Shown: positions 1 to 64,000 of the stretch, in pieces | Layout of the letters: every line of letters starts with the position of its first letter | Position numbering within the stretch: the first letter of the stretch is position 1 | Origin: an uncultured Anaerolineaceae bacterium | Lineage (GTDB): Bacteria > Planctomycetota > Phycisphaerae > FEN-1346 > JAACEH01 | Length of the DNA stretch: 64,000 nt | Reading direction: 5' to 3' | Assembly (NCBI GenBank): GCA_964500225.1 | Contig: CAZCOA010000004.1 | Coordinates: forward strand, 6,479-70,478 | The notes under the pieces: model-generated | Told to the model about the DNA's origin: nothing | The model's input: only the letters and a program-made list of their open reading frames with translations | The model's database searches: none | Made by a program: the position numbers and the translations under genes

Positions 1-1069
1 GTGATCTGCATCAGGTGCGATACGCCGGTGGCGGTTCTTCCGCATCGTTCGAGAACTACGGCCGCAGCGGCCATGGACACCGCAAGGCAGGCAGCCACGC
101 CGGCGGCTGCACATGTGTTGAGGAGTCCGGCGCACTCGGAATCCGGGCAATTCACGGGCCTATTGCCGTTCCCGACGCCCAGGAACAGCAGTATTACGGG
201 AATCGCCATGGTGAGAATCAACGCCGTTGCAACAATCGTCCGCTGAATCCCAGGCACAGGCAGAACTGGTCGCTCGGTATCGGCCAGTGCGGCAATTAGG
301 TGCATGTGTCGTCGGAGCATGATCGCAGCAACAACCGCCACAGCCACAAGGGGCCACGCCGCCCAGACAACCAATTCCGTAGCCCCGACGCCCTGGTAGA
401 TGGCAACCAGTTCGGTTCCGTAGGTGCTGACTCCGGCCACGCTGAACGCATCGTACTGGGAAAGTGTGACAACCAGGCAGGCGACGAAGGCAACCGCCAA
501 GGATCGGCCGAGAGGGTGGTATAGAGCGGCCAGTGTGGAGGACCGGCCTTGCAGTCCCGCGGCCTGGCCCCCCGAAGCTTCGGTGCCGCGGTGCCGCCCA
601 CCGGCGATAATCAAGGCCGCCAGAGGCCAACAATAGAGTACCTGAACAAAGCAGGCAACAGCCGCGGCAACAAGTTGATTGTCATTGGCGAACTGGGAGG
701 CCATGAACCGACCCACCGGAGCCGTGTGACTGAGCAGCTGCGACCATGCATGGCAGGTCACGTACTGTGGCCAGAGAACGGGAACCAACATGAGCCACAA
801 CAGCCAAGCGCGATCTCGACAAGCATTCGCCAGGAGTTGGCTGGCAACATACCCCAGCACGACGGCCACGAAGGCCACTGAGATAGCCAGGCTGATGCTA
901 CGTGCCATCAATGTGTGAAGCATCTGTGGGGCGGAGGTGCGTTCTGAAATGGTCCCGTGGCCGACCAACAATGCGGTAACGGCCAGCACAGGCCAAGCCA
1001 CGAGAAACATCCAGGCAGCCAGGCCAGCCACTGCGACAAGGCCTTGAGCCATAGCGCGACGGTTCATTG
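1..1069 (-). CDS. Polytopic membrane permease, 5'-partial in window; ABC-transporter permease-like. Start ATG at 1067-1069, 3' end lies beyond the left edge
   Basis: Manual reverse-complement translation of 1069->1 gives an uninterrupted >355-aa reading frame (MNRRAMAQGLVAVAGLAAWMFLVAWPVLAVTALLVGHG...GTELVAIYQGVGATELVVWAAWPLVAVAVVAAIML...) with many hydrophobic helices. It is absent from the ORF track because it has no in-window stop. Family assignment is by general resemblance to two-domain ABC permeases only. Confidence 0.55.
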
Positions 1070-1419
1070 GCGATCAATATCGACAGGGAGAAGCATACGG
1101 ACCGAGTTCGTCAGACGTTCACACTTCTCGTCCACCACGGCAGCCAACTAAACCCATATTCTCCCAATGCCTGCATGGAACACAAGGAAAAACCACGCGG
1201 CGCGGTAAGCACGCGGCGGCCCCGACGCGCACGGTCGCCAGTGGCCCCTCTATTGTGTGATGCAAGTCACCCAGCGATTCCGCGTGGACGCGTAACCTAG
1301 ATCGGCGAGAATCCAGCATTCGATTGATTAGCAGTGCCTGGAGTCCTATAATTCGCAAGACCGGAGCGGCGTTGCACGTGCATTGCATACGTTGGCGTCT
1401 GATCGGGATTTTCGTCAAG

Positions 1420-1443
1420 ACGGAATGACGACGGTCATTCCGT
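1420..1443. promoter_or_regulatory. Perfect 10-bp inverted repeat with 4-nt spacer (ACGGAATGAC-GACG-GTCATTCCGT), candidate operator or RNA hairpin in the 5' region of the metF-cluster
   Basis: Read directly from the sequence. It lies in the divergent intergenic region between the left-edge permease start (1069) and the first plus-strand gene (1442/1511). Confidence 0.4.
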
Positions 1444-1510
1444 GCGAGGTCCGACGGTGGATAAGTTGACGTCAGGCGAATTGAAACGACTAGGCGACAG
1501 CCGCATACTC

Positions 1511-3526
1511 ATGGAGCGGGAGTGGTCGCCATGCAGATACCATTGCCCTGTTCATGCCGATGTGAGGTCGTACATCGAGTTGGCGGCGCGGGGGCGGTGG
1601 CGCGAGGCGATCGACGTGATCCGCGAGCGTCTGCCGTTTGCGTCGGTGTGCGGTCGCGTGTGCCACCACCCGTGCGAGGCCAACTGCCGCCGTGCGGGCG
1701 TGGACGAGGCCGTGGCGATTCGCGAGGTGAAGCGGTTCGTCAGCGAGCGACAGGGCGCCTCAGGTGCGACGGTGCGGCGGATGAAACAGGACAAGTCGCC
1801 GGTGGCCATCGTCGGCGCAGGCCCTGCCGGCATGGCCGCAGCGCTGGACCTGGCGGTTCGGGGATATCGGCCTACGGTTTTCGAGAAGTTTCCCGTCGCG
1901 GGCGGCATCCCGGCCACTGCCATCCCGCGATATCGCCTACCGCGAGACGTTCTTCAGCAGGATATCGACTGGATCTGCGCCCACGGGGTGAACGTGGTCA
2001 CCGGCGTCGAGATCGGCAAGGACAAAACCCTCGTCGATCTGAAGAAGGACGGTTTTGCGGCCATCGTCATTGCCACGGGCCTTGCGCTGTCGAGGACGTT
2101 GCCGATTCCCGGATCGGACCACGAGCGCGTCTATCCCGCGCTCAGTTTCTTGACGGCGGTGAACTTCGACCGGCCGCCGCCCATCGGCTCAGACGTCCTG
2201 GTGATCGGCGGCGGCAACGTGGCCATGGATGCGACGCGGACGGCGGTGCGGCTTGGCGCGGCTCGCGTTCGGGCGATGTGCCTTGAGGCCGAGGACGAGA
2301 TGCCGGCGTGGGACTGGGAGCGAAACGAGGCGGCCGAGGAAGGCGTCGAGTTCATCCATCGTCGCGGACCGACAGAGATTGTGATTCGCCAGGGGCGGAT
2401 CGTGGCGATTGCGGCGAGGAAAGTCACCCGCGTTTTCGACGATGCCCATCGGTTCGATCCGCGTTACGACGATGCGGACGTCGTACGCGTGGAGTGCGAC
2501 ACCGTGATCATGGCGATCGGACAGACGGCGGACATGGGGTTCCTCGTCGGAAGTTCTTTGACGACCGATGCCCGCGGCCGCTTGGTGTACGATTCGGCAA
2601 CACATCAGACGAGCGATCCGTCCGTCTTCGCGTGCGGCGAAATTGTGACCTCGCCGGGATCGGTCGTGGAGGCTTGCGCGTCGGGACAGCGTGCAGCCAA
2701 GGCAGTGGACCTGTTCCTGAGCGGCAAAACCATCCGGATTGCCGACGCATTGCCGCCGGTAATTGGCGAGATCGCCCCCGACACCGCCGCCAAGGTATCG
2801 AAAGTGCCGCGAAATGCTGCGCTGCAACGGCCTGCGGACGAACGCCGGTGCGATAGTCTGCCCATTGACGCAAACTTCACGGCGGATGCGGCCATGCGCG
2901 AGGCACAGCGCTGCATGGGTTGCGGCGGCGGGGCCGAAGTCCTGATCGACAAATGTGCGGCGTGCCTGACATGCCTGCGTGTCTGTCCGTTCGACATCCC
3001 GGTAGTCACCGACGTGGCACGAATCGAGTCGTCGCTCTGCCAGGCGTGCGGCATGTGTATCGTCGAATGTCCGGCCAACGCCATCGTGTCGCGAAGCTGG
3101 GACATGTGCGAAGAGGTGAGGAACACAGCCGCGCGGCTGGCTGCCATCAGCGTCCGACCGAAGGTGGTGGCCTACATCAACGGGTACCATGCTCCGGCGG
3201 CCGCCTGGAGTGAATCGCCGGAGGAAGCCATACCCGGCGTGCTGGAGGTCTGGCTGCCGAGTGTGAGCCGCCTGGGCGTAGCCGAGATGCTTCGTGCCAT
3301 TGAGGATGGGGCGGACGGAATCGTGGTGGTGACGGGTTACCTGGGCGGCGATCGTTACCCCACGGCGAGCGAACGAGTCGCTCGCCGCGTCGAACAGCTC
3401 CGGGTGATGCTGAGTGAAATCGGCATGAACCCCGAGCGTGTGCAGATGGTCCGCTGCGCGGATGAAGGGCGCGATGCCATGCGCCGGGCCATCGCAGAAG
3501 CAGTCGCGAAGATTACGGCATGTTGA
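1511..3526 (+). CDS. GltD/NfnB-like FAD/NAD(P)H oxidoreductase fused to a 2x[4Fe-4S] ferredoxin domain and an MvhD-like domain (HdrA-like partner of MetFV). Alternative GTG start at 1442
   Basis: N-terminal Cys cluster typical of the glutamate-synthase small-subunit family (CRYHCP...CGRVCHHPCEANC). Rossmann motif VAIVGAGPAGMAAA. C-terminal CxxCxxCxxxCP motifs (CAACLTCLRVCP, CQACGMCIVECP), followed by an MvhD/FlpD-like segment (VVAYINGYHAPAAAW...GADGIVVVTGYLGGD). It sits immediately upstream of metV-metF. Confidence 0.8.
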   Translation: MEREWSPCRYHCPVHADVRSYIELAARGRWREAIDVIRERLPFASVCGRVCHHPCEANCRRAGVDEAVAIREVKRFVSERQGASGATVRRMKQDKSPVAIVGAGPAGMAAALDLAVRGYRPTVFEKFPVAGGIPATAIPRYRLPRDVLQQDIDWICAHGVNVVTGVEIGKDKTLVDLKKDGFAAIVIATGLALSRTLPIPGSDHERVYPALSFLTAVNFDRPPPIGSDVLVIGGGNVAMDATRTAVRLGAARVRAMCLEAEDEMPAWDWERNEAAEEGVEFIHRRGPTEIVIRQGRIVAIAARKVTRVFDDAHRFDPRYDDADVVRVECDTVIMAIGQTADMGFLVGSSLTTDARGRLVYDSATHQTSDPSVFACGEIVTSPGSVVEACASGQRAAKAVDLFLSGKTIRIADALPPVIGEIAPDTAAKVSKVPRNAALQRPADERRCDSLPIDANFTADAAMREAQRCMGCGGGAEVLIDKCAACLTCLRVCPFDIPVVTDVARIESSLCQACGMCIVECPANAIVSRSWDMCEEVRNTAARLAAISVRPKVVAYINGYHAPAAAWSESPEEAIPGVLEVWLPSVSRLGVAEMLRAIEDGADGIVVVTGYLGGDRYPTASERVARRVEQLRVMLSEIGMNPERVQMVRCADEGRDAMRRAIAEAVAKITAC

Positions 3527-3566
3527 GACCGCAGACGTGCCGACATCGAACACGTTGCGGCAGGAG

Positions 3567-4265
3567 ATGGCGTCTATGATCGTAGCTGAACGCAAACCGA
3601 TGGACGAAATTCTCGCGATGCTCGCACCGTACCGAAAGGTGTTGGTGCTGGGTTGTGGCGGATGCGTGACGGTCTGTCTGACGGGGGGCGAGAAGCAGGC
3701 CGAGCTGTTGGCTGGGCAACTACGACTGGCGGCCCGACAGGCCGGACGGACGCTGGAGACCGCCTTTGACTGCATCACGCGGCAGTGCGAGCGGGAATTC
3801 TTCGACAATCTCACGGAGGACCCTCGCAGCTACGATGCCGTGCTCAGCATCGCGTGCGGCGCCGGTGTGCAGTACATGAGTGAGCTGTACCCCGAGGTGC
3901 CGATTCTTCCGGGGATGAACACGACGTTTCTTGGCTCGAACGTGGCGAGCGGCGTGTGGGAGGAGTACTGTCGCGGCTGCGGCGACTGCGTGCTGGCATG
4001 GACGGGCGGCATCTGCCCGATCACCCACTGTTCTAAGAGCCTGATCAACGGGACGTGCGGCGGCACAAACAACGGCAAGTGCGAAGTCAACCCGGAGATG
4101 GAGTGCGGGTGGCTGAAGATTTACGAGCGGCTGAAGGCACTCGGCCACCTGGACAACTACCGGGTGCTTCGTGCGCCTCGCGACCATCGCAAGGACCGCG
4201 GCGGCGGCGTGAGACGGCTGGTGCTCAAGGACATGGCCGAGAGTCAGGAGAGCGGCAATGAGTGA
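3567..4265 (+). CDS. metV: MetV-like methylene-THF reductase accessory subunit (MTHFR C-terminal Zn-ribbon-type protein)
   Basis: CGGCVTVCLTGGEKQ and C-terminal CRGCGDCVLAWTGGICPITHC Cys motifs. Its end overlaps the metF start by 8 nt. Start chosen at an internal ATG (M44 of the track ORF) to avoid overlap with the upstream gene. Confidence 0.7.
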   Translation: MASMIVAERKPMDEILAMLAPYRKVLVLGCGGCVTVCLTGGEKQAELLAGQLRLAARQAGRTLETAFDCITRQCEREFFDNLTEDPRSYDAVLSIACGAGVQYMSELYPEVPILPGMNTTFLGSNVASGVWEEYCRGCGDCVLAWTGGICPITHCSKSLINGTCGGTNNGKCEVNPEMECGWLKIYERLKALGHLDNYRVLRAPRDHRKDRGGGVRRLVLKDMAESQESGNE

Positions 4266-5166
4266 GCCTGTCAGCACACTGGAATCGGCCCTTCGCGCGG
4301 GCACGTTCGTTTTCACCGGCGAGATCGCCCCGCCGAAGGGCACGAATATCGAGCCTGTGATTCGCCAGGCAGTCGCCAGCCTGAAAGGACGATGCACGGC
4401 CGTCAATGTGACGGATATTCAGACGGCCGTGATGCGCGCCTCGTCGGTGGCCGGATGCAAGATGCTGCTGGACGCCGGGGTGGAACCGGTGCTTCAAATG
4501 GTGTGCCGCGACCGCAACCGCCTTGCTCTGCAAAGCGACTTGCTCGGAGCGTATATCCTGGGAATTCGCAATGTCCTGGCCCTGACCGGCGACTATACGA
4601 CACTGGGCGACCACCCGCAGGCCATGCCCGTGTACGATCTGGACTCGGTCGGCTTGCTTGAGGCCATCGTCCGTCTGGAATCAGGCACGGACATGGGCCG
4701 GGACATGAAGGGAAACCCAAACCAGTTAGACGGATCGCCGCGATTCTTCAAGGGGTGTTGTGTCACGCCGTGTGCGGAGGTGGTGGAACCGCAGATCATC
4801 AAGCTCGAAAAAAAGGTAGCCGCGGGGGCACAATTTGTTCAGACGCAGGCGGTGTACGATCCGGCCGCCTTTGAAGCGTTCATGCGCAGAGTGGAGCCGC
4901 TCAAGGTGCCCGTGCTGGTGGGGATTGTCATGCTCAAATCAGCGGCCATGGCGAAGTATATGAATCGTTCGGTGCCGGGCGTGGTGGTTCCCGAGTGGAT
5001 CATCACTCGACTGAACGAGGCGTCGAAGGAGGATCGGCAGAAGGTGTCGATTGAGATTTGCGGGCAACTGATCCGCCAGATGAAGGGCTGTTGCCAGGGG
5101 GCGCACCTGATGACGCTGGGGTGGGACCACTGCGTTCCTGAACTCATCGCCGCGGCGGAGGCATGA
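4258..5166 (+). CDS. metF: 5,10-methylenetetrahydrofolate reductase
   Basis: 302 aa. Motifs FVFTGEIAPPKG...VNVTD...LQMVCRDRNR...ILGIRNVLALTGD are typical of bacterial MetF/MTHFR. Translationally coupled to metV. Confidence 0.9.
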   Translation: MSEPVSTLESALRAGTFVFTGEIAPPKGTNIEPVIRQAVASLKGRCTAVNVTDIQTAVMRASSVAGCKMLLDAGVEPVLQMVCRDRNRLALQSDLLGAYILGIRNVLALTGDYTTLGDHPQAMPVYDLDSVGLLEAIVRLESGTDMGRDMKGNPNQLDGSPRFFKGCCVTPCAEVVEPQIIKLEKKVAAGAQFVQTQAVYDPAAFEAFMRRVEPLKVPVLVGIVMLKSAAMAKYMNRSVPGVVVPEWIITRLNEASKEDRQKVSIEICGQLIRQMKGCCQGAHLMTLGWDHCVPELIAAAEA

Positions 5167-5224
5167 GGAAGCGGGCGCATGCGGCGCGACACGTGCCCAC
5201 GCGGCAACACGTCAAGGAGATCAC

Positions 5225-5593
5225 ATGAGCCAGACCGAAGCCGTGGTCCGTTATCTGGATGAGACGCCGGCGACAGATTGTCCCTATGGCAACGTCCGCC
5301 GAGTGGTCACTGGCGGCCTCGGCGGCGTGGCCAACGTGCACGTGGTGACGGTCACGGCAGGAAGCCCGCACGTCCACACCGGGTACGACGAAACATACTA
5401 CGTTTTAGCGGGCACGGGCACCATTTCCCTGGCCGGGCGTGACTACGCACTGCGGCCGGGGGCGGTGGTCGTGATTCCTCGCGGCACGGAACATGCGCTC
5501 CAAGCCGATAGAGGACAGTCGCTGGAATTTGTGATCTTCGGAACGCCGGCCATGGTCGCCGACGACGAACGTTTTATCCCCCGCAAGCCGTGA
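5225..5593 (+). CDS. Cupin-domain protein
   Basis: 122 aa. Has a cupin-like core (GSPHVHTGYDETYYVLAGTG...VVVIPRGTEHAL). 58 nt downstream of metF. Confidence 0.55.
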   Translation: MSQTEAVVRYLDETPATDCPYGNVRRVVTGGLGGVANVHVVTVTAGSPHVHTGYDETYYVLAGTGTISLAGRDYALRPGAVVVIPRGTEHALQADRGQSLEFVIFGTPAMVADDERFIPRKP

Positions 5594-5780
5594 TGGTCAT
5601 TCGGACCCCCATCACATCCGCATAGGCCCGCAGAGTTGCTTCGGTCATTGCCTGTGAGGCGAAGTGCGACTCGCCACCGCTCGCGGCCGCGGCGGACAAC
5701 TCGGCAAGACACTTGCGACCACGGCCAACCCGTTCACCATTGCCTCCGGCGATTCCACATCGGCAGTCTTCATGCCCGAC

Positions 5781-7436
5781 TCAGCCTCCGCCGTCTCGCA
5801 GGATTCGCCGGAGGCTCAGAGCTCCGGTCGGGCAATGCTCGACGCATCGCCGGGCCGTACGACGAAGAGCCTCGCTCAGTTCCGAAGAGAACGGCGCCGC
5901 CGTGCGAACGCTGAAGCCGCGTCCGATGAACGTGAGGCCGAGCGTTTCGCGATCCTGTTCCGCAATACGCACGCAACGACCGCATTGGATACATTTGCCG
6001 GACTCGTACACGATGTCGGGATGTGTGGCGTCGCGCTCGAAGCGCCGGCGAGGACCATGGTACCGCGTCGGCGACGCGCCGTACCGGGCGGCCAGTTGAC
6101 GCAACGTACACGAATCGCGCTTGCCGCAGTCACAATCGAGGCAGCGTGCGGCCTCGGCACGGGCTTCCTGGTCGCCGCTCGTCCCGCCGGGCTTCGGATT
6201 TGCAGAATCACACATGCCGCGGGGACGCGGGTCGGCCTTCCCACGGAGCACTGCTATCTCGTCGGCGCTGAGACCATGCATGATGACATTGACATGCGAT
6301 GACTCACCAACAACCTGGGCGCCTCGCACGAACTGGTCAACGGCTATGGCTGCCCGGCGGCCACTCGCCACGGCATGAACACCGTAATTGGGACCGGTCA
6401 CGACATTTCCGGCGGCAAAAACGCCGGTACGGCCCGTGGCCAGCGTGGCGCGGTCCACCCGCACGCCTCGGCGGGATACCTGGAGGCCTAAGGTCCTCAA
6501 CAGCGAGAAATCGTACTGCACCTCACCGCCGGCCAGCCGTCCTTCGCCATAGATGGTCTTCTGGTCCATCGCGGTCTGCGTGCCGAGGGCTAGGATAACG
6601 GCCTGGTGCCGGACGAACAGTTCGTCGAGGCTGACGTCCCGTCCAAGACAGACGCCAGATTGCAAATCCACGCCGAGACGCAGAATTGCAGCGATTTCCG
6701 CGTCGATCACATCGTGGGGCAGTCGTTGTTCGTCGATGCCATAGCGGAAAAGCCCCCCGGCCTGCGTTTGTGCCTCGTACAACGTGCAGGCGTGCCCCAT
6801 CTGCCGCAGATAACATGCTGCGGAGAGGCCGGCGGGCCCAGCGCCGACTACGGCAACACTCTTGCCCGACTCGGCCGCACAGTCGGGTACATGCGGATCG
6901 CTGGAAGCGAGGTCCATGTCGGCCACCCAGCGGTGCAGATCGCGAATATTGACGGGCTGGTCCAGATCTTTGCGACGGCATGCTCGTTCGCAGAACCGCG
7001 GACACACGCGTCCTAGAGAGGCCGGCAGGGGGAGCCTCCGCCAGACAATGCTTGCTGCCCGCCGGGTGTCATCGGCCACAATCGCAGCGATAAAGTCGGC
7101 CACCTCCAGGTGGGCCGGGCATGCCAGCGAACATGGCGCCACGCAGTCGCCCGGGTGGTCGCTCAGGAGAAGCTCGATGGCCGTCCGGCGGGCTTGCAAC
7201 ACCACCTCGGATTGTGTCCGCACCACCATGCCCTCGGCCACAGGCATAGCGCACGACGGTTTTAGATCGGCCAGCCCATCGATCTCGACAACGCACATGA
7301 AGCAGGACGTGTGCGGCTCGAAACCGTCGAGATGACACAACGTTGGAATGTCGATCCCCAGACGGCGCGCGGCCTCCAGGATGGTGGTCCCCTGAGGCAC
7401 GTCGATGCTGCGATTATCGATGATCACTCTCGGCAC
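5781..7436 (-). CDS. 2Fe-2S ferredoxin (NuoG/HydA-N-terminal type) fused to GltD-like NAD(P)H:FAD oxidoreductase (StnC/NfnB-like subunit)
   Basis: N-terminus MPRVIIDNRSIDVPQGTTILEAARRLGIDIPTLCH...SCFMCVVE (plant-type 2Fe-2S). Then the GltD N-terminal Cys cluster (CVAPCSLACP...GRVCPRFCERAC). Then VAVVGAGPAGLSAACYL and GLFRYGI motifs. C-terminal extra Cys cluster (CLDCDCG...CIQCGRC). Last gene of the nuoE-nuoF-like operon. Confidence 0.8.
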   Translation of the reverse strand: MPRVIIDNRSIDVPQGTTILEAARRLGIDIPTLCHLDGFEPHTSCFMCVVEIDGLADLKPSCAMPVAEGMVVRTQSEVVLQARRTAIELLLSDHPGDCVAPCSLACPAHLEVADFIAAIVADDTRRAASIVWRRLPLPASLGRVCPRFCERACRRKDLDQPVNIRDLHRWVADMDLASSDPHVPDCAAESGKSVAVVGAGPAGLSAACYLRQMGHACTLYEAQTQAGGLFRYGIDEQRLPHDVIDAEIAAILRLGVDLQSGVCLGRDVSLDELFVRHQAVILALGTQTAMDQKTIYGEGRLAGGEVQYDFSLLRTLGLQVSRRGVRVDRATLATGRTGVFAAGNVVTGPNYGVHAVASGRRAAIAVDQFVRGAQVVGESSHVNVIMHGLSADEIAVLRGKADPRPRGMCDSANPKPGGTSGDQEARAEAARCLDCDCGKRDSCTLRQLAARYGASPTRYHGPRRRFERDATHPDIVYESGKCIQCGRCVRIAEQDRETLGLTFIGRGFSVRTAAPFSSELSEALRRTARRCVEHCPTGALSLRRILRDGGG

Positions 7437-7442
7437 TGGGGT

Positions 7443-9284
7443 TCACTCCACCTCGATGGCATCCGCCGGACAGCCGGCCCTACACATGCCGCAACGGATG
7501 CACTTCTCGGAATCGATGGTGTGTTGCTCGTACGGCGTCGGTTGAATGGCCTGGACCGGGCATCGCTGGGCACAGCGTGTGCAGCCGATGCATTTGTCCG
7601 TAATGCGGTAGGTGATAAGGGCCTTGCACTTGCGCGCCGGGCAACGGCCCCGGAGATGGGCCTCGTACTCGTCGCGGAAATAGCGCAGAGTCGTCAGCAC
7701 GGGGTTTGGCGCCGTCCGCCCCAAGCCACAGAGGCTGGTGTGTCGCACCTGGTCGCATAACATCTCTAGATCGTCGAGATCCTCGGGCCGCCCCTTGCCA
7801 TTGCATAGCCGTTCGAGGATGTCGAGCATGCGTCGCGTACCGACGCGGCAGAATGTGCACTTGCCGCACGACTCTTTCTCGGTGAACTCGAGGAAAAACC
7901 GTGCGATGTCCACCATACAGTCTGTGTCGTCGAGCACGACTAGGCCGCCGGAGCCCATGATAGCGCCCGTGCGGGTCAATGCCTCGTAGTCGATGGGCAG
8001 ATCGGCCATGGAGGCTGGAATGCAGCCGCCCGACGGCCCACCGATCTGGACCGCCTTGAAGCGGCGTCCCTCATGCACACCGCCGCCGATCGTCTCGACC
8101 ACCTCGCGAATGGTCATGCCCATGGGCACTTCGATGAGACCTCCGCGCCGGACGCGGCCGGCCAGGGCGAACACCTTGGTTCCTTTGCTGTGCTCCGTGC
8201 CAATGGAGGCGAAAGCGGCGGGACCATGGCGAAGGATCCACGGCACACAGGCGAATGTCTCGACGTTGTTGACAATCGTGGGCTTGCCCCACAAGCCGCT
8301 TTCGGCGGGATAGGGCGGACGGAATCGCGGCATGCCGCGGCGTCCCATAACGGAGGCTATCAGGGCCGTTTCCTCGCCGCACACAAACGCCCCGGCCCCT
8401 TCCATGACATGGAGCCGCAGTGAAAATCCCGTCCCCAAAACATCCTGCCCAAGATATCCGGTCCGCTCCGCTTGGGCGATGGCCTCGCGGAGCACGCGGA
8501 CGGCCAGCAGGTACTCGGCGCGGATGTAGATGTACCCTTCGGCGGCGCCGATGGCGTAGGCGGCAATGGCCATGCCTTCGATGACCCGCTGCGGGTCGCT
8601 TTCGAGAACGAGCCGATCCATGAAGGCTCCGGGGTCGCCTTCGTCGGCGTTGCAGACAACGTACCGTGTCGTGTCCGCCTGCCGTCGGGCTGCGGCCCAC
8701 TTCAGGCCGGTCGGATATCCTGCGCCACCCCGACCACGCAGCCCCGACTGCGTGACAACGTCGATCACCTGCTCGGGGGTCATATCCGTAAGGCACCGGC
8801 GCAGGGCCTCATATCCTCCACGTGCCAGGTACTCGGCGATGCACAGCGGATCGATCTGCCCGCAGTTCTCCAGAACGATGAACTTCTGTTTGCCTGTGGA
8901 CCCAGCTTCAGCGTCGGAATCGGAATGCGTCGCAAACGGCTTGATCGACGCCCACGCCTCGTCCGAAAGGAGCATGTCCGCCATGCGGCCGGCCCAGGCC
9001 ATGGCCCTACCGACCAGGCCCGTGGGCCTTGCGCAGTCGCGTACGATGCGTCGCGCCGCGGCCGGCCTGACACCTCCGAACACTTTGCGGCTTCCATCCG
9101 TCGAAACCACCTCGACAATAGGCTCTTGATGGCACAGGCCGCTGCACCCGACGGCTTTAACCGGAACATGGAGACCATGACGAAGGGCGGCATCGCGGAC
9201 GGCCTCATGCACGGACCGTCCGCCGCTGGCAATGCCGCAGGTGGCCAGGCCGACGCGAATCTCCTTGACGTTGTGATCGCTCAT
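7443..9284 (-). CDS. NuoF/HoxF/HydB-like NADH-binding FMN [4Fe-4S] subunit with C-terminal 2x[4Fe-4S] ferredoxin domain
   Basis: 613 aa. GLRGRGGAGYPTGLKW, VVCNADEGDPGAFMDR, ESCGKCTFCRVG and CIGCTRCAQRCP/CIRCGMCRAGCP motifs. These are classic 51-kDa subunit signatures. Confidence 0.9.
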   Translation of the reverse strand: MSDHNVKEIRVGLATCGIASGGRSVHEAVRDAALRHGLHVPVKAVGCSGLCHQEPIVEVVSTDGSRKVFGGVRPAAARRIVRDCARPTGLVGRAMAWAGRMADMLLSDEAWASIKPFATHSDSDAEAGSTGKQKFIVLENCGQIDPLCIAEYLARGGYEALRRCLTDMTPEQVIDVVTQSGLRGRGGAGYPTGLKWAAARRQADTTRYVVCNADEGDPGAFMDRLVLESDPQRVIEGMAIAAYAIGAAEGYIYIRAEYLLAVRVLREAIAQAERTGYLGQDVLGTGFSLRLHVMEGAGAFVCGEETALIASVMGRRGMPRFRPPYPAESGLWGKPTIVNNVETFACVPWILRHGPAAFASIGTEHSKGTKVFALAGRVRRGGLIEVPMGMTIREVVETIGGGVHEGRRFKAVQIGGPSGGCIPASMADLPIDYEALTRTGAIMGSGGLVVLDDTDCMVDIARFFLEFTEKESCGKCTFCRVGTRRMLDILERLCNGKGRPEDLDDLEMLCDQVRHTSLCGLGRTAPNPVLTTLRYFRDEYEAHLRGRCPARKCKALITYRITDKCIGCTRCAQRCPVQAIQPTPYEQHTIDSEKCIRCGMCRAGCPADAIEVE

Positions 9285-9790
9285 CGGCCCGACTCCTTGC
9301 GCACCTTGTCGATGATGATGGTGGCCTTGTGGGGCGTGAGTCTGCCGTAGGTCACATCGTCAATAGTCATACACGGCGCCAGGGAACAGCAGCCAAGGCA
9401 CGGAACCTTCTCGATGGTAAAGAGGCGTTCGGCGTCCGTGTCTTCGTGGTCGTCGTCGATGCCCAGGTGGCGGCGGATTGCCTCGGTAATCAGCGGCGCC
9501 CCGGCCACGTGGCAAGCGGTGCCGTGGCAGACGCGAACCCTATGTCGGCCGACGGGCTTGTGGCGGAACTGGCTGTAGAACGTCGAGACGCCGGCGATCT
9601 GAGCCGCCGTAATCTCCGTCGTGCGGCAGATATGCTCCAGGGCCTCTCTGGGCAAATAGTGGAAGTGCGCCTGAATCGCCTGGAGAATGGGAATCGCCGC
9701 ATCGGCGGTCGTTCCCGTCCGGCGCACGATATCGTCCACTACCGCCAGGTCGATCGGCTCGTCCACAGGTTGTCGCTTCGCCTTGGTCAT
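9281..9790 (-). CDS. NuoE/HoxE-like 2Fe-2S thioredoxin-fold subunit
   Basis: 169 aa. CHGTACHVAG ... CLGCCSLAPCM, the 24-kDa subunit Cys pattern. ATGA overlap with the downstream nuoF-like gene. Confidence 0.85.
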   Translation of the reverse strand: MTKAKRQPVDEPIDLAVVDDIVRRTGTTADAAIPILQAIQAHFHYLPREALEHICRTTEITAAQIAGVSTFYSQFRHKPVGRHRVRVCHGTACHVAGAPLITEAIRRHLGIDDDHEDTDAERLFTIEKVPCLGCCSLAPCMTIDDVTYGRLTPHKATIIIDKVRKESGR

Positions 9791-9802
9791 GCCAGCGTCT
9801 CG

Positions 9803-12010
9803 TCACTTGCCAATGCAGAACAGCTTCTTCTCTCCCCGAATGAGAATCCGGCCCTCGACAAACGCCGGTGAAGCAGATGTCTTCTCTCCCACCTTGCACG
9901 TGTCTTTGAGCGAAAAGCGGTCACCGAAGTCGAAGAGGAACATGTCGCCCTGGCGGCTGGGCAGGTACACGGTATTCCCAACCAGCGAAGGTGACGGGGT
10001 CATGGACGTCTGAAAATCGTGCTGCCAGAGAATCCGTCCGTCAACGGCCCCATAGCACACCACCGCACCGTAGCTGTGGACGTGAAGATAGTAACGCTCG
10101 TTGGCCAGCGGGCTGACGATATTGGGCAGATCGGTATCGTCCCTCCAGAGAACATGCGTCGCGGTCACGTCGCCACTCCCCCCTGCCCTGACGGCTGTCG
10201 CATGGCTGTACTCGTTGGCGACAAAGACGATGCCCCCTGCAACCACCGGACTCGGACCGACCTCGCCGTCGATGGCCGCAGCTCGCCAGAGTTCGGCCCC
10301 GGTGGCCGGCGCATAGGCGATGACGAGCGGCGCGGCAGCGGTGATCAACTCGTCTCGATCGCCGATCCGGGCGATAACGGGCGTGCTCCAGGCCGAGCGC
10401 ACCGGCCGCACGGTCTCCCAGATCACGCGCCCCGTAGAGGTATCCATGGCCAAAATGGACGACTTCTCCTCGCTCGGTTCGAGGCCCTGGTCAAGCTGGA
10501 GAATGACCATGTTCTTATACGGCACCAGGGACGACGCCAACCCATAGGGAGTGTCGGGCTCGCCGAGATTGATGGACCACTTTTGTTTTCCGTCGTGCCC
10601 GATGCCGGCAACGTCGGCGTTGGCAAAGGTCACATAGACGCCTCGGGCATCCACGGCCGGCGTTGGAGCGGCCAGGCCTGTGTCGGGAAACGCTTCCACC
10701 TTCTTGCCGGCCATGGGACTGTTGGGCGGAGACTTGACCTGTGTTCTCCATAGCACGCTGCCGTCGCGAAGACCAAAACAGTAAAGCCAGTTCCGGTCGG
10801 CGTCGGCGCTGGTCAGATAGACGTGATCGCCCCAGACCACAGGGGAACTGTTGCCGTCGGCGGGGAAGCCCTTCTCGGGGTCTCCGATGGGAACCGCCCA
10901 CAGAATGCCCTTGCCGGTCGTCGCATTCCATTCGGTGGGCCAGTCGCCTTCAGGAACAAGGCCGCAGCCCGTGGGTCCGCGGAATCGCGGCCACGTGAGC
11001 GTAACGGCGGAGGCGTCCTCCCCGGCGCCGTCGGCTCCCCCGGCATCGCTCGCCAGCCGCACCGTCGGGACGACAAGTGCCACGGCCACCGCTGCCGCGG
11101 CAAGCACGCCGGCGCCACAGGTGACGGCGTGCGAGTTTCTCTTGGCGACGACCTCCCAGTCCGGCTCTTCGGCGCCAGCGTCCAGCGGGGGACCGGGCGG
11201 TCTGTGGCCAAGCCACGCATACCCATGGAAACAGAGGACCGCAATTACCGCCCCCGCCAGGAGCATCCAACGCCCGACGGCCATCTGTCGGCTGCGAGCA
11301 AAAAAGTCTCGTCGAAGGGCGGCATCCTCGTTGCGAATGGCCTCCTTAACAAGCTCGTCATCGGGCGACTCGACAAGCTGCCGGTGAAGCTCGGCCATAC
11401 GGGGCGGATTCTGCCAGAGAAGATCATAAGCCGACGTGTAGTTGCGCAACATCGTCACCACAATGATTGCCGAGAACGCGGCGGCAAGAACCCCCAGGGA
11501 CATGAGCATGGAGCGTACCAGCGTCGCGGAAGGGCGCTGACGCATATTGATTGCCCATCGCCACAGACCGGATGTCGCGCGAGTCCACCAGGTCGCCCCT
11601 TCTGTCCACCTGACGTGTTCGCGCGGACACGACGCGAAACACCTTCCGCAACTGACGCATAAGCCCGATTCGATCTGGAATTCCTTGTGCATTGGTACCC
11701 GAGACATGGCCGCGGCCTTCAGCGTCGCCACCAGACCACACCCGAATCCCAGCAAAGCACACCCGATCCGGAACCGACGAACAATGCTCGCGGCCTCCCT
11801 TCGCAACAGTTCCTCGTCGCCGCCCTGCATGCGAAAGGCGCGAACCTCGAACGTGTCGGCGGCCTCAGGCGTTGCGGACCCCGGACCGAGCACCAGTTCG
11901 GCAAGGGCCACCGTGCGATGGCTGCGCGCCGGTACGTGGCCGACCATCCACCCCGCGGCGGCCAGCACCAGCGGCAGCACGGCCAGGAGAATTCGCAAGG
12001 CGGTCTTCAC
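9803..12010 (-). CDS. Membrane protein with predicted cytoplasmic-loop 4Fe-4S motif (CVSCGRCFASCP), about 5 TM helices, and a C-terminal periplasmic PQQ-like beta-propeller. Probable GTG start at 12010; the ORF-track ATG at 12121 would overlap napH-like by 108 nt
   Basis: Single ORF with no internal stop. N-terminal TM helix (TALRILLAVLPLVLAAAGW), further hydrophobic segments, and the CxxCxxCxxxCP motif between TM2 and TM3. The C-terminal about 400 aa contain PQQ/BamB-like repeats (WPRFRGPTGCGLVPEGDWPTEW..., ILWQHDF...). Confidence 0.6.
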   Translation of the reverse strand: MKTALRILLAVLPLVLAAAGWMVGHVPARSHRTVALAELVLGPGSATPEAADTFEVRAFRMQGGDEELLRREAASIVRRFRIGCALLGFGCGLVATLKAAAMSRVPMHKEFQIESGLCVSCGRCFASCPREHVRWTEGATWWTRATSGLWRWAINMRQRPSATLVRSMLMSLGVLAAAFSAIIVVTMLRNYTSAYDLLWQNPPRMAELHRQLVESPDDELVKEAIRNEDAALRRDFFARSRQMAVGRWMLLAGAVIAVLCFHGYAWLGHRPPGPPLDAGAEEPDWEVVAKRNSHAVTCGAGVLAAAAVAVALVVPTVRLASDAGGADGAGEDASAVTLTWPRFRGPTGCGLVPEGDWPTEWNATTGKGILWAVPIGDPEKGFPADGNSSPVVWGDHVYLTSADADRNWLYCFGLRDGSVLWRTQVKSPPNSPMAGKKVEAFPDTGLAAPTPAVDARGVYVTFANADVAGIGHDGKQKWSINLGEPDTPYGLASSLVPYKNMVILQLDQGLEPSEEKSSILAMDTSTGRVIWETVRPVRSAWSTPVIARIGDRDELITAAAPLVIAYAPATGAELWRAAAIDGEVGPSPVVAGGIVFVANEYSHATAVRAGGSGDVTATHVLWRDDTDLPNIVSPLANERYYLHVHSYGAVVCYGAVDGRILWQHDFQTSMTPSPSLVGNTVYLPSRQGDMFLFDFGDRFSLKDTCKVGEKTSASPAFVEGRILIRGEKKLFCIGK

Positions 12011-12012
12011 GA

Positions 12013-12870
12013 TCAGACGTCCTCCTCGGCCGTAGCCGGACGGATCGCGCCGAACGGACACGTGTCCTCGCAGAGGCGGCAATTCATGCACTCGTCGGGA
12101 GTGATGGCCACATGTTTCCACGCCACGCGGCTACACAGGCCGAGCAGAGCCCCGTACGGACACAGGAACCGGCAATAGGGACGCCCGACAAACATGGAGA
12201 GGATCAACAGGACGCCGCCAGAAATCATCACGGGCAGATTGCCGTCGAGCCGGAACAAACCGACGAAGGGGTCCCAACGGCACACGATAAAGACGCTGTC
12301 GGTGGCAGCCATGAGTATGGCCGCGCCGAGATAAACGAATGGGACAAGCCCCAGCATCGACTGGAGCCAGAGGGGCACGCGCACTGGGCGTATGAGAACC
12401 AGATCCTGGATGGCGCCGAGCGGGCAGACGCCGCCGCAAAATACCCGGCCAAAAAGCAGAGCAAAGACAATGGGTAGCACAAAGATGAGCACCACGGAAA
12501 CCGGCAGCACGTAATCGGCATCGGCCAGCGCGAGCGTTACGTTCTGAATCGAGCCGATCGGGCACACACAGCCGCCGAGGTAGAAGCCGAAGTAGACCAG
12601 CGACGCCACGGCCAGCCAGCGTATCGCCGCACGGCTTCTCAGACGCAGAGAGAACCAAGCGCTGAGGGCGAGCCCGGCTGCCAGCGCGCCCACGTGGACC
12701 ATATCCATCCATGGCGGCAATCGCAGCGGCCGCTGGTCAAGCTCAGGCAACTGGTGCCCCGAATAGAAGTCCGGTGGCGGAAACCGCTCAACGGCCCGCA
12801 CATCGGCAGCACACACAGCCGCCGCGACCAGCGTCAGGGCCACCCAAAGAAGTCGTCGGCGAGTGTTCAT
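12013..12870 (-). CDS. NapH/MauN-family membrane-bound [4Fe-4S] protein (quinol dehydrogenase-type polyferredoxin)
   Basis: 285 aa from internal ATG (MNTRRRLLWVALT...). Four hydrophobic helices. GGVCPLG/CPYGALLGLC and CMNCRLCEDTCP motifs. ATGA overlap with the upstream napG-like gene. Confidence 0.75.
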   Translation of the reverse strand: MNTRRRLLWVALTLVAAAVCAADVRAVERFPPPDFYSGHQLPELDQRPLRLPPWMDMVHVGALAAGLALSAWFSLRLRSRAAIRWLAVASLVYFGFYLGGCVCPIGSIQNVTLALADADYVLPVSVVLIFVLPIVFALLFGRVFCGGVCPLGAIQDLVLIRPVRVPLWLQSMLGLVPFVYLGAAILMAATDSVFIVCRWDPFVGLFRLDGNLPVMISGGVLLILSMFVGRPYCRFLCPYGALLGLCSRVAWKHVAITPDECMNCRLCEDTCPFGAIRPATAEEDV

Positions 12871-13454
12871 CCGCCCTCCTTCTGTCGTCCGAGGTGCTTG
12901 ACGACGTACGGACGATCGGTTGGTACGCGCATGAAGGCATCGGAGGGACACTGAGCCGCGATGGCGCACTGGTTGCAGTTGAGACAGCGGTCCTGACGCA
13001 CCTGGAGATAGAGCGATCCGTTGCCGTAGTCGGTGCAGCCTTTGGCGCAGATGCCGCAACCGGTGCACAGCGACTCGTCGATATGGTATTCGTAATACGG
13101 ATCCTCGACGAAGCGACGTATGATCGCGCCTGCCGGACACAGTTGGTTCTCAGCCCCGGTCTCCAGCTTGTTGGGCTCTGGATGGAAAAAGCCGGTGCAC
13201 AAGTCGCAGTAGCCGCACATCGCAAAATCGTGTACGCACTTGACCGCGGAGTTTTCGAGGACACATGCCGTGCGGCAGTTTCCACACTGGATACACTTGA
13301 AGGGATCGATCTGCCACACATAGCCCTTGGTGCGTGCCCTACCGCCGGCGGCAAGACCGACGCCGGCAATCCCGATGCCGAGCAGTCCGCGAGCAATACC
13401 GCCGAGGAACCCGCGGCGCGTCAGAGCCTGATTAGTCGTGCGTTCGTCGCTCAT
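12867..13454 (-). CDS. NapG/MauM-like periplasmic ferredoxin with twin-arginine signal, 4x[4Fe-4S]
   Basis: Tat motif TRRGFLGG. Four Cys clusters (CIQCGNCRTAC, CGYCDLC, CTGCGICAKGC, CLNCNQCAIAAQCP). Confidence 0.75.
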   Translation of the reverse strand: MSDERTTNQALTRRGFLGGIARGLLGIGIAGVGLAAGGRARTKGYVWQIDPFKCIQCGNCRTACVLENSAVKCVHDFAMCGYCDLCTGFFHPEPNKLETGAENQLCPAGAIIRRFVEDPYYEYHIDESLCTGCGICAKGCTDYGNGSLYLQVRQDRCLNCNQCAIAAQCPSDAFMRVPTDRPYVVKHLGRQKEGG

Positions 13455-13798
13455 CGCGTGGTCGTCCTGTCATTGGCGACGGCACTGTGGGCGCGCCGCC
13501 CCTGCTCGCACAGGGCATCCTTCGGCTCAGCCTCTGCATGCCGCGATATGCGGACCGCCGTCACCAGACCGAGGCCCCTGCTCCGCTGCTGCTCTGCCTC
13601 GGGCAAGCGGCACGACTCGAAGGCCCGGCAACGAGCACACGGCGCAGTCGTTAGTCCACCACCCAATTGCCGCCGCCGGGAGGGCGCGACCAGCCGCACC
13701 GCCGCAGCTCCGACCAGGGCCAGCCCCGACCAACGGACCGCACTGGCCAACACGTCTCGCCTCGTCAGCCTCCGACAAATGCCGTGGGAATCCGTCAT
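13451..13798 (-). CDS. Small Tat-signal Cys-containing hypothetical protein
   Basis: 115 aa. RRLTRRDVLASAV Tat-like motif. CARCRAFESC cluster. ATGA-type overlaps with both neighbours suggest it is a genuine co-translated ORF, but composition is low-complexity. Confidence 0.4.
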   Translation of the reverse strand: MTDSHGICRRLTRRDVLASAVRWSGLALVGAAAVRLVAPSRRRQLGGGLTTAPCARCRAFESCRLPEAEQQRSRGLGLVTAVRISRHAEAEPKDALCEQGRRAHSAVANDRTTTR

Positions 13799-14763
13799 CT
13801 TTCTTCCTCATCACGTTCGAACACAAGCACCTCGTTCTGCGCCGGATCGACGACGAATATTCGCCCGCTTGCGTCCACAGCCAGGTCCATGCCGGCGCTG
13901 GCAGGGGTAAAGAACTCCGTGCCGATGATCCCCAGAACCCGTCCTTGGCGGTCGCTGACCTTGACACGGGGCGACCGGCCCTTTTCCGCGGTGACAACGC
14001 AGCAGTCAGCCGTCAGCGCAAGATTCGTCGGGTTGCAGCATCCGGGGAATCGGTTCGGCGCCATCCCCTGCCCGCCCCAGTATTCAAGACGCACGCCGCC
14101 GCGGCTGAATCGCTCGACGCGCCAGTAACCCGGATTCGTGATCATCACGTCACCGCCCGGTTCCACTGCCACATCCATGTACGGACTGGGGCAGAGAATT
14201 TGCGGCCGTCCCGTCGTCTCGTCGCGACCGGCCACACTGTCCACCAGGTCGCCGCTCACGTCGAAATGGTGCAAGGCTCGATTCCCCGCGTCTGCAAGCC
14301 ACACATCCACGCCATGCACAGCGATGCCCGTGACACATCCCAACTCTCCATGCCCGTCTCCGGGACGGCCCCAGGAGCATGTGAGCGTCCCGTCGGAATC
14401 GAAAACGTGGACGCACGTTTTCTCGGTCGCAAAGACGCGTCCCTCGGCCCCCACGGCCACCGCCGTGACCGGGCCCGGCGTCGGCATGTGACGGATCTGC
14501 ACCCACGCGGCGTCATACACCGTCACGCCGCCGGCCGAGGCCAGGTAGATGCGGCCATCATCGCCAAGGGCAATGCCCCTGAGGCCCTCGACGGCCGGCG
14601 TCTGCTTCAGAACCAGGCGGTATGTCCTCGGCATGGCCGTCGCCGCAGACTCGTCCCCCCTGCCGTGACCGACCGACGATGGGGCGTCCTTGTCAGCACA
14701 GCCGCACAGGCACATGGCGACAAAAACCTGGATGATCGTCCGTCCGTTCGTCATGGCTATCAC
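13795..14763 (-). CDS. NHL-repeat beta-propeller lipoprotein
   Basis: 322 aa. N-terminal signal with Cys (VFVAMCLCGCAD). Repeated motifs (GIALGDDGRIYLA, GIAVHGVDVWLAD, PMDVAVEPGGDVMITN, GMDLAVDASGRIFVVD) typical of NHL repeats. Confidence 0.65.
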   Translation of the reverse strand: MIAMTNGRTIIQVFVAMCLCGCADKDAPSSVGHGRGDESAATAMPRTYRLVLKQTPAVEGLRGIALGDDGRIYLASAGGVTVYDAAWVQIRHMPTPGPVTAVAVGAEGRVFATEKTCVHVFDSDGTLTCSWGRPGDGHGELGCVTGIAVHGVDVWLADAGNRALHHFDVSGDLVDSVAGRDETTGRPQILCPSPYMDVAVEPGGDVMITNPGYWRVERFSRGGVRLEYWGGQGMAPNRFPGCCNPTNLALTADCCVVTAEKGRSPRVKVSDRQGRVLGIIGTEFFTPASAGMDLAVDASGRIFVVDPAQNEVLVFERDEEER

Positions 14764-14785
14764 AGGCCCCTGCCTGCCCCAAACG

Positions 14786-16198
14786 TCATGGAGCCACTCG
14801 CACGCATACCATCTCCGTCAAATCGCGGCAATAGATGCAGCCGTCGGCATACGCGATGGGACCCCAGGCGTCGTGTCCATTGAGAATCTTCGCGCGGCCG
14901 AGCTCCTTGTAACCTTCTGTGGTGGCTTCCACCATGACAAGTTCGCCGCTCTGTCCGCCGACGACGAACAACACTCCGTCGATGAGAATAAACGGGCCGA
15001 GCTCGAATTGTACCTTCGGACCGCTCGACCAGACCAACTCGCCGGCCAGGTCCAAACATGCCAGTTGTCCGCTCTCGGTCACGCCGTATAGGTGGTCCTT
15101 ATAAAGCACGGGCGTTTGTTGCTCGCAACTGAACACTTGCGGCTTAATGCGAAACACCTGTCCCACGTTGAAGCGGTCGCCCTCGGTCCAGACACGGACC
15201 ATCTGGGAGCCGACGCCGTAGCTGCCCGTGAAGAACAGACGGTCGGGTGCGACCACCACAGGCGACGGGCTGTTGGCAATTTTGATGACCCACTCAGGCC
15301 ATTTCCACAGGACGCGACCGTCGCCGGCAGCCACCGACACCACGCCGCCGCCCGAGCAATAGACGTATTGACGCACGCCGCCGAAATCGCAGACCATCAC
15401 CGACGACTCGGTCATTGTCCAATGGTCCGGGTTGGGGGTTCGCCAAACGATCCTGCCGGTGGCCAGCTCAACGGCCATCAGCAGCGGCCCATCTTTGGAC
15501 GGATCGCCGCCGGGAGCGATGATGGCGAGGTTCCCGTCAATGAGCGGACACTGCCCTGTGTACCATCGCGGCACCGTGGTTCCAAACTCCTTCACCAAGT
15601 CGAAGCCCCACACCTTCTCGCCCGTGTCGGTCCGCAGGCACGTGACGTGACACTTGGGCCCCATGGCCACGAGGTACTCGTCCGTGACGGCCGCCACAGT
15701 GCGAGACATGCCGTGGTTGCGTTTGACGGTGACGGAGTAGGAATACCGCCAGATCTCCTGGCCGTCGGCCGCCGAGAGGCAACGGATGGCGTCCTCGCGT
15801 TTGTCGCGGTCGTAGTCCACGACGAAGACCCGGCCCTTGTGAACGGCGGCGCCGGCATGGCCCTCGCCGACGGCAATGCGCCACAGCACCGGCGGCCCGC
15901 TCTCGGGCCACGAGCGCGCCACCACAGCCCCCTGCGGCACAATGCCATTGCGGTCCGGACCGCGAAACTGCGGCCACGAGCCATCCAGAGGCGCAGGCCG
16001 CCCGGTGCCACGAACAAGCGTTCCGGGATTAGCCGGAGGCGGCTCGGTCTCGCCGTCCGGCTTGGGCCGCTCGTCCAGCCCGGGCAGGCGCACGGACACC
16101 GTGACGTTCCGCGGCATCTGATACCAGTGCGCGAGCACCGCCCCGGCAGCAACGGCCGCGACCACAGGTGTCAGAATTACCAATACGCGGACCTTCAC
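14786..16198 (-). CDS. PQQ-like beta-propeller repeat protein with signal anchor (GTG start chosen at V25 of the track ORF)
   Basis: Hydrophobic N-terminus (VLVILTPVVAAVAAGAVLA). Repeated W-containing propeller blades (WPQFRGPDRNG, VLWRIAVGEG, EIWRYSY, KVWGFDL, RIVWRTP, RVLWKWP, ELVWSSGP). Confidence 0.65.
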   Translation of the reverse strand: MKVRVLVILTPVVAAVAAGAVLAHWYQMPRNVTVSVRLPGLDERPKPDGETEPPPANPGTLVRGTGRPAPLDGSWPQFRGPDRNGIVPQGAVVARSWPESGPPVLWRIAVGEGHAGAAVHKGRVFVVDYDRDKREDAIRCLSAADGQEIWRYSYSVTVKRNHGMSRTVAAVTDEYLVAMGPKCHVTCLRTDTGEKVWGFDLVKEFGTTVPRWYTGQCPLIDGNLAIIAPGGDPSKDGPLLMAVELATGRIVWRTPNPDHWTMTESSVMVCDFGGVRQYVYCSGGGVVSVAAGDGRVLWKWPEWVIKIANSPSPVVVAPDRLFFTGSYGVGSQMVRVWTEGDRFNVGQVFRIKPQVFSCEQQTPVLYKDHLYGVTESGQLACLDLAGELVWSSGPKVQFELGPFILIDGVLFVVGGQSGELVMVEATTEGYKELGRAKILNGHDAWGPIAYADGCIYCRDLTEMVCVRVAP

Positions 16199-16331
16199 GC
16201 CGGCACTCCCCGTCTGCACGAGTTGAACGGATGAATTATAGACTATGGAGCACCGCGCGGATAGGCGCAAACGCCTCGCCGGAGCGTCTTCGCCGACCGC
16301 CGGCCCTCACAGAGTAAACGCGATGGAGTAG

Positions 16332-17591
16332 TCAGGGTTTCGCAGCGAAACAGACCAGTACGCCCCCGCGGTTGCCGATAACCAGCCGTCCGTAGGCGAC
16401 CGCCGGCGAGGCGGAAATGGGTTCGCCGCCCACGTATCGCCACAGAAGCTTGCCCGTTTCCAGGGCCACCGCATATAGGTTCCCGTCGTCGCTCCCGACG
16501 AACACCCGGTCGCCGACGATCACCGGGGACGAATCGATTCTGTCCCTGGCCCTGAACTGCCACAGTTCCTCACCATTGTCGAGGTCCAGGCACCTGAGCC
16601 GCATGTCCTGCCCGCCGACCACCACGCGGTTGCCCTTGACGGCAGGCGAGCTATGAAAGACGACCGTCTGGTTGCCAACGTCGAACACCCACCGCGTCGC
16701 GTCCGTGTCGAGGTCCACGCACAGGACCGTGCCCATGTAGGTCGGCACCACCAGGCGCGCGCCGACCCGTGCCGGCGTGGCCAGGGCGATCTGGCCGGTG
16801 GCAATCTCAAGAGCCGGCCCGCCCACCTCGGCGTCCAGCGTATAGATGGTGCCGCTGCCGCAACTAAGCACAGTGACATCGCGACCCGATACCACGGGAC
16901 AGCCAAAGACCTCCGTGCCGACCTCGTAGTCCCAGAGTTTTTTGCCGTCCTCGATGGCGAGACAATAGACGTGATGGTCGAACGATCCGAAGATCACCCT
17001 GTCGCCAGCCACGGCGGCGGGCGACTGAATCGGCTGCTCGGCCTGGAACGACCACAGAACATCTCCCGTGACGGCATCGAACGCGCGAAAATCGCCCTCG
17101 TAGCTGCCCAGCAGCACACGATTGCCGACAACAAGGGGCGATGACGTGATCGTACCAGCCTCGCGGCGGTGCCAGAGGATCTCGCCGCTATCCAGCGAGA
17201 GGGCGTAAAGGCCGGCCCACTCGGTGCCGACATAGACTCGGCCGTCCACCACGGCGGCCGTCGAAGAGATCGGGCCTTCAAGATCCTTGCGCCACGCCAC
17301 GTGCAGCGTCCGCGGGAGCGACGACTCGGCAACGCCCGTACAGGCCGCATCGCCCCGAAAACACGGCCAGGCTCCCACTGCGGGAACCGATTCGGGCCCC
17401 ACATATGGATGTAGCACAGGCTCGGGATCGGACGATACGTCGTCGGACGTCGGCGAGATTCCCCGGTGGCCAAGAAGGATGGCCAACACAATGAGCATGA
17501 CACATACCGGACCGACGTACCAATGGGCGCGCATGGGACATGCGCGACCGCAGGAAGGTGGATGAGGCTCGGGAACCGTGGGATTGTCCAA
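16332..17591 (-). CDS. PQQ-like beta-propeller repeat protein with N-terminal membrane anchor
   Basis: 419 aa. VCVMLIVLAILLG anchor. Blades with ILWHRRE, DVLWSFQAE, KLWDYEV, TRWVFDV, ELWQFRA, KLLWRYVGG. Confidence 0.65.
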   Translation of the reverse strand: MDNPTVPEPHPPSCGRACPMRAHWYVGPVCVMLIVLAILLGHRGISPTSDDVSSDPEPVLHPYVGPESVPAVGAWPCFRGDAACTGVAESSLPRTLHVAWRKDLEGPISSTAAVVDGRVYVGTEWAGLYALSLDSGEILWHRREAGTITSSPLVVGNRVLLGSYEGDFRAFDAVTGDVLWSFQAEQPIQSPAAVAGDRVIFGSFDHHVYCLAIEDGKKLWDYEVGTEVFGCPVVSGRDVTVLSCGSGTIYTLDAEVGGPALEIATGQIALATPARVGARLVVPTYMGTVLCVDLDTDATRWVFDVGNQTVVFHSSPAVKGNRVVVGGQDMRLRCLDLDNGEELWQFRARDRIDSSPVIVGDRVFVGSDDGNLYAVALETGKLLWRYVGGEPISASPAVAYGRLVIGNRGGVLVCFAAKP

Positions 17592-17601
17592 GGCCGCCTC
17601 C

Positions 17602-20600
17602 TCACTCTGAACGTATTGCGCCCAGCAGGTCGGGCCCCACGGCTCGCTGCGTCACACCGACACAAGCCGCAATGGCCGCGGCCATGATGCCGCCCATTGT
17701 ACCGGCGAGTTGGAGCCACGGCACATCGGCCTTCGCCTGGATCATGTGCGGCGCGGCAGCCAGGAGGCCCGCCACACTGCCGATGGCCAGACCGGCGGCA
17801 ATCAGTATCACGGTCTCGGCCGACACCAGTCGTACGACCTGCCTTTGCGTGAATCCCAGCGCAAGCATCAGGGCCAGTTCGCCTCGCCGCTCCACGATGT
17901 TTCTGGCCAGCACGGTCGCGACAGCGAATGTGCCAAGAACCAACCCCAGCCCACTGAGGGCCTGAAAGGCCGCCAGGTACGTATTCTGCACGCCGGCATA
18001 GGCCGCCAGTACATCGGCTGTGCGACGAACGTCAACACCGGCGTCCTCCAGACCCTCGCGGAGTGCGTCCATCACCTGCGTCTGCCGCTCAGGAACCGTC
18101 TCCACAAGGAAACGCCGGTACCCGCCTCCGTCGCCGAACAGCCGCACCAAGTTTCCCTCAGACATCAGCAATTCGCTTTGCCACAGGCTTCCCCGGAGCA
18201 GACCGACGATACGCAGAGTCACGGGACCATGAGCGCCGGCCACCGTGATCGTCCCGTTGAGCCCCGACTTGAGAATCCATCGGACGCTCGCTTCGTCGCC
18301 AACGACCGGCACGCAGCCGTTGTCGAGCGTGACGTCCAGAAGCCGCCAGGGGTTCCGCTCATCGTGCATCGGGAGGGTTTGCGAGAACGCAAACCCGCCA
18401 CGTTCAATCAGAGCAGGCGGCACACCCACGATTCTCGGCGACTGCGGCTGCTGTAGGTTCAGGCAACTGGCATCGTCGCCATCATTCACGCGGAAGGATA
18501 GGATGGTGGCCCCTTGGAAGGCGCCCTCGTCGCCGAGTCCTGCCGCCTGCCTGCCGGCCGCCGTGCCAAGGTCCACGTGGATCGGCAACTCGCAGTCGGC
18601 CATGATCGCAAAGCCGCCCGCCCCGCCGTTGCGAGAAAACGTGTCCCACTGTGTTGGGTTGATCCGGTTGGCCGCTACCGTAACAAGGGTAAAGGCGGCG
18701 CACGCCAACAGGGCGGTTGTCAGGACACTGCGGGTTCGGCGGCGTCTGGCCCCGTGCAGGACCAGACTCTTCATGGAAAGACTTTGGCGGGCACGGGGGC
18801 GCGACGGGCGTTCCCCGGTGAGCACGGCTGCCATGGCCGCCAGCATCGCGACAAGCATCAGCCCACCGATCAAAAAGAACGCAGTCGCCGGCTTCATGGC
18901 GTTGCCGACAATGGAAGCGCCCAGCACGGCTGCCGCCGCGGCTGTGGCCAGCGACGCAATGAGCGTCGCCCCACGGCGTCCTTGTCGCAGATCCTCGACA
19001 GTGTGAAGCGATCGCCACCCGGCGAGGAGCACCACGGCCGTCTTGCGGCGAAGCAGCCACAGGGCCCATGCGACGGCCGCCATGGCAATGATCAGCCCCA
19101 CGGCGGCGCCGTTCACCAGACTGGACGACGACACGTACAAGTCCAACGTAAACGGCCCCAGCAGGCCGACCCATCGCGTCTTCAGCGTCCACAGAATTCC
19201 CGCGGCGTAGGCCACCGCCAGCGGAATGCCCGCGAGCACTGCAATAGCAGCATGAACCATCCCCTCGGCCAGAAACGACCGTGCCACGGCGCCAGGTGAA
19301 AATCCGATGGCCAGCATGATGCCGGCATCGCGGGCCCGCATCTCGACCGAGAGCCGCAGCAGTAACCCCACCAGCATCGCGGCGGCCAGAACAAGAAAAC
19401 TGCTCAACCCCAAAAAGAGGGATGCAAAATCGCTTGCCCCTTCGGCCGCTCGCAGCGCCTCGGCGCGCACGGGCCGAAACGTAAGGCCGACGTCCTGCGG
19501 CTTCAATGCGTTTCGCAAGGCCGCCGAATAGGTCTCCACGGACGGAACGCCCCCTTGCGGCCCATCGGCGGCAATCCTCACCGAGGTAACCCACGGGGAC
19601 TCGACTTGCGCCGCGCGGCGCCACAGGTCCTGCGCCGTCTGAGGGGAGACGAACGCTTTGGGCGCGGCTCTGTGCGCCTGCCAGTAGGCCTCGTCTTTGG
19701 GTCGAATACGCCCAAGGTCCAACGGAAACGGTGGCTTCCACTGCCTCATCGACGTAGCGTCGGTGATGCCAGGGAACTGGGGAATCAGCTCATCTTGGGC
19801 CGCAGCACCGACCATCGCAACGATCCCGCGGACGATGAATCGTCGTGAGTCGGTGCTGAGCGTGGCATCGGCGCCGATGCGATAATAGTCAACGGCCACA
19901 GTATCCCCCACCTTGGCGCCCAGATCGGCCGCAGCCCATGTATTGAGCAGGATGTCGTCGGTTCCCAGATTCAAGTCAACCGGCGTACCGTCGTCCTGCA
20001 CAAGGACGTCATGTCCTGCCTCCGCAGCATCCGCCACAGCGGCAATGGTGGAGTACGGTATGCCGTTCTCGCCGGATTCGCCGTCGACCTTGGTGATCGT
20101 ATTGGCGAGGTAGATCGACACCCGCGCGGCCCGATAGCCGCAGGCGTGTGCCGCCTCGCCCGCAGCGGCAACCTGACGCGACGAAAGCACCGTGTTAAGG
20201 CTTTCCACCGAAATCACGCGACCATGCGCCTGCTGCACGAGGCGTATCCCGCAGTCTTCAGGCGTGACGGCGTCGGCGAGCATAGTATTCAGTCGCCGCA
20301 CTTCTTCCTCGTCTCCGTGGCCGCTCCTCGCGTTGACAAGCAGCACATTGGCCTGCCCTGCTCGCCCGATGTGCCGTGCGAACCAGTCGTAGGCGACATA
20401 CACATTTCTCGGCCGCGGTCGGTCGCTTCGCAGCGAAAAACCGCCGAGTCCCTCGTCGGGCACGATCCTCGCGATCACCAGGCTCACCCGTTCGACCGTA
20501 TCGTTCAGGCTGCGACGACCGAACAGACTGGTCGAAGGAGCAGTCGATGCTCGCGCGAGATTCACAATAAGCGTGTCTCCGGTTCGCAGGGACAATTCGT

Positions 20601-21051
20601 TCGCAAGCGTCTGGTTCACCGCGGCATGTCGCCCGTCAAGAGCCGGCGCAGGCCCTGGCCCGAGCATCGGCGCGTCGGAAGGGTTCACTGCCCAGACCGA
20701 CACGTGGGGCAGTCGTACCGATGACGTCGGCGTGCTTGCAGCGGCATCCACTGCCAGAACGGCAGCAACGTCGCCGAATGCCGCCGTGAAGCCTTGCTGT
20801 GAGGCAAGGTCCTTTGCCAGGGCCGACCTGAAGAAGCCCGGCGCGGTCAGCGCAAAGTCGGTGCGCCCGAGACGTCGCAAAGCCAGGCTGCGCAGGCTGC
20901 CGTTGAACGAGTCGCCAACAAGAAGGGACCCGGCGACTACCGCCACGCCCACGGCCGCGCCGGCGACAACTGCGGCGTGGGTGCGCCGATAGTACCATAG
21001 GCTGCGAAGGACAAACCGCGCCAGGTTCACGCACAGACCTCCACACGACAT
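17602..21051 (-). CDS. ABC transporter permease, MacB/LolCE family, two FtsX domains in one about 1149-aa polypeptide
   Basis: Start chosen at the internal ATG (MSCGGLCVNLARFVLRSLWYY...) immediately after the ATPase stop. Multiple hydrophobic helix bundles separated by large soluble domains, as in FtsX-type permeases. Confidence 0.75.
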   Translation of the reverse strand: MSCGGLCVNLARFVLRSLWYYRRTHAAVVAGAAVGVAVVAGSLLVGDSFNGSLRSLALRRLGRTDFALTAPGFFRSALAKDLASQQGFTAAFGDVAAVLAVDAAASTPTSSVRLPHVSVWAVNPSDAPMLGPGPAPALDGRHAAVNQTLANELSLRTGDTLIVNLARASTAPSTSLFGRRSLNDTVERVSLVIARIVPDEGLGGFSLRSDRPRPRNVYVAYDWFARHIGRAGQANVLLVNARSGHGDEEEVRRLNTMLADAVTPEDCGIRLVQQAHGRVISVESLNTVLSSRQVAAAGEAAHACGYRAARVSIYLANTITKVDGESGENGIPYSTIAAVADAAEAGHDVLVQDDGTPVDLNLGTDDILLNTWAAADLGAKVGDTVAVDYYRIGADATLSTDSRRFIVRGIVAMVGAAAQDELIPQFPGITDATSMRQWKPPFPLDLGRIRPKDEAYWQAHRAAPKAFVSPQTAQDLWRRAAQVESPWVTSVRIAADGPQGGVPSVETYSAALRNALKPQDVGLTFRPVRAEALRAAEGASDFASLFLGLSSFLVLAAAMLVGLLLRLSVEMRARDAGIMLAIGFSPGAVARSFLAEGMVHAAIAVLAGIPLAVAYAAGILWTLKTRWVGLLGPFTLDLYVSSSSLVNGAAVGLIIAMAAVAWALWLLRRKTAVVLLAGWRSLHTVEDLRQGRRGATLIASLATAAAAAVLGASIVGNAMKPATAFFLIGGLMLVAMLAAMAAVLTGERPSRPRARQSLSMKSLVLHGARRRRTRSVLTTALLACAAFTLVTVAANRINPTQWDTFSRNGGAGGFAIMADCELPIHVDLGTAAGRQAAGLGDEGAFQGATILSFRVNDGDDASCLNLQQPQSPRIVGVPPALIERGGFAFSQTLPMHDERNPWRLLDVTLDNGCVPVVGDEASVRWILKSGLNGTITVAGAHGPVTLRIVGLLRGSLWQSELLMSEGNLVRLFGDGGGYRRFLVETVPERQTQVMDALREGLEDAGVDVRRTADVLAAYAGVQNTYLAAFQALSGLGLVLGTFAVATVLARNIVERRGELALMLALGFTQRQVVRLVSAETVILIAAGLAIGSVAGLLAAAPHMIQAKADVPWLQLAGTMGGIMAAAIAACVGVTQRAVGPDLLGAIRSE

Positions 21052-21052
21052 G

Positions 21053-21754
21053 TCACGGCTGGCGGACGGGGGATAGACAGCCGTCGCGAAGCTCCAGGCA
21101 TCGTGAGAAACGTCTTGCCAGTTCGAGATTGTGGGTGACAACAATCAGCATCACATGCCGCTCGGCGGCCACCTCGCAGAACAGATCCGCCACCGTCGCC
21201 GCGGTGGCGCGATCCAGATTGCCCGTCGGCTCGTCGCACAAAAGCAGTGGCGGATTGTTGACCAAGGCCCGCGCCACGGCCACACGCTGCCGCTCGCCGC
21301 CCGACAGCCACTGCGGGAAGTCGTTCTCTCGCCCTGCCAGGCCGACGCGAGCCAGCAGGTCGGCAGCCCGCCGCACTCCGTCCACGGCGTCGTTCGAAGC
21401 CACCGTCGGAAGGGCCACATTCTCGATGACGGTACACTGCGGGAGCAGATGGTGATCCTGAAACACGAAGCCCACCCTTTTGCGTCGAAACTCAGCCAGG
21501 CGGTCGTCCTCAAGGACGGCAACGTCCACGTCGCCCAATTGCACGGTTCCCGACGTCGGCCGGTCCAGCGAGCCAATGATATTGAGCAGCGTGCTCTTGC
21601 CGCAGCCGGATGCCCCAACAATGGCAACGGTCTCGCCGGGCTCCACACGCAGCTCCACGCCTTTCAGGACGCTATGCTGGCCGGCCGGCGACGAGTACGT
21701 CTTACACAATCGGCTGACCTTTAGCGCAACCGCTTCCGATGCTGCGTTTGCCAT
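21053..21754 (-). CDS. ABC transporter ATP-binding protein (MacB/LolD type)
   Basis: Walker A GASGCGKST, signature LSGGERQRVAVARAL, Walker B LLLCDEPTGNLD, H-loop VTHN. Confidence 0.9.
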   Translation of the reverse strand: MANAASEAVALKVSRLCKTYSSPAGQHSVLKGVELRVEPGETVAIVGASGCGKSTLLNIIGSLDRPTSGTVQLGDVDVAVLEDDRLAEFRRKRVGFVFQDHHLLPQCTVIENVALPTVASNDAVDGVRRAADLLARVGLAGRENDFPQWLSGGERQRVAVARALVNNPPLLLCDEPTGNLDRATAATVADLFCEVAAERHVMLIVVTHNLELARRFSRCLELRDGCLSPVRQP

Positions 21755-21799
21755 GGTCCTCGTGACCCCGAAACCCCTCGGAACGTGCCGCCGACGCTG

Positions 21800-22777
21800 T
21801 CACTCCATCGAGCCGACCATGTCGGCGAGGATTGACAGCGCGGCCACACCATAAAACGTGTACTCAACGTCGGCCGTGCCGCCGACGGCCACCGGACGAA
21901 AACCTCCGCACGGGTTCTCAGTAGCCCGGAGGAACCGCCCAAGCGGTCCAAGCTTCAGAATCCCGGCCCGGCCAACGGCGGCCAATGCATAGAGTCCTGT
22001 GAACGTCGAGAGAAGGTCCCCGTCCTTCACGTTCGGGTGCGCCGCCAAACCGCCGTCCGGCCGCTGAAGGGATGCGAGGAAGGCGGCCCCTCTGGCTGAC
22101 GTCGCCTCATCCATGGCCTCCGCACCCGACAGAAAGCAAAGGGCGGCTGCCGTGGGGCTGGCCTGGCCCGCCGCGGCCCCGGGGTGTCCCGCGAAACCGC
22201 CGTCGGGCGTCGCACAGGCCCGTACTGCGTCCACGGCCCTGTCCAAGTCGGGCATGAGCCGCCCCATCAGATCGTAGCACATCAAGGCCAGGAAAGCGTA
22301 GTACGGACTCGTCACTCCCCCTGGCACGAGGGCCACCGCTCCATCGGCCGTGCGGCACGCGGCCAGCAGGTCAATCGACTCGTCCAGCCACGCATATCTT
22401 CGGCAATCCTCCGGAGGCATCAGCCCGACAGCCTCCAAAAAGCGAAGGCTCTGCCACACATCGAGGCACTCCAAAACACTCGTCATAGGCCGCTGCCGAG
22501 ACTTCAGCCATGCCGCAGCCGACATCCACGACGGGGCCTCTGCCGGAAGGCCGAGCACTATCAACGCATGCAGGGCGAACCGAGTGTAGTACGGATCGGC
22601 AGCACCGTCGGGACCGACAAACGCCCCGGTGCTGCTTTGTGTCGCAACAAGGTACTCCGTGTGCCTGCGACGGAAAGAACCGCCCAACACCGTCGATCCG
22701 GCACGCATCCGCCGATCCATCACGGCGTAACGCTGCGGCCTTGGATCGGACTCGGCTGGCCGGACAGGTCGGGTCAT
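21800..22777 (-). CDS. Prenyltransferase/squalene-oxidase (PFTB) repeat protein, alpha-alpha toroid
   Basis: 325 aa. Repeats of the DGGF(A/R)...Y(T)...AL type (DGGFAGHPGAAAG...AAALCFL, DGGLAAHPNVKDGDLLSTFTGLYAL, CGGFRPVAVGGTADVEYTFYGVAAL). Confidence 0.7.
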   Translation of the reverse strand: MTRPVRPAESDPRPQRYAVMDRRMRAGSTVLGGSFRRRHTEYLVATQSSTGAFVGPDGAADPYYTRFALHALIVLGLPAEAPSWMSAAAWLKSRQRPMTSVLECLDVWQSLRFLEAVGLMPPEDCRRYAWLDESIDLLAACRTADGAVALVPGGVTSPYYAFLALMCYDLMGRLMPDLDRAVDAVRACATPDGGFAGHPGAAAGQASPTAAALCFLSGAEAMDEATSARGAAFLASLQRPDGGLAAHPNVKDGDLLSTFTGLYALAAVGRAGILKLGPLGRFLRATENPCGGFRPVAVGGTADVEYTFYGVAALSILADMVGSME

Positions 22778-22807
22778 GGCATCGCTTCCGCGCCGCGGGA
22801 ACGCCCC

Positions 22808-24550
22808 TCAGAAGTCGTGGTCTCTCAGGACAACGCGTGTCAGAAATCGCATCAGGTGTCGCAGGGCCGGCCGACGAACCTGGTCGGCAACTTCCATCGC
22901 CCGCATGCGACACTTGTCCGCCAAGCGGGCGGCCTTCTCCGTGGCGCCGCACCGCTGATAGAGCTGTCGCACCTCGTCCACCAGGCCCCGTCGATCGAGG
23001 CCGTCGCCGGAACGGAACAACTCCTCCAGCCTGTCGGCCACCCCGTCGGCCGAGGCAAACGCCAGGAGGATGGTCGGCCGCCGCGCAACGATATCCTGTC
23101 CCGACAGGCGATGGTTGTCGTCGCTCGGACGGAGATCGTCCAGGTCGTCGAGCACCTGGTATGCCACGCCGAGATGGCGACAGAACGTGTCCACTCGTGC
23201 CGCGTCGTCGTCCAGGGGCCCAGTCAGCCGCATGCCGGCATACATCGCGGCGCCAAATGCCGGCGCCGTCTTCAGGGCATAGAGGGCAAGCACTTGGTCG
23301 GCGTCGGCGATGCGAGCCTGGTCGCCCGTCAGCAGAAGCTCGGTTCCCTGCCCTCGGCATAGTCTCAGGTGCGCCGAGGACAGGGCCGCCAGGATGTCGG
23401 CTATGCACTCAGCCCCAAGCGTGCCGGCCTGCGCCGCCACGAGACGATAGCCCAGACCGACGAGGTAATCGCCCGTATTGATAGCCGTCGCCTCGCCGTA
23501 GCGGGCATGCAGGGTCGGCTCGCCATAGCGGTAGGCGTCCTGGTCCTCCACATCGTCGTGAACCAGAGACGCCTTGTGAAACGCCTCCAAGGCGACTGCG
23601 ACGGAGGCCACCGGTTCTGTAACCACGTTATCGACGGCCGACCGGTTCAGGTCCGTCTCGTCCAGCCCGAGCATCGCGGCGTGGGCGGCCAGGGTGATAA
23701 ACGGCCGGAAGCGTTTGCCGCCGCGGGCGAGCCAGTCGCGGGCGATGCGCTCCGCCCGTGGCGGCAAGGAATCTTCGGCCGCCGGTCCCGAGCCGGTCAA
23801 CCACAGTAGCCGTTCCAGACTCTCGGGCCGAAACAGGTCCGATGCCTTCTGAAGCACGGTCACATAGCCCGTCACCGTGTACCGGTGATTCGCGACGTGC
23901 CATGCGAGTATCTCGCGGATTCGCTCGAGGTCGGCCACCGTGTCTCGGCAGCCGTCGCGCAGCAAAGGCACCCCCGCATACGGCACGCCAAGCTGGTAAA
24001 CCGTCTCGAAGCACTTTTCGAGCGAATCCAGACAGGCGACGCCGAGAATGGCCTCCACGCGGCCGGCCGCAAGGGCCTGCACCACCGCCGGCGTTCCTTC
24101 GGCCACGATCGTCTGATAGCCCAAGGCCCGCGCCTCGGCAAGCAGCCTGCCGATCGAACAGGATCCGCACAGGCGGCACTTTAGCCCTGTGGTATCGTAG
24201 GGGGCCGTACAGGTGTCCGCGTGACGCAGACAGTGTGGAAGCAGGAGCAGCCGTCGCGAGAATGCCGTCGCGGCAAACGCACCGCGGCATATCTCTGTGC
24301 CGATGGCCACCATAGCGAAATCGCGCCAATGGCGGTCCAGGCCAAGGCGTTTCAGGAGCGTAGCCGCCAGATTCTCCAGGTGTGCGCGATCCGGCAACCG
24401 TACGACATCGGCTTCGGCCGCGAGCTCGCGTGCAGCGTCCTCGATCCTACGACGTAGGGCCTCATTGCCCGCAAGTTCGCAGCCCTTGCCGTCGGATCGG
24501 CCGCCCAAATCGCCTGAGGCTGCATCGAATATGTATCCCATATGGGTCAT
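22808..24550 (-). CDS. Fusion: N-terminal Cys-rich domain of unknown function (I believe DUF116-like) plus C-terminal trans-polyprenyl diphosphate synthase (probably medium or long chain)
   Basis: Start at MTHMGYIF, ATGA-overlapped with the cyclase stop. N-terminal LLLPHCLRHADTCTAPYDTTGLKCRLCGSCSIG. C-terminal FARM LVHDDVEDQDAYRYG and SARM VLDDLDDL. Residues at FARM -4/-5 are S/A, which are small and resemble long-chain enzymes such as IspB; this is from memory. Confidence 0.8.
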   Translation of the reverse strand: MTHMGYIFDAASGDLGGRSDGKGCELAGNEALRRRIEDAARELAAEADVVRLPDRAHLENLAATLLKRLGLDRHWRDFAMVAIGTEICRGAFAATAFSRRLLLLPHCLRHADTCTAPYDTTGLKCRLCGSCSIGRLLAEARALGYQTIVAEGTPAVVQALAAGRVEAILGVACLDSLEKCFETVYQLGVPYAGVPLLRDGCRDTVADLERIREILAWHVANHRYTVTGYVTVLQKASDLFRPESLERLLWLTGSGPAAEDSLPPRAERIARDWLARGGKRFRPFITLAAHAAMLGLDETDLNRSAVDNVVTEPVASVAVALEAFHKASLVHDDVEDQDAYRYGEPTLHARYGEATAINTGDYLVGLGYRLVAAQAGTLGAECIADILAALSSAHLRLCRGQGTELLLTGDQARIADADQVLALYALKTAPAFGAAMYAGMRLTGPLDDDAARVDTFCRHLGVAYQVLDDLDDLRPSDDNHRLSGQDIVARRPTILLAFASADGVADRLEELFRSGDGLDRRGLVDEVRQLYQRCGATEKAARLADKCRMRAMEVADQVRRPALRHLMRFLTRVVLRDHDF

Positions 24551-26415
24551 CCGCAGCAACTGCCGGCTCCGCCCGGCGCGACAGCCGTTCCTTGGGCCAT
24601 TCTGTGCCAGTGTGACATCGCACGACCGAGTGCGGCCACCACAAAGATTATAGGGTAAATGCGCTCCGAATACCAAAGGCTCGTGAAATAGAGGCCTATG
24701 GGGGCCGGCCGGTCCAGACCGCCCTCCTGGACGCTTCGGATCAGAAATTCGCAGCCACGACGCACTGCCCGCACCTCGTCGGATCCAGACGCCCACGCAC
24801 ACAACGTTTCGACCGCCACGGCCGTCTCCTCGATGCTCGACGCCACTCCGCGTTGCCCGCCCCAACCGCCGTCGTCGTTCTGTGACGCGACGAGGAATGC
24901 CGCCCCGCGACGCGCCGCCGTTGCGTCACACATGCCGACGTCGCGATATGCGGCCAACACCCGAGCCGTACCGAAAACGCGGTTGTAGCCATCGGGGGCC
25001 GCCTGGTTGCCAAACCACAGGGCGGTCCACGCCCCATCATCGCCCTGAGCATCGGCCAGGTAGGCCAAGCCACGTCGCACAGCCCGGCCGCATGGCAGAT
25101 CGCGCTTCCGGTCTCTCCAGGCGTGAAGTGCCCTGACTGCATGAGCCGTCAGGTCGGCGCCGCTGCGGTCGAAAGGCAGCTTGCCCCATCCGCGGCAAAA
25201 CGTCGGCCAGCCGCCATCGTCGTTCTGGAGGTCGATCAGCCAGCGCAAGCCGTCTTGTGCTGCCGCGTCGGCCCGCGAAGACTGCCATCCGGACAGAGCC
25301 AGAAGAGCGCCGGCCGTATCATCCGCGTCGGGCACTCCTCCAGGCAAATCCGTCCACGGCCACCCGCCGGGCGGCGAATCGGTGAATGGATGCACCCGGC
25401 GACACTGGCTGCGTACCAGAAATTCAAGGCTCGCCTCGACGGTTGTATCCTGCCCTGCCGGCCCGGCCCGCAGCGCGTTGATCGCCAGCGACGTCAGCCA
25501 CAGCGACAGATTACTGTCGATGGGCCAAGCACCGTTATCGCGGACCGTTCGCTCAAGAAATTCGAGCGCCTTGGCCGTGACAGGATGGTCGTGGAGGCCG
25601 GCTCCGGCCAGACTCATCGCCACGAAGGCCGTCAAGGGAACCGCCTCGATAAAACCCCCGGAACTGGGCTGTATGGATTCCAGCCGACGCAGGGTCGGAG
25701 CCATGGCCCGGTCGCGAACGATCCTAAGCAGTGGGTTTCGGGTGGGCCGTTTGACGTGCAGCAACTGGCCGATGGCGATGAGCGCGGGCAAGGCATAACT
25801 AACAACATGAATCCGCAGCCGCCGCAACCAGCGATGCGACAACTGCGCCAACTCGAACGGCAGCCGCGGAATGGCCGACCATTCGGCCTGCCCGGCCAGG
25901 GCGCAGTTGACAAGAATCGGCACGGCAAACGTGCGGTCCTTGCCGTAGAACTGCGAGATCGCGGCGGCCCGGTCGGCCATAGTCGTCCCGGCCCGCTCTG
26001 TAAGCCAGGCATCGGCGCGCGCCGCAGCGGCCTTGACTTCACACTGCGAACCAGCCAGCGCAAGGGCGGCTCGCGCAAGCATCGTGGTGGCGAGGTTGCT
26101 CGGGCTGTCGGTGGTGTCGCCCCAGCCCCCGTCGCTATTCTGGTGAGTCATCAGCCACGCGGCTCCGGCCCGAATACGCGCGGCAGATACGTCACGGGCC
26201 GCAAGGCACAGGGCACTAACGGCTACCGCCGTCGAAAGTGCCGAGTCGGACAGACGCCCGGGCCAGCGGCCATCGCGATCACGCTCCGCCAGCAGACGGT
26301 CCACCACGTACCGATACGTGGCCGATATGCGGTCGAACAGGTCATCCGCAGCCGATACCCATCCGTCGGCCGCATAGCCGCATCCCTCCGCCGAAAACGT
26401 CGTGCGTTCACTCAT
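24547..26415 (-). CDS. Class II terpene cyclase, squalene-hopene cyclase family
   Basis: 622 aa. Catalytic DxDDTA motif (VPDADDTAGALLAL). Multiple QW motifs (QNSDGGWG, QNDDGGWP, QGDDGAWT, QNDDGGWGG). ATGA overlaps with both flanking genes. Confidence 0.85.
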   Translation of the reverse strand: MSERTTFSAEGCGYAADGWVSAADDLFDRISATYRYVVDRLLAERDRDGRWPGRLSDSALSTAVAVSALCLAARDVSAARIRAGAAWLMTHQNSDGGWGDTTDSPSNLATTMLARAALALAGSQCEVKAAAARADAWLTERAGTTMADRAAAISQFYGKDRTFAVPILVNCALAGQAEWSAIPRLPFELAQLSHRWLRRLRIHVVSYALPALIAIGQLLHVKRPTRNPLLRIVRDRAMAPTLRRLESIQPSSGGFIEAVPLTAFVAMSLAGAGLHDHPVTAKALEFLERTVRDNGAWPIDSNLSLWLTSLAINALRAGPAGQDTTVEASLEFLVRSQCRRVHPFTDSPPGGWPWTDLPGGVPDADDTAGALLALSGWQSSRADAAAQDGLRWLIDLQNDDGGWPTFCRGWGKLPFDRSGADLTAHAVRALHAWRDRKRDLPCGRAVRRGLAYLADAQGDDGAWTALWFGNQAAPDGYNRVFGTARVLAAYRDVGMCDATAARRGAAFLVASQNDDGGWGGQRGVASSIEETAVAVETLCAWASGSDEVRAVRRGCEFLIRSVQEGGLDRPAPIGLYFTSLWYSERIYPIIFVVAALGRAMSHWHRMAQGTAVAPGGAGSCCG

Positions 26416-27254
26416 GCACTGTCCAGCCGGTCCAGCCGGTCAATGAGCCTGTCGAGTTCATCGCGAGCCTCGCCGGTCTGAGGGGTACACCTTCGTGACT
26501 TGGACTCCGGCATCGTGGACGATTCCCCGAGGCCCTCTTGCCGTGAACATGCCACACGCTCAGTCTCGGCGGCCGCAAAACCGTTTGCAGCCTCACCCTG
26601 GTCGCCTTCCGCCCGCTGCTCGGGAGTCACCACACCCTCATCGCTTCCGGCGATCGCGGGATAGGCCTCGTAGTGCGGGAACATGATCGCCCGGGCCGGA
26701 CATATGCGGCTGCAGGCAGGGCAACCCGGCTTACAGTTGTCCGGGTTGGCTACCATCACGCGGTCCCCCGGACCGAGTTCATAGACGCCGAACAGGCAGA
26801 AGTCCACACACTGGCGACAGCCGACGCATCGCGAGTAGTCCACCACCGGGCACCATCGCGGCGAAACGGCGTCATCCATCTGTTGCACTGTGTTGGAGCC
26901 CATTCCCGGTTGGACGACCGCTCCTGCGGCCAGCGATTCGGCAAAGCTCTCCGGGGAGAATCGATCCTCCATTCGCACCACGCGGCTCACGCACTGCATG
27001 TCGCACCCCAGGGCTGCCAGGGTCCATCGGGCCGGACGCGCGTGCATCCACGTTGCCACAGCGACACGGCCCCGCAGTGTCGCCAAACGCCGTGCGACTG
27101 GGTGGTCGCGGGCCAAGTAATAAAGGTGTGGCGCCACGAGCACGAGACATTGGGTTCTGTCGCCGAGCCACTGGATGACGGCGTCCTCGAAGCGGCGTCT
27201 GTCGCCGCTACCGTCCACACAGCGTGAAACAACGATCACCTCAGGACGTTCCAT
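26412..27254 (-). CDS. 4Fe-4S dicluster ferredoxin-domain protein (hypothetical). ATG start at 27254 preferred over the GTG at 27284
   Basis: CVGCRQCVDFC and CKPGCPACSRICP motifs. An N-terminal about 100 aa of unknown fold. First gene of the terpene-cyclase transcription unit; the promoter-like element lies just upstream. Confidence 0.55.
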   Translation of the reverse strand: MERPEVIVVSRCVDGSGDRRRFEDAVIQWLGDRTQCLVLVAPHLYYLARDHPVARRLATLRGRVAVATWMHARPARWTLAALGCDMQCVSRVVRMEDRFSPESFAESLAAGAVVQPGMGSNTVQQMDDAVSPRWCPVVDYSRCVGCRQCVDFCLFGVYELGPGDRVMVANPDNCKPGCPACSRICPARAIMFPHYEAYPAIAGSDEGVVTPEQRAEGDQGEAANGFAAAETERVACSRQEGLGESSTMPESKSRRCTPQTGEARDELDRLIDRLDRLDSA

Positions 27255-27295
27255 CACCACTCCCGGCACGGCGCACGCGATCACACGCTGCCTTC

Positions 27296-27323
27296 ATTGT
27301 AGCGCAGCGCCGGCGACGGTCAA
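27296..27323 (-). promoter_or_regulatory. Candidate sigma70-type promoter (TTGACC-16 nt-TACAAT) for the ferredoxin/terpene-cyclase operon
   Basis: Read on the minus strand in the 100-bp gap between the phoU stop and the ferredoxin start. Coordinates are approximate to within 1-2 nt. Confidence 0.35.
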
Positions 27324-27385
27324 GGCGCATGGCCGTGGTGGGGTGCAGCGAGTGGAGGTAATGCCGGGGAACGACATCCCTCCCT

Positions 27386-28060
27386 TCAATGTGGTCGGGA
27401 TTCCTTGGCTGCCTGGTGACGGGCGATCTTGCCGCCGACCATGTAGATGACGTCCTCGGCGATGTTGGTCGCATGGTCGGCAATGCGTTCCAGGTGCCGC
27501 GACACCGCCAGGACATTCAGACGCCCCGGAGCCAAGCGGCCCTGGCCGACAATTTCGGACCGGACGATCTCATAGACGCGACGGTTCAACTCGTCCACGC
27601 GGTCGTCTTCGTCGCACACGCGGCGTGCCAGTTCGCCGTCCATGCGGATCAGGGCGTCGATTCCCTGTTTCAGCATTGCCTGGGTGATCCGCACCATCTC
27701 GGAAATCTCCTCGGGCACCTCGCCGCACTCCTCGTCGCGGCACGAAATCGCCCGCTCCGCGATGTTCGCCGCCAGATCCCCGACGCGCTCGAGGTCGTTG
27801 TTCATCTTCAGCGCCACCACGATGAACCGCAGATCGATCGCCACAGGCTGATGCAAGGCGAGGATTTTGAGGCATTCCTCCTCGATGTCGATTTCGAGCA
27901 AGTCGATTCGCTCGTCATCGGCAATGACCGCCGCCGCCAATTCGGTGTCTCCCGTGGCGAACGCCGTTGCCGCGCGGCTCAGGCTCTCCTCCACCATGCC
28001 GCACAAGTGCAGGAGCTTGTCCTTGAGCTTCTCGACCTCGCGTTGGAAATGGACGGTCAT
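27386..28060 (-). CDS. phoU: Phosphate transport system regulator PhoU
   Basis: Two PhoU repeats (DLRFIVVALKMNNDLERVGDLAANIAE and LAVSRHLERIADHATNIAE). Start at MTVHFQREVEKL. Confidence 0.85.
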   Translation of the reverse strand: MTVHFQREVEKLKDKLLHLCGMVEESLSRAATAFATGDTELAAAVIADDERIDLLEIDIEEECLKILALHQPVAIDLRFIVVALKMNNDLERVGDLAANIAERAISCRDEECGEVPEEISEMVRITQAMLKQGIDALIRMDGELARRVCDEDDRVDELNRRVYEIVRSEIVGQGRLAPGRLNVLAVSRHLERIADHATNIAEDVIYMVGGKIARHQAAKESRPH

Positions 28061-28099
28061 TTTCTTCGCTCCTCTCGCGTCCCGCACTCCGCCACGATT

Positions 28100-28963
28100 C
28101 TATCCAAACCTTCCGGTAATGTAATCCTCGGTCCGTTTCTCTTTGGGATTCGTGAACACATCGCGGGTGGAACCGAATTCGATCAGGGCCCCCTCGTAGA
28201 AGAAGGCCGTCATGTCCGACACACGCGCCGCTTGCTGCATGTTGTGCGTCACGATGACGATCGTGTAGTTGCCGCGGAGTTCCTCGATCAGATCCTCGAT
28301 GCGGGCCGTGGATCGCGGGTCCAGGGCCGAGCACGGCTCGTCCATGAGGATCACCTCCGGCTCGACGGCCAGCGCCCGCGCCAGACACAGACGCTGTTGC
28401 TGGCCGCCCGACAGACCCACGGCATTGTCGCCGAGACGGTCCTTGACCTCGTCCCAGAGGGCTGCCGCCGTGAGGCTCTGCTCGACGATCTCCTGGAGCC
28501 GCGCGCGGTCCCGGATGCCTTGTAGCCGCGGCCCATAGGCCACATTGTCGAAAATGCTCTTGGGAAATGGATTCGGACGCTGGAACACCATGCCCACACG
28601 CGTCCTGAGGGCAACCACATCCACCCGCGGAGCGTACACGTCCTGGCCGTCCAGGGTAAGCAACCCCTCGGCCCTGCACCCTGGAATCAGATCGTTCATG
28701 CGGTTGATCGCGCGCAGAAAGGTGCTCTTGCCGCAACCGCTCGGCCCGATGATCGCCGTGACCTGCCCCGTGGGAATGGCCAGGCATACATCCTTGACAG
28801 CCTGGCTCTGCCCGTAATAGATGGAGAACTTTTCGGCCGTCACGTGGGCAACCGTCGATTCCTGCCCCGTGGCCGCTGCGCCGCCGGTACGCGGCACATC
28901 GGCGCGCCCGGGTCCGTCCTGCCTATTGCTGCCCATCGGTCGTTGCAGGGTGAACGTGTCCAC
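28100..28963 (-). CDS. pstB: Phosphate ABC transporter ATP-binding protein PstB
   Basis: [43 protein letters not shown]. The N-terminus may start later at M10. Confidence 0.9.
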
Positions 28964-28975
28964 CGGATCGTCCTC

Positions 28976-30352
28976 CTATCCCCTGAGCTTGCGCGAAATT
29001 CTGGCACGAAGCAGAATCGCCGCGACGTTCAACAAGAGCACCAGGCCCACCAGCACCAGCACCATCCCGTACTGCACGTGCCGGATTTCCTCGATGGCCT
29101 GGTTCTCCGAGCAAAGATTGTAGATGTTCCACGGCAGCGCCGGCGTCGGCTGTTGATGAAGCTCGGTTACCGACGGCACCTTGCCCAGGGCCACCGCCGC
29201 CGTGAAGATGATCGGCGCTGTCTCCCCTGCGGCCCGACCCATGCTGATGATGATCCCCGTAAGAATGCCCGGCAGCGCCGCAGGCAGAATCACCGTGACT
29301 ACGGTACGCCACCGCGTTGCTCCAAGGCTCAGCGCCGCCTCCTTGTACGAGTGCGGCACGGCCCGGATCGCCTCCTCCGCCGCCCGGATGATCGTCGGCA
29401 GCACCAGCAGCGCCAGTGTCATCGAGCCCGCCAACACGGTCTTACCGCGAGAGATCCCGAGCACTTGGTTGAACAAGTGCAGGCCGAACAGCGTGTTCAG
29501 GAAGAATGCCAGACCGAACAGCCCGAAGACAATGCTCGGAACGCCGGCCAACGTGCTGACGAATGTTCGGAGCATGCTGACCACGCGGCTGCTGCCGGCG
29601 TATTCGACAAGGTAAATCGCCGTCACGACGCCCATGGGCACGGCAAAGAGCATCGCCCCGACGGTCAGGTAGATCGTTCCAAGCAATGCGGGCCAGATGC
29701 CGCCGAAAATGCTGGCATCCACCGGCTCGTCGGTCAGAAACCGCCAGTTCAGCGTCCATTTGGGCCGCAACATCGCCTCGGCATGGGCCGGCAGGTAGTC
29801 GAAAAGCTTTTCGAGTTTTGTGCCTCGGAACTTCTCGACGCGCGGCGTCCGAACCTTCTTGCCCAACTGCGTTGGGTCGCTGTAATCGTAGTCTTCGATG
29901 GTCAGCAGGCGGTCGATGGTCACCTCGGCGCGGTCCCACCGCGGCTTGCCATAGCGGCTGCGAGGCATTACCGGACGAGGCTCGCCCGGGAATGGTCCCA
30001 ACAACTCCCGAAGCAGCCCTTCGACGGCCTTCAACTGGCCTTGCAGGTCGCGTTTTCTGCGGCCGCTCATCTGATCTATCTCGGCCCGAAACTCTGCGAT
30101 CATGTCGTAAACAGGCTGGCGCGCCTTGGCCGCCTCGGCCACTTCCGCTTTCAGCGCGGCCTCGTCGCCGCGGCCGAAGACATCGAACGTGAACCGCCGA
30201 TTCTCGACCGTCTCGCGGAAAACAAACGCCCCGGCGCCGCGGATGATAATGGGCGTCAGCAGCACCGCCAGCGCAACGGCCATCAGTAGCACGGAGAAAA
30301 TACCGAGCGAGGTAAAACCGCGGTCGAGGATCTTGCGTGACGACAGGTCCAT
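28976..30352 (-). CDS. pstA: Phosphate ABC transporter permease PstA
   Basis: 458 aa polytopic membrane protein. Position between pstC and pstB. EAA-like loop (AAEEAIRAVPHSYKEAALSLGATRW). Confidence 0.85.
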   Translation of the reverse strand: MDLSSRKILDRGFTSLGIFSVLLMAVALAVLLTPIIIRGAGAFVFRETVENRRFTFDVFGRGDEAALKAEVAEAAKARQPVYDMIAEFRAEIDQMSGRRKRDLQGQLKAVEGLLRELLGPFPGEPRPVMPRSRYGKPRWDRAEVTIDRLLTIEDYDYSDPTQLGKKVRTPRVEKFRGTKLEKLFDYLPAHAEAMLRPKWTLNWRFLTDEPVDASIFGGIWPALLGTIYLTVGAMLFAVPMGVVTAIYLVEYAGSSRVVSMLRTFVSTLAGVPSIVFGLFGLAFFLNTLFGLHLFNQVLGISRGKTVLAGSMTLALLVLPTIIRAAEEAIRAVPHSYKEAALSLGATRWRTVVTVILPAALPGILTGIIISMGRAAGETAPIIFTAAVALGKVPSVTELHQQPTPALPWNIYNLCSENQAIEEIRHVQYGMVLVLVGLVLLLNVAAILLRARISRKLRG

Positions 30353-30360
30353 GTTTGGTC

Positions 30361-31578
30361 TTACTTGGCCAGTCTGCCCATTCTTTTATGAGTGCGCCGC
30401 ACGAACCATTCGGCCGCAAAATTGCACAGGAACGACACGATCAACAGGCACAGGGCCATGGCAAAAAGCGAATGATAATGGGCGGCGCCGTACGTCTGGT
30501 CCGTCTCGCCCATTTCCCCGGCAATCGTGGCCGTCAGAGTCCGCACGGGCTCGAGAATGTTGTACCACGGACTGGGGATTTTGGCGGAATTGCCCGCCGC
30601 CATCCACACCACCATGGTTTCGCCGAAAGCTCTCATAATGCCCAGGATCGCCGCCGCAAACAGGCCACTGCCGGCCGCCGGCATGACCACCCTGACCAGC
30701 GTCTCCGCCCGTGTGGCGCCGAGGGCGTAGCTGCCTTCGCGAAGTTCACGTCCAGCGGCCGTCAGCGCATCTTCCGATACGCTCACCACCGTCGGAAGCG
30801 CCATGATGCCGAGAATCAGCGACACGTTCAACGCGTTGGTGCCGCTTACAATGACCAGCGACGAAAGCTTTCCGCCGAGGTACATCAGAAGCGCTAGCTG
30901 AATGCCCGCCACGACGGCTGCCACAACCCACCGAGCAGCCTTCCTGGCAACGCCTTGAAACCTCGACGTAAGAATGTCCGAAGACACCAACGTGACGATC
31001 ATCGCCACCGGTACGCCGACCACCCAGAGCGCGCCGGCGAGCACATGGCCACCGTGGTTCTGAAACAAGGGCGTCAGGATCACCAGGGCAAAGAAACCGA
31101 AGGCCACCGAGGGAATAGCGGCCAGGACCTCGATGATCGGCTTGACGACCTGCCGTATCGAGAATGGAAGTACGTCGCTCAGACAGACCGCCGCAACGAT
31201 GCCCAGCGGAACGGCGAACATCGCGGCACAGATCGTCACCAAGGCGTGATCGACGATGATAGCCAGAGCCCCGAACTCCGGGTTCTCGACGGATGCGGGA
31301 TGCCAGTGAGGACTTGTGAAGAACTCGCTGAACCCGCGAAGCCGGAAGAACGGGACGGCATCGCGAATGATGAAAGCGAAGATGAACAGGACGGCCAGCA
31401 GGCTGCTGGAGGCAATGACAAATAGCAGGCCGTGCCCGAGCCGGCCCAGGACGCCTCGAATGAGGCTCTGGCGACGACTCAGGCACAGCCTTTTCTCCGT
31501 TTGACGCCGGACGCGACGACCTGTGGGACTCTCTGCATCCATCCTCGCTCTGTCCAGGCTCTGCGACATCCGACCCAC
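30361..31578 (-). CDS. pstC: Phosphate ABC transporter permease PstC
   Basis: 405 aa polytopic membrane protein. Loop SEDALTAAGRELREGSYALGATRAETL. Position after pstS. Confidence 0.85.
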   Translation of the reverse strand: MGRMSQSLDRARMDAESPTGRRVRRQTEKRLCLSRRQSLIRGVLGRLGHGLLFVIASSSLLAVLFIFAFIIRDAVPFFRLRGFSEFFTSPHWHPASVENPEFGALAIIVDHALVTICAAMFAVPLGIVAAVCLSDVLPFSIRQVVKPIIEVLAAIPSVAFGFFALVILTPLFQNHGGHVLAGALWVVGVPVAMIVTLVSSDILTSRFQGVARKAARWVVAAVVAGIQLALLMYLGGKLSSLVIVSGTNALNVSLILGIMALPTVVSVSEDALTAAGRELREGSYALGATRAETLVRVVMPAAGSGLFAAAILGIMRAFGETMVVWMAAGNSAKIPSPWYNILEPVRTLTATIAGEMGETDQTYGAAHYHSLFAMALCLLIVSFLCNFAAEWFVRRTHKRMGRLAK

Positions 31579-31606
31579 CCGCCCCTGTCACTGTAGGGCG
31601 CTCACA

Positions 31607-32482
31607 CTAGTACTTCGTCACCGGAACATAACCGATCTTCTCGATGATCTCCTGTCCTTTACGGCTCAGGTGCAGGGTCACGAAGGCGTGTATATGGCTG
31701 CCAAGAGCCGGGTAACCGTTAGTGAACAGGAACAGCGGCCGCGCCACCGGGTACCGCCCCGAGGAGACGGTGTTGTTGTCCGGATACACGCCGTCGATTT
31801 CCAACGCCCGGATGGAATCGTCCAGGAAACCCAGGCCGACGTAGCCAATGGCCGACACCGTGGACTTGATCCGCTCGCGCATCGCAGCCTGTGCTCCCAC
31901 GTACTCGGTGTCCGCGGCCAGTTTGTCATTCTTCATGACCAGCCCTTCGAAGGTCTCGTACGTGCCGCTGCTCGTGTCGCGGCTGATGCGGACGATCTTC
32001 AGGTCGGGGCCGCCCAGTTCGCTCCAATTGTTGATCGCCCCCGTGTAGATGTCATGCACCTGTTTTAGCGTCAATCCGCGGCCGGCAATCGGATTGCTCG
32101 GGTGTACGACAATCGCGATGCCGTCCATGGCCACCACGTGGGCAACGGGGAAAACGCCCTTGTCGGTGGCCGCCTTGAACTCGGCGTCCTTCATAAAACG
32201 CGACATCGACGCGATATCGCAACTGCCGGCAATCAGGGCTTTGGCTCCGTTGCCGCTACCCGACTCGCTCACACTGATCGTCACGCCCGGATTGACCGAC
32301 ATGTAGTACTCGGCGAACGCCTTGGCAATCGGCCCGACCGTCGTGGACCCGTCGATGACGATCTTCGTGTTGCCCTTGGCTTCGTCGGCCGCCACCGTCC
32401 TCACGACGAATGCGGCCTCCACGGCCAACACGGCCGCTAGAACCGCTACCGCCATCTTCGACACGTTCCTGCGTCCTATCAT
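31607..32482 (-). CDS. pstS: Phosphate-binding protein PstS
   Basis: Start set at the internal ATG (MIGRRNVSK...) because it is preceded by an AAGGAG Shine-Dalgarno. Signal peptide. Motifs GSTTVGP, GSGNGAKALIAG and SRDTSSGTYE are typical of PstS. Confidence 0.85.
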   Translation of the reverse strand: MIGRRNVSKMAVAVLAAVLAVEAAFVVRTVAADEAKGNTKIVIDGSTTVGPIAKAFAEYYMSVNPGVTISVSESGSGNGAKALIAGSCDIASMSRFMKDAEFKAATDKGVFPVAHVVAMDGIAIVVHPSNPIAGRGLTLKQVHDIYTGAINNWSELGGPDLKIVRISRDTSSGTYETFEGLVMKNDKLAADTEYVGAQAAMRERIKSTVSAIGYVGLGFLDDSIRALEIDGVYPDNNTVSSGRYPVARPLFLFTNGYPALGSHIHAFVTLHLSRKGQEIIEKIGYVPVTKY

Positions 32483-32520
32483 GGCACACTCCTTTTCTCT
32501 GTCTGAATTGTACGGCTTCA

Positions 32521-32560
32521 TAGTTATCGTTCGTTAACGTCACGTTAGGAATCGGTTAAT
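32521..32560 (-). promoter_or_regulatory. Candidate Pho box: four GTTAnnn 7-mers at 11-bp phasing (AGTTATC/GTTAACG/GTTAGGA/GTTAATC, plus-strand reading) upstream of pstS
   Basis: Direct repeat periodicity of about one helical turn, as for PhoB/PhoP boxes. Located 40-80 nt upstream of the pstS start. The consensus differs from the E. coli CTGTCAT box. Confidence 0.35.
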
Positions 32561-32573
32561 CTCATAACCCGCC

Positions 32574-33968
32574 TCAGAACTTGACCATCAGGTCCAGTTG
32601 CAGACGGTGATAAAAATCGTTGCCCGTGCCGTGGGTGTGAATGTCCTGCTTGTCGCAGAAGAACGTCGCGCCCACCGTGACATTCTTTGACAAACAGTAC
32701 GCCAGACTCACCTTGTGCCCCTTGGCGTCCGTGCCGCCGCCGGCAAAATCGGCATCGGTCAGGGCCGCAAGAACCGCGTCAGGCTCCAGGTCGCGATAGT
32801 CGTAGCTCACCTGCCACTGCCCCGGCTTGGAAGCCTTGCCCACCTGGAAGCCCACCATCCAGCCGAAGTTGTTCTCGTCGGCGAACAGCGTCGGAGCCAC
32901 CTGACCCGGCCTCACCGGCTGGCGGTTCGGACTCTCCGCCTCGGAGTTGACGGCAAGATCCGCATAGATCTTCACCGGCAGCTTGGCCACCGGGAAGCCC
33001 ACCTCGACGAACGGGTTCCAGATGTCGTAGTCCATGCCGTAACGGTTGTTCAAGCGACGAGCGATATCGCCCGTATTACCGGCGAGCCCAGCAAACGGCT
33101 CCACGGGATACCCTTCGACGTTGCCGTAGTTGTAGTAGGACACGCCGGACCGCACATAGACATCCTTGGCGATCTGCGGCAGATCCAGTTGGGCATACAC
33201 CTGCCCGGCCCACAGACTTCCGTCGTTGATGCTGTTCTGGAGGGCGTCGAAATTGCGTTCATCGACCCAGAAACCGCCGCCGTTGAAGAACACGGTCAGG
33301 TTCTCCATCGCCTTGACACTATAGTTGAAGGCGATACCCTCAGGATTCACGTCGCTGTCGAAAATCAGGTCGCTGCCGCCGGCCTTGTAGAACGGGAACT
33401 TCATTCTGCCGAACGTCACCTCCAGGTCCTTGACCTGCTTCGGCCGGTACCTGGCGTACATCAGATCCCACCACACCTGCTTCTGCGCGAACCAGTTGTC
33501 CAGCGTCTGGTTCGTCGAGGTCGGCTCGCCGCCGCCGGTGGCAATCTGCACGCCGACATCCCACTCGTCGTTGACCTCGGCAAACGCCCCAACCCGTGTC
33601 CGAACACGATGCCGCACGCGGGGCCGACGACGATCATTGACCGTTCCGTCGTTGATCCATTCGTGACGGTAGCGAAAATCGCCCTTGAGAGACCACTTGT
33701 TGAACCACGAGTCGGCCGTGGCACGTGCCACCTCTTCCTTGACCAACTCCGCCAGCCGTGTCCGGTCGGCATCCGACAGGCTGCCGCCCGACTCCGCTTG
33801 CACCTTCTGCTTCAGTTCCCCGATCTCCTTCTGCTGATACTGGATGATCCGGTGCAACTCCTCGATCTGCTTCTGTACGTCCTGCTGTTCCGCCAAGGCG
33901 ACCGATGCTGCCGCAAGGCACACTATCATTGCCGTTCCAACAGCCGTCACAGTCCCACACTTGACCAT
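32574..33968 (-). CDS. Putative outer-membrane porin, phosphate-selective OprO/P-like by operon context
   Basis: Start at MVKCGTV..., preceded by AAAGGAG. Signal peptide. An N-terminal coiled-coil segment followed by alternating-residue beta-strand-like sequence ending in an aromatic (…LDLMVKF). Located between phoR and pstS. Confidence 0.55.
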   Translation of the reverse strand: MVKCGTVTAVGTAMIVCLAAASVALAEQQDVQKQIEELHRIIQYQQKEIGELKQKVQAESGGSLSDADRTRLAELVKEEVARATADSWFNKWSLKGDFRYRHEWINDGTVNDRRRPRVRHRVRTRVGAFAEVNDEWDVGVQIATGGGEPTSTNQTLDNWFAQKQVWWDLMYARYRPKQVKDLEVTFGRMKFPFYKAGGSDLIFDSDVNPEGIAFNYSVKAMENLTVFFNGGGFWVDERNFDALQNSINDGSLWAGQVYAQLDLPQIAKDVYVRSGVSYYNYGNVEGYPVEPFAGLAGNTGDIARRLNNRYGMDYDIWNPFVEVGFPVAKLPVKIYADLAVNSEAESPNRQPVRPGQVAPTLFADENNFGWMVGFQVGKASKPGQWQVSYDYRDLEPDAVLAALTDADFAGGGTDAKGHKVSLAYCLSKNVTVGATFFCDKQDIHTHGTGNDFYHRLQLDLMVKF

Positions 33969-34169
33969 GCATTCTCCTTTCATTTCAGACCGTCTATGTC
34001 CTAGTAAGGCCTCACGCCCGCTCGGCACACCGGCTATGCTCGGAGCAATACCTCCCCCGAACACATCCTTGACTTCACTCGGTTCAAAATAGATTGGCAC
34101 TATGAGCTTGGCGCAAACACAAGATTAATTGTGCGCTAACACAGCCCCCCGGGGCGACGGTCCAGACGC

Positions 34170-36023
34170 CTATGAATTGCGAGCTGACTCGCCAGGGCCT
34201 TGTGTGCCGCATTCTCGTCTCAGTTCGACATTTCCGCCTATGGGCAAATGAAGCGTAAAAACGGATCCCTTGCGAGGCGTGCTCTGAACGCTCACGCGAC
34301 CGCCGTGCGCTTGAAGAATGTGCTTCACAATGGCCAGCCCGAGGCCGGTTCCGCCGAGCTTGCGGCTGCGGGCCTTGTCCACACAGAAGAACCGCTCGAA
34401 GATGCGCGGCAAATACTCCGCGGGGATGCCGCACCCGTGGTCCTGTACCACGACACGGGCCTCTTTCTCGTCGCACTCGACCACGACCCGAACCTGGCTG
34501 CCCGGCTCGCTGTACCGGATCGCATTGTCGAGCAGATTGCGAACGGCTTGCTCCACCAGATGGCTGTTGATTGTCGCCTCGATATCTTCCGGACAGACCA
34601 CCTCGATGCTGATCCGGGCCTCGGCGGCCTTCGCGCGGCAACTGGCCACCGCGGCCTGCACCGGCTCGGACAGGCTGGTTCGCGTCATGGCAACCCGGCC
34701 GCGCTCCGCGTCCTGCTCAATCGCCGACAGGCTTAGGAGGTCGTCCACGATGGCGTTCAGCCGCTCGGCCTGGCGGGCGATGATTGACAGAAAGTGACGC
34801 GCCGTTGGGCCGTCCTCAATCGCCCCCTCGGTGAGCGTCTCGACGAAGCCTTGAATCGACGTGATCGGCGTCTTCAACTCGTGACTGACGTTGGCTACGA
34901 AGTCGCTGCGCATCCGCTCCAGCCGCCGCAGTTGCGTCACGTCGCGCAGCACTACCAGGGTGCCGCAATGCATACCTTGTTCATCGTGCATAGCACTGCT
35001 ATGCACCTGAAGCTGAAGGTTGCCGCCCTCGCGGCGAAGCGAAAGCTCTTCGTCCACCTCGCGTTGGGCTTCTCGCGCACGCGTCACAAACTCGTACATG
35101 TCGGGGTTGCGCACCACCTCGCTCACGGGACGCCCGGCAACGACGGCAGCATCCACGCCCAGCATCTCCGCAGCGGCCCGATTCATGCTCATCACACGCC
35201 CGCGATCGTCGATCGCTAGCACCCCTTCGGTCATGCTGGACAATACGGCTGCCAGCTCGCGCTGCTGCCGGGTGATCGTCTTGATCCGGCGGTCGAGTTG
35301 CCGGGCCATGCTGTTCAACGCCGCCGCCAGGCCGCCAATCTCCTCCGTGTCGGACACGGGCAGCTTTCGCTCGAAATCGCCTTGGGCAAACCGCTCGGCC
35401 CCCTGCCTCATCTCGACAAGCGGCCGGGCCAGACGACGGGAAATCAGTAGCGCCATCACTCCAGTCAGGGCGACAACCACCACGGCGCCGCTTAGAATCC
35501 GCAGTCCGATATCACGTGTCGCCTTCTTGATTTCCGTCAGGGCCAGACTCGTTCGCAGCGCGCCTACGATCCGGCCGTCGGCCTCCAACGGCACGGCCAC
35601 ATACATCATCCGGATCCCCAGCGTCGGGCTCTCACGCTGGCGTGATTCCACACGCCCGGCCAGTGCCGAGCGGACCTCTGGCCGCGTGCTGTGATCATCC
35701 ATCACGGCCGGATCTTCCTTGGAATCCCCGACCACCACGCCGTCTGGGGTCACCACGGTAAACCGAGTAGCCGTGTCTCGCCCCCATGCCTTGCACAATG
35801 GGTCGATCACGGCTCGCTTCCCAGCGGCATCCCCACCCGCCGTCAGGCCGGCAATGACCTGCGACCGCACCAGATGCGCTTTCTCCAGCAGCTCGCGCTC
35901 CTTCAGCGGATAGTAGAGAACGTCGAACCAGCCCAGAGCGTTGCCGCCCACAGCCAGCGTGCAGATCAGAATAACCAGCAGATAGCTGATATAGAGCTGC
36001 GTCAACAGCCGCTTGGTCGGCAT
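34170..36023 (-). CDS. phoR: Phosphate regulon sensor histidine kinase PhoR-like (TM-HAMP-PAS-HisKA-HATPase)
   Basis: 617 aa. H-box SHELKTP. N/G boxes (NLLDNAIRYS, DHGCGIP, GGTGLGLAIV). Upstream of phoB with a 3-nt gap. Confidence 0.85.
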   Translation of the reverse strand: MPTKRLLTQLYISYLLVILICTLAVGGNALGWFDVLYYPLKERELLEKAHLVRSQVIAGLTAGGDAAGKRAVIDPLCKAWGRDTATRFTVVTPDGVVVGDSKEDPAVMDDHSTRPEVRSALAGRVESRQRESPTLGIRMMYVAVPLEADGRIVGALRTSLALTEIKKATRDIGLRILSGAVVVVALTGVMALLISRRLARPLVEMRQGAERFAQGDFERKLPVSDTEEIGGLAAALNSMARQLDRRIKTITRQQRELAAVLSSMTEGVLAIDDRGRVMSMNRAAAEMLGVDAAVVAGRPVSEVVRNPDMYEFVTRAREAQREVDEELSLRREGGNLQLQVHSSAMHDEQGMHCGTLVVLRDVTQLRRLERMRSDFVANVSHELKTPITSIQGFVETLTEGAIEDGPTARHFLSIIARQAERLNAIVDDLLSLSAIEQDAERGRVAMTRTSLSEPVQAAVASCRAKAAEARISIEVVCPEDIEATINSHLVEQAVRNLLDNAIRYSEPGSQVRVVVECDEKEARVVVQDHGCGIPAEYLPRIFERFFCVDKARSRKLGGTGLGLAIVKHILQAHGGRVSVQSTPRKGSVFTLHLPIGGNVELRRECGTQGPGESARNS

Positions 36024-36026
36024 CGC

Positions 36027-36716
36027 CTAGACATCCTTGAACCGGTAGCCCACTCCCCGAACAGTCTCTATATAATCACTGCAAGGACCGAGCTTCTTGC
36101 GCAGGTTCACAATGTGCACATCGACCGAACGGTCGGTGACGGCAACGTCCCCGCCCTGCGCCCCGTCAACGATCTGGTATCGCGTGAAGACCCATCCCGG
36201 CCGACGCGCCATGAAATGAAGAATACGAAACTCCGTGTGCGTGAGATCGACCGGCCTGCCCTTGACCTTGACTTCGTGCCGCCTCGGATCGATCGTTAGC
36301 TTGCCGACCGTCATGGGAGCCGCTTCGTCGCCCACCCCGTCACGTGGACGCCTGAGTACCGCCTTGATCCGAGCCACGAGCACCCGCGGGCTGAACGGCT
36401 TGGTGATGTAGTCGTCGGCGCCCAGTTCCAACCCCGCCACGACGTCGGCCTCCTCACCTTTGGCCGTCAGCATCACCACCGGAATCGCCTGCGTCTCTGG
36501 GTTGCCCTTGAGCAAGCGACAGACCTCCAGCCCGTCGGTCCCCGGAAGCATCAGATCCAACAGAACGAGGTCCGGCTTCTCCTCGCGGACCACCCGAAGG
36601 GCCTCTTCTCCGCGTGTCGCACATCGCACGGTGAAACCATCGCGGCTCAAGTTATACTTGAGTAGTTCTAAGATATCTTCTTCGTCGTCAACGGCCAAAA
36701 TTCGCTGTTTGCTCAT
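36027..36716 (-). CDS. phoB: Phosphate regulon response regulator PhoB (OmpR family)
   Basis: Receiver domain (ILAVDDE...LVLLDLMLPGTDG...VVMLTAK) plus winged-helix output (LTHTEFRILHFMARRPGWVFTRYQI...VDVHIVNLRKKL). Confidence 0.9.
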   Translation of the reverse strand: MSKQRILAVDDEEDILELLKYNLSRDGFTVRCATRGEEALRVVREEKPDLVLLDLMLPGTDGLEVCRLLKGNPETQAIPVVMLTAKGEEADVVAGLELGADDYITKPFSPRVLVARIKAVLRRPRDGVGDEAAPMTVGKLTIDPRRHEVKVKGRPVDLTHTEFRILHFMARRPGWVFTRYQIVDGAQGGDVAVTDRSVDVHIVNLRKKLGPCSDYIETVRGVGYRFKDV

Positions 36717-36769
36717 GGACTCGCATCCGACACAGGACCTATGGCTTCTCCTGCAAAAGTCTATGCCCC

Positions 36770-36791
36770 GCGTGTTAGCCCCGTGTTAGCA
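36770..36791 (-). promoter_or_regulatory. Tandem 11-bp repeat GCGTGTTAGCC/CCGTGTTAGCA upstream of phoB, with the same GTTA core as the pstS repeats; candidate autoregulatory Pho box
   Basis: Read directly. It lies 55-75 nt upstream of the phoB start, in the phoB/hisD divergent region. Confidence 0.3.
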
Positions 36792-36945
36792 TCTGGCAAG
36801 AAAGCAGTTATGGCTCCAGCCGTTGCGGGAGCATGACTGCCCACGACATTATCTACAAGTCCGCGCCAAGGCAACGAAAATGCTCCCACACACTGCCTAT
36901 ATGTCCCCATATGCCGTCGCTCCTGTCCGGCCGCAAGACAGCCGG

Positions 36946-36974
36946 TTGGCAGAACCATTTACTTTCGCTATAAT
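36946..36974 (+). promoter_or_regulatory. Near-consensus sigma70 promoter TTGGCA-17 nt-TATAAT upstream of hisD
   Basis: -35 at 36946-36951, 17-nt spacer, -10 TATAAT at 36969-36974. A GGAGAG Shine-Dalgarno at about 37001 and a GTG at 37012 follow. Confidence 0.5.
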
Positions 36975-37011
36975 CGCCCTATTAAGCTGTCATGAGGCGA
37001 GGAGAGACTTC

Positions 37012-38343
37012 GTGAGAATTATCCGTATGACCGACACAGGGGCCGACCAGCAATTGGCCGATTTGCGCGCCGCCCTGGGGCTTGACCAGGGACTGGTCGC
37101 CGATTGGCAGAAAGCCGTCGCCAACACCCGTTCTCCCCTGGAGACCGTGCGTGAGGTGCTCCATGCCGTCCGCACGCGCGGCGACGCTGCGGTCACCGAG
37201 TACACCGAGCGGTTCGACAACGTGCGGTTGTCGCCCGCACAGTTCCGCGTGACACAGGCCGACATGGATGCCGCTGCCCGGTCAATGCCCGCCAACGTCA
37301 TCGAAGCCATGAAGCGGGCCATCGAGAACATCCGTCGCTTCCAGAGCAGTACCATCGCCAACGCCCCGCCCGACGTCGTCGTGGGCGGACGGCGATTGAG
37401 CATGGCGTACCGGACGCTTCGCCGCGTAGGAGTTTATGTGCCGGGCGGCGCTACGGCTTATCCTTCAAGCGTCTTGATGGCCGCCGTTCCGGCACGGGTG
37501 GCCGGAGTCCAGGAGGTCGCCGTTCTCAGTCCTCCGATGGAACACGGTCAGATTCGCACGCCGATTCTGGCCGCCTGCGCCGTCGCCGGCATCCGTGAGG
37601 TGTATCGACTCCAGGGAGTGGCCGGCATTGCCGCCCTGGCCTATGGCACCGAGACGATTCGCCCCGTGGACAAGATTGTCGGCCCCGGCAACCAGTTCAT
37701 CCAATTGGCCAAGAAGGAAGTCCAGGGAACAGTGGACGTTGACAGCTTTGCCGGACCGTCGGAGGTGCTCGTCATCGCCGACAAGTCCGCCGACGCTCGG
37801 TGCATTGCCCTTGATCTGCTCAGCCAGGCCGAGCACAATCCCGGCTGCTGCATTCTGGTGACCGACGACGAAGGGCTGCGGCAGCGGATCGAGGCGGAGA
37901 TTAACGTTCAGATACGTCAGCTGGCCCAGGGCGACGTGGTCGCCGGCGCACTGGACCGATTCAGCGCCATGATCCTCGTCCGTGACATGGATGAGGCCTG
38001 TCGCGTAAGCAACTACCTGGCCCCCGAGCACCTTCAGATCGTTACGGCGTCGCCGCGGAGCCTCCTGCCGAAGATCACGGCCGCCGGCGCCGTCTTTCTC
38101 GGATCGTCAACCCCCGTCGCCGTGGGCGACTACATCGCCGGGCCGAGCCATACGCTGCCCACCGGCGGCACGGCCCGATTCGCCTCGGGCTTGTCGGCCA
38201 ACGATTTCCGCAAGCGCATGAGCGTCATCGAGTACACCGCCGAGGCCCTGGCCGAGGACGCGCCGCACATCGTCGCCCTCGCCGACCTCGAACGGCTCGA
38301 GGCCCACGCACGCAGCGTGACCGCCCGGCTGACGACACCTTAA
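37012..38343 (+). CDS. hisD: Histidinol dehydrogenase
   Basis: Full-length HisD-like sequence (…SQAEHNPGCCILVTDDEG…, GPSHTLPTGGTARFASGLS…). GTG start chosen for its SD spacing; the ATG at 37027 is an alternative. Confidence 0.9.
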   Translation: MRIIRMTDTGADQQLADLRAALGLDQGLVADWQKAVANTRSPLETVREVLHAVRTRGDAAVTEYTERFDNVRLSPAQFRVTQADMDAAARSMPANVIEAMKRAIENIRRFQSSTIANAPPDVVVGGRRLSMAYRTLRRVGVYVPGGATAYPSSVLMAAVPARVAGVQEVAVLSPPMEHGQIRTPILAACAVAGIREVYRLQGVAGIAALAYGTETIRPVDKIVGPGNQFIQLAKKEVQGTVDVDSFAGPSEVLVIADKSADARCIALDLLSQAEHNPGCCILVTDDEGLRQRIEAEINVQIRQLAQGDVVAGALDRFSAMILVRDMDEACRVSNYLAPEHLQIVTASPRSLLPKITAAGAVFLGSSTPVAVGDYIAGPSHTLPTGGTARFASGLSANDFRKRMSVIEYTAEALAEDAPHIVALADLERLEAHARSVTARLTTP

Positions 38344-38376
38344 CGGACTGCACCTGAACTCGCAGAAAGCGCATTC

Positions 38377-39420
38377 ATGGGATACTATCGTCACAACATC
38401 GAGGCCATGAGCGGCTACGTTCCCGGTGAACAGCCGCAGGGCTCTCGCTTCATCAAGCTCAACACGAACGAAAACCCCTATCCGCCGTCGCCGCGGGTGA
38501 TGCAGGCCATCCGAGAAATCAGCGAGGACGCCCTGCGCAAGTACCCGCACCCGACGGCCGACGCCGTCCGCGACACCGTAGCCGCCTTGTTCGGCATCGC
38601 ACGCGACAACGTCATTTGCGGCAATGGCTCGGACGACTTGTTGCGCATGATCTTCACGGCAACGCTCGGCGCCGGCGATGCCGTCACGATCACCGACCCG
38701 ACGTACTCGCTCTATGAGACCCTGGCGGGCATCCAGGACGCCCGCCTCGACGTGCTGCCGTGCGATGACGATTTCGCCCTACCCGTGACGCCGCTCGCAG
38801 CCTCCACGTCGCAACTGGTCATTGTCGCCAACCCCAATGCCCCGACTGGGCTGGCCGCGTCTGTTGACGACATACGTCGCATCGCCCGGAGCATCCGCGG
38901 TCTGCTCGTCGTGGACGAGGCCTATGCCGACTTCGCCGACGCCACGGCCATGCCACTGGCCACGAGCGAACCCAATGTGCTTGTCATGCGGACCCTCTCC
39001 AAATCCTACAGCCTGGCCGGGCTGCGATTCGGCTACGCCGTCGGCTCGGCCGAGTTAGTCCAGGGGCTCATGAAGGTCAAGGACTCGTACAACTGCGATG
39101 CACTGGCCATTGCCGCCGCCCGTGCCGCTCTCGACGATCAGGCATGGATGAGGCGGAATGTCGATCGCATCAAGGCGGAGCGATCTCGGCTCACTGCCGG
39201 TCTCCGCAGCCTCGGCTTCACGGTTCTCGACAGTCACACGAACTTCGTCATGGCCCGGCCGCCCGACGGCAACGCCGAGCGACTCTACCGGAAACTGAAG
39301 GAACGAGCTATACTCGTCCGATACTTTAACAGGCCCCGCATCGACCGATTCGTCCGCATCACGGTCGGCGCCCCGGAAGAAACGGATGTCCTGCTGGCCG
39401 CGGTGAAGTCCCTGGTATGA
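38377..39420 (+). CDS. hisC: Histidinol-phosphate aminotransferase
   Basis: 347 aa. KLNTNENPYPPSP and the class-II aminotransferase PLP lysine region (TLSKSYSLAGLRFGYAVG). Confidence 0.9.
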   Translation: MGYYRHNIEAMSGYVPGEQPQGSRFIKLNTNENPYPPSPRVMQAIREISEDALRKYPHPTADAVRDTVAALFGIARDNVICGNGSDDLLRMIFTATLGAGDAVTITDPTYSLYETLAGIQDARLDVLPCDDDFALPVTPLAASTSQLVIVANPNAPTGLAASVDDIRRIARSIRGLLVVDEAYADFADATAMPLATSEPNVLVMRTLSKSYSLAGLRFGYAVGSAELVQGLMKVKDSYNCDALAIAAARAALDDQAWMRRNVDRIKAERSRLTAGLRSLGFTVLDSHTNFVMARPPDGNAERLYRKLKERAILVRYFNRPRIDRFVRITVGAPEETDVLLAAVKSLV

Positions 39421-39440
39421 CAAAGACAAGGACTCGATCT

Positions 39441-40034
39441 ATGGCAGAACAGCGAACCGCCGAGGTGAAGCGAACGACCGGCGAGACCCACGTCACCGTC
39501 TGGCTGAACCTGGACGGCGCCGGCAAGGCCGACGTGAGCACGGGGCTTGGGTTCTTCGACCATATGCTGACGCTGCTGGCCCGGCACAGTCTGATAGACA
39601 TGAGCGTCAAGGCCGCCGGCGACCTGCACGTGGACGGGCACCACACCGTCGAGGATATCGGCATCGTGATCGGCCAGGCTCTGGACAAGGCCCTCGGCAA
39701 CCGTTCGGGCATCACGCGATACGGATCTGCCACAGTCCCCATGGACGAGACGCTCGCCACGGTCGCCCTCGACCTGGGCGGGCGCGCTTACCTGGTTTAC
39801 GACGCCCGCTATCCTGTCGATCGCGTAGGCGACTTTGACGTGGAACTGATCCGTGAGTTTCTCATCGCGATGGCGAACAACGCGAAGATGAACCTGCACA
39901 TCCACGTGCCCTACGGCGTGAACGCCCACCACATCGCCGAAGGCGTCTTCAAGTCCCTCGCCCGGGCACTGCGACAGGCCGTCGAACCCGACCCGCGAGT
40001 CACAGGCATTCCGTCCACCAAGGGGTCACTCTGA
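39441..40034 (+). CDS. hisB: Imidazoleglycerol-phosphate dehydratase
   Basis: RTTGETHVTVWLNLDG...GFFDHMLTLLARHS...DGHHTVEDIGIVIGQAL...HIAEGVFKSLARAL are conserved IGPD motifs. Start at the internal ATG (MAEQRT). Confidence 0.9.
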   Translation: MAEQRTAEVKRTTGETHVTVWLNLDGAGKADVSTGLGFFDHMLTLLARHSLIDMSVKAAGDLHVDGHHTVEDIGIVIGQALDKALGNRSGITRYGSATVPMDETLATVALDLGGRAYLVYDARYPVDRVGDFDVELIREFLIAMANNAKMNLHIHVPYGVNAHHIAEGVFKSLARALRQAVEPDPRVTGIPSTKGSL

Positions 40035-40428
40035 AACGAGAAGGACACCTGAAATGACACGAGACAGACCCCCTGGAACCACAGTGCCAGGAACCGCCGA
40101 GGAGTCCTTCTGATGATGTTGCTACTGGCAACGCCGGGAGCGATGCTGATAACCACCGTTCAGACACAGGGCCGCGGGCCGTCAAAGGATGCCCCCTTTG
40201 TCGACGCCAGGGCCGTACGCGAACGGTTTGACACCATCACACCCGAGGATATGAAACTGCCGGCTTCACGATCTCGCGCCCGAAGTCTTGGCATGGGCAA
40301 GGAAATTCGATCCCGAGGGACTTCAGATGCAGGCGAAGCCATCTCCTGACTGAAACCATCGGGTGGTTCATCAAGCTCTCAAGCGGCCCCACGTGTCCCC
40401 CCGGTACGGCGACGGCGCCTGACCGGGC

Positions 40429-43077
40429 CTACGGCAATGCGTGCCCCAGCAATCGGCGCACAGCCATCATGTCTGCGGCCGTCAGGGTGCCCGAGCCGTC
40501 CACGTCGTACCGTACGCGTGCGGCGTTCATCGTGGCACCTGCGCTGCTTCGAGAGGCCAAAACGTCCGCTGCCGTCACCGCCCCCGACCCGTCAACATCG
40601 CCCGCCAGGCAGGCGAACTGACGCACCTTCACCCCACCGAACGAATTGCCCGAAGTATCCTTTAACGAATCGAGCAACGTTACGGTGTACCGATCAGTGT
40701 CCGGCAACGGGGATGAAAATGTGACGGTCACGGTACGATAATCCCCGGACACCACCGCCGAGGCAATCCGAGCCGACACATCGCCCCCCGCCTGCCCTAC
40801 CACGGAGAAGGCATCCGGCACTACGGTCGCAGGGGCCACCGCCTTGCTGAATCGCAGCTTCATCTGAGTCACGCCGGCCAACGGACTGTGGACATACCCG
40901 TCGGAAAATGGCAATTCATATGTCGTTGTCCCGTGGGAACTTGCAATTGTCCATTCCTCGACGTCGCCGGGACCTGGTTTCTCCACGACATAGATGTGCA
41001 CGGCCAGAGGACTGAAACTGTCTTCGAAGTAGCCGCTCTCGGAAAGAATCGTCCGCCCTTCGCCGTAAACGGTAATCTGCGTACCGAGGGCCAACTGATC
41101 GACGTTGAAGCGAACCACCTCGTTCCGTGCTCGAATCTCTGCGGCGAAAATATAGAGCTGACCGTTGTACTCCCGCGTCATGATGTCCACACGCCCGCCC
41201 TCCGACTCGACGTCCGCCACCGCCGTGTCGCACTCCTCAGGGCCCAGAACCACGGGCGTCAGCTCCGTAATTTGTGCCTTGAACTGAGCCATTGCCGCAT
41301 AGTTCTCGCTGGGCGTCGGCTCAAAATAGTGGAACCACTGGATGCCCTTGACGCCGTGGATGACATTCGTCCAACACAGGTTCTTCAACTGGGTCGGGGT
41401 TACCGCGGGCGTCCAGGGATAGTCCGGATCGGCATGAATGTCGCAGGTCTCGATCCACGTCATCGTTGGAATGAGGTTGTAGTTCCACCCGCGTAACCGA
41501 TCCACGGCCAGCAACGAATCCTCCAGCGTGCACCACGTGTATTTTGTGGCGTACTCGTACGGGTAATAGTCGAACGATATGACGTCGGCGCAACAGGTCT
41601 TGCGGTCGAACGGCTCGTTTGTTCCCATCGTGACGTTATGACGATCACTGTACAGGAAGCAGTAACTCTGGGCGCGCTCCTGGTTCCAGTTGGGTTCCGG
41701 GCCGTGGGTAAAACTGTAACCGACAATATTCAGCAGGTGCGGGTGGTTACCATCCAGTTCATGACACTTGTCGGTCCAGCGCTTCACCTCGGTAGCCGGG
41801 ATATACTCCGTCGAGCCGCCAAGATCCGGTTCGTCCTTCCAGTTCCACATGAACATCGCCGGGTGGTTCTTCGTCGAGTTGACGTACACGCCCAGTTGGT
41901 CGATGTCCACGGCCGTCAAATGCACCCAGTTGCCGCTCCCGGGCGGATCCTCGTAGATGTTGCTCGTCCGGCCGCCGGGCCAGTAGTTGCCCTGGGCCGG
42001 GCCGATCACCGGCAGCCCCACCGATGAGGCGCTGGCCACGTAGTTGATCCACCCCGTTGGATTGTCCGGCACATTCCATCCCTGCCCATGAAGGCAGTTG
42101 ATGTAAGGCTGCCACTGGGCAAAGTACCAGGTATCCAGCCCCCACGGTGTCACCGGGAAGAACGGTTGGCCGTTACGGCAGATGGCATTGTTCTCGTCGA
42201 TCCCCACCGCCGGAATGCCGTCCACAACTTTGATCCACGTCTTGCTTGCCGTGCCGCGCACGGCGTCCGACGCATCACGAATCTCCACCAGCAGTGTGTG
42301 CTCGCCGGCGAGCAGTTGGCGGTAATCGGCCGTGAACACTTCCTCAGCCTGAAGTTCTCCCGCTTTCTCGTAAATGACCTTGCCGTCCAGCTTGGCTATC
42401 AGCTTGTCCGTCGGCGACACATTGTCGATCTGGCAATAGACTTTCTGCGCTATGCGAATATGCGGCTCGGCCATCCAGAGCTCCAGGTACGCCTGCCCCC
42501 CGGTGTAATTGATCTCCAGGACAGGCGCGTAACTGTGGTCGCCGTAGTCCCATGTATAGCACCGCCGCTCGTTGCCTCCGTTGTTCGTAATCCGCAAACC
42601 AAGCACATTGCCGTATTCGTACCCGGGACGATTGATGAATTCTTGGACCAGGGCCTTGACGTCGGCCGACTGCACCCACGCCCCGGGCGTCCAAACGCCG
42701 CTGGTCCAGTTCACCACCGTTGCCGTCACCGGAAGATCATACGGGAGGAAAACAAACGACGCACAGTCATCCTGGTCAATAAGGCGGATTTCCGCATTGG
42801 ATGTGCCTGTGCCGGCCGTATTGGCCACCATCCTGATATAGGCCGAGGTGATCGTCGCCTGTTTGGGTATATGCACCTGCCAACGAAAGAACGTTCTTGT
42901 CGCTGCGTTGCTATATGGTTCACCGCTGGTACTTAGCGTATAGGAGTTGTCGGTTCCACTACTATACGTGTCGTCGCGCGAACAGAAGATCTTATAGCTT
43001 TGCGTCCCTGCCGATGCAGGAAATGCGATGGCCAGCACTGCAGCCAACACCGTCGCCCGATGTGCCCACCGTACCAT
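40429..43077 (-). CDS. Secreted GH-like hypothetical protein with C-terminal dockerin type-I repeats
   Basis: Signal peptide (MVRWAHRATVLAAVLAIAFPASAG). Central region with a W..DEPD motif (MFMWNWKDEPDLGG) suggestive of a clan GH-A TIM barrel. C-terminus DVDGSGAVTAADVL...YDVDGSGTLTAADMMAV, a dockerin Ca-binding repeat pair. Confidence 0.55.
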   Translation of the reverse strand: MVRWAHRATVLAAVLAIAFPASAGTQSYKIFCSRDDTYSSGTDNSYTLSTSGEPYSNAATRTFFRWQVHIPKQATITSAYIRMVANTAGTGTSNAEIRLIDQDDCASFVFLPYDLPVTATVVNWTSGVWTPGAWVQSADVKALVQEFINRPGYEYGNVLGLRITNNGGNERRCYTWDYGDHSYAPVLEINYTGGQAYLELWMAEPHIRIAQKVYCQIDNVSPTDKLIAKLDGKVIYEKAGELQAEEVFTADYRQLLAGEHTLLVEIRDASDAVRGTASKTWIKVVDGIPAVGIDENNAICRNGQPFFPVTPWGLDTWYFAQWQPYINCLHGQGWNVPDNPTGWINYVASASSVGLPVIGPAQGNYWPGGRTSNIYEDPPGSGNWVHLTAVDIDQLGVYVNSTKNHPAMFMWNWKDEPDLGGSTEYIPATEVKRWTDKCHELDGNHPHLLNIVGYSFTHGPEPNWNQERAQSYCFLYSDRHNVTMGTNEPFDRKTCCADVISFDYYPYEYATKYTWCTLEDSLLAVDRLRGWNYNLIPTMTWIETCDIHADPDYPWTPAVTPTQLKNLCWTNVIHGVKGIQWFHYFEPTPSENYAAMAQFKAQITELTPVVLGPEECDTAVADVESEGGRVDIMTREYNGQLYIFAAEIRARNEVVRFNVDQLALGTQITVYGEGRTILSESGYFEDSFSPLAVHIYVVEKPGPGDVEEWTIASSHGTTTYELPFSDGYVHSPLAGVTQMKLRFSKAVAPATVVPDAFSVVGQAGGDVSARIASAVVSGDYRTVTVTFSSPLPDTDRYTVTLLDSLKDTSGNSFGGVKVRQFACLAGDVDGSGAVTAADVLASRSSAGATMNAARVRYDVDGSGTLTAADMMAVRRLLGHALP

Positions 43078-43422
43078 AGCTTTCACCCTCACAACAGATC
43101 CAGAGATGGTTCGCAGCCGACGCGCGAAGCGAAGGAAAGAAGATTTCACAGAGTTCTGGCGCTATTATACCCTTGGTTGCCGACTCAGCACAATCCGCTG
43201 GGAAAATTCGTGGCCCATCATCTTCGCCCCGCTGGAACCTGCGGTTCGTGGGCCCAGTGCTTGCCAAGAGCCGGTAGATCTGATCAGCAATGTGGCTACC
43301 GCCGCCTCGAAACATCTCACGACGGGGATCGGACGCCATAGGTGACACTACTAAGATAACAGCCCCCCCGCCCCAACATCCGGCAGGACACAGGGACCTT
43401 GTCGGTAGCGACGGGCAGACGG

Positions 43423-44526
43423 CTACGGCCGGGTTTCGACGATCTCGACCGTGCTCATCTCCGGCGTCATGAAGTCGTAGAGTTCTTCCACATCGGCGTT
43501 AAGCATCCGAATGCAGCCCAGCGACACGCGCTGACCGACGCTTGCGGGTTCGTTCGTGCCGTGGATGCCCAAATGGTCGCCGAAATCAATCCACCGGGTT
43601 CCTAGTGGATTCTGGGGGTCGCCACCCGGAACAGGTTTCATGATGCCTCTCTGACTCGGTGGTGGGCTGAACGCGGGATTCTCCAGCTTCTTAAGAACAA
43701 CGTATTGCCCTGCCGGCGTCGAGTCGCCCCGACCGATAGCAACACGGTAGGTCTTCACGAGAATGTCCCGCAGCCATAGTTCCAACACCATGTCGCTCTT
43801 GACCACACGCACGCGGAACGGTCCCTTGATGACCTTCAGCTTCTGCCCTGCGTAGATGGAATCCGACGGAAGGCCGTTGATCCGCTGCACCAGGGGATAC
43901 GGAATCGCATATCGCCGCCCGATCGTGGACAGGTAATCGCCGCTCTGGACCTCGTACAGTTCAGCCTCTGTCTCGCCATCGGCGAGTTTCTTGCCCAGAA
44001 TTGTCCGCTCGCTTACTGAAGTCAGGCACGCGGCGATTTCGGCATATTGGGCAGGATTCGGGCCGGCGGCCAGCGCCTTGACATACTGAGCCCGCGCCGC
44101 AACGAGCTTGCCTTCACGCTCCAGACGACGCCCTTCGGCCAGGAGCACCTGGGCCGACGCAGACGCTTCGCCGCCCACCGTCGCCCCAGTGATTGACGAC
44201 GGGGTTGTTTCCGTGCTGCTCGGCTGTGGAAGCGTGTTCGAGACCGCCGGCGGCTGATCCGCGCCGGCCTCCGTGGCACTGGACGGGGGCGGCATCGGTA
44301 CTCCGTCGTCACTATCTGCGGAATCGGCTCCCGCCGGCGTCTGCACGCCAAGTCCGTAAGGTGTCTGGACTTCCGTCGCGTCCGACGGCGATTCGGCCAC
44401 CGCCGCCGGCGAGTCGCCCTCTTCGGAGAGCCACCCGAACAGGCGCATGGCACCCCAGACCGCCACGGCAAGGCCCACGGCAGCTACTGACAGGCCGACG
44501 ATCATAAGGATGCGGCGGCTGCCCAT
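43423..44526 (-). CDS. LysM-domain L,D-transpeptidase (YkuD family)
   Basis: Signal anchor. Low-complexity Pro/Ser/Thr linker. LysM (YEVQSGDYLSTIGRRYAIPYPLVQRINGL...AGQKLKV). Catalytic HGT...GCIRM motif. Confidence 0.75.
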   Translation of the reverse strand: MGSRRILMIVGLSVAAVGLAVAVWGAMRLFGWLSEEGDSPAAVAESPSDATEVQTPYGLGVQTPAGADSADSDDGVPMPPPSSATEAGADQPPAVSNTLPQPSSTETTPSSITGATVGGEASASAQVLLAEGRRLEREGKLVAARAQYVKALAAGPNPAQYAEIAACLTSVSERTILGKKLADGETEAELYEVQSGDYLSTIGRRYAIPYPLVQRINGLPSDSIYAGQKLKVIKGPFRVRVVKSDMVLELWLRDILVKTYRVAIGRGDSTPAGQYVVLKKLENPAFSPPPSQRGIMKPVPGGDPQNPLGTRWIDFGDHLGIHGTNEPASVGQRVSLGCIRMLNADVEELYDFMTPEMSTVEIVETRP

Positions 44527-44907
44527 TGGTTTCCTGCGACTGGGATCATTACCGAACAGCAGACTCGGCACGGCTGACTCCTTCCACGCACACTGATGTC
44601 CTGGATGGGACCTGGCATATCCGAACGGACTGCCGCACACGTTATCGACAGCCCGAGGCTCGCGTATTCGTTCTTTCCGAGCATCTTCTCACTTTCGGCC
44701 CCCCCCGTCAACACGGATCAACTCGGACATGGACGATTCCCCGCCGCAAGGCCCAGGGACGGCCTTCACGGGGCTGCCCCCTCCGGTCTCGGAATGCTTG
44801 GGGCCCGGCAGCAAGACTTGTCAGGGGCTTGAGGGATGCTAGAATACGTTGTTTCGGCGTTACGGTGCGACAAGGCCGGGGCCAGTCATTGGCCGAAAGG
44901 AGCGGCG

Positions 44908-47709
44908 GTGGGCGGAGATGTGATCAAAATTCGCGGCGCTCGCGAACATAACCTGAAGAACCTCAATCTGGATTTGCCGGTCGGACGTCTGATTGTGGTA
45001 ACGGGCCTGTCGGGCTCGGGCAAGTCGTCGCTGGCGTTCGACACGGTGTACGCCGAGGGGCAGCGGCGGTACGTGGAAAGCCTGTCGGCATATGCGCGGC
45101 AGTTCCTCGACGAGATGCAGAAGCCGGACGTGGACCACATCGAGGGCCTTCCCCCGGCAATTGCGATCGAGCAGCGAATACACAACCCCAATCCGCGTTC
45201 GACGGTCGCCACGACTACGGAGATTCACGACTATCTGCGCCTGCTGTACGCGCGGTGCGGAACGCCGCACTGCCCCACATGCGGCCGCGAGGTCCGCCAG
45301 CAGTCGTCCGACGAAATTGTGGACACGATTTTGCGGTTGCCCATCGGCACGCGGATCATGGTCATGGCGCCGCTGGTGCGAGGTCAGAAGGGCGAGCACA
45401 AAGACGTGATCCGGCGGATTCAGCGCGAAGGGTTCGTCCGGGTACGCATCGACGGTCGCATCTTCGACGTAAAAGCGGCTCCCCCCATGAAGAAGACGCT
45501 CGTTCATACGGTCGAGGCGGTGGTGGACCGGCTCGTGATCAAGCCGAACATGCGAAACCGCCTGGCAGATTCAGTGGAGATGGCATTACGGCTGGCGGAC
45601 GGACTGGCGGTGGTGGCGTCGGAAGGGGATCGCAACGGTTGGACCGACACGCTCTACAGCCAGCTCTACGCGTGTCCGCACTGCCAACAGTCTTTCGAGG
45701 AACTGACTCCTCGGAAATTCTCGTTCAACAGCCCCTACGGCGCGTGCCCGAACTGCGACGGATTGGGAACTCATCTGGAATTCGACCCTGACCTGCTGGT
45801 GACGGATCCGGGGCTGCCTCTGGCCGAGGGCATACCGCTGCTGGCCAAAGGGGCACAGCGTCTGGGGATAAAACCGCAAGCCATACTGGCCGAGTTTGCG
45901 GCCGCAGCGGGGGTAAAGCCGGGTGCGACGTACGAGTCGCTGCCGGCGGCAAAGGCGAAGCTGCTCATGCACGGCGGACGCGGGTTCGTCGGGCTGATTC
46001 CCCTGTTGCGTGAAAAGTTTCAGCACAGCACGTCGGAGTTCGTGAAGCGTCGGCTGATGGCATTCATGAGCGACCTGCCCTGCCCTGCGTGCGGAGGTGC
46101 GCGGCTACGGCCGGAAGCGATGGCCGTGACCGTGGCCGGCAAGTCGATCGCCGAGATCACGTCGATGACCATCGCAGAGGCCGCGGCGTTCTTCGCCGGA
46201 CTGACGTTTGAGGGGCCGCGTGCGCTAATTGCGGAGCAGATTCTCCGACAAATCCGCCATCAGTTGAGCTTTATGAACGATATCGGCATCGGGTACCTGA
46301 CGCTGGATCGGATGACGCAGACGCTGGCCGGCGGCGAGGCGCAGCGCATCCGGTTGGCAACTCAGATCGGCAGCGGACTGGTCGGCGTCTGTTACGTCCT
46401 CGACGAGCCGACGATCGGGCTGCATCCCCGGGACAACGAACGGCTGCTGCGGTCGCTGCTGAATCTGCGGGACATGGGCAACACGCTGCTGGTGGTGGAG
46501 CACGACGAGGACACGATCCGGGCGGCCGACTATGTGCTGGACATGGGGCCCGGCGCCGGGGTGGCGGGGGGCCGCGTGGTATGTCAGGGCACGGTCGATG
46601 AGATTATGGCGTGCCAAGAGTCGCTGACCGGCCAGTTTCTGGCCGGGAAGACCGATTTTCTGCTGCCGTCGAAGCGCCGCCGCGTGACGCCGCGGCGGGC
46701 GATTGTCGTCAAGGGGGCGAGCGAGCACAACCTAAAGCACATCGACGTGGCGTTTCCGTTGGGCGTGTTCACATGTGTCACGGGTGTGAGCGGCTCTGGC
46801 AAAAGCACACTGGTCAGCGAAATCCTGTTGCCGGCATTGCGTCGGGAGCTGTACGGCGGCCAGCACAAGCCGGGCCGACACGAGCGGATCACTGGCGTGG
46901 GCCAGATCGACAAGGTAGTGGAGATCGACCAGTCGCCCATCGGCCGCACGCCCCGGTCGAACGCAGCGACGTACACGGGGCTGTTCGATCTGATCCGGCA
47001 GGTGCTGGTGCGGACGCGAGAGGCGAAAATCCGGGGATACAAGCCGGGGCGGTTCTCGTTCAACGTCAAGGGCGGCCGTTGCGAGGCGTGCCAGGGCCAG
47101 GGCGTCAAGAAGATCGAGATGCATTTCCTGCCCGATCTGTTCGTCATGTGCCAGCAGTGCCACGGGTCGCGGTACAACCGCGAGACGCTGGAAATCCGCT
47201 ATCGCGGTCTGAACGTGGCGGAAATACTGGACATGTCGGTGGATGAGGCGCTGAGTTTTTTTGAGAACTTTCCGAAGATCGCGGCCCACTTGACAGCCCT
47301 TCAGAGCGTGGGCCTGGGCTACATCAAGATCGGCCAACCCTCCACGACGCTGTCGGGCGGCGAGGCCCAGCGGGTGAAACTGGCGGCCGAACTCGGCAAG
47401 GCGGCCACAGGAAAGACGCTCTACGTGCTGGACGAGCCCACCACGGGCCTGCACTTTGCGGACATTCAGCGGCTGTTGGACGTCCTGGGCCGGCTGGTGG
47501 ACAAGGGCAACACCGTAGTGGTCATCGAGCACAACCTCGAGGTGGTATCGCACGCGGACTGGATCATCGATCTGGGGCCGGACGGCGGAGACGGCGGCGG
47601 CCGCGTGGTAGCCGAGGGACCGCCGGAGGAGTTGGCGAAGCACGCAACATCGCACACGGGCCGCCATCTGGCGGCCTACCTTGAGCGGCACGCCGCGCGG
47701 AAAGTATGA
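44908..47709 (+). CDS. uvrA: Excinuclease ABC subunit A
   Basis: IRGAREHNLKNL, two ABC ATPase modules (GLSGSGKSSLAFDT; GVSGSGKSTLV), Zn-finger cysteines. GTG start at 44908, preceded by AAAGGAG. Confidence 0.9.
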   Translation: MGGDVIKIRGAREHNLKNLNLDLPVGRLIVVTGLSGSGKSSLAFDTVYAEGQRRYVESLSAYARQFLDEMQKPDVDHIEGLPPAIAIEQRIHNPNPRSTVATTTEIHDYLRLLYARCGTPHCPTCGREVRQQSSDEIVDTILRLPIGTRIMVMAPLVRGQKGEHKDVIRRIQREGFVRVRIDGRIFDVKAAPPMKKTLVHTVEAVVDRLVIKPNMRNRLADSVEMALRLADGLAVVASEGDRNGWTDTLYSQLYACPHCQQSFEELTPRKFSFNSPYGACPNCDGLGTHLEFDPDLLVTDPGLPLAEGIPLLAKGAQRLGIKPQAILAEFAAAAGVKPGATYESLPAAKAKLLMHGGRGFVGLIPLLREKFQHSTSEFVKRRLMAFMSDLPCPACGGARLRPEAMAVTVAGKSIAEITSMTIAEAAAFFAGLTFEGPRALIAEQILRQIRHQLSFMNDIGIGYLTLDRMTQTLAGGEAQRIRLATQIGSGLVGVCYVLDEPTIGLHPRDNERLLRSLLNLRDMGNTLLVVEHDEDTIRAADYVLDMGPGAGVAGGRVVCQGTVDEIMACQESLTGQFLAGKTDFLLPSKRRRVTPRRAIVVKGASEHNLKHIDVAFPLGVFTCVTGVSGSGKSTLVSEILLPALRRELYGGQHKPGRHERITGVGQIDKVVEIDQSPIGRTPRSNAATYTGLFDLIRQVLVRTREAKIRGYKPGRFSFNVKGGRCEACQGQGVKKIEMHFLPDLFVMCQQCHGSRYNRETLEIRYRGLNVAEILDMSVDEALSFFENFPKIAAHLTALQSVGLGYIKIGQPSTTLSGGEAQRVKLAAELGKAATGKTLYVLDEPTTGLHFADIQRLLDVLGRLVDKGNTVVVIEHNLEVVSHADWIIDLGPDGGDGGGRVVAEGPPEELAKHATSHTGRHLAAYLERHAARKV

Positions 47710-47739
47710 TTCCGGATTGTCCTCTCCGCTTCTTGGCCG

Positions 47740-48933
47740 TCAGGCGTACCCGCCAAAGCCGAAGAACCAGTGCCGCTTGGCGAACCGGTAGAGCCAGTGC
47801 TTCTCGGGAATCTCACGGCCGGGCAGATGCTGGCTGGCGTGCGGGGTCATGCGTTCCAGCTCGTCAAACCCGGTGCCGCGCCCCGTCGTGTCGCGAGCCC
47901 CCTGCCCCAGGAGAAACCCGCGGAGTTCCTGCGGAGCCTCCAGCAGGACACACCCTCGCGTCCGACGCGAAGCGAAGGCGCGGAATGCCTTCAGAAACTC
48001 CGACCGGTCGATGCGCCCGACCAGATCGTCGCCGTCGCCGACGCTCTCGACGGCAAACTGAATGGGCGGACAGGGCTCGATGTCGCCCCAGGGGTTGACG
48101 TGATAGGACATGCCCTCGGCCGCGGGACACACGGCCCTGCCCTCGGCGTCGTAGTATGTATCGACGATGAGAATCGGCTTGCGGCACCGCATCTCGACGA
48201 TGAAGCGGCGAAGCGCTACGAGTTCGTCGGGCGACAGTGCGAGCTCCGGACACGGATTGGCCCCCGACGGACGGTAGGCGTAGAACCAGACGTAGTGAAC
48301 GCCAAGGTCGATCAGGCGGTCCACGTGCGACTCGGAGGCCAGGTCGCTCAGATTCGACTTGCAGACGCTGGTGGCGACACCCGTGATGAGGCGTGCGTCC
48401 AGGCAGTGCCGCAGGCCGGCCAGAGTTCGCGCGTGGACATCCCGACCGCCTCGCCGTTGGTCGCTCACGGTCACGTTGCCTTCGATGCTCACCAGCGGCG
48501 TCACGTTACCGGCCCTTTGGAGCCTCCGGGCCGTGTCGGCTGTGATGAGAGTTCCGTTGGTAAACACCTGGAAGTAGCAGTTGGAGTAGCGTTCGAACAA
48601 GTCGAACAGGCCGTCGTAGAGCAATGGCTCGCCGCCAAGGATGCCGAAGAAACGGGTGCCTTGCTCTGCCGCCTGGGCGATGATGCGTCCGACGGCAGCC
48701 GCGTCCAAGTCCGTCGGCGGCCCGTCCGTGGCCACCCAGCATCCCTGACATCGCAGGTTGCAGCGGCTGGTTACCGATAGGAAAAGGAACGGCGGAAACT
48801 GGCGTCCGTCGGCCATGCGGCGGCGGAACCGTCGCATGGACCTTATGCTGCCGAGGCCAAAGTTCCAGAGGAACTTCCACAGCGTCCGCGGACGGCTTGT
48901 CGAGACCATGCGGTAGGCCAATCGTCCGAGCAC
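47740..48933 (-). CDS. Radical SAM domain protein, function unknown (orphan)
   Basis: CX3CX2C motif (SRCNLRCQGCW) followed by GILGGEPLL. C-terminal additional Cys (VCPAAEGMSYHVNPWGDIEPCPP). The start codon is uncertain (M1/M33/M40 of the track ORF). Confidence 0.65.
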   Translation of the reverse strand: MLGRLAYRMVSTSRPRTLWKFLWNFGLGSIRSMRRFRRRMADGRQFPPFLFLSVTSRCNLRCQGCWVATDGPPTDLDAAAVGRIIAQAAEQGTRFFGILGGEPLLYDGLFDLFERYSNCYFQVFTNGTLITADTARRLQRAGNVTPLVSIEGNVTVSDQRRGGRDVHARTLAGLRHCLDARLITGVATSVCKSNLSDLASESHVDRLIDLGVHYVWFYAYRPSGANPCPELALSPDELVALRRFIVEMRCRKPILIVDTYYDAEGRAVCPAAEGMSYHVNPWGDIEPCPPIQFAVESVGDGDDLVGRIDRSEFLKAFRAFASRRTRGCVLLEAPQELRGFLLGQGARDTTGRGTGFDELERMTPHASQHLPGREIPEKHWLYRFAKRHWFFGFGGYA

Positions 48934-49053
48934 GTTCTATCTTTCCCAAACAGGGGCACGCGAAATCCTGTGGCTTTGCATCCGAATTATAGCAGCCTCA
49001 CCAGGAAGCGGCGAGGACGAAAACGAATATTGCGGACTGTCACCGGCTCCGGC

Positions 49054-49082
49054 TTGCCAAAGTGGCGATTATGGCGTATCCT
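49054..49082 (+). promoter_or_regulatory. Candidate sigma70 promoter TTGCCA-17 nt-TATCCT upstream of the DUF4159-like gene
   Basis: Followed by an AGGGAG SD at 49121-49126 and ATG at 49133. Confidence 0.3.
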
Positions 49083-49132
49083 CCTGTTGTTGCAGGAGTT
49101 CCGAACAGCCGCGATGCGGCAGGGAGAATGCT

Positions 49133-51526
49133 ATGCGGTACAGCCTGCTTTGTTCCTGTGCTCTGTCTCTCGTGGTGGCGTCAGGGCTATCGGCCCAGGG
49201 GGTCGATCCTCGGGAGCCCACGGTTTCAGCCGAGGACATCGAATCATCCATTCGCCGCGGCGTTCAATATCTTTACAGCCTACAAAACGATCGCGGCACG
49301 TGGGACGATGCGGCCACGGCTGATGAGGCCGCGGCCAAAGCCGTCGCCAATGGGAAAGACCAGAAAGACGCCCGTCGGGAATTCGGCGGGCACACGGCTC
49401 TGGCGGTGCTGGCACTGCTCTATTGCGGCGAGAATCCCAAGGATCCGCGCCTTGACAAAGCCCTGAAGTTTCTCGCTGAAATCGAAGTCACCGGTACGTA
49501 CGTATGCGGTATCCGCACCAGCGTGTGGTCGAAACTGAACGATCCGAAGTACCGACGCCTGCTGACTGCTGATGCAACGTGGCTCCTCAGCGCCATGACG
49601 ACGGCCGAGGGAGCGATTCCCGGGAACTTCAGCTACGGCACGCCACACCCTCCGAAAGTACATGACCACTCGAATACGCAGTATGGTGTGCTCGGGCTTC
49701 GCGACGCGGCCATTCGAGGCGTGGAGATTCCACCAACGATTTGGAAGGCCATTTTGGACAACATGCTGTCGTGCCAGGCAGACAATGGCGGATGGGGTTA
49801 CTACATGTCGGCCAAAGACAACCCGTCACACACCTATGGAGCAATGACAGTGGGCTGTCTGGCCAACATTTTCATCACCGAAGAAATGCTCCAGTTGCTC
49901 GTCGAGGGCGACTACAACGGTCGCTCGACCAAGGGATGCGGACAGCGCAAGCCGCCTGCGGCCATCGAGAAAGCCCTGGCCTGGATGGATCGTAATCTGC
50001 CGGTGGACTTCGGGTTGAAGCAGGGAGGCGATGTGCAGACCTGGACCCCGACGGGCCATCACGGCATGGGCCGTTATTACTTGTATGCCCTGGAACGATG
50101 CGCCAGCGCCTGCGGACGCAAATCATTCGGCGGCGTGCTGTGGTTCGAGGAAGGTGCCAAACTCCTGCTGCGGCAGCAGGACGCGGCCGACGGTGGATGG
50201 AAGGCCGACTATTTCGGCAACGATGTTCACACGGCGTGGGCCCTGTTGTTCCTGTCGAAAGGGCAGGCCCCGATCTTTTACAATAAGCTGGACACCAAGG
50301 CCGACTGGAACAACCACATTCGGGCCGTGCCCTACATCTCCCAATACATCGCCGACGAACTGGAGCAGCGGATCAATTGGCAGGTGATCGACATTAACGA
50401 TCCGGTGGACACCTGGCTTGATGCGCCGGTGCTGATGTTCAGTGGGCACGACATTCCGGCATTTACGGACGAACAGAAAAAGAAGCTGCGCCTCTACACC
50501 GATTCCGGCGGCACGATTCTTGCCGAGGCCTGCTGCTCCAAGACGGAGTTCGTGCGAGGGTTCAATGCCCTGGCTCGGGAAGTCTGGCCCGAATGGGAGC
50601 TCCAAACGCTCGACCGCACACACCCGATGCTCTCATTCCATCATCAGATTCGCGGGCGACTGCCGCAGATCATGCATCTGGACGATGGATGCCGCAGCCG
50701 CGTGTTTCTCTTCATCACAGACGCCTCGGGGGCGTGGAACCACGACATGCGGAAAACGTATCTATCGTACTTCGAGTTGGGGATGAACCTAGGCCGTTAC
50801 GCCAGCGATAAGCGGATGCTGCGCAGTCGCCTGTTCTTCGAGCCGAACCTGTTCAAGGAGATGGCCGCCCAAGGCAAGGCCGCGCCATCGTCGCAGGCGT
50901 CGAACGTGACCGTACGGCTCGCCGACTGGCCGACCGAGGGCAAGCGGCTTACGGACATCCGCGGCCTGAGGCATCTGGCCGAGACGCTCAAGCAGGCAGC
51001 CAACGTCACCCTTGAGACGACGACACTTGAAGACAACAATCTCGACACACTGGACAATGTTCAGATTGTCCACATGAGCGGCCACCACGGTTTCAGCGTC
51101 AGTGACGAGAATGTGGCCAAACTCAAGGCGTTCATCGAGCGAGGCGGGTTGATCTGGGCCGATCCGCAGTGCGGCCGCGAGGCCTTCAAGAAATCGTTCG
51201 AGGAATTCGTCGCCAAGCTCGCGCCAGGGGCCGCCCTTGAGGCCGTCGCGGCGGACGATCCGCTGATGACGGGCAACGGCCTGCCGCGCCAGGGCTTCGA
51301 CCTGTCCAGCGTCCGCTATAAGCAAGCGGTGAAGCTGAAGGAGACGACGGCTGTGCTCAAGGAGTTGAAGATCGGCGGCAAGCGGGCCATCATCTACTCG
51401 CCCTACGACATCACGTGCGGAATGGACGGCCACGATTGCCCGAACTGTCTCGGCCCGCGACGCAACGACGCACTGAAGATCGCCGCCAATATCGTTCTGG
51501 CCGCGTCCGAAGCCTCTAGGCAGTAG
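49133..51526 (+). CDS. Secreted protein with N-terminal prenyltransferase/terpene-cyclase-like alpha-alpha toroid repeats and a C-terminal DUF4159-like domain
   Basis: Signal peptide (MRYSLLCSCALSLVVASGLSAQG). Repeats of the DNGGWG/DRGTWDD type. A C-terminal about 300 aa that I recall as the Planctomycete-enriched DUF4159 (putative class-I glutamine-amidotransferase-like fold). Confidence 0.6.
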   Translation: MRYSLLCSCALSLVVASGLSAQGVDPREPTVSAEDIESSIRRGVQYLYSLQNDRGTWDDAATADEAAAKAVANGKDQKDARREFGGHTALAVLALLYCGENPKDPRLDKALKFLAEIEVTGTYVCGIRTSVWSKLNDPKYRRLLTADATWLLSAMTTAEGAIPGNFSYGTPHPPKVHDHSNTQYGVLGLRDAAIRGVEIPPTIWKAILDNMLSCQADNGGWGYYMSAKDNPSHTYGAMTVGCLANIFITEEMLQLLVEGDYNGRSTKGCGQRKPPAAIEKALAWMDRNLPVDFGLKQGGDVQTWTPTGHHGMGRYYLYALERCASACGRKSFGGVLWFEEGAKLLLRQQDAADGGWKADYFGNDVHTAWALLFLSKGQAPIFYNKLDTKADWNNHIRAVPYISQYIADELEQRINWQVIDINDPVDTWLDAPVLMFSGHDIPAFTDEQKKKLRLYTDSGGTILAEACCSKTEFVRGFNALAREVWPEWELQTLDRTHPMLSFHHQIRGRLPQIMHLDDGCRSRVFLFITDASGAWNHDMRKTYLSYFELGMNLGRYASDKRMLRSRLFFEPNLFKEMAAQGKAAPSSQASNVTVRLADWPTEGKRLTDIRGLRHLAETLKQAANVTLETTTLEDNNLDTLDNVQIVHMSGHHGFSVSDENVAKLKAFIERGGLIWADPQCGREAFKKSFEEFVAKLAPGAALEAVAADDPLMTGNGLPRQGFDLSSVRYKQAVKLKETTAVLKELKIGGKRAIIYSPYDITCGMDGHDCPNCLGPRRNDALKIAANIVLAASEASRQ

Positions 51527-51553
51527 GGGCGGCGAGGCGTCGCGTCGGCGTCG

Positions 51554-52708
51554 TTAACCGAAGACCTTCCTCATGCGGTCGCAGTAGTACCGCACAAGGT
51601 CCCATTGGGCATCGGGCGGGATACGGTGGTCCGGACATGGGATGAAACCGCCCAGTTCCACCAGGGGACGCAGGCGCTCGACCTCCGCGTCGATGGCCGC
51701 GCGGTCGCGCGAAAACGCCACCTTGTTCATGCCGCCCACGCCTCGCAGGACCTTGCCGTGTTGCTCACGCCATGGGGCGATGCTGGCGCCCCACGTTCCG
51801 ACTTCGATGGGAAACATCGTGTTGACGCCGTTGGCGAGCCACGTCGGGATCAGCGCGTCGATCATGCCGTCGCAGTCCAGCGACACGATATCGATGCCGT
51901 GCTTCATCAGCAGGTCCGTGATCCGCTTGTAATGCGGCCCGACTTTGGCGTCGAAGACGGACGGAATCACCAGGGGACCGTTCTTGAAGCAGATGTCTTC
52001 CCAAAAATGGCCGAAATCGAATTTCGCACCCGCAGCAAGAACGAATTCGACCGTTCGGTAACATAGGTTGCCCACGGTCTGGATGATTTCGTCATAGAGC
52101 GTCTCGTCGTCGGCCAGCAGGTAGCACGATCCCTCGACGCCAAGGATATTGCGAATATGGCCGAAAAGGCTTCCGCAGTAAAGACCATAGGGGTAATCGC
52201 GATTGCCGGCCCGGAGGAACTCCAGTCCGCCTTGACCGTAGGGCACCAGCCTATCGCCAACGCGGACCAGAGACTTCGCGACGCGATCTTCGCTGAACTC
52301 GTAGCGCCACTTGTAGTGCTTTTCCCATGACGCACGATCCACGAGCGTGTGCTTGATCTCCGTAGGAATGCCCGTGGCGCCGGGCCGTTGCAGGACGATG
52401 ACGCCGTCTCGGTTCATGACGTGCTTCGAACCGTCGGGAAATTCCTCGACAACGTTCACGTCGAACGCCGGCAGCATCTCCATGTTGCCGTGGAAGACGC
52501 TGTACCAGTCGAAATCGAATCCCAGCCGTTCGCTGATGGCTGCACAGGTGGGATTTCCGTCCCCCCACGCGGCGGCCATCTCGGCCGTGATATGCCCTTG
52601 CTGCGCCCACTTGTCCAGGGTCTCGCGCCAGAAACCGAAATGCACGATCGGCAGCCTGTCGTACGGTTCGTAGTGAAGCACGGCCATGGCCCGCTCGCGA
52701 TGGGTCAT
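51554..52708 (-). CDS. Uroporphyrinogen-decarboxylase (URO-D) family protein; methyltransferase/decarboxylase-like. Start uncertain
   Basis: A large part of the ORF resembles the URO-D/MtaA TIM-barrel family. Divergently arranged with an AraC regulator. Confidence 0.5.
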   Translation of the reverse strand: MTHRERAMAVLHYEPYDRLPIVHFGFWRETLDKWAQQGHITAEMAAAWGDGNPTCAAISERLGFDFDWYSVFHGNMEMLPAFDVNVVEEFPDGSKHVMNRDGVIVLQRPGATGIPTEIKHTLVDRASWEKHYKWRYEFSEDRVAKSLVRVGDRLVPYGQGGLEFLRAGNRDYPYGLYCGSLFGHIRNILGVEGSCYLLADDETLYDEIIQTVGNLCYRTVEFVLAAGAKFDFGHFWEDICFKNGPLVIPSVFDAKVGPHYKRITDLLMKHGIDIVSLDCDGMIDALIPTWLANGVNTMFPIEVGTWGASIAPWREQHGKVLRGVGGMNKVAFSRDRAAIDAEVERLRPLVELGGFIPCPDHRIPPDAQWDLVRYYCDRMRKVFG

Positions 52709-52911
52709 CCCACGCGTTCCATGAGACTTGTCGCCTGCGGACATCTCGACGCCTCCTGCCGCCTGCACGGCAATAAGACCCCACATCCACCCCAAGGACG
52801 CTCTATTGCCCAGGATAGTGGGTTTTTCGTGGATTGCCATGGACAGAAATGGCATTCCCATGTACGATCGTAATGTCGCCATCAAGGCCGTGACGCCACC
52901 GGGAGCCGCCC

Positions 52912-53706
52912 GTGATCGAACTCCGTCCCCCCGACATCCACCCCAGAGTCCGCGTAGCCAACTACATCCATCCCCCCGTGGGACGTTCCTGGAACAACCG
53001 ATCCATTCCCGACTTCGAGCTGATCTGCGTGGTGTCGGGACGTTATGGCTACGAATCGCCCCAGCAACCGCCCGTGGCGGTGTCGGCCGGGCGCGTGCTG
53101 TGCATCCCTCCGGGGCCGCACAGTTTCTATCGCATCGACCGCGCCCGGCGCTCTACCATCAGTTGCATCCACTGCGAGTTAAGCCAAGAGGGCGATTATG
53201 CCGCCGGGGATTATCGCCTGGTCCCACGACCGCAACTGGTCACGGACATGTCGGACGACAAGTCCATGGCCGGCCTTTTTCGCCGCTGCGCCGAGGCGTT
53301 CGCCGGCTACGGCCGATACCGAAATGCCCTGGTCGAGACCATGGCGCGCGAGATATGGTTGCGACTGGCCGAACGATGGACCGGCGACGATGTGCGGCCT
53401 CTGTCTCGCCGCATGGAACAGATGCTCACGTTCCTCCGGCAGCATCTGATGCGTCCGGTCTCGCGGCGCGACCTGGCCCGTGCCTTCAGCGTCACGCCCG
53501 AGCACGTCAACGCCATGTTCAAGAAGCAACTCGGCATGACGCCCACGCGGTTCGTCCACCGGGAGCGGTGCCTGCTGGCCTACCGGCTGATGCGCGACGA
53601 AGGCCTCAGCGTCAAGGAGGCGGCCAGGATCACGGGCTTTGCCGACGCGTTTCACTTCTCCAAGGTGTTCAAGCGCGTCATGGGCATTCCGCCCAGCCGG
53701 GCGTGA
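52912..53706 (+). CDS. AraC-family transcriptional regulator
   Basis: N-terminal cupin-like sensing domain. C-terminal HTH_AraC (LSRRMEQMLTFLRQHLMRPVSRRDLARAFSVTPEHVNAMFKKQLGMTPTRFVHRERCLLAYRLM...ITGFADAFHFSKVFKRVMGIPPS). Confidence 0.75.
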   Translation: MIELRPPDIHPRVRVANYIHPPVGRSWNNRSIPDFELICVVSGRYGYESPQQPPVAVSAGRVLCIPPGPHSFYRIDRARRSTISCIHCELSQEGDYAAGDYRLVPRPQLVTDMSDDKSMAGLFRRCAEAFAGYGRYRNALVETMAREIWLRLAERWTGDDVRPLSRRMEQMLTFLRQHLMRPVSRRDLARAFSVTPEHVNAMFKKQLGMTPTRFVHRERCLLAYRLMRDEGLSVKEAARITGFADAFHFSKVFKRVMGIPPSRA

Positions 53707-53759
53707 GGCCGATCAGACCTGTTCGTGTGGTTCCGGGCGGCTGTCATGTCACATCGGAA

Positions 53760-54200
53760 TCATTTGCCGTGCGAAGGAGCACCACCCTGGCTGGGAACGA
53801 ACGCGAGCGAGGCCGAGTTGATACAGAAGCGTTGACCCGTGGGCGGCGGGCCATCGTCAAACACATGCCCCAGGTGCGCGCCGCATCGACTGCATACGAC
53901 TTCCGTGCGGTCCATGCCCAGGCTCATGTCGCGATGCCGCTTGAGTGCACCGTCAGATATCGGACTCCAAAAACTCGGCCACCCGCTGCCGCTATCGTAC
54001 TTGGTTTCGGATCCAAAGAGGGGTTGCCCGCAGACAACACAGCAATACGTTCCCTGTCCCTTAAAGTGCACGTACCGGCCCGTGAACGGCGGCTCCGTGC
54101 CCTTGTTCTGGGTAACACGAAACTGCATCGGCGTCAGACGCCGTTTCAAGTCTGCCGCCACCTCGCCGCCACCGATCGCATCTCGCTCATCCGAACTCAT
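53760..54200 (-). CDS. msrB: Peptide-methionine (R)-S-oxide reductase MsrB
   Basis: 147 aa from the internal ATG. Zn-binding CVVCGQPL...[12 protein letters not shown] and catalytic RFCINSASL. Confidence 0.85.
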
Positions 54201-54255
54201 TGCCAAGCCTCCGGGCCACTCACTCAACACAACCACGTCTCCGGTGCGACACGGT

Positions 54256-54906
54256 TCAGTCGAAACCATAGCGGCCTCGCATCGCCACGAAGACGCATGA
54301 ACAGAACTCCGTCCGCACGACTTGGCCATGTTGCTTGACCACTTTGACAAGGTTCTGGATGCAGCGCGGCCCGGCGGGCACAATGGCGATGCCCGGATCG
54401 GCCAGTTGCTCGACCAGGGGCGGCGGAACGTCGGGGACGGCCGCCGTAGCCAGAATGCGGTCAAACGGGGCTGCCTCGGGCCAGCCCAGCGTTCCGTCGC
54501 CGACTCGGGCATGGACGTTGGTGAACCCCATCGCTGCCAGCGTCGCCATGGCGCGCCGACTCAGTTCAGGAACGTACTCGAGGGTGTACACCTCGCGAGC
54601 CAGACGGGCCAGGATGGCCGTCTGGTACCCCGACCCGGTGCCGATCTCCAGAACGCGCTCGGTTCCGGTCAACTTCAGTTCAGCGGTCATGAGAGCCACC
54701 ATGTACGGCTGGCTGATCGTCTGTCCGCAACCGATATCCAGAGGATGGTCGTGGTAGGCTTCGGCACGCATGTCGGCAGGCACGAACACGGCACGGTCCA
54801 CCTCACGCAAGGCCTCCAGAACCCGGCGGTCGGCGATGCCGCGGTCGGCAATCTGGCGATTCACCATGTCTTCAAGCGACGACGATGTTCTGCGACCGTC
54901 TCGCAA
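54256..54906 (-). CDS. pcm: Protein-L-isoaspartate O-methyltransferase
   Basis: [19 protein letters not shown]...[18 protein letters not shown] are canonical Pcm motifs. Confidence 0.85.
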
Positions 54907-54920
54907 GTTCGGGCCTCCGC

Positions 54921-55628
54921 TCAGGTCCTCCGCACAGCGTAGCGAATGAACAGGCGGATGAACCGCATGGTCTCGGGCAGTGGATTGATTTTGCTTCGCT
55001 CGGTGCCATAGATGGTCGGTATCGGGACCTCGCCGATGCGCAGCCCCAGGCGTCCGGCCCGTATGAGCAGTTCGCTCTCGGCGTCGAAACTGGTCGTTTC
55101 GGGTGCGGCGGCAAAGTACGCCGCCACGGACACATACCGGTACCCGCTCTGACTGTCAGTGATGCGGCAGCGAGCCATGCGGCTGATAATAGCCGACGTG
55201 ACGGCGTTGGTTATCCGGCGGATCCACGGCATGCCGCGAGCAGACCAGTTCTGGCGGGCGCCGATAACGATGTCCGCCCCGGCCTCGGCCGCCGCGACGA
55301 ACTGCGGAATCGCGGCCGGATCGTGTTGGCCGTCGGCATCCAGTGTCACGACCCCGTCGTACCCCTGCTGTCTGGCCCAGAGCAAGCCGGTCCGCAGCGC
55401 GGCTCCCTTTCCGGCGTTCCGCTCATGACGAATCACGGTAGCGCCGGCCTGCTCGGCGGCCTCGGCCGTCCCGTCACCGCTGCCGTCATCTATCACAAGA
55501 CACGGCAGATGGGCCCTGACACCGCGCACCACGTCGCCCACACGTTGGGCTTCGTGATACGCCGGAACAAGAGCAACGATTCGCAACGAGTTCCCCTCTC
55601 CGCCGACGCATGGACCGCCGGCCGGCAA
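54921..55628 (-). CDS. Family 2 glycosyltransferase (polyprenol-phosphate sugar transferase-like)
   Basis: VPAYHEAQ...IDDGSGDGT...LDADGQHDP is the GT-A DxD architecture. Confidence 0.8.
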   Translation of the reverse strand: MPAGGPCVGGEGNSLRIVALVPAYHEAQRVGDVVRGVRAHLPCLVIDDGSGDGTAEAAEQAGATVIRHERNAGKGAALRTGLLWARQQGYDGVVTLDADGQHDPAAIPQFVAAAEAGADIVIGARQNWSARGMPWIRRITNAVTSAIISRMARCRITDSQSGYRYVSVAAYFAAAPETTSFDAESELLIRAGRLGLRIGEVPIPTIYGTERSKINPLPETMRFIRLFIRYAVRRT

Positions 55629-56639
55629 CTAGGCTTCGGCCTGAAGACAGTCAGCGCCCTGGAGATGTGCCGAATACAGGGCCCGCTGCACACGATCCAG
55701 CAGCAGCGTCGCGTTGGCGTCGTCGCCTCGCATGGACGTCACACCGATGCTGGCCGTAATGCGACTGTCGTGAGGCCCGATGGCCGCGGTACGCACCGCG
55801 TCGAGGATGCGCTGTCCTGCCCTGGCGGCCCCCCGAATGTCCGTGTCGGGCAGCGCCACCAGCAGTTCGTCCAGGCCGAAGCGACCCAGGAAGTCGATGC
55901 CGCGGAGGTGAACCCTCACTTCGTCCACGAATGCCTTGAACAGTTCGTCGGCGGCATTCTGGCCGTTGGTGCGCTTGAATCGCATGAAGTTGTCGATGTC
56001 AATCAGCAGCAGCGACAGAGGCTGACCGTGACGCCGGGCCCGGGCCATCTCGTCATTGAGCCTCGTGCAGAAGAACTCGAAAGCCCAGACGCCGGTGGCC
56101 GGATCGACCACCTGCATCCGCCGCCGCTCGTCGTAGAGCTGGCATCGTCCGTGGCAGGCGGCGGCCAGACGCGACACCAGTTGGAGGACAAGCTGGTGGT
56201 CGGCGGTGAAGTAGGACGGCTGATCGCTTGTGGCCACAACGAAGCCGCAGGGACGGTGCATCTCGATAATCGGCGTGGCGATCAGCGATCCGTGCGAGTT
56301 CTCCAGCCGCAGCGGCCCGACGGCCGGATCTTGCGGGTCGATTTTCTCGATCAACACGTCGTGGCCCCCGTCGAGCACTCGAGCGATGGACGGCGCCTCG
56401 GGGTCCAGGGCGGCGTGGTTGATGAACGTCGCGCTGAGCCCGTGGCTGCCGACAATCTTGAGCTGGGAGCGGTTGTCCGCCAACATCACAATGGCGACCG
56501 CCCGCGGCTTCAGGAGCGAGAAGGCCACATGGGCCAGGCCGCTAAGCCCCTCTTCCAGCGACCAGGAGCCGCTGATCCTCTGACAGGCTCCTAACAACCG
56601 CTGACAGACCTCCTTGAAATCCATGGCGACGGTCTCCAA
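55629..56639 (-). CDS. GAF-domain protein with GGDEF-type domain carrying a degenerate signature (GLDEL instead of GG[D/E]EF)
   Basis: N-terminal GAF-like region. C-terminal diguanylate-cyclase fold (LLLIDIDNFMRFKRTNGQNAADELFKAF...RFGLDELLVALPDTD...). Confidence 0.7.
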   Translation of the reverse strand: METVAMDFKEVCQRLLGACQRISGSWSLEEGLSGLAHVAFSLLKPRAVAIVMLADNRSQLKIVGSHGLSATFINHAALDPEAPSIARVLDGGHDVLIEKIDPQDPAVGPLRLENSHGSLIATPIIEMHRPCGFVVATSDQPSYFTADHQLVLQLVSRLAAACHGRCQLYDERRRMQVVDPATGVWAFEFFCTRLNDEMARARRHGQPLSLLLIDIDNFMRFKRTNGQNAADELFKAFVDEVRVHLRGIDFLGRFGLDELLVALPDTDIRGAARAGQRILDAVRTAAIGPHDSRITASIGVTSMRGDDANATLLLDRVQRALYSAHLQGADCLQAEA

Positions 56640-57040
56640 GAGATGCCCCCTCTATAGTTCAATGTAGCCCAAGGTTCTACCCAAGTCAACGGATGTATGC
56701 ATCTGAGATGTGGTGGTAGTGTCGCAATTCCAATGGGCACACGGCATCGTCGCAGGACCCCGTGGCCGTCACCGCACTCGGATTCGCCGTGATCACCAGC
56801 TTCACCCTATTCGAGTTCATTGCCGCCATTGCGGGCCTCGCGCTGGAGCACGTGCCTGTAAGCGTGTCTGCGACGCCTCTTTCACCTTCGGTGGCATGGG
56901 CATGGGCGTGCTGGCCCTGTTGCTCAGCGTCCCCGCCACAATCCTGAGCATTGCCATCACGGTGCAGGAAATGGAGCGTCACCTGTGGTGCGACACGGCG
57001 TTCTGTGGTACAAGAAAGCCTCGCGTAGGAGTGGGTCCGC

Positions 57041-58600
57041 TTGGCCGCACTTGGGAGCCGACACATGGAGTGCATGACGCTTGTCGTGGCCGCCGACCGC
57101 GAGGTCGGCCGCTGCTACCGTTTCTGGACCGTCGCCAACTGGAATCGCCCATTTCGCCTGCTCGACGCTGCGACCATGGCTGATCTGCCGCGGCGTGCTC
57201 CATTCATTAGGGAGCTGAACTGTGTGTATCTGCTGGGCGGCCGCACACGCGAGCACAATTGCTGGTATCAGGGGCTCGGCCCCGACGGCCGCGTCCGCGC
57301 CGACTTCAGCGGCATGATTGCACAGCTTCGGGCCGCCATCGACCATGGGTACACGCCGTGGATCGTCCTCGACAATGTGCCCTACGGCATGAGCGATCCG
57401 CCGACGGAACATTTCTACGGCAACACGTCACCTCCGTCCGACGAGCGCATCTGGCACGAATATGTTCGCCTGGCGGTCGAGGCCATGGTCCGTGCTTTCG
57501 GACGCCAGACAGTGGGTCGCTGGTGGTTTCGCGTGGGCACCGAACCGGATCTGTTCCCCGGACACTGGTGCGGCACCAAGAAACAGTATTTCGCCCACTA
57601 CGACTTCACCGTTGATGCGGTCCTGGGCGTTCTGCCCGAGGCCATGATCGGCCCTGGAAACATCCTCAACCCGGTCGAAGGCGAATACGGCATCATCGTC
57701 AAGGACCAGTGGGGCCTGGAGATCATCGACCATGCCGCCACGGGACGCAACGCCTGTACCGGCGGCATCGGTACGCCCCTGCGCTGGTTCTCCTGCTCGT
57801 GGTACGGCCGCGTGGGCGTTCCGCTGTCGATGTTCGACAAGGCCGTGGGGATGATGCGTGACCGCCTGCGGCGGTATCCGGACTTGGCTGACGTTCCCAT
57901 CGTGGTCGGCGAGTTCGCGGTGCTTCACGACGAGCAGGGCCGCCGGCTCTATGACGGCGACTGTACCGAGTGGGCCGCAAGCTTCTACGCCGGCATCGCC
58001 GACCGCGTTTACACGTATGGCGTGAGGCACGTCTATGAGTGGGCCGAGACCACCGATGGCGTTTATCACCCGCGCGCCCAGGTCATCGAGATGCTGAACC
58101 GGATGGCAGACGGCCGACGGCTCGCAGTCGATCCGCCCCAACGGGCAGATGCCGACTGCGGCCTGATTGCCTGCCGCAAGGAGGCAGACGTGTTCCTGCT
58201 GGCCTACAATCACGCGAGCGACCGCGAACCGAAAGTCCCACGGCACATGCGCATCGCCCTTAACGGAACGGGCCTTCCCGCGGGAACCATGGTGCGTCGA
58301 ACCGAATGGTCCATCGACGAGTATCACGGGGTCTGGGCGCGGGCGTTCGAGGCCGATTGTCGCGCAGCAGGGATCGAGCCGCTGGCTCAGGCCGGCCGGT
58401 ACGAGGGCAGCCCCTGGCATCTCTACGGGGAAGCCGGCGAGCGGGTCTTTGCCGCCCATCGCGAGTGCTATGCCGCTCTGGCCACATTGCCTGTTACGCG
58501 GGAAGACGCGCTTGTTGCGGGGCCGAACGGCGATATCGCCCTAGACCTGGACATCCCCGGACACGGCGTGCGGCTCATCCGCCTGACGCCAGCACACTGA
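57041..58600 (+). CDS. Hypothetical protein, possible glycoside-hydrolase-like TIM barrel
   Basis: 519-aa ORF. Weak GH-A-like FRVGTEPDL motif. No signal peptide is evident. Start uncertain. Confidence 0.4.
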   Translation: MAALGSRHMECMTLVVAADREVGRCYRFWTVANWNRPFRLLDAATMADLPRRAPFIRELNCVYLLGGRTREHNCWYQGLGPDGRVRADFSGMIAQLRAAIDHGYTPWIVLDNVPYGMSDPPTEHFYGNTSPPSDERIWHEYVRLAVEAMVRAFGRQTVGRWWFRVGTEPDLFPGHWCGTKKQYFAHYDFTVDAVLGVLPEAMIGPGNILNPVEGEYGIIVKDQWGLEIIDHAATGRNACTGGIGTPLRWFSCSWYGRVGVPLSMFDKAVGMMRDRLRRYPDLADVPIVVGEFAVLHDEQGRRLYDGDCTEWAASFYAGIADRVYTYGVRHVYEWAETTDGVYHPRAQVIEMLNRMADGRRLAVDPPQRADADCGLIACRKEADVFLLAYNHASDREPKVPRHMRIALNGTGLPAGTMVRRTEWSIDEYHGVWARAFEADCRAAGIEPLAQAGRYEGSPWHLYGEAGERVFAAHRECYAALATLPVTREDALVAGPNGDIALDLDIPGHGVRLIRLTPAH

Positions 58601-58622
58601 GCGATGCGCGATGACCGCGCTG

Positions 58623-60845
58623 TCACGGCGTCTGCGCTGCGACGTGGCGAATCGCCTGAATCTCCCACGCCCGTTTGCCCGCATCGACCGCAAACTCCAC
58701 CGTATCACCGACCTTCTTGCCCATGAACGCCAGCGCCAGGGGCGAGCGGTACGAAAACACGTTATTCTGCGGCGCGGCGTCCCACGGCCCCAAGAACGTC
58801 ATCGTCTCGGTCTTGCCGCTGCCGACGTCTCGAACCGTGACGACGCTGCCGACGGTGACGTGGTCGCCGGTCGCCATAGTGGCACCGATCAGCCGCGCCA
58901 TCTTCATGTCGGCTTCCATCCGCGCCGCCTTCTCGGCCAGAAGGTTTCGCTCTTCCAACGCAGCGGTGAATTCCGCGTTCTCGCTCAGGTCGCCGAACGC
59001 CGCCGCCTCGCCAATAGCCTTGGCGTTGGCTGCCATCTTGATGTTAACCAAGTGGGCGAACTCCTGCTGGTGCCGCTGAAGTCCCTCGGCTGTCGTGTAG
59101 ATGACGTCGTCCTGCTCCCACGGAGGCACGTCCTTCAGGAAGAGGTTGCCATGCGTGCGCGTAACCAGGTCGAGTACCCTCAGGCGCGCGTGCTCACCAA
59201 GAACGAAGTTGCGGACGGCGGCGTGATGCACACGCCATGCTCCGTGGTCGTCCGCCTCCTTCAGCACCGTGTACAGGTACTCATAGTCTTTCTGTGACAG
59301 TGCCGACCGCAGTTGTGACAGGATAGCCTTTTGCTGGTCCTTGTCGAATGTCGTGTCGCGGGCCAGGCTGCCAATCGCTACCAGCAGCGCCACGGCTACA
59401 TCGAGCCCTTTCAGCGAGCCGGTAACCTCGGGGAACCTGCCTGCGGCCATGGCCCGCCAGAGCCAGGCCACGGCATAGGGATAGCGCTCGGGCCGTGTGA
59501 GAATGAGCTGAATCGCCTGCCGCACGTCGGCCGCGAAACCGTGTTCCTGGAGCCCCTGGACGACCCACTCGCAGACCCCCTGCGACGCGCCGGGCATGAC
59601 GGCAAGCCACACATCGTGCCACCCGGAATGCAGGGTGTCGCGCACATAACTCAGCAAGCACCTGACCAGGTCGTCGCTCCCGACCGGCCTCAGCCATGTG
59701 GACAAATCCGCCACGCCCGAGAGCACCGATTCCAGGGCGTTGGGCTTCCCCTCGGGCATATCGGGCATGTGCCGCCGCAGTTCGGCCATGAGGGCCAGCG
59801 CGGCCACGGCCATGACCGGTTCGCGCTCGCGCCACGACTCGAACCGGTCCATCAACTCGCGGCCAAAGTGCCGTATGACCTCCGGATGCGCCGGCCGGCT
59901 GCCGCACTCGTTCAGATACGTCAACACGGTGGTCAACTTCTGCTCTGCTGTCGCCGCGATATCAAAAGCTGCGCGAAGCTCGTCCTCGTAGGCGACCGGC
60001 CGATTGCGCAGAAACAGCCACGGCTGCGCGTCGTCCGACATCTCGATCATTGGATCGCGCCGGCACTGCACCTTGGCCTCGGCCCACCACTTTGCCCACG
60101 CCGGCCCGGAAATGAGCGGTTTCAGGTGCTCCTTGAGTTCCTTCAATTCCAGCCGCGGCCCGTAGGTGCCTAGCACCGTCTTGATCAGTTCCGCCGGTGT
60201 CTCGGCGGCCATACGATTCAGGCCCTCGCGGTCTTTGACCAGCCGCGACCGCAGGTCGGTATCGGGTACCGGGTCCAATTTGTCCAGAGCCAGCCGGTCG
60301 TACGTGCGCGATCGGTCGTCGAACGTCACTTCGAGGGTCTTGCTCGCAGCGTCCAGCCGGATCACCTGTCCCAGCTTTCCGAGCTGAGTATCCACCACGC
60401 ATGTCCCCGGTCGCAGCTGAAGCAACCGATCGAACCGCTTCACGGCCGTGGCGAAAGGAATCCCCGCATGGAGGACCGTCATCGCGGCCATGGTGCCGAT
60501 GTCGCCGCAATCGCCGTAGGCGGCCTCGTACGCGCCGGCCACCTCCTGACGCAGGCTGCTGCTGCCTTCGAGCCACCCCGCCGCCTGTCGCACCAGGTCC
60601 AGTCCGGCCGCGGCGCCCTGGCGCTCGATCACCTGTGACAGCAGAAACCAGAACAGCGAATCCGCCACGCCACTCTGATCGCGACGGCTCACGGCCTCGA
60701 CCACCGCCATCAGCCCCGGAACGTCGGCATCCTCGCGCGCCACCGCCTCCAGCCAAAGGGCCTCCAGCTCGTCGAACCGTTTCTTGGTCACCAGCTTCCG
60801 CAACCGAGTCACGTCCGCTTGTGCATCACCGGGCATTTCCGTCAT
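58623..60845 (-). CDS. Large protein with C-terminal complete GreA/GreB transcript-cleavage-factor module fused to an about 580-aa N-terminal extension of unknown function
   Basis: C-terminal 160 aa: FGDLSENAEFTAALEERNLLAEKAARMEADMKMARLI...GSVVTVRD...EFAVDAGKRAWEIQAIR is the GreA coiled-coil plus FKBP-like domain, including the GDLSENAEY signature. Start codon uncertain (M39/M42 of the track ORF). Confidence 0.6.
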   Translation of the reverse strand: MTEMPGDAQADVTRLRKLVTKKRFDELEALWLEAVAREDADVPGLMAVVEAVSRRDQSGVADSLFWFLLSQVIERQGAAAGLDLVRQAAGWLEGSSSLRQEVAGAYEAAYGDCGDIGTMAAMTVLHAGIPFATAVKRFDRLLQLRPGTCVVDTQLGKLGQVIRLDAASKTLEVTFDDRSRTYDRLALDKLDPVPDTDLRSRLVKDREGLNRMAAETPAELIKTVLGTYGPRLELKELKEHLKPLISGPAWAKWWAEAKVQCRRDPMIEMSDDAQPWLFLRNRPVAYEDELRAAFDIAATAEQKLTTVLTYLNECGSRPAHPEVIRHFGRELMDRFESWREREPVMAVAALALMAELRRHMPDMPEGKPNALESVLSGVADLSTWLRPVGSDDLVRCLLSYVRDTLHSGWHDVWLAVMPGASQGVCEWVVQGLQEHGFAADVRQAIQLILTRPERYPYAVAWLWRAMAAGRFPEVTGSLKGLDVAVALLVAIGSLARDTTFDKDQQKAILSQLRSALSQKDYEYLYTVLKEADDHGAWRVHHAAVRNFVLGEHARLRVLDLVTRTHGNLFLKDVPPWEQDDVIYTTAEGLQRHQQEFAHLVNIKMAANAKAIGEAAAFGDLSENAEFTAALEERNLLAEKAARMEADMKMARLIGATMATGDHVTVGSVVTVRDVGSGKTETMTFLGPWDAAPQNNVFSYRSPLALAFMGKKVGDTVEFAVDAGKRAWEIQAIRHVAAQTP

Positions 60846-61125
60846 CCGCCGTCCTCGCTCCATGACTCTGTGCATGACACTCCAACCGGTCCAGCCCCAG
60901 GAGTCTATACTGCGACCGCCCATCGGACAAGGGTTTGTCGAAACGACAGACGGTCGCAACGACCTCGGCTACGCCCAACGCCGGTTCGCCCGCCCGACTG
61001 GGGAAGCCGATGTGGATGACCGGATTTGCGGAACCCCGCCGCCGGCAACCGGGGTTGAACCATCGTGCGGCTGGCCGGCGCTGTCGCCGCAAACGCTGGG
61101 ACATTTCTGAACGGGAGTTGGAAAG

Positions 61126-63825
61126 ATGCGAACGACTTTGGTCGTTGTTGCCGCCACGACAGTATTCGCGGGGTGGGGCCTGACGGAAGCGGTCGTCGGG
61201 CAACCGGCTGCCGCAAGCGTCACGGTGCTCGACACCTACAGCGTCTGGCGACTCTACCAGACGCTTAAACCGCCCGTGCTGGACCTCGACGGCGGCCTGA
61301 CGCCGGTGATGACGCCGCTCGACTGGCTGAACCGCGACACACCCGACGTGCCCGCCGGGTGGCCCCAGCCCGACTTCGACGATACGACGTGGCTCCGCGG
61401 CTCGGCCCGTAGCGCCGCCCAGACGCCGTACCTGGCGCGGTTGTGCCTGCGCGCGAAATTCGAAGTGACCGACCCGTCACAGGTCGGGCCGCTGAGCCTG
61501 AACCTGGCCTACTACGGCGGCGCGGTGGTCTATGTCAACGGCCATGAGATTGCTCGCAAGAATGTGGTGGGATCCGGCAAGGCCGAATTGGCCGAGGGAT
61601 ATCCTCCGGAGGCGTTTCTGACCGAGGACGGCAAGATCGTTCCCAGTGGTTGGGTTCGCGAGCGGTACAAAAGCGCTATGGCAGCGCGGCGCCGCGAGTT
61701 CAACGATATTGCAATTCCCGCCGACAAGTTGCGCAAGGGCATGAACGTGATTGCCGTGGAGCTGGTGCGGTCGCCCTATCACAAGGTGGTGGACGAGAAG
61801 AAAGATACGGAGCTCAACGAGCAAAGCCGCCTGAACAAGGGCGTACCATACGACCTGAGCTGGAATACCTGCGAAATGCTCGGCGTTCAGTTGACGGCCC
61901 AGGGCGAAAGCGGGCTGGTGCCCAACGTCGCGCGGCCCGACGGACTGCAACTCTGGAACAGCGATATCCTGATCCCCGACTTCGAGTCCGACCAGGGCGA
62001 CCGCTGCGAGCCGCTGCGCCCCATTGCCATCAAGGGCGCCCGCAACGGCTGGTTCTCGGGAAAAATCGTCGTTGGATCCACGGAGGCAATTGAAGGGTTG
62101 AAGGCCGTGTGCAGCGACCTCCGCCAAGGCAACGCCACCGTCCACGCCTCGGCCGTCCGCATCCGCTACGGCTACAACTGGGGCGGCAGCGTCAACCGCT
62201 ACAGCGAGTCGGTCCGAGGCCAAGCGCCCCTGATTGACGCCCTGCTCGAATCCCCGCCGGCCACATTCCCGGCCACCCGCTACGGTACGGTGGTTCCCAT
62301 CTGGCTGACAGTGAGGATCCCGGCGGATGCCAGACCCGGCACCTACATCGGAGAATTGACTATCACCGCCAAAGATCACCCACCGCGGAAAGTCGCGGTG
62401 ACGCTGCATGTCGCCGACTGGACGCTGCCCAATGTCGAGGATCGGCGCACCTGGGTCGAGCTGATCCAGTCGCCCGATTCCCTTGCTGCCGAATACGATC
62501 TGCCGCTCTGGTCCGACAGGCACTGGGACATGATTGCCCAGTCGCTGCGACTGATCGGCGAGGTCGGCAACCGTGTCGCCTACGTGCCCTTGATCTGCCA
62601 CACCAACTCGGGCAATGAACAGTCCATGGTTCGGTTCGTCAAGAAGACCGACGGCTCGTGGGGCTTCGACTTCTCGGTCATGGACAAGTACCTGGACTTG
62701 GTGCAGCAGAAGATGGGCCGCCCGGTCTTCACGGTTTTCACGGCATGGGAAATCTACTTGCAGCCGCCGGACAAGGAAGTCGTCATCAACGAGAGCGACA
62801 GCGACTACGTGCGCATGGAGAAATCGTGGGCGGCCGCCCGTTGGGATCTTCGCGACAAGGGCCCGGCGGTCACGGTGGTAAATCCAGAAAGCGGCCAAGT
62901 GGAGACCGTTTACCTGCCTCGTTACGAAACGCCGCAGGCCAAGGTCATCTGGAAATCCCTGTTTGACGAGTTGCACAAGCGGATGGCCCAGCGCGGCATC
63001 GAGGACACAATGCGGCTGGGGATGGCCTCCGACGTCTGGCCCAGCACAGAAGAGCTGACCGTCCTCCAGGAGGTCTCCGGGAACCTGGAGTGGGTAATGC
63101 ACACACACGGCGGCGTCAGTCGCATCGGTCGCAAGATGCGCGGCATCGCCGACGTCAGTTACATCGCCTATGTATGGGACGTCAAGTACGCCCCCGATCC
63201 GTCCGAGGGCCGCGTGTACGGCTGGAAGATGCCCGGGCTGATGGCCCAATTCCGCCGATTCCAGGCGCTTAATACCATGTCGCCGTCGGCCCTGATGCAC
63301 TTCAGCGAACTGAACATCACGGGATACCAGCGCGGTCTCGGTCGCATCGGCGCCGACTTCTGGGCGTCGTTCAAGGACAAACGCGGCCGGCGCAGCGGAT
63401 ACGTCTGGAGCCGCTATCCTCAGAGTCTGTGGCATAGCCTCAACCTCAGCAGCCACATGCTCGTCCCGGGGCCCGATGGGCCGGTGGCTTCCACCCGGCT
63501 GGAATATCTCCGCGAAGGCATCCAGCAGTGCGAGGCGCGAATTGCCATCGAGCGCGTCCTGACCGACGAGGCCCTCAAGGCCAAGCTCGGCCAGGATCTG
63601 GCGAAGCGGTGCCAGGACGTTCTCGACGAGCGACTCAGGGAAATCTGGAGAGCCGGCAGTGACATGAACCTGACCGGCCGCGACTACGCCTCGTCGAAGC
63701 TGACCGGCGACTCCTACGGCGGCGTGGCCGGCCATTGCTGGTTCGCCGGCTCCGGGTGGCTGGACCGAACCCAACAGTTTTACGAACTGGCCGGCGAGGT
63801 GACACGAAAGATCGACGCGCGCTAG
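61126..63825 (+). CDS. Large secreted hypothetical protein (899 aa), possibly glycoside-hydrolase-like
   Basis: Signal peptide (MRTTLVVVAATTVFAGWGLTEAVVGQPAAA). No motif I can assign confidently. Confidence 0.5.
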   Translation: MRTTLVVVAATTVFAGWGLTEAVVGQPAAASVTVLDTYSVWRLYQTLKPPVLDLDGGLTPVMTPLDWLNRDTPDVPAGWPQPDFDDTTWLRGSARSAAQTPYLARLCLRAKFEVTDPSQVGPLSLNLAYYGGAVVYVNGHEIARKNVVGSGKAELAEGYPPEAFLTEDGKIVPSGWVRERYKSAMAARRREFNDIAIPADKLRKGMNVIAVELVRSPYHKVVDEKKDTELNEQSRLNKGVPYDLSWNTCEMLGVQLTAQGESGLVPNVARPDGLQLWNSDILIPDFESDQGDRCEPLRPIAIKGARNGWFSGKIVVGSTEAIEGLKAVCSDLRQGNATVHASAVRIRYGYNWGGSVNRYSESVRGQAPLIDALLESPPATFPATRYGTVVPIWLTVRIPADARPGTYIGELTITAKDHPPRKVAVTLHVADWTLPNVEDRRTWVELIQSPDSLAAEYDLPLWSDRHWDMIAQSLRLIGEVGNRVAYVPLICHTNSGNEQSMVRFVKKTDGSWGFDFSVMDKYLDLVQQKMGRPVFTVFTAWEIYLQPPDKEVVINESDSDYVRMEKSWAAARWDLRDKGPAVTVVNPESGQVETVYLPRYETPQAKVIWKSLFDELHKRMAQRGIEDTMRLGMASDVWPSTEELTVLQEVSGNLEWVMHTHGGVSRIGRKMRGIADVSYIAYVWDVKYAPDPSEGRVYGWKMPGLMAQFRRFQALNTMSPSALMHFSELNITGYQRGLGRIGADFWASFKDKRGRRSGYVWSRYPQSLWHSLNLSSHMLVPGPDGPVASTRLEYLREGIQQCEARIAIERVLTDEALKAKLGQDLAKRCQDVLDERLREIWRAGSDMNLTGRDYASSKLTGDSYGGVAGHCWFAGSGWLDRTQQFYELAGEVTRKIDAR

Positions 63826-64000
63826 TCTGCGCACAACAACCATCCTGGCGGGCTACGATTCCGGAACCTGACGGTCCGCACCGTCACGGGCATATTTTTC
63901 ATGGTCACACAGGCCCGGCCACGCCCGCCGGTTCCTTGTCCAACGCGCCCTCGTGCGCCCCTGTCGAAGACCGGCTCAGTCGCGGGCGCCTCTGGGCTGC

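Follow-up and report, generated by a model that had tools for sequence, protein, structure and literature searches.

A conserved GltD/NfnB-like::ferredoxin::MvhD-fold fusion gene upstream of metV-metF, a putative NADH-oxidising partner of methylene-THF reductase

The window (the whole 64-kb stretch of DNA that was analysed) carries a three-gene set, fusion-metV-metF, which spans 1457-5166 on the + strand and bears out the original prediction of a single fusion protein encoded upstream of metV-metF (Table 1). Three start candidates are available for the fusion gene, GTG 1442, GTG 1457 and ATG 1511, all leading to the same end at 3526. GTG 1457, which gives 689 amino acids, is the likely start, because this codon and the N-terminal peptide are kept in L002, an 89%-identical relative, a GAGG lies at 1447-1450, and L002 lacks a start codon at the position equivalent to 1442. 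Overlapping stop and start codons, as claimed earlier, are found between metV and metF, where the overlap is 8 nt (junction ATGAGTGA), but not between the fusion gene and metV, where the stop TGA (3524-3526) is separated from the ATG at 3576 by 49 nt and AGGAG at 3562-3566 precedes this ATG. Downstream, the cupin gene ends at 5593 and a minus-strand gene of 551 amino acids ends convergently at 5781, leaving a gap of 187 nt. The second NAD(P)H-flavin module (the nuoEF/GltD-like operon) expected to converge about 190 bp away is therefore correctly placed, but it is conserved with the cluster solely in the closest relative and is without its own NADP(H) subdomain.

Table 1. Features of the locus and their coordinates in the window
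Feature	Coordinates	Strand	Remarks
Promoter-like TTGATT-17 nt-TATAAT	1324..1352	+	10/12 consensus positions; consensus match only
Perfect 10-bp inverted repeat ACGGAATGAC/GTCATTCCGT	1420..1443	+	5' leader hairpin, 4-nt loop
Fusion gene	1457..3526	+	689 aa; NfnB/GltD-like::2x[4Fe-4S]::MvhD-fold; proposed NADH-oxidising large subunit
Fer4_20 (DPD domain II) Fe-S domain	1526..1753	+	six invariant Cys: C26, C30, C65, C69, C73, C77 (689-aa numbering)
FAD + NAD(P)H Rossmann domains (Pyr_redox_2)	1802..2686	+	GGGNVAMD at 2207-2230; Cys-Leu-Glu at 2279-2287
2x[4Fe-4S] ferredoxin domain	2912..3073	+	CxxC pair, then two CxxCxxCxxxCP motifs
MvhD-fold domain without cluster cysteines	3143..3523	+	FlpD HMM E 2.3e-13; fold match 5odc_D
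metV	3576..4265	+	229 aa; Cys-rich small subunit of MetVF-type reductases
metF	4258..5166	+	302 aa; catalytic methylene-THF reductase subunit
Cupin gene	5225-5593		open reading frame downstream of metF

In the upstream region, the block TTGATTAGC...TATAATTCGCA is kept in L002, while the DNA on either side diverges. The predicted perfect inverted repeat exists and its hairpin lies 3 nt upstream of the GAGG ribosome-binding site, but such repeats are no more frequent than chance allows, with two perfect hairpins of at least 10 bp observed in the window against about one expected, and the fold z-score is -1.7. L002 has a hairpin of other sequence (GATGGCC/GGCCATC) at the equivalent place, and 25 other relatives have none. 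The hairpin is probably a lineage-specific leader structure.

Pfam searches (residues in 694-aa numbering, counted from GTG 1442) place Fer4_20 at 29-104 (E 1.8e-17), Pyr_redox_2 at 121-415 (E 4e-34), a Fer4 dicluster at 503-548 and FlpD/MvhD at 600-692 in the fusion protein. These domains confirm the predicted composition GltD-like::2x[4Fe-4S]::MvhD-like, and the C-terminal domain scores as MvhD-like (50.6 bits; cut-off 22.3). The AlphaFold model of the full-length protein (pLDDT 91.8, pTM 0.90) matches, best first, NfnABC (9bov_A), StnABC (8oh5_C) and NfnABC (9n5u_A), then NfnI, DPD and GltD. The six cysteines of Fer4_20 do not vary across 120 closest and 116 more distant homologues. The first CxxC of the N-terminal motif of GltD is absent from this domain and may be provided instead by an invariant RCxxCG at residues 485-490. 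The ferredoxin region matches both the ferredoxin domain of HdrA and the C-terminus of HdrA2, and none of its ten cysteines varies among the distant homologues. A high-confidence structure (pLDDT 92.9) predicted for the C-terminal domain has MvhD chains as its top matches (5odc_D best, E 6e-9, TM 0.79), and the first non-MvhD match has E 7e-3. HMM and predicted structure thus agree that this domain has the MvhD fold.

The fold is retained without its cluster ligands. In an alignment to solved MvhD chains, the four conserved cysteines correspond to Asn575, Ser602, Gly627 and Asp632, and at least two of the four are missing in 120/120 of the closest homologues. Judged from this alignment, with none of the four conserved cysteines left, the domain of this organism cannot bind a [2Fe-2S] cluster, and its supposed role as an electron relay is not borne out here. 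An invariant Arg-Tyr and an acidic residue are retained, and the domain would be a scaffold rather than a relay in this lineage, probably serving only to dock or position MetV. In the more distant homologues all four cysteines are present in 114/116, so the domain probably relays electrons in the orthologues of Brocadiia, Armatimonadota and Nitrospirota.

The identity of metV and metF is supported by Pfam, with DUF5981/MTHFR_C in MetV (E 1.4e-35) and MTHFR in MetF (E 4e-38). Eleven cysteines of MetV are invariant in 26 orthologues and one further is nearly so, and a structure search found no MetV homologue among solved structures. The nearest solved relative of MetF is Thermus MetF, at just E 8.5e-8.

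The fusion is a conserved partner of metV-metF. The order fusion-metV-metF occurs in 37/37 related loci with readable downstream DNA, in Phycisphaerae, Brocadiia, Armatimonadota and Nitrospirota. It is retained in 28/28 Phycisphaerae-type loci with readable downstream sequence, in 3/3 distant loci of about 40% identity (Brocadiaceae, Planctomycetota, Nitrospirota) and in six further contigs, one of them a complete Armatimonadota genome with 4-nt overlaps between the genes. At least three phyla are spanned, with some junctions of 4 nt or 1 nt. The link to C1 metabolism is seen in 12 loci with fhs and/or folD within 6 kb, one of which also has CODH/ACS (acsB-cooS-cooC/fhs-fusion-metV-metF-folD), and the 64-kb window holds no other C1 gene. 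In Nitrospirota and Brocadiia-like contigs the cluster adjoins folate-biosynthesis genes (folE, pabB/pabC), which fits a general reductase and not solely an energy-conserving one. Five Desulfobulbales genomes carry a solitary fusion gene without metVF, surrounded by unrelated genes, so the gene can occur genomically apart from metVF. The protein had been called novel; it is uncharacterised but not rare, as public data hold hundreds of full-length homologues under generic names.

Together, the three genes may encode one methylene-THF reductase. MetF would reduce methylene-THF at its own flavin, MetV would be its Fe-S adaptor, and the 689-aa protein would be the electron-input subunit, in which a hydride passes from NADH to FAD in the NfnB/GltD-type module. 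Single electrons would then travel from FAD by way of the [4Fe-4S] clusters in Fer4_20 and in the C-terminal ferredoxin domain, first to MetV and then to MetF. Such an added module fits because a site for NAD(P)H is lacking in MetF and MetV of the MetVF type; the Acetobacterium remedy for this is the extra NADH module RnfC2 (PMC8760232). If this reading is true, MetVF would probably gain NADH electron input through a large flavin/iron-sulfur protein. The donor is more likely NADH than NADPH, because Cys-Leu-Glu stands in place of the Tyr-Arg-Arg of NfnB, StnC, NfnABC-A and GltD, and this Leu-Glu, replacing the Arg-Arg of NADPH enzymes, is invariant in 236/236 homologues examined. The nucleotide call is not unanimous, since the Rossmann motif of the fusion is GxGxxA, which some authors take as NADP-type (PMC12054007).

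Simple, non-bifurcating NADH:methylene-THF reduction is taken as the base case, plausible but tentative. DPD and GltD, with the same module in linear wiring, match the structure strongly, within 10 kb neither the window nor any of six annotated relatives encodes HdrBC (CCG-domain) or RnfC, and the invariant Leu-Glu, the gene order kept across phyla and the nearby fhs/folD genes also speak for it. The solitary Desulfobulbales genes, the GxGxxA motif and the lack of further C1 genes in the window count against it. The top-scoring relatives of the flavin module are, moreover, all bifurcating (NfnABC 311 bits, StnC 261 and NfnB 205, against 175 for GltD and 129 for DPD), and the Nfn-type Arg is kept. 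This favours a rival, possible but rather doubtful, in which the same three-subunit complex performs flavin-based electron bifurcation with NADH at the NfnB-type FAD. The downhill arm would run from the C-terminal ferredoxin domain through MetV and MetF to methylene-THF (about -200 mV) and the uphill arm from the Fer4_20 clusters to ferredoxin, giving 2 NADH + Fd(ox) + CH2-THF -> 2 NAD+ + Fd(red) + CH3-THF; an oxidative Wood-Ljungdahl pathway could use the reverse reaction to oxidise methyl-THF. Bifurcation is consistent with nearest solved relatives that are subunits of bifurcating NfnABC, StnABC and NfnAB, with a single flavin module that bears two distinct Fe-S arms, with homology of the C-terminal half to the HdrA2 C-terminus, and with the operon inside a CODH/ACS-fhs-folD cluster in one relative, a setting for which energy conservation at this step is the classic open question (PMC8760232). 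The Arg of the YRLP motif, discussed as a flavin-radical tuner in SudA/StnC, is invariant here and is Lys in GltD. However, the N- and C-terminal clusters of DPD form one linear chain, NADH-driven methylene-THF reduction is roughly thermoneutral by textbook potentials, and an anabolic role is enough where the cluster adjoins folate-biosynthesis genes. RnfC2-MetVF likewise has an NADH module on MetVF without a need to bifurcate (PMC8760232).

It is improbable that the large protein is not bound to MetVF and acts as a free-standing NADH:ferredoxin (or NADH:other acceptor) oxidoreductase, co-transcribed since reduced ferredoxin is the in vitro donor of type II MetVF. Purified MetVF enzymes do accept electrons from reduced ferredoxin but not from NAD(P)H (PMC8760232), solitary copies exist, and one obvious contact or relay element, the MvhD-like domain, is degenerate. 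Yet NADH-driven reduction of ferredoxin alone is a strongly uphill reaction that has to be paired with a second, exergonic acceptor, the genes keep their order and translational coupling across phyla, and a cluster-less MvhD fold that stays under selection, with its invariant Arg-Tyr and acidic residue, argues for a protein-protein role. An equally unlikely arrangement is a type IV-like enzyme with other parts encoded elsewhere, where the large protein replaces HdrA and MvhD; HdrBC-like or other partners and a second acceptor would still be needed, as proposed for Moorella. The homology of the ferredoxin and MvhD part to HdrA2 agrees with this, as does ANME-1 locus L045, where metV-metF is followed by a GltD-like::ferredoxin::2xCCG (HdrB/D-like) fusion that combines GltD-like modules and Hdr-type catalytic domains. 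Against it stand the CCG-domain genes missing from the same 10-kb neighbourhoods and a three-gene unit that is the sole constant part.

Four types of MetF/MetVF reductase have been described: MetF alone, MetVF, RnfC2-MetVF and MetVF-HdrABC-MvhD (PMC8760232). The subunit composition encoded here is outside these types, and no "type V" methylene-THF reductase was found in the open literature up to 2026. HdrA variants (fused MvhD in type Ia/HdrA2, inserted GltD in type III and "HdrL" of Desulfobacterium) share the GltD-like NAD(H) module, ferredoxin domains and MvhD, but they keep the HdrA flavin core and HdrBC partners. The fusion has no HdrA core and is linked to metVF, an arrangement not found described in the literature on these variants. 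DPD and GltBD send electrons from NAD(P)H through FAD and a chain of clusters to another flavin, housed in a TIM-barrel catalytic domain, comparable to the wiring of the base case, and DPD also has di-cluster domains at both termini; here, however, the catalytic unit consists of separate polypeptides, MetF and MetV, and sequence similarity is lower (129-175 bits against 205-311 for Nfn-type proteins). The best sequence and structure matches are NfnB, StnABC and NfnABC (4ylf_B, 5jca_L, 8oh5_C, 9bov_A, 9n5u_A) over residues 7-472 (671-aa numbering). They share the Fer4_20, FAD and nucleotide domains and the YRLP Arg, and the NfnABC A chain (9bov_A) also has RCxxCG after the flavin module. Unlike them, the operon has no NfnA (PyrK-like) or NuoEF partner, Cys-Leu-Glu replaces the NADPH motif, and the fusion bears an MvhD-fold domain with MetVF as its conserved partner.

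Type IV, MetFV-HdrABC-MvhD, is found in Moorella thermoacetica and also in marine Chloroflexi, Actinobacteria and Acetothermia. It resembles the present system in its MetF and MetV core, an adjoining MvhD-fold element, a donor proposed to be NADH and a flavin/Fe-S partner for which bifurcation is suspected. It differs in that the operon here has three genes without HdrBC, the flavin module is of GltD/NfnB type and the HdrA thioredoxin-reductase-type flavin domain is missing, and MvhD forms part of a fusion protein, in this lineage without cluster cysteines. RnfC2 of type III (Acetobacterium woodii) belongs to the RnfC/NuoF-type FMN proteins and has a MetV-like domain at its N-terminus, whereas the fusion, which is unrelated to it, is a FAD protein of GltD/NfnB type that carries a ferredoxin domain and an MvhD fold. 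Under the non-bifurcating reading, type III is nevertheless the system closest in function, as it likewise has three subunits, of which an extra flavin/Fe-S subunit is the NADH site for MetVF.

The 689-amino-acid protein encoded upstream of metV and metF is a fusion of an NfnB/GltD-like flavin module, two [4Fe-4S] cluster motifs and a C-terminal MvhD-fold domain. A Pfam search matched each of the predicted parts, namely Fer4_20, Pyr_redox_2, the di-cluster region and FlpD/MvhD. Fer4_20 followed by FAD and NAD(P)H Rossmann domains is the architecture of the NfnB/GltD small subunit, as found with both Pfam and NCBIfam. The NCBIfam model for GltD with a C-terminal ferredoxin (PRK12771) matched residues 22-548 (E 3e-124, below the curated cut-off), and the HdrA2 model matched residues 498-691. 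MetF was identified by Pfam PF02219 (MTHFR TIM barrel, E 4e-38 over 8-297 of 302 amino acids) and MetV by PF12225 (MTHFR_C/DUF5981, E 1.4e-35). The two genes adjoin and overlap, and their original identification is upheld; in gene content the pair matches the MetVF core of reductase types II-IV. MetV is rich in cysteine, with eleven cysteines invariant across 26 orthologues. The window MetF matched the MetF proteins of E. coli and Thermus with E-values of 1e-3 to 1e-7, a distance that hints that it may lack an NAD(P)H site of its own.

Coordinates of the fusion protein domains (694-amino-acid numbering) and of the operon and its neighbours
Feature	Position	Strand	Remark
Fer4_20	residues 29-104		Pfam
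Pyr_redox_2	residues 121-415		Pfam
4Fe-4S di-cluster region	residues 503-548		Pfam
FlpD/MvhD	residues 600-692		Pfam, E 2.3e-13
Sigma-70-like element TTGATT-17-TATAAT	1324-1352		upstream of operon; conserved with the 89%-identical relative
Fusion gene	ends 3526	+	three candidate starts; GTG 1457 best supported
metV	3576-4265	+	ORF
metF	4258-5166	+	ORF
Small cupin gene	5225-5593	+	ORF
551-aa protein, like the large GltD/NuoG-type subunit of Stn/NfnABC	ends 5781	-	convergent operon 5781-9790
NuoF-like gene	7443-9284	-	convergent operon 5781-9790
NuoE-like gene	9281-9790	-	convergent operon 5781-9790

Among solved structures, the flavin part scored highest with the A chain of Caldicellulosiruptor NfnABC (9bov_A, 311 bits), followed by Thermococcus NfnABC (9n5u_A, 273 bits), the large GltD/NuoG-like subunit of Sporomusa StnABC (8oh5_C, 261 bits), NfnB (4ylf_B, 205 bits; E 1.8e-59), the NfnI large subunit (5jca_L, 203 bits), GltD (175 bits; E 3.3e-50 for 6s6s_G) and DPD (129 bits). 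The full-length AlphaFold model (pLDDT 91.8, pTM 0.90) gave the same order in a fold-based ranking, and Foldseek matched it to the NfnB/GltD family with TM scores of 0.77-0.80 (normalised to target length) and rmsd values of 2.7-3.1 Å. Two CxxCxxCxxxCP motifs, the RCxxCG pair ahead of them at residues 485-490 and the six Fer4_20 cysteines are invariant in 116 distant homologues.

The nucleotide site of the fusion protein differs from that of these relatives. NfnB, the Sporomusa Stn subunit, both NfnABC A chains and GltD carry Tyr-Arg-Arg after the second strand of the nucleotide domain, and NADPH use is documented for Stn and stated in the depositor names of GltD. The window protein has Cys-Leu-Glu at this position and thus lacks the NADPH specificity motif; the Leu-Glu pair, Leu276-Glu277, is invariant in all 236 homologues examined. 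In Rossmann domains, arginines at this site bind the 2'-phosphate and an acidic residue excludes it. Because Leu-Glu replaces Arg-Arg, this general rule suggests that NADH is rather probably the substrate nucleotide. By another rule of thumb, the GxGxxA glycine motif of the protein suggests NADP. The original prediction of an NAD(P)H-linked module stands as far as the Rossmann domains are concerned, with NADH favoured over NADPH by the Leu-Glu pair.

The C-terminal domain proved MvhD-like in family and fold, but all four of its cluster cysteines are replaced. It matched PF02662 (MvhD/FlpD) with 50.6 bits against a cut-off of 22.3, and the MvhD chain 5odc_D by sequence with an E-value of 6.4e-5. 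A separate model of residues 545-671 (671-amino-acid numbering; pLDDT 92.9) found MvhD chains as its top four PDB fold matches (E 6e-9 to 2e-6, TM 0.72-0.79); 5odc_D was the best of them (E 6e-9, TM 0.79), and the first non-MvhD match had an E-value of 7e-3. Aligned to solved MvhD, the window protein has YINGYH for FCCNWC, LPSVSR for VMCSGR and TGYLGGDRY for GGCH(I/L)GDCHY. The four conserved positions, taken as the columns with Cys in both MvhD and distant orthologues, are Asn, Ser, Gly and Asp in the window protein; the ligand role of these cysteines is assigned from conservation and from the family description quoted in PMC5736913 rather than from coordinates. Every one of the 120 closest homologues (58-100% identity) has Ser or Thr at position 2 and Asp or Glu at position 4; Cys occupies the remaining two positions in no more than about two thirds of them, in an uncorrelated manner. 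In contrast, all four cysteines are kept in 114 of the 116 distant homologues (37-52% identity), whose named sources include Brocadiaceae, Brocadiia, Armatimonadota, Nitrospirota and Poribacteria. One orthologue with the full set of four is that of Armatimonadota CP070648.1 (L053). These patterns indicate that the cluster-binding MvhD is ancestral and that the site was lost and the fold kept in the Phycisphaerae-type branch. The domain may therefore have a structural or docking role here. No compensating cysteine was seen in MetV of lineages without the MvhD cluster. The N-terminal domain of MetV was considered as a second MvhD-like partner of the degenerate domain and rejected, as the profile-profile probability was just 8.6%.

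Several lines of evidence place the start of the fusion gene at GTG 1457, giving a protein of about 689 amino acids. This codon and the downstream peptide (DKLTSGEL...) are kept in the 89%-identical relative L002, GAGG lies 6-7 nt upstream, the earlier GTG 1442 has no start codon at the matching place in L002, and the N-terminal extension is common to the 120 closest homologues. The overlapping stop and start codons originally placed between the fusion gene and metV are absent, a 49-nt spacer separating these genes; the overlap belongs to the metV-metF pair and measures 8 nt. The perfect 10-bp inverted repeat reported for the 5' region is present at 1420-1443; hairpins of this kind occur at chance level in the window. 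It was rejected as a conserved regulatory element, since only L002 has a hairpin, of another sequence, and 25 other relatives have none. The two leader hairpins (L002 at about 5932-5951) occupy the same place with unrelated stems, ACGGAATGAC/GTCATTCCGT in the window and GATGGCC/GGCCATC in L002, which could be structure conservation or coincidence. Rex control was also discarded: there is no Rex-box near the operon, and a single match with three mismatches at 34311 is at chance level. In L001, the near-identical JGI contig, a Rex gene is located some 9 kb upstream.

The association of the fusion gene with metV and metF was examined by tblastn of the window proteins against 48 loci from species-representative genomes. 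In each of the 28 Phycisphaerae-type loci whose downstream DNA was readable, both genes followed the fusion gene directly, as they did in three loci of about 40% identity, from Brocadiaceae (L036), Planctomycetota (L037) and Nitrospirota (L039). The same three-gene unit occurs in a further six contigs, for which gene calls had been precomputed. In a complete Armatimonadota genome, the three genes overlap by 4 nt. The C1 genes fhs and/or folD occur within 6 kb of the unit in 12 loci. One contig reads acsB-cooS-(Fe-S flavoprotein)-cooC / fhs-fusion-metV-metF-x-folD-pabB-pabC and another folE-folD-fusion-metV-metF. In L052 (14077-16468) and L054 (5438-7729), the cluster is bordered by genes resembling pabB (chorismate-binding) and pabC (class IV aminotransferase), paralleling Sporomusa ovata, where pabAB follows metVF-stn. 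No other C1 or Wood-Ljungdahl gene was found in the 64-kb window, the rest of which encodes Pst phosphate transport, histidine synthesis, PQQ-type propellers, glycoside hydrolases, UvrA and similar functions. Full-length homologues of 46-49% identity, with a degenerate MvhD site like that of the window, were seen in L031-L035 (Desulfobia, Desulfurivibrionaceae and Desulfurivibrio dismutans), with no metVF within 6 kb of the fusion gene. The Desulfobulbales neighbourhoods were dismissed as a clue to another partner, the neighbours being unrelated housekeeping genes.

The predicted second NAD(P)H-flavin operon does end convergently, 187 nt beyond the cupin gene. Its 551-amino-acid protein aligns to the NfnABC chain 9bov_A at residues 5-290 and 443-671, which indicates that its NADP(H)-binding subdomain is missing in full (about 150 amino acids reduced to about 26), as is the C-terminal molybdopterin-like domain. 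Judged from this alignment, the operon is a putative transhydrogenase-like complex without an NADP(H) site. It echoes Sporomusa, in which stn genes follow metVF. The nuoEF-like operon lies beside the cluster only in L002 and is absent in all other relatives; neither it nor the cupin, likewise kept only in L002, was retained as part of the system. The upstream stretch of L001 (1-7355, about 1-8.5 kb before the window start) encodes a Rex-type redox regulator, a second NuoE/NuoF pair and a bidirectional [NiFe] hydrogenase of the Hox type, whose operon comprises a fused NuoE/NuoF-like, a HoxU-like, a small and a large subunit. NADH-linked redox modules are thus plentiful around the metVF operon. 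Several beta-propeller proteins of the PQQ-like/BamB type are encoded in a row (9803-17591, minus strand) upstream of the nuoEF-like genes and in the same orientation, together with small ferredoxin-like genes; a 1180-amino-acid FtsX-domain protein comes next (17602-21144). The propeller protein at 9803-12121 (minus strand) has an N-terminal 4Fe-4S motif and hydrophobic segments. Further on, a 685-amino-acid ORF with DUF116 and polyprenyl synthetase domains (22808-24865, minus strand) adjoins a prenyltransferase/squalene-hopene-cyclase-like gene (21800-22777).

The closest genome of the window is a Phycisphaerae metagenome-assembled genome from an anaerobic system. The JGI metagenome contig (Ga0255811_11372814) has five mismatches in 13.5 kb, at 2525, 3070, 8624, 8644 and 8646. 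By coordinates it would end at about window position 29091, and the window thus derives from a separate assembly of nearly the same strain. In the JGI version, Trp replaces a Cys that is an invariant Fe-S ligand (TGG for TGT, 3068-3070), and the NuoF GDPGAF motif contains Ala and Val; the window has Cys and the conserved residues.

The fuelling of methylene-THF reduction and the possibility that it conserves energy have been at issue in Wood-Ljungdahl bioenergetics since the 1970s. The three-gene operon represents a small, widely conserved alternative that is directly expressible and assayable, with a flavin module from a class, Nfn/Stn, whose structure is understood. Orthologues with and without an intact MvhD cluster site offer a natural comparison. 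A compact complex of this kind would also be a good structural target, as no structure of MetV or of a MetVF-type MetF was found in the PDB copy searched. The database names of fusion homologues are generic, and hundreds of entries called 'FAD-dependent oxidoreductase', 'hydrogenase iron-sulfur subunit' or 'formate dehydrogenase beta subunit' would gain a functional context. Better annotation would improve Wood-Ljungdahl pathway calls in metagenome-assembled genomes of Planctomycetota.

The operon could plausibly, if tentatively, encode a three-subunit NADH:methylene-THF oxidoreductase with wiring like that of DPD or glutamate synthase, and this linear reading is the most economical. A bifurcating version, a compact and self-contained reductase linking NADH, ferredoxin and methylene-THF with the NfnB-type FAD as bifurcation site and no Hdr subunits, is possible but rather doubtful. 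It does have real support: the nearest relatives of the flavin module are bifurcating enzymes, the Arg of YRLP highlighted for SudA/StnC is kept where GltD has Lys, the fusion protein has two Fe-S arms, and one relative has a CODH/ACS context; however, with NADH as donor, the reaction would be close to thermoneutral. If true, the Wood-Ljungdahl pathway would have its long-postulated energy-conserving reductase, which would occur in uncultivated Planctomycetota and several other phyla and in two natural forms, one with the MvhD [2Fe-2S] cluster and one lacking it. The linear three-subunit enzyme and its bifurcating version both take the fusion protein as a partner of MetVF; that it is a free-standing oxidoreductase is unlikely, although its gene stands alone among unrelated genes in five Desulfobulbales genomes. 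Equally improbable is a type IV-like enzyme with partners encoded elsewhere. The fusion protein shares with HdrA models and chains just its ferredoxin/MvhD part (498-691 in the 694- and 480-528 in the 671-amino-acid numbering). Type IV HdrA has a thioredoxin-reductase-type bifurcating FAD domain, whereas the flavin part here is of the GltD/NfnB type. Type IV also has HdrB/HdrC (CCG-domain) genes, whereas no PF02754-bearing gene was found within about 10 kb of fusion-metV-metF in L001 or in the annotated contigs L050-L055.

Four types of methylene-THF reductase have been described, MetF alone, MetVF, RnfC2-MetVF and MetVF-HdrABC-MvhD (PMC8760232), and this scheme is still in use in 2026 papers. 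MetVF enzymes of type II have no convincing physiological donor, RnfC2-MetVF is NADH-dependent and non-bifurcating, and in MetVF-HdrABC-MvhD, HdrA oxidises NADH and the second acceptor is unknown (PMC8760232). Genome papers on Chloroflexi, Actinobacteria, Acetothermia, ANME archaea and Desulfobacterium report hdrA/mvhD next to metVF, or HdrA with GltD insertions; the fusion-protein arrangement is not described in them. No description of the fusion-MetV-MetF subunit composition was found among open-access papers, and within that literature the composition is, as originally suggested, previously uncharacterised and outside the four types. In ANME-1, where a 2022 survey found no HdrA gene next to metF, a Methanophagales metagenome-assembled genome (L045, 4174-8700) has metV-metF followed directly by a 922-amino-acid fusion that joins a GltD-like flavin module and a ferredoxin di-cluster to two CCG (HdrB/D-like) domains. 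Here a module of the same kind has another C-terminal end, an arrangement that bears on how ANME-1 MetF is coupled. NfnAB, StnABC and NfnABC have a partner with a second nucleotide site (NfnA or NuoE/NuoF-like), whereas the operon consists of fusion-metV-metF only. Type III has an RnfC/NuoF-type FMN subunit, whereas the operon is devoid of a Complex1_51K/RnfC domain and no RnfC gene was found near fusion-metV-metF in the loci examined. RnfC2-MetVF would be the functional analogue in the linear NADH:methylene-THF reading.

Follow-up and report, generated by a model that had tools for sequence, protein, structure and literature searches.

Within the window, by which we mean the whole 64-kb stretch of DNA that was analysed, nine co-directional genes (G1–G9) occupy positions 5781–16198 on the minus strand. 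The first-pass annotation had described them as a tightly coupled operon. This reading is borne out, as neighbouring genes share 4-nt ATGA overlaps or are separated by short gaps and no internal signal above chance was found within G1–G9, although the gaps reach 31 nt rather than the 22 nt given at first. Together with U1–U7, they form an array of 16 genes that runs head to tail from 27284 to 5781. The first gene of this co-directional array is U7, and 12 nt upstream of its start codon lies a promoter-like site on the minus strand (TTGACC-16 nt-TACAAT, 27296–27323). As a consensus match only, it agrees at 10 of 12 positions and is the best of four matches in 21500–29000, while no promoter-like site was found between 5400 and 22000.

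Profile searches against Pfam and NCBIfam confirmed the initial domain assignments. No heme-binding motif, molybdoenzyme or FMN_bind domain is present in any cluster protein or in the rest of the window. CxxCH, the motif of c-type cytochromes, does not occur in any cluster protein, and the cluster contains no molybdopterin-binding part. NapA and NapC are also absent, in line with the original remark that no known terminal reductase is encoded here, and neither a hydrogenase nor a formate dehydrogenase is present.

The cytoplasmic NADH module

G7 (9281–9790, minus strand) encodes a NuoE/HydC/NfnC-like [2Fe-2S] subunit (Pfam 2Fe-2S_thioredx, E 6e-45), and G8 (7443–9284, minus strand) encodes a NuoF/HydB/NfnB-like FMN- and NADH-binding subunit (Complex1_51K, E 2e-49; NADH_4Fe-4S, E 2e-35; two Fer4 matches). 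In most other genomes the NuoE-like and NuoF-like genes are fused, yielding products of 780–812 aa with a family median of 806 aa. G8 is composed of an N-terminal Cys-rich domain, an FMN/NADH part and a C-terminal 2x[4Fe-4S] domain, and conservation among 57 homologues is 90% or more for its nucleotide and FMN motifs and for each of the eight C-terminal Cys. Its best solved relatives are the Nfn/Stn B subunits (9bov_B, 4e-230; 9n5u_B, 6e-227; 8oh5_B, 6e-220), behind which the HydB hydrogenase subunits rank (E 1e-189 to 6e-198). Judged by its sequence, G8 is the core subunit of a Bfu-type enzyme.

G9 (5781–7436, minus strand) encodes a shortened NfnA/StnA-like iron-sulfur flavoprotein subunit with the domains Fer2_4, Fer4_20, NAD_binding_8 and Fer4_Nqo3. 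It carries an N-terminal [2Fe-2S] site, a His/Cys cluster motif and a GltD-type 2x[4Fe-4S] domain, followed by an FAD Rossmann part and a C-terminal 2x[4Fe-4S] domain. The N-terminal part matches HydA (E 5e-37), and the best solved relatives are the A subunits of NfnABC/StnABC (E 1e-96 to 1e-109), which agrees with the HydABC/StnABC-type subunit logic proposed at the outset. However, G9 has 551 aa, compared with 955–1178 aa for the solved NfnA/StnA proteins, and it aligns with 9bov_A in two blocks (3–289 with 5–290, and 316–540 with 443–671), so that about 150 residues of NfnA have no counterpart. The NADPH-binding subdomain (~150 residues) is missing from G9 and from all 33 family members examined, and in all 33 a short linker of 16–56 aa replaces it. 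Therefore, the earlier label of a GltD-like NAD(P)H module is right about the GltD-type 2x[4Fe-4S] and FAD parts and wrong about NADPH binding. Without this subdomain, the NuoF-like G8 would hold the sole nucleotide site. G9 also lacks the molybdopterin-like C-terminal domain, and the two losses together make NADPH:NAD+/ferredoxin transhydrogenation by G7–G9 unlikely.

The trio is closest to the bifurcating enzymes NfnABC/StnABC, the type 1 Bfu-family transhydrogenases (9n5u, 9bov, 8oh5). It has the same NuoE-like, NuoF-like and 2Fe-2S/GltD-type logic, and the FMN/NADH site, the B-subunit ferredoxin-port clusters and the A-subunit Fe-S chain are conserved in G8 and G9. In Nfn/Stn-type enzymes, ferredoxin receives its electrons from the C-terminal B-subunit clusters, and the third reaction takes place on the A subunit (PMC12018979). 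Whereas Nfn/Stn genes stand alone, G7–G9 are co-operonic with genes for membrane and periplasmic proteins. The [FeFe] hydrogenase HydABC likewise uses the same BfuBC core to couple NADH and ferredoxin to a third reaction on the A subunit, but G9 has no H-cluster domain, and the third reaction proposed here would be electron export via a membrane protein.

Iron-sulfur proteins of the membrane and periplasm

G5 (12013–12870, minus strand) encodes a NapH-like integral membrane iron-sulfur protein with a signal peptide, five helices, two cytoplasmic CX3CP motifs and one cytoplasmic CxxCxxCxxxCP motif (Pfam Fer4_5 twice, E 3e-15, plus Fer4). It is 28% identical to E. coli NapH over residues 122–272 (150 residues), a region in which the two CX3CP motifs and the first cluster motif correspond; its C-x-C-P and C-R-W-D-P-F motifs find no counterpart. 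The periplasm-side residues C101, C103, C197 and D200 are specific to the G5 family, and E. coli NapH lacks these Cys/Asp residues. The best NCBIfam match is the C-terminal part of NosR (E 2e-12), and no solved structure matching G5 was found.

G6 (9803–12010, minus strand) encodes a fusion of a five-helix segment with a periplasmic PQQ_2 propeller. The N-terminal segment bears a second cytoplasmic CxxCxxCxxxCP motif (C117–C127, with Fer4-type matches at residues 108–144). In some genomes it is a separate 141-aa gene, in most it is fused with G5 into forms of 426–450 aa (family median 428 aa), and fusions of about 1000 aa uniting G5 and G6 also exist. A ferredoxin domain thus appears to be split between the two proteins, with one [4Fe-4S] motif on G5 and the second at the N-terminus of G6. 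Hydropathy and the positive-inside rule suggest that both motifs are cytoplasmic and that the propeller lies outside.

The next protein, G4 (12867–13454, minus strand), is a Tat-exported polyferredoxin, NapG/MauM-like in design, whose twin-arginine motif, TRRGFLGG, precedes a hydrophobic stretch. Across 81 sequences, 17 Cys show conservation of at least 90%: sixteen fall into four groups (C54/57/60/64, C73/80/83/86, C130/133/136/140 and C157/160/163/169), which are predicted to hold four [4Fe-4S] clusters, and the seventeenth is C106. The median identity of G4 across phyla is 54%. G3 (13451–13798, minus strand) overlaps both neighbours by ATGA and encodes a small single-pass Cys-cluster protein with a twin-arginine-like N-terminus (RRLTRRDVL), one transmembrane helix, a C-x2-C-x5-C motif and a later Cys; it has no Pfam or NCBIfam match. 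Using a crude motif filter (R-x-x-F-[LI]-K, a helix and four Cys within ~20 residues), we found that at least 48 of 75 loci, spread over several phyla, have a G3-like ORF flanked by the G2 and G4 homologues, and in Draconibacterium a 54-aa gene is called at this position.

As in NapGH, NosGH and MauMN, the gene of a Tat-exported four-cluster ferredoxin lies directly upstream of that of a polytopic CX3CP/[4Fe-4S] protein, and as in the mau cluster, the pair comes after the genes of a propeller and a small Cys-rich exported protein. The initial NapG/NapH-type assignment is therefore apt for the design of G4 and G5 but not for family membership: both score far under the NCBIfam cut-offs (NapH, 42 against 213; NapG, 17 bits against 269), and G5 has one C-terminal cluster motif, the other being on G6. 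Catalytic genes of the Nap, Nos or Mau pathways, whose presence nearby would have pointed to an accessory role, are absent (NapA/B/C, NosZ, methylamine dehydrogenase subunits), as are cytochromes, and a cytoplasmic NADH module is encoded alongside the pair instead.

NapH-like proteins are regarded as modular conduits to periplasmic enzymes (PMC8238504). In this regard, the cluster resembles NosR/PceC and the flavinylated "NapH-like systems" (Meheust et al. 2021, PMC8238504), where such a link connects electron pools with periplasmic enzymes, some of them beta-propeller enzymes (NosZ, NirS, ExaA). It differs in having neither an FMN_bind domain nor ApbE, and so would escape the definition used in that survey, and in explicitly encoding the donor, as a Bfu module. 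The Rnf complex also connects the ferredoxin and NADH pools of the cytoplasm to Fe-S subunits in the membrane and redox centres facing the periplasm, but homology is limited to generic ferredoxin domains (RnfB/RnfC matches under cut-off), the RnfA/D/E/G subunits are absent and there is no flavin on the outside.

The likeness to NapH raises the alternative that G5 and G6 react with menaquinone, as has been supposed for NapH, and that G7–G9 are the NADH-dehydrogenase head of an alternative NADH:quinone oxidoreductase, a small respiratory complex. G4 and the propellers would then branch off from it or, as in NapGH, act as a periplasmic reductase that depends on quinol. The array encodes a polyprenyl diphosphate synthase, a type of enzyme that also makes quinone side chains, and some loci have no NADH module, so that G1–G6 can draw on a different donor, potentially quinol. 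Among named proteins, G5 is nearest to NapH, whose annotation is that of a quinol dehydrogenase subunit (NCBIfam NF007013; PMC8238504) and with which the membrane core of G5 aligns. Nevertheless, we consider this alternative decidedly unlikely, since no recognisable quinone-binding site was found and a Bfu core with a ferredoxin port is usual in soluble enzymes of low potential rather than in quinone reductases (PMC12018979). The cluster also occurs in lineages (Omnitrophota, for example) whose respiratory chains have been described as incomplete, which is weak evidence in the same direction.

Periplasmic propellers and the conserved neighbourhood

G1 (14786–16198, minus strand; 470 aa) is a membrane-anchored periplasmic PQQ_2/BamB-like beta-propeller (PQQ_2, E 3e-22) with one N-terminal hydrophobic anchor, and U1 (16332–17591, minus strand) is a third such propeller (PQQ_2, E 7e-53) with one N-terminal helix. 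With the propeller of G6 (PQQ_2, E 9e-24), all three are anchored in the inner membrane. G2 (13795–14754, minus strand) is a six-bladed NHL beta-propeller and probable lipoprotein, with an LCGC lipobox and an invariant vicinal Cys-Cys within G-C-C-N-P. Among the periplasmic proteins, the only recognisable redox cofactor sites are G4, G3 and this Cys-Cys. A 22-sequence, multi-phylum alignment of G1 revealed invariant polar residues (E112, D128, Y129, N161, H162, R166, Q216, C217, N256, S266, Y280, Y327 and D459) and near-invariant ones (H264, Q360 and T362). We regard G1 as a candidate catalytic subunit, and its conserved polar residues and the Cys-Cys of G2 as the best candidates for a reactive site; most of the conserved residues of G6 lie in repeat motifs that look structural. 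The G1 family profile matches BamB, quinoprotein alcohol dehydrogenases and tetrathionate hydrolase no more than weakly, while the G6 propeller profile matches BamB (E 1e-23).

PQQ_2 propellers are related to quinoprotein dehydrogenases, which would suit a reverse flow, from a periplasmic substrate oxidised at the propellers or the NHL protein via G4 and G5 to NAD+, possibly also ferredoxin, through the Bfu module. Bfu enzymes are reversible (PMC12018979), and NapH-like modules accompany periplasmic oxidases such as ExaA as well as reductases (PMC8238504). We find this direction very unlikely, however: none of the PQQ-enzyme models is matched above its family threshold (for the PQQ alcohol dehydrogenase model, G1 has a score of 22.6 and the cut-off is 480), and NAD+ reduction would need a very low-potential periplasmic donor, with no hydrogenase or formate dehydrogenase at hand. 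The acceptor might also be polysulfide, thiosulfate or tetrathionate, reduced by persulfide chemistry at a cofactor-less propeller and the G2 Cys-Cys, with the Bfu module supplying the low potential needed, for example, for thiosulfate, whose cleavage has a midpoint potential near −400 mV. In favour are the match of the G6 and G1 profiles to the cofactor-less periplasmic tetrathionate hydrolase (E 1e-15 and 1e-3), the invariance of the vicinal Cys pair and the habitats of the carriers, which are anaerobes of sediments, digesters and groundwater according to database record titles. However, BamB is matched at least as well as tetrathionate hydrolase, generic propeller repeats account for the match to the latter, and conserved sulfur-transfer genes are absent from the cluster. 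This acceptor is wholly speculative and, in our estimation, most improbable.

A neighbourhood not conserved in related genomes would have spoken against the initial reading, but conservation is strong. Gene order is kept in 52–77 of the 58–78 loci that reach far enough to inform, from Planctomycetota, Bacteroidota, Verrucomicrobiota, Omnitrophota, Muiribacteriota and Armatimonadia, and the cultured Draconibacterium orientale has the same order. The cluster is common to hundreds of anaerobic bacterial species in at least six phyla: relatives of G5 occur in at least 586 GTDB species genomes, and its family comprises 355 clusters (50% identity) at E<=1e-30 among 1.84 billion representatives. G1 is present in 63 of 63 loci, G4 in 77 of 78 and G6 in 68 of 69. 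In 5 of 60 loci (L025, L060, L063, L065 and L069), G1–G6 stand without NuoEF/G9 genes nearby, which makes the NADH module a common rather than an obligatory part. As first proposed, this does not seem to be a described system: we found no published description in the literature, and the cluster appears undescribed.

The conserved unit is larger than the nine genes originally delimited. It adds the third propeller and a MacB-type ABC transporter; in most cases a GT4 glycosyltransferase belongs to it as well, and frequently a terpene-cyclase/terpenoid module. The U1 homologue lies inside the cluster in 61 fetched loci, following the G9 homologue in Bacteroidota. U2 (17602–21051, minus strand), conserved in the cluster across phyla, is a duplicated FtsX-type (MacB/ADOP-like) ABC permease with large periplasmic domains (FtsX twice, ADOP model match), and its Draconibacterium homologue has MacB_PCD. 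Its start at 21051 is 1 nt past the stop of its partner U3 (21053–21754, minus strand), an ABC ATPase (ABC_tran, E 4e-36) with homologues inside the cluster in 42 fetched loci.

Further upstream lie the terpenoid genes. U4 (21800–22777, minus strand) encodes an alpha/alpha-toroid "prenyltransferase/terpene-cyclase repeat" protein (Prenyltrans, E 9e-17) and adjoins the cluster in Planctomycetota (L001, L003, L006, L007, L010, L011, L013) and in L053. U5 (22808–24550, minus strand), whose start at 24550 overlaps the U6 stop (ATGA), fuses a DUF116 domain (E 2e-32) to a trans-polyprenyl diphosphate synthase (polyprenyl_synt, E 6e-40) with DDxxD-type motifs. U6 (24547–26415, minus strand) is a divergent class II terpene cyclase of the squalene-hopene cyclase family (SQHop_cyclase_C, E 4e-37; SQHop_cyclase_N, E 2e-19; TIGR01787, 142 bits against a cut-off of 323) with a D-A-D-D-T-A catalytic-type motif and several QW-type repeats. 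U7 (26412–27284, minus strand), joined to U6 by an ATGA overlap, has a 2x[4Fe-4S] ferredoxin domain (Fer4 dicluster matches) and an N-terminal domain without assigned function, with homologues within or beside the cluster in L073, L053 and L016.

These genes suggest that the 16-gene array might synthesise an isoprenoid lipid of the envelope, attach a sugar to it, export it and modify it by reduction. U5 would make a polyprenyl diphosphate, which U6 would cyclise with the help of U4 and U7; GT4 would add a sugar, and the MacB-type transporter would move the product to the outer side of the membrane. There, the propellers and the NHL protein would handle it while the NADH/NapH-like/ferredoxin chain powers its periplasmic reduction. 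The co-directional genes with overlaps or short gaps, the promoter-like site only upstream of U7, the DxDDTA-type motif and QW repeats of U6 and the anchoring of three propellers beside the lipid phase are consistent with this. So are the conserved linkage of the GT4 and transporter genes to the core in different phyla, an all-against-all clustering of locus ORFs that gave no further conserved families, and U6 homologues (38–49% identity) beside or inside the cluster in Bacteroidales (L065, L075, L039, L056) and in L053; in L065 the homologue abuts the core, stop and start adjacent. However, terpenoid genes lie within 10 kb of the core in only about 15 of 87 fetched loci, with limited flanks, GT4 is lost in this window though present in an 89%-identical relative, and the substrate is entirely hypothetical. 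We are also not aware of any case in which ferredoxin drives the reduction of a lipid in the periplasm, and we consider such a role unlikely.

Proposed electron export

Starting from the observed gene order, domain content, conserved cofactor ligands, fusions and cross-phylum conservation, we put at about even the chance that G1–G9 are the core of a heme-free, quinone-independent transmembrane complex that exports electrons from NADH, perhaps together with ferredoxin, to the periplasm. In the assembly that we infer, G7, G8 and G9 would form a Bfu-type (NfnABC/HydABC-like) iron-sulfur flavoprotein. NADH would be oxidised at the FMN of G8, whose C-terminal di-cluster domain, the ferredoxin port in solved relatives, is kept. 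G9, with its FAD and Fe-S clusters, would be the wire to a third partner, as HydA links the same core to the H-cluster; having lost the NADPH-binding subdomain, it would act as a wire rather than a second nucleotide site. The third partner would be the split cytoplasmic 2x[4Fe-4S] domain formed by the C-terminus of G5 and the N-terminus of G6. From there, electrons would pass to the inner-face CX3CP cluster site of G5 and across the membrane to G4, possibly by way of the small Cys protein G3. The substrate that G4 would then reduce would sit on the anchored propellers and the NHL lipoprotein. Delivery of electrons to the propellers, as first proposed, is likewise inferred.

The fusions of NuoE with NuoF, of the NapH-like protein with the ferredoxin segment and of this segment with a propeller count for electron export. 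Export leaves unexplained the constant MacB-type ABC transporter and GT4 and the frequent terpenoid module, and the G9 flavin could have a different partner, for instance a quinone or a soluble substrate. Joint use of NADH and reduced ferredoxin (confurcation), if it occurs, would make the complex an electron sink for fermenting anaerobes.

Layout and conservation of the operon

The nine operon genes, numbered G1 to G9 from 5' to 3', lie on the minus strand from 16198 down to 5781, exactly where the first-pass annotation had placed them, in a window of about 64% GC. Their tight coupling also stood: the junctions from G1 to G9 measure +31, -4, -4, -4, +2, +12, -4 and +6 nt, and the first becomes +22 nt if the NHL lipoprotein gene G2 starts at GTG. 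AGGAGG-like ribosome-binding sites precede the NapH-like gene G5 and the ferredoxin/propeller gene G6. A consensus scan of 5400-22000 revealed no promoter-like site, and the terminator-like hairpins in this interval (13, against 11.3 ± 4.3 expected from shuffles) all fall within coding sequence. Therefore, the sequence shows no internal promoter or terminator between the NuoEF/GltD-like genes and the napGH-like and propeller genes, in keeping with the single operon first proposed.

Proteins identical or 89% identical to those of the operon occur in metagenome bins of Phycisphaerae (Planctomycetota). G5 yielded 7508 scored matches at E<=1e-5, the best 120 of which were all below 1e-95, and 355 relatives at E<=1e-30 were found among 1.84 billion representatives clustered at 50% identity. 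With one genome per GTDB species, the G5 alignment placed a relative in at least 586 genomes; the best 80 of these belong to Planctomycetota (Brocadiia, Phycisphaerae, Pirellulales and Planctomycetia), many Bacteroidota families, Verrucomicrobiota, Omnitrophota, Muiribacteriota, Armatimonadia and one bin labelled Bacillota. The window proteins were compared by tblastn with all fetched loci, and among the loci long enough to tell, homologues numbered 63/63 for G1, 73/74 for G2, 77/78 for G4, 68/69 for G6, 55/60 for G8 and 52/58 for G9. The gene order G1-G2-(G3)-G4-G5-G6-G7/8-G9 was kept in all cases, and median identities were 30-54%. The arrangement was confirmed by separate gene calls, for which Pfam matches had been precomputed, in Planctomycetota, in the unassigned metagenome contig L005 and on the chromosome of the cultured Draconibacterium orientale, and related proteins are named from isolates of Maribellus, Mariniphaga and Tangfeifania. 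Gene order and counts across phyla thus decisively showed that the neighbourhood is conserved in related genomes, contrary to the refuting condition first set. Chance juxtaposition and separate operons were ruled out by this cross-phylum order together with gene fusions.

Five loci keep G1-G6 with no NuoEF/G9 genes nearby, so what is invariant is the core of periplasmic and membrane proteins, for which the NADH module is the usual, not obligatory, donor. These loci also speak for a different reading, in which the complex is an NADH:quinone oxidoreductase and the NapGH-like proteins a side branch; we regard it as unlikely.

The conserved unit exceeds nine genes. Further conserved members are the propeller gene U1 (16332-17591), the duplicated FtsX/MacB-type permease U2 and the ABC ATPase U3; loci usually add a GT4 glycosyltransferase and another one to three PQQ_2 propellers. 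The clusters comprise 13-17 genes. In Bacteroidota the extras flank the core on either side (one to three additional propellers, G1...G9, U1, GT4, ABC, FtsX); in Planctomycetota the ABC genes and U1 stand ahead of the core and the GT4 gene after it. All-against-all ORF clustering of 85 loci gave no other conserved family, the remaining ones being antisense shadows of real genes. The GT4 gene is absent from the window and present at 17098-18384 in the 89%-identical locus L001. It follows the G9 homologue in most relatives; here, 187 nt (5594-5780) separate G9 from a convergent cupin gene. Members of this GT4 family share an N-terminal G-x-Y-C-x-x-C-x-R-D motif, and a third Cys is conserved too, a pattern not usual in GT4 enzymes.

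Cytoplasmic flavoprotein module and membrane unit

The cytoplasmic genes encode a core of the Bfu type, the NfnABC/StnABC/HydABC family of bifurcating iron-sulfur flavoproteins. G7 contains the full NuoE-type 2Fe-2S domain of a BfuC subunit (PF01257, E 6e-45), and G8 has the BfuB layout of Complex1_51K and NADH_4Fe-4S domains with two C-terminal Fer4 domains. The best three solved relatives of G8 are NfnABC/StnABC B subunits, matched over the full length (E 4e-230, 6e-227 and 6e-220), with HydB hydrogenase subunits ranking behind them, and all B-subunit ligands, ligand Cys included, are conserved in the G8 family. G9 contains Fer2_4, the start of the NuoG His-cluster motif, Fer4_20, an FAD Rossmann domain and Fer4_Nqo3, that is, the [2Fe-2S]/[4Fe-4S] chain with an inserted GltD/NfnL-type FAD domain that marks an A subunit; its GxGxxG motif and cluster Cys are conserved. 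Its best three solved relatives are the matching A subunits 9bov_A, 9n5u_A and 8oh5_C (E 3e-109, 7e-105 and 4e-96). The HydABC/StnABC logic read from the genes at first was therefore correct, with G8 and G9 closest to the B and A subunits of NfnABC/StnABC.

G9 aligned with NfnA (9bov_A) in two blocks, 3-289 to 5-290 and 316-540 to 443-671. NfnA residues ~291-442 (~150) have no counterpart in G9, which has a 26-residue linker instead; from the known order of GltD-type domains, we take the missing part to be the NADPH-binding Rossmann subdomain. A short linker of 16-56 residues was found in 33 of the 33 family members examined. The large C-terminal domain is also absent from G9 (551 aa vs 955-1178 aa). 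Of the GltD-like NAD(P)H module originally described, the GltD-type FAD domain thus remains and the complete module does not, its NADPH subdomain being missing throughout these members. Since G9 lacks this subdomain, NuoF would hold the single predicted pyridine-nucleotide site. A true NfnABC transhydrogenase was ruled out for the same missing subdomain. By analogy with HydA in HydABC, G9 looks like a wire of FAD and clusters leading to a third partner.

In the cryo-EM structure of T. sibiricus NfnABC, the FAD of NfnA is reduced by NADPH and the NfnA clusters lead to the FMN/B1/C1 site of NfnBC, where NAD+ is reduced, with ferredoxin reduced through the C-terminal NfnB clusters B3/B4; the Bfu enzymes known so far are soluble (PMC12018979). 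In PDB 9mqx, a solved complex that may serve for structural comparison, the NuoF-like chain matches G8 (E 3e-166), the short NuoG-like chain matches G9 (E 5e-19), and a 152-aa 'Fe-S-cluster-containing hydrogenase subunit' is the best solved match of the Tat polyferredoxin G4 (E 2e-6).

G5 has two Fer4_5 domains and one Fer4 domain. In its alignment with E. coli NapH, residues 122-272 share 28% identity and take in both CX3CP motifs and one CxxCxxCxxxCP motif; like NapH, it is polytopic with two CX3CP motifs, and C145-x3-C149-P and C233-x3-C237-P, aligned with those of E. coli NapH, are invariant. G5 carries one C-terminal [4Fe-4S] motif (C261-C271), and the second lies behind a helical hairpin at residues 117-127 of G6, whereas NapH has both in one chain. 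The five-helix N-terminal part of G6 holds this one Fer4 motif and is followed by a PQQ_2 propeller. The second-motif segment is a separate 141-aa gene in some genomes and fused to the NapH-like protein in most (426-450 aa, family median 428 aa), and fusions of ~1000 aa that also include the propeller exist. On the strength of these fusions, G5 and G6 are predicted to work as one membrane unit, in which the cytoplasmic di-cluster domain is split and the propeller is periplasmic. Ten of the clustered representatives (P0324, P0340, P0352, P0366, P0376, P0386, P0404, P0405, P0419 and P0425) are ~970-1140 aa long and match G5 over ~10-280, a length that fits one polypeptide of NapH-like protein, ferredoxin/helix segment and propeller.

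From hydropathy and the positive-inside rule, we infer that G5 has a cleavable signal, a short periplasmic segment with an invariant R-F-P-P-P-D-F motif and five helices, with both CX3CP motifs and the C-terminal cluster motif facing the cytoplasm. On the predicted periplasmic face, the G5 family has invariant residues (G-C101-x-C103-P and C197-R-x-D200-P-F) that are absent from E. coli NapH and could hold or contact an outer redox centre. NosR has a periplasmic FMN-binding N-terminus flavinylated by ApbE, which G5 lacks: its periplasmic N-terminal segment has only ~30 residues, it gave no FMN_bind match, and no ApbE is encoded in the cluster. A flavinylated NapH-like system was excluded for lack of FMN_bind and ApbE.

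The polyferredoxin G4 shows several Fer4 matches behind a TRRGFLGG twin-arginine motif, the combination of Tat signal and four cluster motifs found in NapG. Its 16 conserved Cys form four groups of four, so four [4Fe-4S] clusters would be expected, as in NapG and MauM. The small Cys protein G3 matched no Pfam or NCBIfam family and is conserved by design rather than by sequence, with an R-(R/x)-x-F-(L/I)-(K/R) N-terminus, one helix and four Cys within ~20 residues; a crude motif filter found such an ORF in at least 48 of 75 loci. The Tat-type signal of a Cys protein of this size hints at a cofactor loaded in the cytoplasm. Profile searches thus upheld the NuoE and NuoF domain assignments and did not uphold membership of the NapG and NapH families proper. 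G5 scored 42.4 bits against a cut-off of 213 (TIGR02163) and 40.3 against 234 (NF007013), and was far below the NosR and MauN thresholds too; G4 scored 17.4 bits against 269 (NF007012), and its pairwise comparison with E. coli NapG gave short motif matches only.

No CxxCH heme motif occurs in any cluster protein, and among the other window ORFs of at least 100 aa it appears once, by chance, in UvrA. A cytochrome-based conduit was ruled out by its absence from the cluster. Genes for NapA/NapB/NapC, molybdopterin, cytochrome c, NosZ and MADH were likewise not found in the 64-kb window or the conserved neighbourhood, which agrees with the initial remark that NapA, NapC and any known terminal reductase are missing. 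An accessory set for Nap, Nos, Mau or organohalide enzymes was rejected, the same two areas holding no catalytic genes for it.

Periplasmic propellers and neighbouring genes

Hydropathy indicates that N-terminal helices anchor G1, U1 and the G6 propeller in the inner membrane. G1 consists of a PQQ_2 propeller with one such helix. In 22 sequences from several phyla, it has invariant polar residues (E112, D128, Y129, N161, H162, R166, Q216, C217, N256, S266, Y280, Y327 and D459) and near-invariant H264, Q360 and T362. They occupy positions of the structural S-P motif in ordinary BamB-like propellers and look like a putative binding or active site. The conserved residues of G6 are mostly at repeat-motif positions. 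The probable lipoprotein G2 has a six-bladed NHL fold with an invariant G-C-C-N-P motif (C239 and C240) just ahead of the first strand of blade 5; by standard propeller geometry, this Cys pair would lie on the face beside the central channel, the usual ligand side.

The propellers are not members of the PQQ-dependent dehydrogenases (TIGR03075, 22.6 bits for G1 and 25.3 for G6 vs a cut-off of 480), and their family profiles matched BamB at least as well. Profile matches in the PDB were BamB, designer propellers, quinoprotein dehydrogenases and tetrathionate hydrolase, all of modest significance. Assigning a function in this way failed, the matches being BamB-like or generic PQQ_2 and a weak one to tetrathionate hydrolase, with no cofactor assignable. 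Tetrathionate hydrolase is a periplasmic enzyme without a cofactor. The idea that the assembly is a sulfur-compound reductase, beside which this weak match may be set, seems to us the least probable of those we considered.

At the head of the co-directional array lies a terpenoid module (21800-27284, minus strand), made up of the alpha/alpha-toroid protein U4, a fusion of DUF116 with a polyprenyl diphosphate synthase (U5), a divergent class II terpene cyclase with a D-A-D-D-T-A motif and QW repeats (U6) and a di-cluster ferredoxin-domain protein (U7). ATGA overlaps connect U7/U6 and U6/U5, and the sole good promoter-like site, a consensus match only, is TTGACC-16-TACAAT, 12 nt 5' of U7. Other Planctomycetota and several Bacteroidales loci (L053, L065, L073, L075, L039 and L056) likewise have homologues of U5-U7 directly beside the core, a link that is recurrent but not universal within 10-kb flanks. 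In Bacteroidales and other lineages, the module next to the core lies, for instance, at L065:3543-5342, L075:130-3275 and L053:656-6515. No squalene synthase was seen in the array, so the cyclase may use a regular polyprenyl chain; a cyclic polyprenoid product in anaerobes is a speculation. A literature search for DUF116 matched only unrelated DUF116x families.

Another account of the cluster is that a cyclic polyprenoid glycolipid is made in the cytoplasm, exported and reductively tailored outside. Because the ABC transporter, the GT4 enzyme and the terpenoid genes would then be explained too, we consider this the strongest rival, at a rather low probability; the incomplete recurrence of the terpenoid genes counts against it.

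Some Bacteroidales loci (L075:3474-5275 and five others) place a LytTR-type response regulator and a 346-aa protein with no NCBIfam match between the cyclase and the first propeller gene, which could be a dedicated regulator pair of the cluster. Radical SAM genes occur at the cluster edge in some loci, a SPASM/twitch type directly after the U7-like gene (L073:19020-20198) and a B12-binding one nearby (L005:1-1006), with no conservation across loci.

A methylene-tetrahydrofolate reductase set of the acetogen type runs towards the operon on the plus strand (1442-5593). It consists of a fusion of a GltD-like flavoprotein with an MvhD/FlpD domain (1442-3526), a MetV-like DUF5981 protein (3438-4265), MTHFR (4258-5166) and the small cupin (5225-5593); the arrangement is kept in L001 and not in distant loci. 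The genes directly upstream of the array (28976-36716, minus strand) are of an ordinary kind for phosphate uptake: two BPD_transp_1 permeases, a binding protein (PBP_like_2), a porin (Porin_5), and a histidine kinase and response regulator resembling PhoR/PhoB. Two further proteins are unusual and exported-looking: a 906-aa protein with Big_5 and dockerin type I domains (40429-43149, minus strand) and a 797-aa DUF4159 protein with a short N-terminal terpene-cyclase-repeat match (49133-51526, plus strand).

Proposed electron route and its significance

Each part has a known family, whether the Bfu core, the NapH-like conduit, the NapG-like ferredoxin or the NHL and PQQ_2 propellers, and the assembly may be classed among the NapH-type systems for extracytoplasmic electron transfer, here with a Bfu module as the driving part. 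Nap, Nos, Mau, Pce, Rnf and the flavinylated NapH-like systems in the survey of Meheust et al. (PMC8238504) differ in their catalytic subunits, cytochromes and FMN-binding domains, which are absent here. Source annotations are generic, such as '4Fe-4S binding protein' and 'NHL repeat-containing protein'. The view that the architecture is undescribed has held so far: we did not find this gene combination in the full-text literature, where most subscription journals are not covered and an earlier description is possible.

Building on the observed gene order, cofactor motifs, fusions and conservation, we infer the protein contacts, the direction of flow and the acceptor as follows. NADH would be oxidised at G7/G8, possibly jointly with reduced ferredoxin as in confurcating HydABC. 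Electrons would exit via G9 to the split di-cluster domain of G5/G6, go past the CX3CP site, and then cross the membrane to G3/G4, from which the propeller/NHL assembly would apply them to a substrate. The same chain could run in reverse, from a periplasmic donor to NAD+, which we hold to be quite improbable. Our preferred reading, put forward tentatively, is the outward one. A bolder form of it, which we hold to be less likely than not, would be a previously unrecognised and widespread complex of anaerobic diderms, in which a confurcating Bfu core would dispose of NADH and reduced ferredoxin by exporting low-potential electrons, free of heme and quinone, through a NapH-like Fe-S conduit to a new class of propeller/NHL catalyst. 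These catalysts may act on a glycosylated cyclic polyprenoid that the cell makes itself or on a sulfur compound, and the chance that the periplasmic chemistry is new is considerable.

NapH-, NosR- and MauN-type proteins all carry cytoplasmic Fe-S clusters, and we know of no case in which the electron partner of these clusters has been identified. With an NADH-oxidising Bfu module encoded beside a NapH-like protein, a link backed by fusions, the question of the donor becomes testable, and cultured carriers such as Draconibacterium, Maribellus and Mariniphaga make experiments feasible. If the bolder reading is true, a NapH/NosR-type protein would for the first time have an explicit electron donor in the cytoplasm. 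The finding would extend the Bfu family from soluble enzymes to a membrane and periplasmic output. The cluster may be a common, overlooked electron sink or envelope-modifying system in anaerobes of sediment, groundwater and digesters.

Follow-up and report, generated by a model that had tools for sequence, protein, structure and literature searches.

A BamB-like propeller protein shares a putative split ferredoxin domain with a NapH-like partner in a conserved redox gene cluster

The target gene lies on the minus strand of the window (the whole stretch of DNA analysed, 64,000 nucleotides) and encodes a 735-aa protein that runs, from N- to C-terminus, through a membrane hairpin, the second half-motif of a ferredoxin domain, three further transmembrane (TM) helices and a BamB-like propeller (Table 1). 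Genes are tightly packed around it, with gaps of 2 nt and 12 nt as well as 4-nt overlaps. The placement between NapH-like and NuoE-like genes given by the first-pass annotation is borne out by the Pfam matches of both neighbours (Fer4_5 twice in the upstream gene; 2Fe-2S_thioredx, 6e-45, in the one 12 nt downstream).

The minus-strand reading frame is open without interruption over 9803..12121, and the preferred start is a GTG at 12010, located 2 nt past the TGA of the upstream NapH-like ORF and ~9 nt after a GAGGAGG ribosome-binding site. We considered that a frameshift, a mis-assembly or a decaying pseudogene might have joined two genes, a risk already raised in the first-pass annotation; the frame could indeed reach 37 codons further upstream, overlapping the NapH-like ORF in another frame. 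Against this, the start has a good ribosome-binding site, independent gene callers arrive at the same 735-aa product on other assemblies, and the junction DNA with its 285|735 split is identical in contigs from three different samples (three independent assemblies). Orthologues at 56-86% identity align full-length, are called at the same length and keep functional residues invariant, and in locus L003 the orthologue (58% identity) has its break at this very point, where the two genes overlap by ATGA. The likelihood of the artefact is negligible and we treat it as excluded: the target is a real membrane protein, a single polypeptide in which the Fe-S Cys motif, five helices and propeller are supported by the uninterrupted ORF, hydropathy, Pfam and AlphaFold2.

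Table 1. Coordinates of the target gene, its parts and its neighbours, in the direction of transcription (positions in the window).
Feature	Position	Strand	Description and basis
FtsX-type permease (~1180 aa) and ABC ATPase (233 aa)	17602..21754	-	Upstream end of the cluster; synteny
Second PQQ_2/BamB-like propeller, 419 aa	16332..17591	-	
Membrane-anchored PQQ_2/BamB-like propeller	14786..16270	-	Paralogue of the target propeller
NHL-repeat lipoprotein	13795..14763	-	Invariant vicinal Cys pair (G-C242-C243-N-P)
Small ORF, 115 aa	13451..13798	-	RR motif, one TM helix, CxxCx5C-LPEA
NapG-like Tat-signal polyferredoxin, 195 aa	12867..13454	-	TRRGFLGG; 16-17 conserved Cys
NapH-like partner, 285 aa	12013..12870	-	Pfam Fer4_5 twice, 6e-15; ~six hydrophobic segments
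CMNCRLCEDTCP	12055..12090	-	First ferredoxin half-motif, C-terminus of the NapH-like ORF
Target gene, 735 aa	9803..12010	-	ORF and start; identical product in three independent assemblies; homologues
TM helix 1, aa 2-23	11942..12007	-	First arm of the hairpin inserted in the ferredoxin domain, predicted in to out
Loop 1-2, aa 24-81	11768..11941	-	Small helices (AlphaFold2), probably periplasmic; conserved TVxLAE and AF(R)
TM helix 2, aa 82-103	11702..11767	-	Predicted out to in; hydropathy and AlphaFold2; conserved G88xxxG92
CVSCGRCFASCP, aa 118-129	11624-11659	-	Second half-motif of a NapH-type 2x[4Fe-4S] domain, predicted cytoplasmic; translation
TM helix 3, aa 164-191	11438..11521	-	Hydropathy 2.32; AlphaFold2 helix 161-194
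Loop 3-4, aa 192-241	11288..11437	-	Helical, probably periplasmic
TM helix 4, aa 242-268	11207..11287	-	Hydropathy and AlphaFold2
TM helix 5, aa 293-315	11066..11134	-	Ala-rich; hydropathy and AlphaFold2; no twin-arginine motif before it
8-bladed BamB-like propeller, aa 340-735	9806..10993	-	Starts at WPRFRGP; Pfam PQQ_2 8.8e-24
NuoE-like, NuoF-like and Fer2_4/Fer4_20/GltD-like genes	5781..9790	-	Downstream end of the cluster; Pfam

Hydropathy gives five hydrophobic segments in the target (residues 1-25, 82-103, 164-191, 242-269 and 293-322), and an AlphaFold2 model with a mean pLDDT of 82 has its long helices at 2-23, 66-103, 161-194, 219-268 and 285-313; a second AlphaFold2 model likewise backs the five TM helices. 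TM helix 1 (hydropathy 2.19; pLDDT 78-90 over residues 2-23) is colinear with the helix that follows the first half-motif in fused and ~435-aa homologues, TM helix 2 retains G88 (100%) and G92 (85%), and TM helix 3 is the counterpart of helix 1 in the commoner propeller proteins, which have 3 TM helices. Conserved positions are also found in loop 1-2 (V34, L36, A37, A58 and F59; near-neutral charge) and in loop 3-4 (P216, R226, D229 and R233, at 97-100%).

An N-in topology, with the Cys loop in the cytoplasm and the propeller in the periplasm, is most consistent with these features, as the first-pass annotation had proposed. Strong K/R enrichment is confined to the Cys loop (~8-18 K+R vs 3-8 D+E in most of 19 homologues), signal anchors or a lipobox are present on the other propellers of the cluster, and in the homologous system the [4Fe-4S] clusters of NapH are on the cytoplasmic side, with NapG exported by Tat (PMC5449189). 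Since loops 1-2 and 3-4 are near-neutral, the assignment leans on NapH homology and the helix count.

The Cys motif CVSCGRCFASCP, of pattern CxxCxxCxxxCP, is situated between TM helices 2 and 3. Residues C118, C121, C124, C128 and P129 are 100% conserved among 77 homologous sequences (median identity 35%), and because all four Cys and the Pro are invariant the motif is not a chance match; the loop singled out by the first-pass annotation is conserved. A reading of it as a stand-alone 4Fe-4S ferredoxin motif does not hold, in that the other half, CMNCRLCEDTCP, ends the upstream NapH-like ORF, the two being separated by a two-helix membrane hairpin of ~115 residues. We excised this hairpin in silico, spliced the upstream ORF to the target motif and scored the product against family models. 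Fer4_7, which scores 26.2 and 22.6 bits on the halves, rose to 51.2 bits (model positions 2-50 of 52), Fer4_9 reached 40.8 bits, and the NapH/MauN match (TIGR02163) lengthened from model positions 66-215 to 66-252 of 255, moving from 42.5 to 65.4 bits vs a family cut-off of 213. Concatenation of the upstream ORF and target yields a chain that is colinear over its whole length with P0008 (1018 aa) and P0010 (1066 aa), each a single polypeptide; the first ~435 residues of the concatenated chain align with NapH-like proteins bearing both motifs around the hairpin. As judged by sequence, the target Cys motif is the second half of the two-cluster ferredoxin domain of the neighbouring NapH-like protein, and corresponds to the second motif of NapH itself. 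The two CxxCxxCxxxCP motifs jointly match dicluster models, on two polypeptides, ~115 residues apart and with both motif regions at pLDDT <50 in the two AlphaFold2 models. In the clostridial-type dicluster fold, each cluster is held by three Cys from one motif and a fourth from the other. As the fourth Cys crosses between motifs, the 285-aa and 735-aa proteins would here both contribute ligands to each of the two [4Fe-4S] clusters.

Could the motif instead bind a single [4Fe-4S] cluster of its own, or act as a redox or signal sensor, making the target a self-contained transmembrane device? The motif is intact and sits in a predicted cytoplasmic loop, single-motif Fer4 models match it weakly (17-20 bits), and the hairpin-plus-motif unit also occurs in stand-alone proteins of 130-170 aa. 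Every Fer4 match on the target alone is, however, below the Pfam cut-offs, and within the ferredoxin fold CxxCxxCxxxCP supplies a cluster with only three ligands; the remaining Cys of the membrane part are not conserved (C84 in 2/19, C91 in 7/19, C260 in 6/19). The motif moreover can be aligned to NapH's second motif and to proteins bearing both motifs on one chain, is absent from the propeller protein in 68/87 loci, and is accompanied by no signalling output domain in the target. We consider such a device improbable. Of the built-in transmembrane redox or signalling architecture originally suggested, membership of a transmembrane redox system stands; the self-contained or signalling part is not supported.

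The preferred reading, a ferredoxin domain divided between two subunits, draws further on the way in which related loci place their gene boundaries. In 68/87 of them the hairpin and motif are carried by the NapH-like gene, the propeller protein having 3 helices and no Fe-S motif; elsewhere all parts are fused in one protein of about 1020-1070 aa. Three different gene-break patterns, along with the full fusions, occur among the 87 loci in an otherwise constant gene order, which provides Rosetta-stone evidence for a single complex. On this comparison, the Fe-S/propeller fusion of the target reflects a rare placement of the gene boundary in a widespread module that most loci divide in another way, and an Fe-S-bearing anchor fused to the propeller does not define the architecture. 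One locus (L007) runs counter to the picture of a single complex: it has a 3-TM propeller protein and a fused NuoEF, with neither NapH nor NapG nearby.

The NapH-like partner contains two CX3CP motifs (FCGGVCP at C145 and YCRFLCP at C233) and only the first ferredoxin half-motif. At least four membrane segments and two conserved CX3CP motifs are diagnostic of the NapH/NosR/RdhC membrane module (PMC5928378); the partner has these features and the target itself lacks them. Family models for such proteins score well below their cut-offs: the spliced partner reaches 59.2 bits against NapH PRK09477 (cut-off 234), the NosR match is well short of its own, and neither the partner, taken as a family, nor the membrane part of the target exceeds a cut-off in NCBIfam or Pfam. 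Our search found no solved structure for a NapH/NosR-type membrane core, returning only generic Fer4 matches such as NuoI/TYKY. Further upstream, the small Cys-containing ORF has counterparts with equal features at the same position in four other loci (L001, L003, L004 and L005).

The propeller domain (residues 340-735) is modelled at pLDDT >90 and displays eight conserved inner-strand S/A-P motifs. Foldseek matches the propeller of a fused homologue to BamB structures with a TM-score of 0.75 (normalised to BamB) at 17-20% identity, and the conserved residues of the homologue alignment include no His, metal or cofactor ligands. The only conserved Cys are C411, C652 and C732, scattered one each in three different blades, and are probably structural. 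By sequence and model the domain is nearest to BamB and appears to be without cofactor. Like BamB, it is an 8-bladed PQQ_2-type propeller of similar size; BamB, however, is an outer-membrane lipoprotein of the BAM complex, whereas the target has a five-helix membrane domain at its N-terminus, predicted to lie in the inner membrane, and resides in a redox cluster, and it scores 50.5 bits on the BamB equivalog TIGR03300 (cut-off 285). NirS, ExaA and NosZ are propeller proteins; a metal centre like CuZ of NosZ was considered and rejected, there being no conserved His in the target propeller.

A catalytic role was also weighed, in which the propeller would be a PQQ-type or other dehydrogenase with substrate electrons flowing inward via the Fe-S motif to NAD(P)+. 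PQQ-family models of Pfam and NCBIfam are weakly touched, and PQQ alcohol dehydrogenases and tetrathionate hydrolase are among the fold matches. Yet PQQ_enz_alc_DH (TIGR03075) gives 25.3 bits against a cut-off of 480, PF01011 has no match on the target, and the domain is BamB-sized (~396 aa) with BamB its best structural match. The His, vicinal Cys and acidic triad of PQQ enzymes are missing from the residues that are at least 85% conserved, and the whole membrane separates the propeller from the Fe-S domain, with no cofactor in helices 3-5. We rejected a PQQ-enzyme identity on model scores, domain size and missing active-site residues, and regard the dehydrogenase reading in general as highly improbable; "PQQ-like", as the propeller was first labelled, is apt for the fold and not for the enzyme, and nothing supports passage of electrons or signals through the propeller itself. 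It may rather serve as a docking or scaffold domain for exported partners at the periplasmic face; as the propeller has no recognisable redox site, this platform role is a guess.

Downstream of the target, the NuoF-like protein matches NfnB of 9n5u at full length (758 bits) and the GltD-like protein matches NfnA of 9n5u over its N-terminal third (355 bits), both being close also to modules of bifurcating hydrogenases or formate dehydrogenases. By their Pfam domains, the NuoF-like subunit (FMN/NADH) has a dicluster domain at its C-terminus, the NuoE-like one is a [2Fe-2S] protein, and the GltD-like one (FAD/NADPH) has [2Fe-2S] and Fe-S domains at its N-terminus. This is the make-up of an NfnABC (Bfu)-type cytoplasmic flavoprotein module, to which we assign the three genes, bifurcating activity being only possible. 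The NuoE-, NuoF- and GltD-like genes follow the propeller gene in 68/80, 66/80 and 59/80 loci (counts limited by contig ends), and NuoE and NuoF are fused in some. The conserved cluster comprises ~12 genes (the ABC/FtsX pair, four propellers, NapG/NapH-like proteins and the NfnABC-type flavoprotein) and was found in at least 525 species-level genomes, mostly of Planctomycetota but also of allied phyla, by a genome scan seeded from a 5-sequence alignment. The flanking prenyltransferase-like, DUF116-polyprenyl synthetase, cupin and MTHFR genes are not conserved in 80 related loci. The searchable literature yielded no description of the target fusion or of the cluster.

We propose, with a probability of about 0.6, that the target is one of the membrane subunits of a multi-subunit complex for transmembrane electron transfer, centred on a NapH/NosR-type module, with whose NapH-like protein it shares a split ferredoxin domain; the function of the cluster as a whole is probably to carry electrons from NAD(P)H across the membrane. 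The gene boundary would fall inside the ferredoxin domain, the 285-aa ORF ending with the first half-motif and the target supplying the hairpin and the second, from where three further helices would lead to the periplasmic propeller and its exported partners (the NapG-like four-cluster ferredoxin, the small Cys protein, the NHL lipoprotein and two paralogous propellers). At the cytoplasmic face, the shared domain may take the place of a soluble ferredoxin for the NfnABC-type flavoprotein, such that NAD(P)H-derived electrons, possibly of low potential, could pass via the NapH-like and NapG-like proteins to a periplasmic acceptor (the direction may differ); the vicinal Cys pair of the NHL protein is one candidate end-point. 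NapH-like proteins act as modular carriers of electrons across the membrane, and among the other extracytosolic systems there are some that recruit a NuoF-like NAD(P)H module (PMC8238504).

The main competing account is a NapGH-style quinol dehydrogenase, wherein the NapH-like core would draw on the quinone pool and reduce the NapG-like protein, the NfnABC-like genes would encode a separate neighbouring enzyme, and the cytoplasmic clusters, including the half contributed by the target, would serve assembly or redox balancing. The partner is homologous to NapH, NosR and RdhC and has both CX3CP motifs, and the published view of NapH is that it oxidises quinol and hands the electrons to NapG (PMC5928378, PMC5449189). 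Several observations argue for an unlikely rating: its NapH model scores are far below family cut-offs, in most genomes, which come from several phyla, the NuoE/NuoF/GltD-like genes come immediately after the propeller gene, with tight spacing to a NuoE-like gene that in some loci is even fused to NuoF, and the well-kept putative cytoplasmic dicluster domain with its invariant Cys suggests a working point of electron entry or exit on that side.

The transmembrane electron-transfer reading can be taken further, tentatively, to an undescribed complex with the target and its partner as core: a possibly bifurcating NfnABC-type module wired to a NapH/NapG conduit through the hairpin-interrupted, splittable ferredoxin domain, exporting low-potential electrons that a four-propeller periplasmic assembly might use for new chemistry. 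Candidates for that step would be the NHL protein with its Cys pair, the small CxxCx5C protein and the MacB/FtsX-type ABC machine. NapH/NosR-type proteins are the least understood electron route across the bacterial inner membrane, and the cluster connects a flavoprotein of the NfnABC type with Fe-S and propeller proteins of the periplasm; were the proposed wiring true, it would be a new way for electrons from NAD(P)H to reach the periplasm that needs no quinones, cytochromes or flavinylated domains, and a number of the many orphan "PQQ-like/BamB-like" propellers in Planctomycetota and their allies would thereby gain a function.

NapH/NapG, MauN/MauM and NosH/NosG resemble the present system in pairing a polytopic protein, with two CX3CP motifs and a cytoplasmic dicluster domain (putative here), with a Tat-exported four-cluster ferredoxin. 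Unlike in NapH/NapG, the ferredoxin domain is here interrupted by a hairpin and divided between two polypeptides, a further three helices and a propeller follow it, neither a nitrate reductase nor a cytochrome is encoded near the target, and the cluster bears an NfnABC-type module instead of a visible reliance on quinol. Two features are unusual, namely the membrane hairpin inserted mid-way in a two-cluster ferredoxin domain and the natural variants that either cut this domain between polypeptides or fuse everything in one chain; these break and fusion variants map which parts must sit together. The CcoG/FixG cupric reductase is likewise polytopic and of Fer4_5 type, its cytoplasmic [4Fe-4S] clusters preceding a helix and a C-terminal domain in the periplasm, but its motifs are contiguous on one chain and the periplasmic domain is Ig-like (FixG_C), a domain for which Pfam gives no match in the target.

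The MLMS-1 "polytopic polyferredoxin" (PFD) is a NapH-TM5-NapG fusion found in nature, which relies on both Sec and Tat for its insertion; its parts are also known as neighbouring genes instead of a fusion (PMC5449189). As in the present system, a NapH module runs via an extra transmembrane helix into a periplasmic domain on one chain; that domain is the Fe-S protein NapG in PFD, whereas in the target it is a propeller, apparently cofactor-less and devoid of Cys motifs, behind three helices. PFD has a twin-arginine motif at its last helix, which the target and most orthologues lack (KR in the window). Tat-dependent export of the propeller as in PFD was rejected on this ground: the stretch before helix 5 reads AKRNSHAV in the window and mostly ARWxV in orthologues, with RR in only 26/82. 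NosR/NirI/RdhC (PceC) share with the present system a membrane module acting as modular electron carrier for a periplasmic enzyme (PMC8238504, PMC5928378), and NapH-like clusters are associated with NirS and ExaA (PMC8238504). They differ in having a periplasmic FMN-binding domain and, as a separate protein, the propeller enzyme; the target cluster has neither FMN domain nor ApbE, and its propeller is covalently attached and looks non-catalytic.

The three genes downstream of the target resemble NfnABC/Bfu (PDB 9n5u), HydABC, and 9bov and 8oh5, the last two deposited as molybdopterin oxidoreductase / formate dehydrogenase chains. Known NfnABC/Bfu members are cytoplasmic and use a soluble ferredoxin, whereas the only nearby ferredoxin-like partner here is the putative membrane-bound split domain; the NfnA-like subunit is also shorter, at 551 vs 963 aa.

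The target, a 735-residue minus-strand product, likely initiates at a GTG at 12010, 2 nt past the TGA of the upstream ORF and ~9 nt downstream of a GAGGAGG ribosome-binding site. As the first-pass annotation had it, the gene lies between a NapH-like ORF (the 285-residue partner, matching Fer4_5 twice) and a NuoE-like ORF that follows 12 nt downstream. An artefact, such as a frameshift fusing two genes, was rejected: the same protein, the same division into 285- and 735-residue products and the same junction DNA recur on contigs from three different samples, orthologues at 56–86% identity have lengths of 732–739 residues, and the orthologue at a related locus, L003 (58% identity), is divided at this very position, its two ORFs overlapping by ATGA. 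Simple read-through is ruled out by a further in-frame TGA beyond the partner's stop. The initial observation stands as a whole (an uninterrupted ORF, a Cys motif, five hydrophobic segments and a PQQ_2 propeller), and its interpretation stands in part: a redox membrane protein with a Cys motif is supported, but a stand-alone ferredoxin and a defining fusion are not.

Positions of the target, its ferredoxin half-motifs and other features in the window
Feature	Coordinates	Strand	Remarks
HdrA-like flavoprotein fused to MvhD/FlpD domain, then MetV-like (DUF5981) and MTHFR genes	1442-5166	plus	
NuoE/NuoF/GltD-like trio	5781-9790	minus	nearest to NfnABC (9n5u) and Bfu-type modules
Stop-free ORF containing target	12121 to 9803	minus	
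Cys motif of target (half-motif b)	11624-11659	minus	CVSCGRCFASCP; residues 118-129
NapH-like partner	12013-12870	minus	285 aa
Half-motif a	12055-12090	minus	CMNCRLCEDTCP; in NapH-like partner
Small ORF between NHL and NapG-like genes	13451-13798	minus	related loci: L001 9199-9438; L003 8157-8468; L004 5802-6203; L005 9155-9421
NHL-repeat lipoprotein	13795-14763	minus	vicinal Cys pair FPG-C242-C243-NP
FtsX-type permease (~1180 aa) and ABC ATPase	17602-21754	minus	conserved cluster members
Prenyltransferase/squalene-cyclase-repeat protein	21800-22777		adjoins the next ORF
DUF116 and polyprenyl synthetase domain in single ORF	22808-24865	minus	

All Fer4-type Pfam matches on the target's Cys motif fall below cut-off; its four Cys and Pro are invariant across 77 homologues, confirming conservation of the CxxCxxCxxxCP loop. 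Homology searches recovered two proteins (P0008 and P0010, 1018 and 1066 aa) that span the entire target and carry Fer4_5 domains besides, and NapH-like proteins of ~435 aa that match its first ~135 residues only. In a MAFFT alignment the upstream ORF plus target is colinear throughout with all of these, in the order NapH-like core with CX3CP motifs, first CxxCxxCxxxCP (half-motif a), hydrophobic helix, loop of ~57 residues, second hydrophobic helix (completing a hairpin) and second CxxCxxCxxxCP (half-motif b), whose consensus CxxCGRCFxxCPxE is that of the target's motif; the gene boundary in the window falls immediately after half-motif a. We deleted the hairpin in silico and rescored the joined half-motifs against domain and family models. 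The Fer4_7 dicluster match rose from 26.2 bits (half a) and 22.6 bits (half b) to 51.2 bits in one stretch (positions 2–50 of 52), Fer4_9 from 20.3 and 23.5 bits, both below its cut-off of 27, to 40.8 bits, and NapH/MauN (NCBIfam) from 42.5 bits (model positions 66–215) to 65.4 bits (positions 66–252 of 255). These scores equate the target's motif, at the level of sequence, with NapH's second ferredoxin motif. One CxxCxxCxxxCP in a ferredoxin fold supplies only three ligands for a single cluster, and no other Cys in the target's membrane part is conserved among the homologues, making a stand-alone Fe–S cluster unlikely; rather than the target's own 4Fe-4S ferredoxin, splicing and alignment point to half of a domain shared with the partner.

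The five hydrophobic segments (1–25, 82–103, 164–191, 242–269 and 293–322; Kyte–Doolittle) are matched by five long helices (2–23, 66–103, 161–194, 219–268 and 285–313) in an AlphaFold2 model built on a 31-sequence alignment (mean pLDDT 82), in keeping with the annotated five or so transmembrane helices. The clusters of homologous NapH proteins lie on the cytoplasmic side, and NapG is exported through Tat (PMC5449189). Two helices separate half-motifs a and b, placing both on one side of the membrane, and three further helices after half-motif b put the propeller on the opposite side. Only the Cys loop is clearly K/R-rich (9–18 K+R versus 3–6 D+E in close orthologues); loops 1–2 and 3–4 (~57 residues each) are helical in models and near neutral in charge, so the positive-inside rule by itself cannot place them. 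No Tat motif was found before helix 5. Signal anchors or lipobox-like sequence on the cluster's paralogous propellers and NHL protein fit a periplasmic location of such domains. A cytoplasmic Cys loop and periplasmic propeller, as originally proposed, are consistent with NapH homology, helix count and the K/R-rich Cys loop.

Residues 340–735 form the propeller (pLDDT > 90, AlphaFold2; Pfam PQQ_2, 8.8e-24). Foldseek with a fused homologue's model ranks BamB as the closest PDB fold (E ~1e-17, TM-score ~0.75 normalised to BamB, 17–20% identity), followed by PQQ alcohol dehydrogenases, tetrathionate hydrolase and YxaL. Across 86 orthologues, the positions that reach at least 85% conservation comprise a WPxFRGP start, Trp/Gly/Ser-Pro of eight blades, a few charged residues and three Cys, and include no His or PQQ-type signature. 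The "PQQ-like" label thus holds for the PQQ_2 fold but not for a PQQ enzyme, the PQQ enzyme and BamB equivalog models scoring far under their cut-offs; we read the domain as a probable non-catalytic interaction domain.

A search with target residues 1–340 against 1.84 billion representatives returned 598 relatives. Among the best 150 of 598, the hairpin-plus-motif unit occurs alone (130–170 aa), as C-terminus (~420–450 aa), mid-chain (~990–1136 aa) or at the N-terminus (~720–735 aa), and the 3-TM unit (residues ~165–320) heads propeller proteins of ~560–700 aa. Scanning one genome per species placed relatives in at least 525 genomes, mostly Planctomycetota (Pirellulales, Planctomycetales, Phycisphaerae, Sedimentisphaerales, Thermoguttaceae, Brocadiia), with others in Verrucomicrobiota, Omnitrophota, Hydrogenedentota, Poribacteria, Sumerlaeia and other taxa. 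Using blastp, we compared the window's modules with stop-to-stop segments and so sorted 87 loci by arrangement: 68 join NapH core and hairpin-Fe–S and encode the (3TM-)propeller separately, four are fully fused (L001/L002/L011, one protein on overlapping contigs, and L004), two are split three ways (L008, L018), and one (L003) shares the window's pattern of NapH core followed by hairpin-Fe–S-3TM-propeller. P0045 (721 aa, 35% identity) points to one or more additional lineages that share this arrangement. The target's polypeptide is thus a rare variant, one of several cuts of the same module, and a Fe–S-bearing polytopic anchor is not the defining architecture, the common form being a three-helix propeller protein without the motif. 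The single gene is accordingly less singular than it first appeared; its parent system is widespread, uncharacterised and of mechanistic interest.

These phyla keep an almost constant gene order: (PQQ_2)–ABC ATPase–FtsX permease (~1100–1180 aa)–PQQ_2 propeller–NHL propeller–small ORF–NapG-like–NapH-like/hairpin/3TM-propeller–NuoE–NuoF–GltD-like–(more PQQ_2), corresponding to window 21754..5781. No conservation of genes outside this interval was found in related loci, the DUF116-polyprenyl synthetase and prenyltransferase/squalene-cyclase-repeat genes included. The FtsX-type permease is very large, and its relatives show MacB_PCD. The NuoF-like protein matches NfnB of 9n5u, the solved NfnABC, over its full length (758 bits), with similar scores to bifurcating hydrogenase subunits and to entries 9bov and 8oh5, and the GltD-like protein matches NfnA (355 bits), indicating a cytoplasmic module of Bfu/NfnABC type; Bfu-type bifurcating hydrogenase and formate dehydrogenase modules are among the trio's nearest relatives. 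The window's NfnA-like subunit is truncated (551 versus 963 aa). Several relatives fuse NuoE and NuoF (~775–783 aa). At L007 (10001-14087) a fused NuoEF gene comes straight after that of a 3-TM propeller protein, and NapH-like, NapG-like and NHL genes are all missing from the surrounding 10 kb. Either the cluster has decayed there, or the propeller protein and NuoEF may be directly linked.

The NapG-like protein has a twin-arginine signal and 16–17 conserved Cys. Besides two CX3CP motifs, the NapH-like partner conserves GC(V/I)CP(I/V)G, a CxCP at C101 closing the second core helix. Following its N-terminal helix, at the position taken by the FMN domain in NosR and RdhC, a periplasmic "RFPPPDF" segment is likewise conserved. 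The NHL lipoprotein's G-C-C-N-P pair is invariant in 65 orthologues (W131, W229, E217, E260-K261, R266 and K268 are also conserved), making C242-C243 a candidate redox-active vicinal disulfide at the system's periplasmic end. The small ORF (79–133 aa) lies between the NHL and NapG-like genes in the window, L001, L003, L004 and L005; it has no match among Pfam or NCBIfam families and is poorly conserved in sequence, yet constant in form (RR-containing N-terminus, one hydrophobic helix, CxxCx5C, then LP(E/Q)A).

The data themselves establish homology, split, conservation, synteny and fold; how the half-motifs pair, the docking role, the electron donor and acceptor and the direction of flow are inferred. 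We propose that the 285- and 735-residue proteins assemble and thereby bring half-motifs a and b together into a single two-cluster domain facing the cytoplasm; the hairpin, whose helix 2 has a conserved G88xxxG92, would pack against the helices of the NapH-like partner. The shared domain could serve the NfnABC-type module as its membrane-bound "ferredoxin", with electrons then moving through the NapH-like core, on to the NapG-like protein and finally to a periplasmic acceptor. The NHL lipoprotein (through its Cys pair) and the small CxxCx5C protein are candidate end-points; the propeller may keep periplasmic partners in place.

Target and partner fall outside the curated NapH, NosR, BamB and PQQ-dehydrogenase families. 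CcoG is one precedent for a fused periplasmic domain. The natural NapH-NapG fusion PFD ("polytopic polyferredoxin"; PMC5449189) is another, and the target would function in the manner of the NapH/NosR class, whose members are modular transmembrane electron carriers (PMC8238504; PMC5928378). Novel here are the insertion of a hairpin into the ferredoxin domain and the natural division of that domain between separate polypeptides, together with a propeller joined covalently and a conserved association with an NfnABC-type module, four propellers and an ABC/FtsX pair. In the part of the literature covered, no published description of fusion or cluster was found, which is absence of evidence only. 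On the plus strand, the HdrA-like, MetV-like and MTHFR genes look like an acetogen-type methylene-THF reductase module, suggesting an anaerobic lifestyle.
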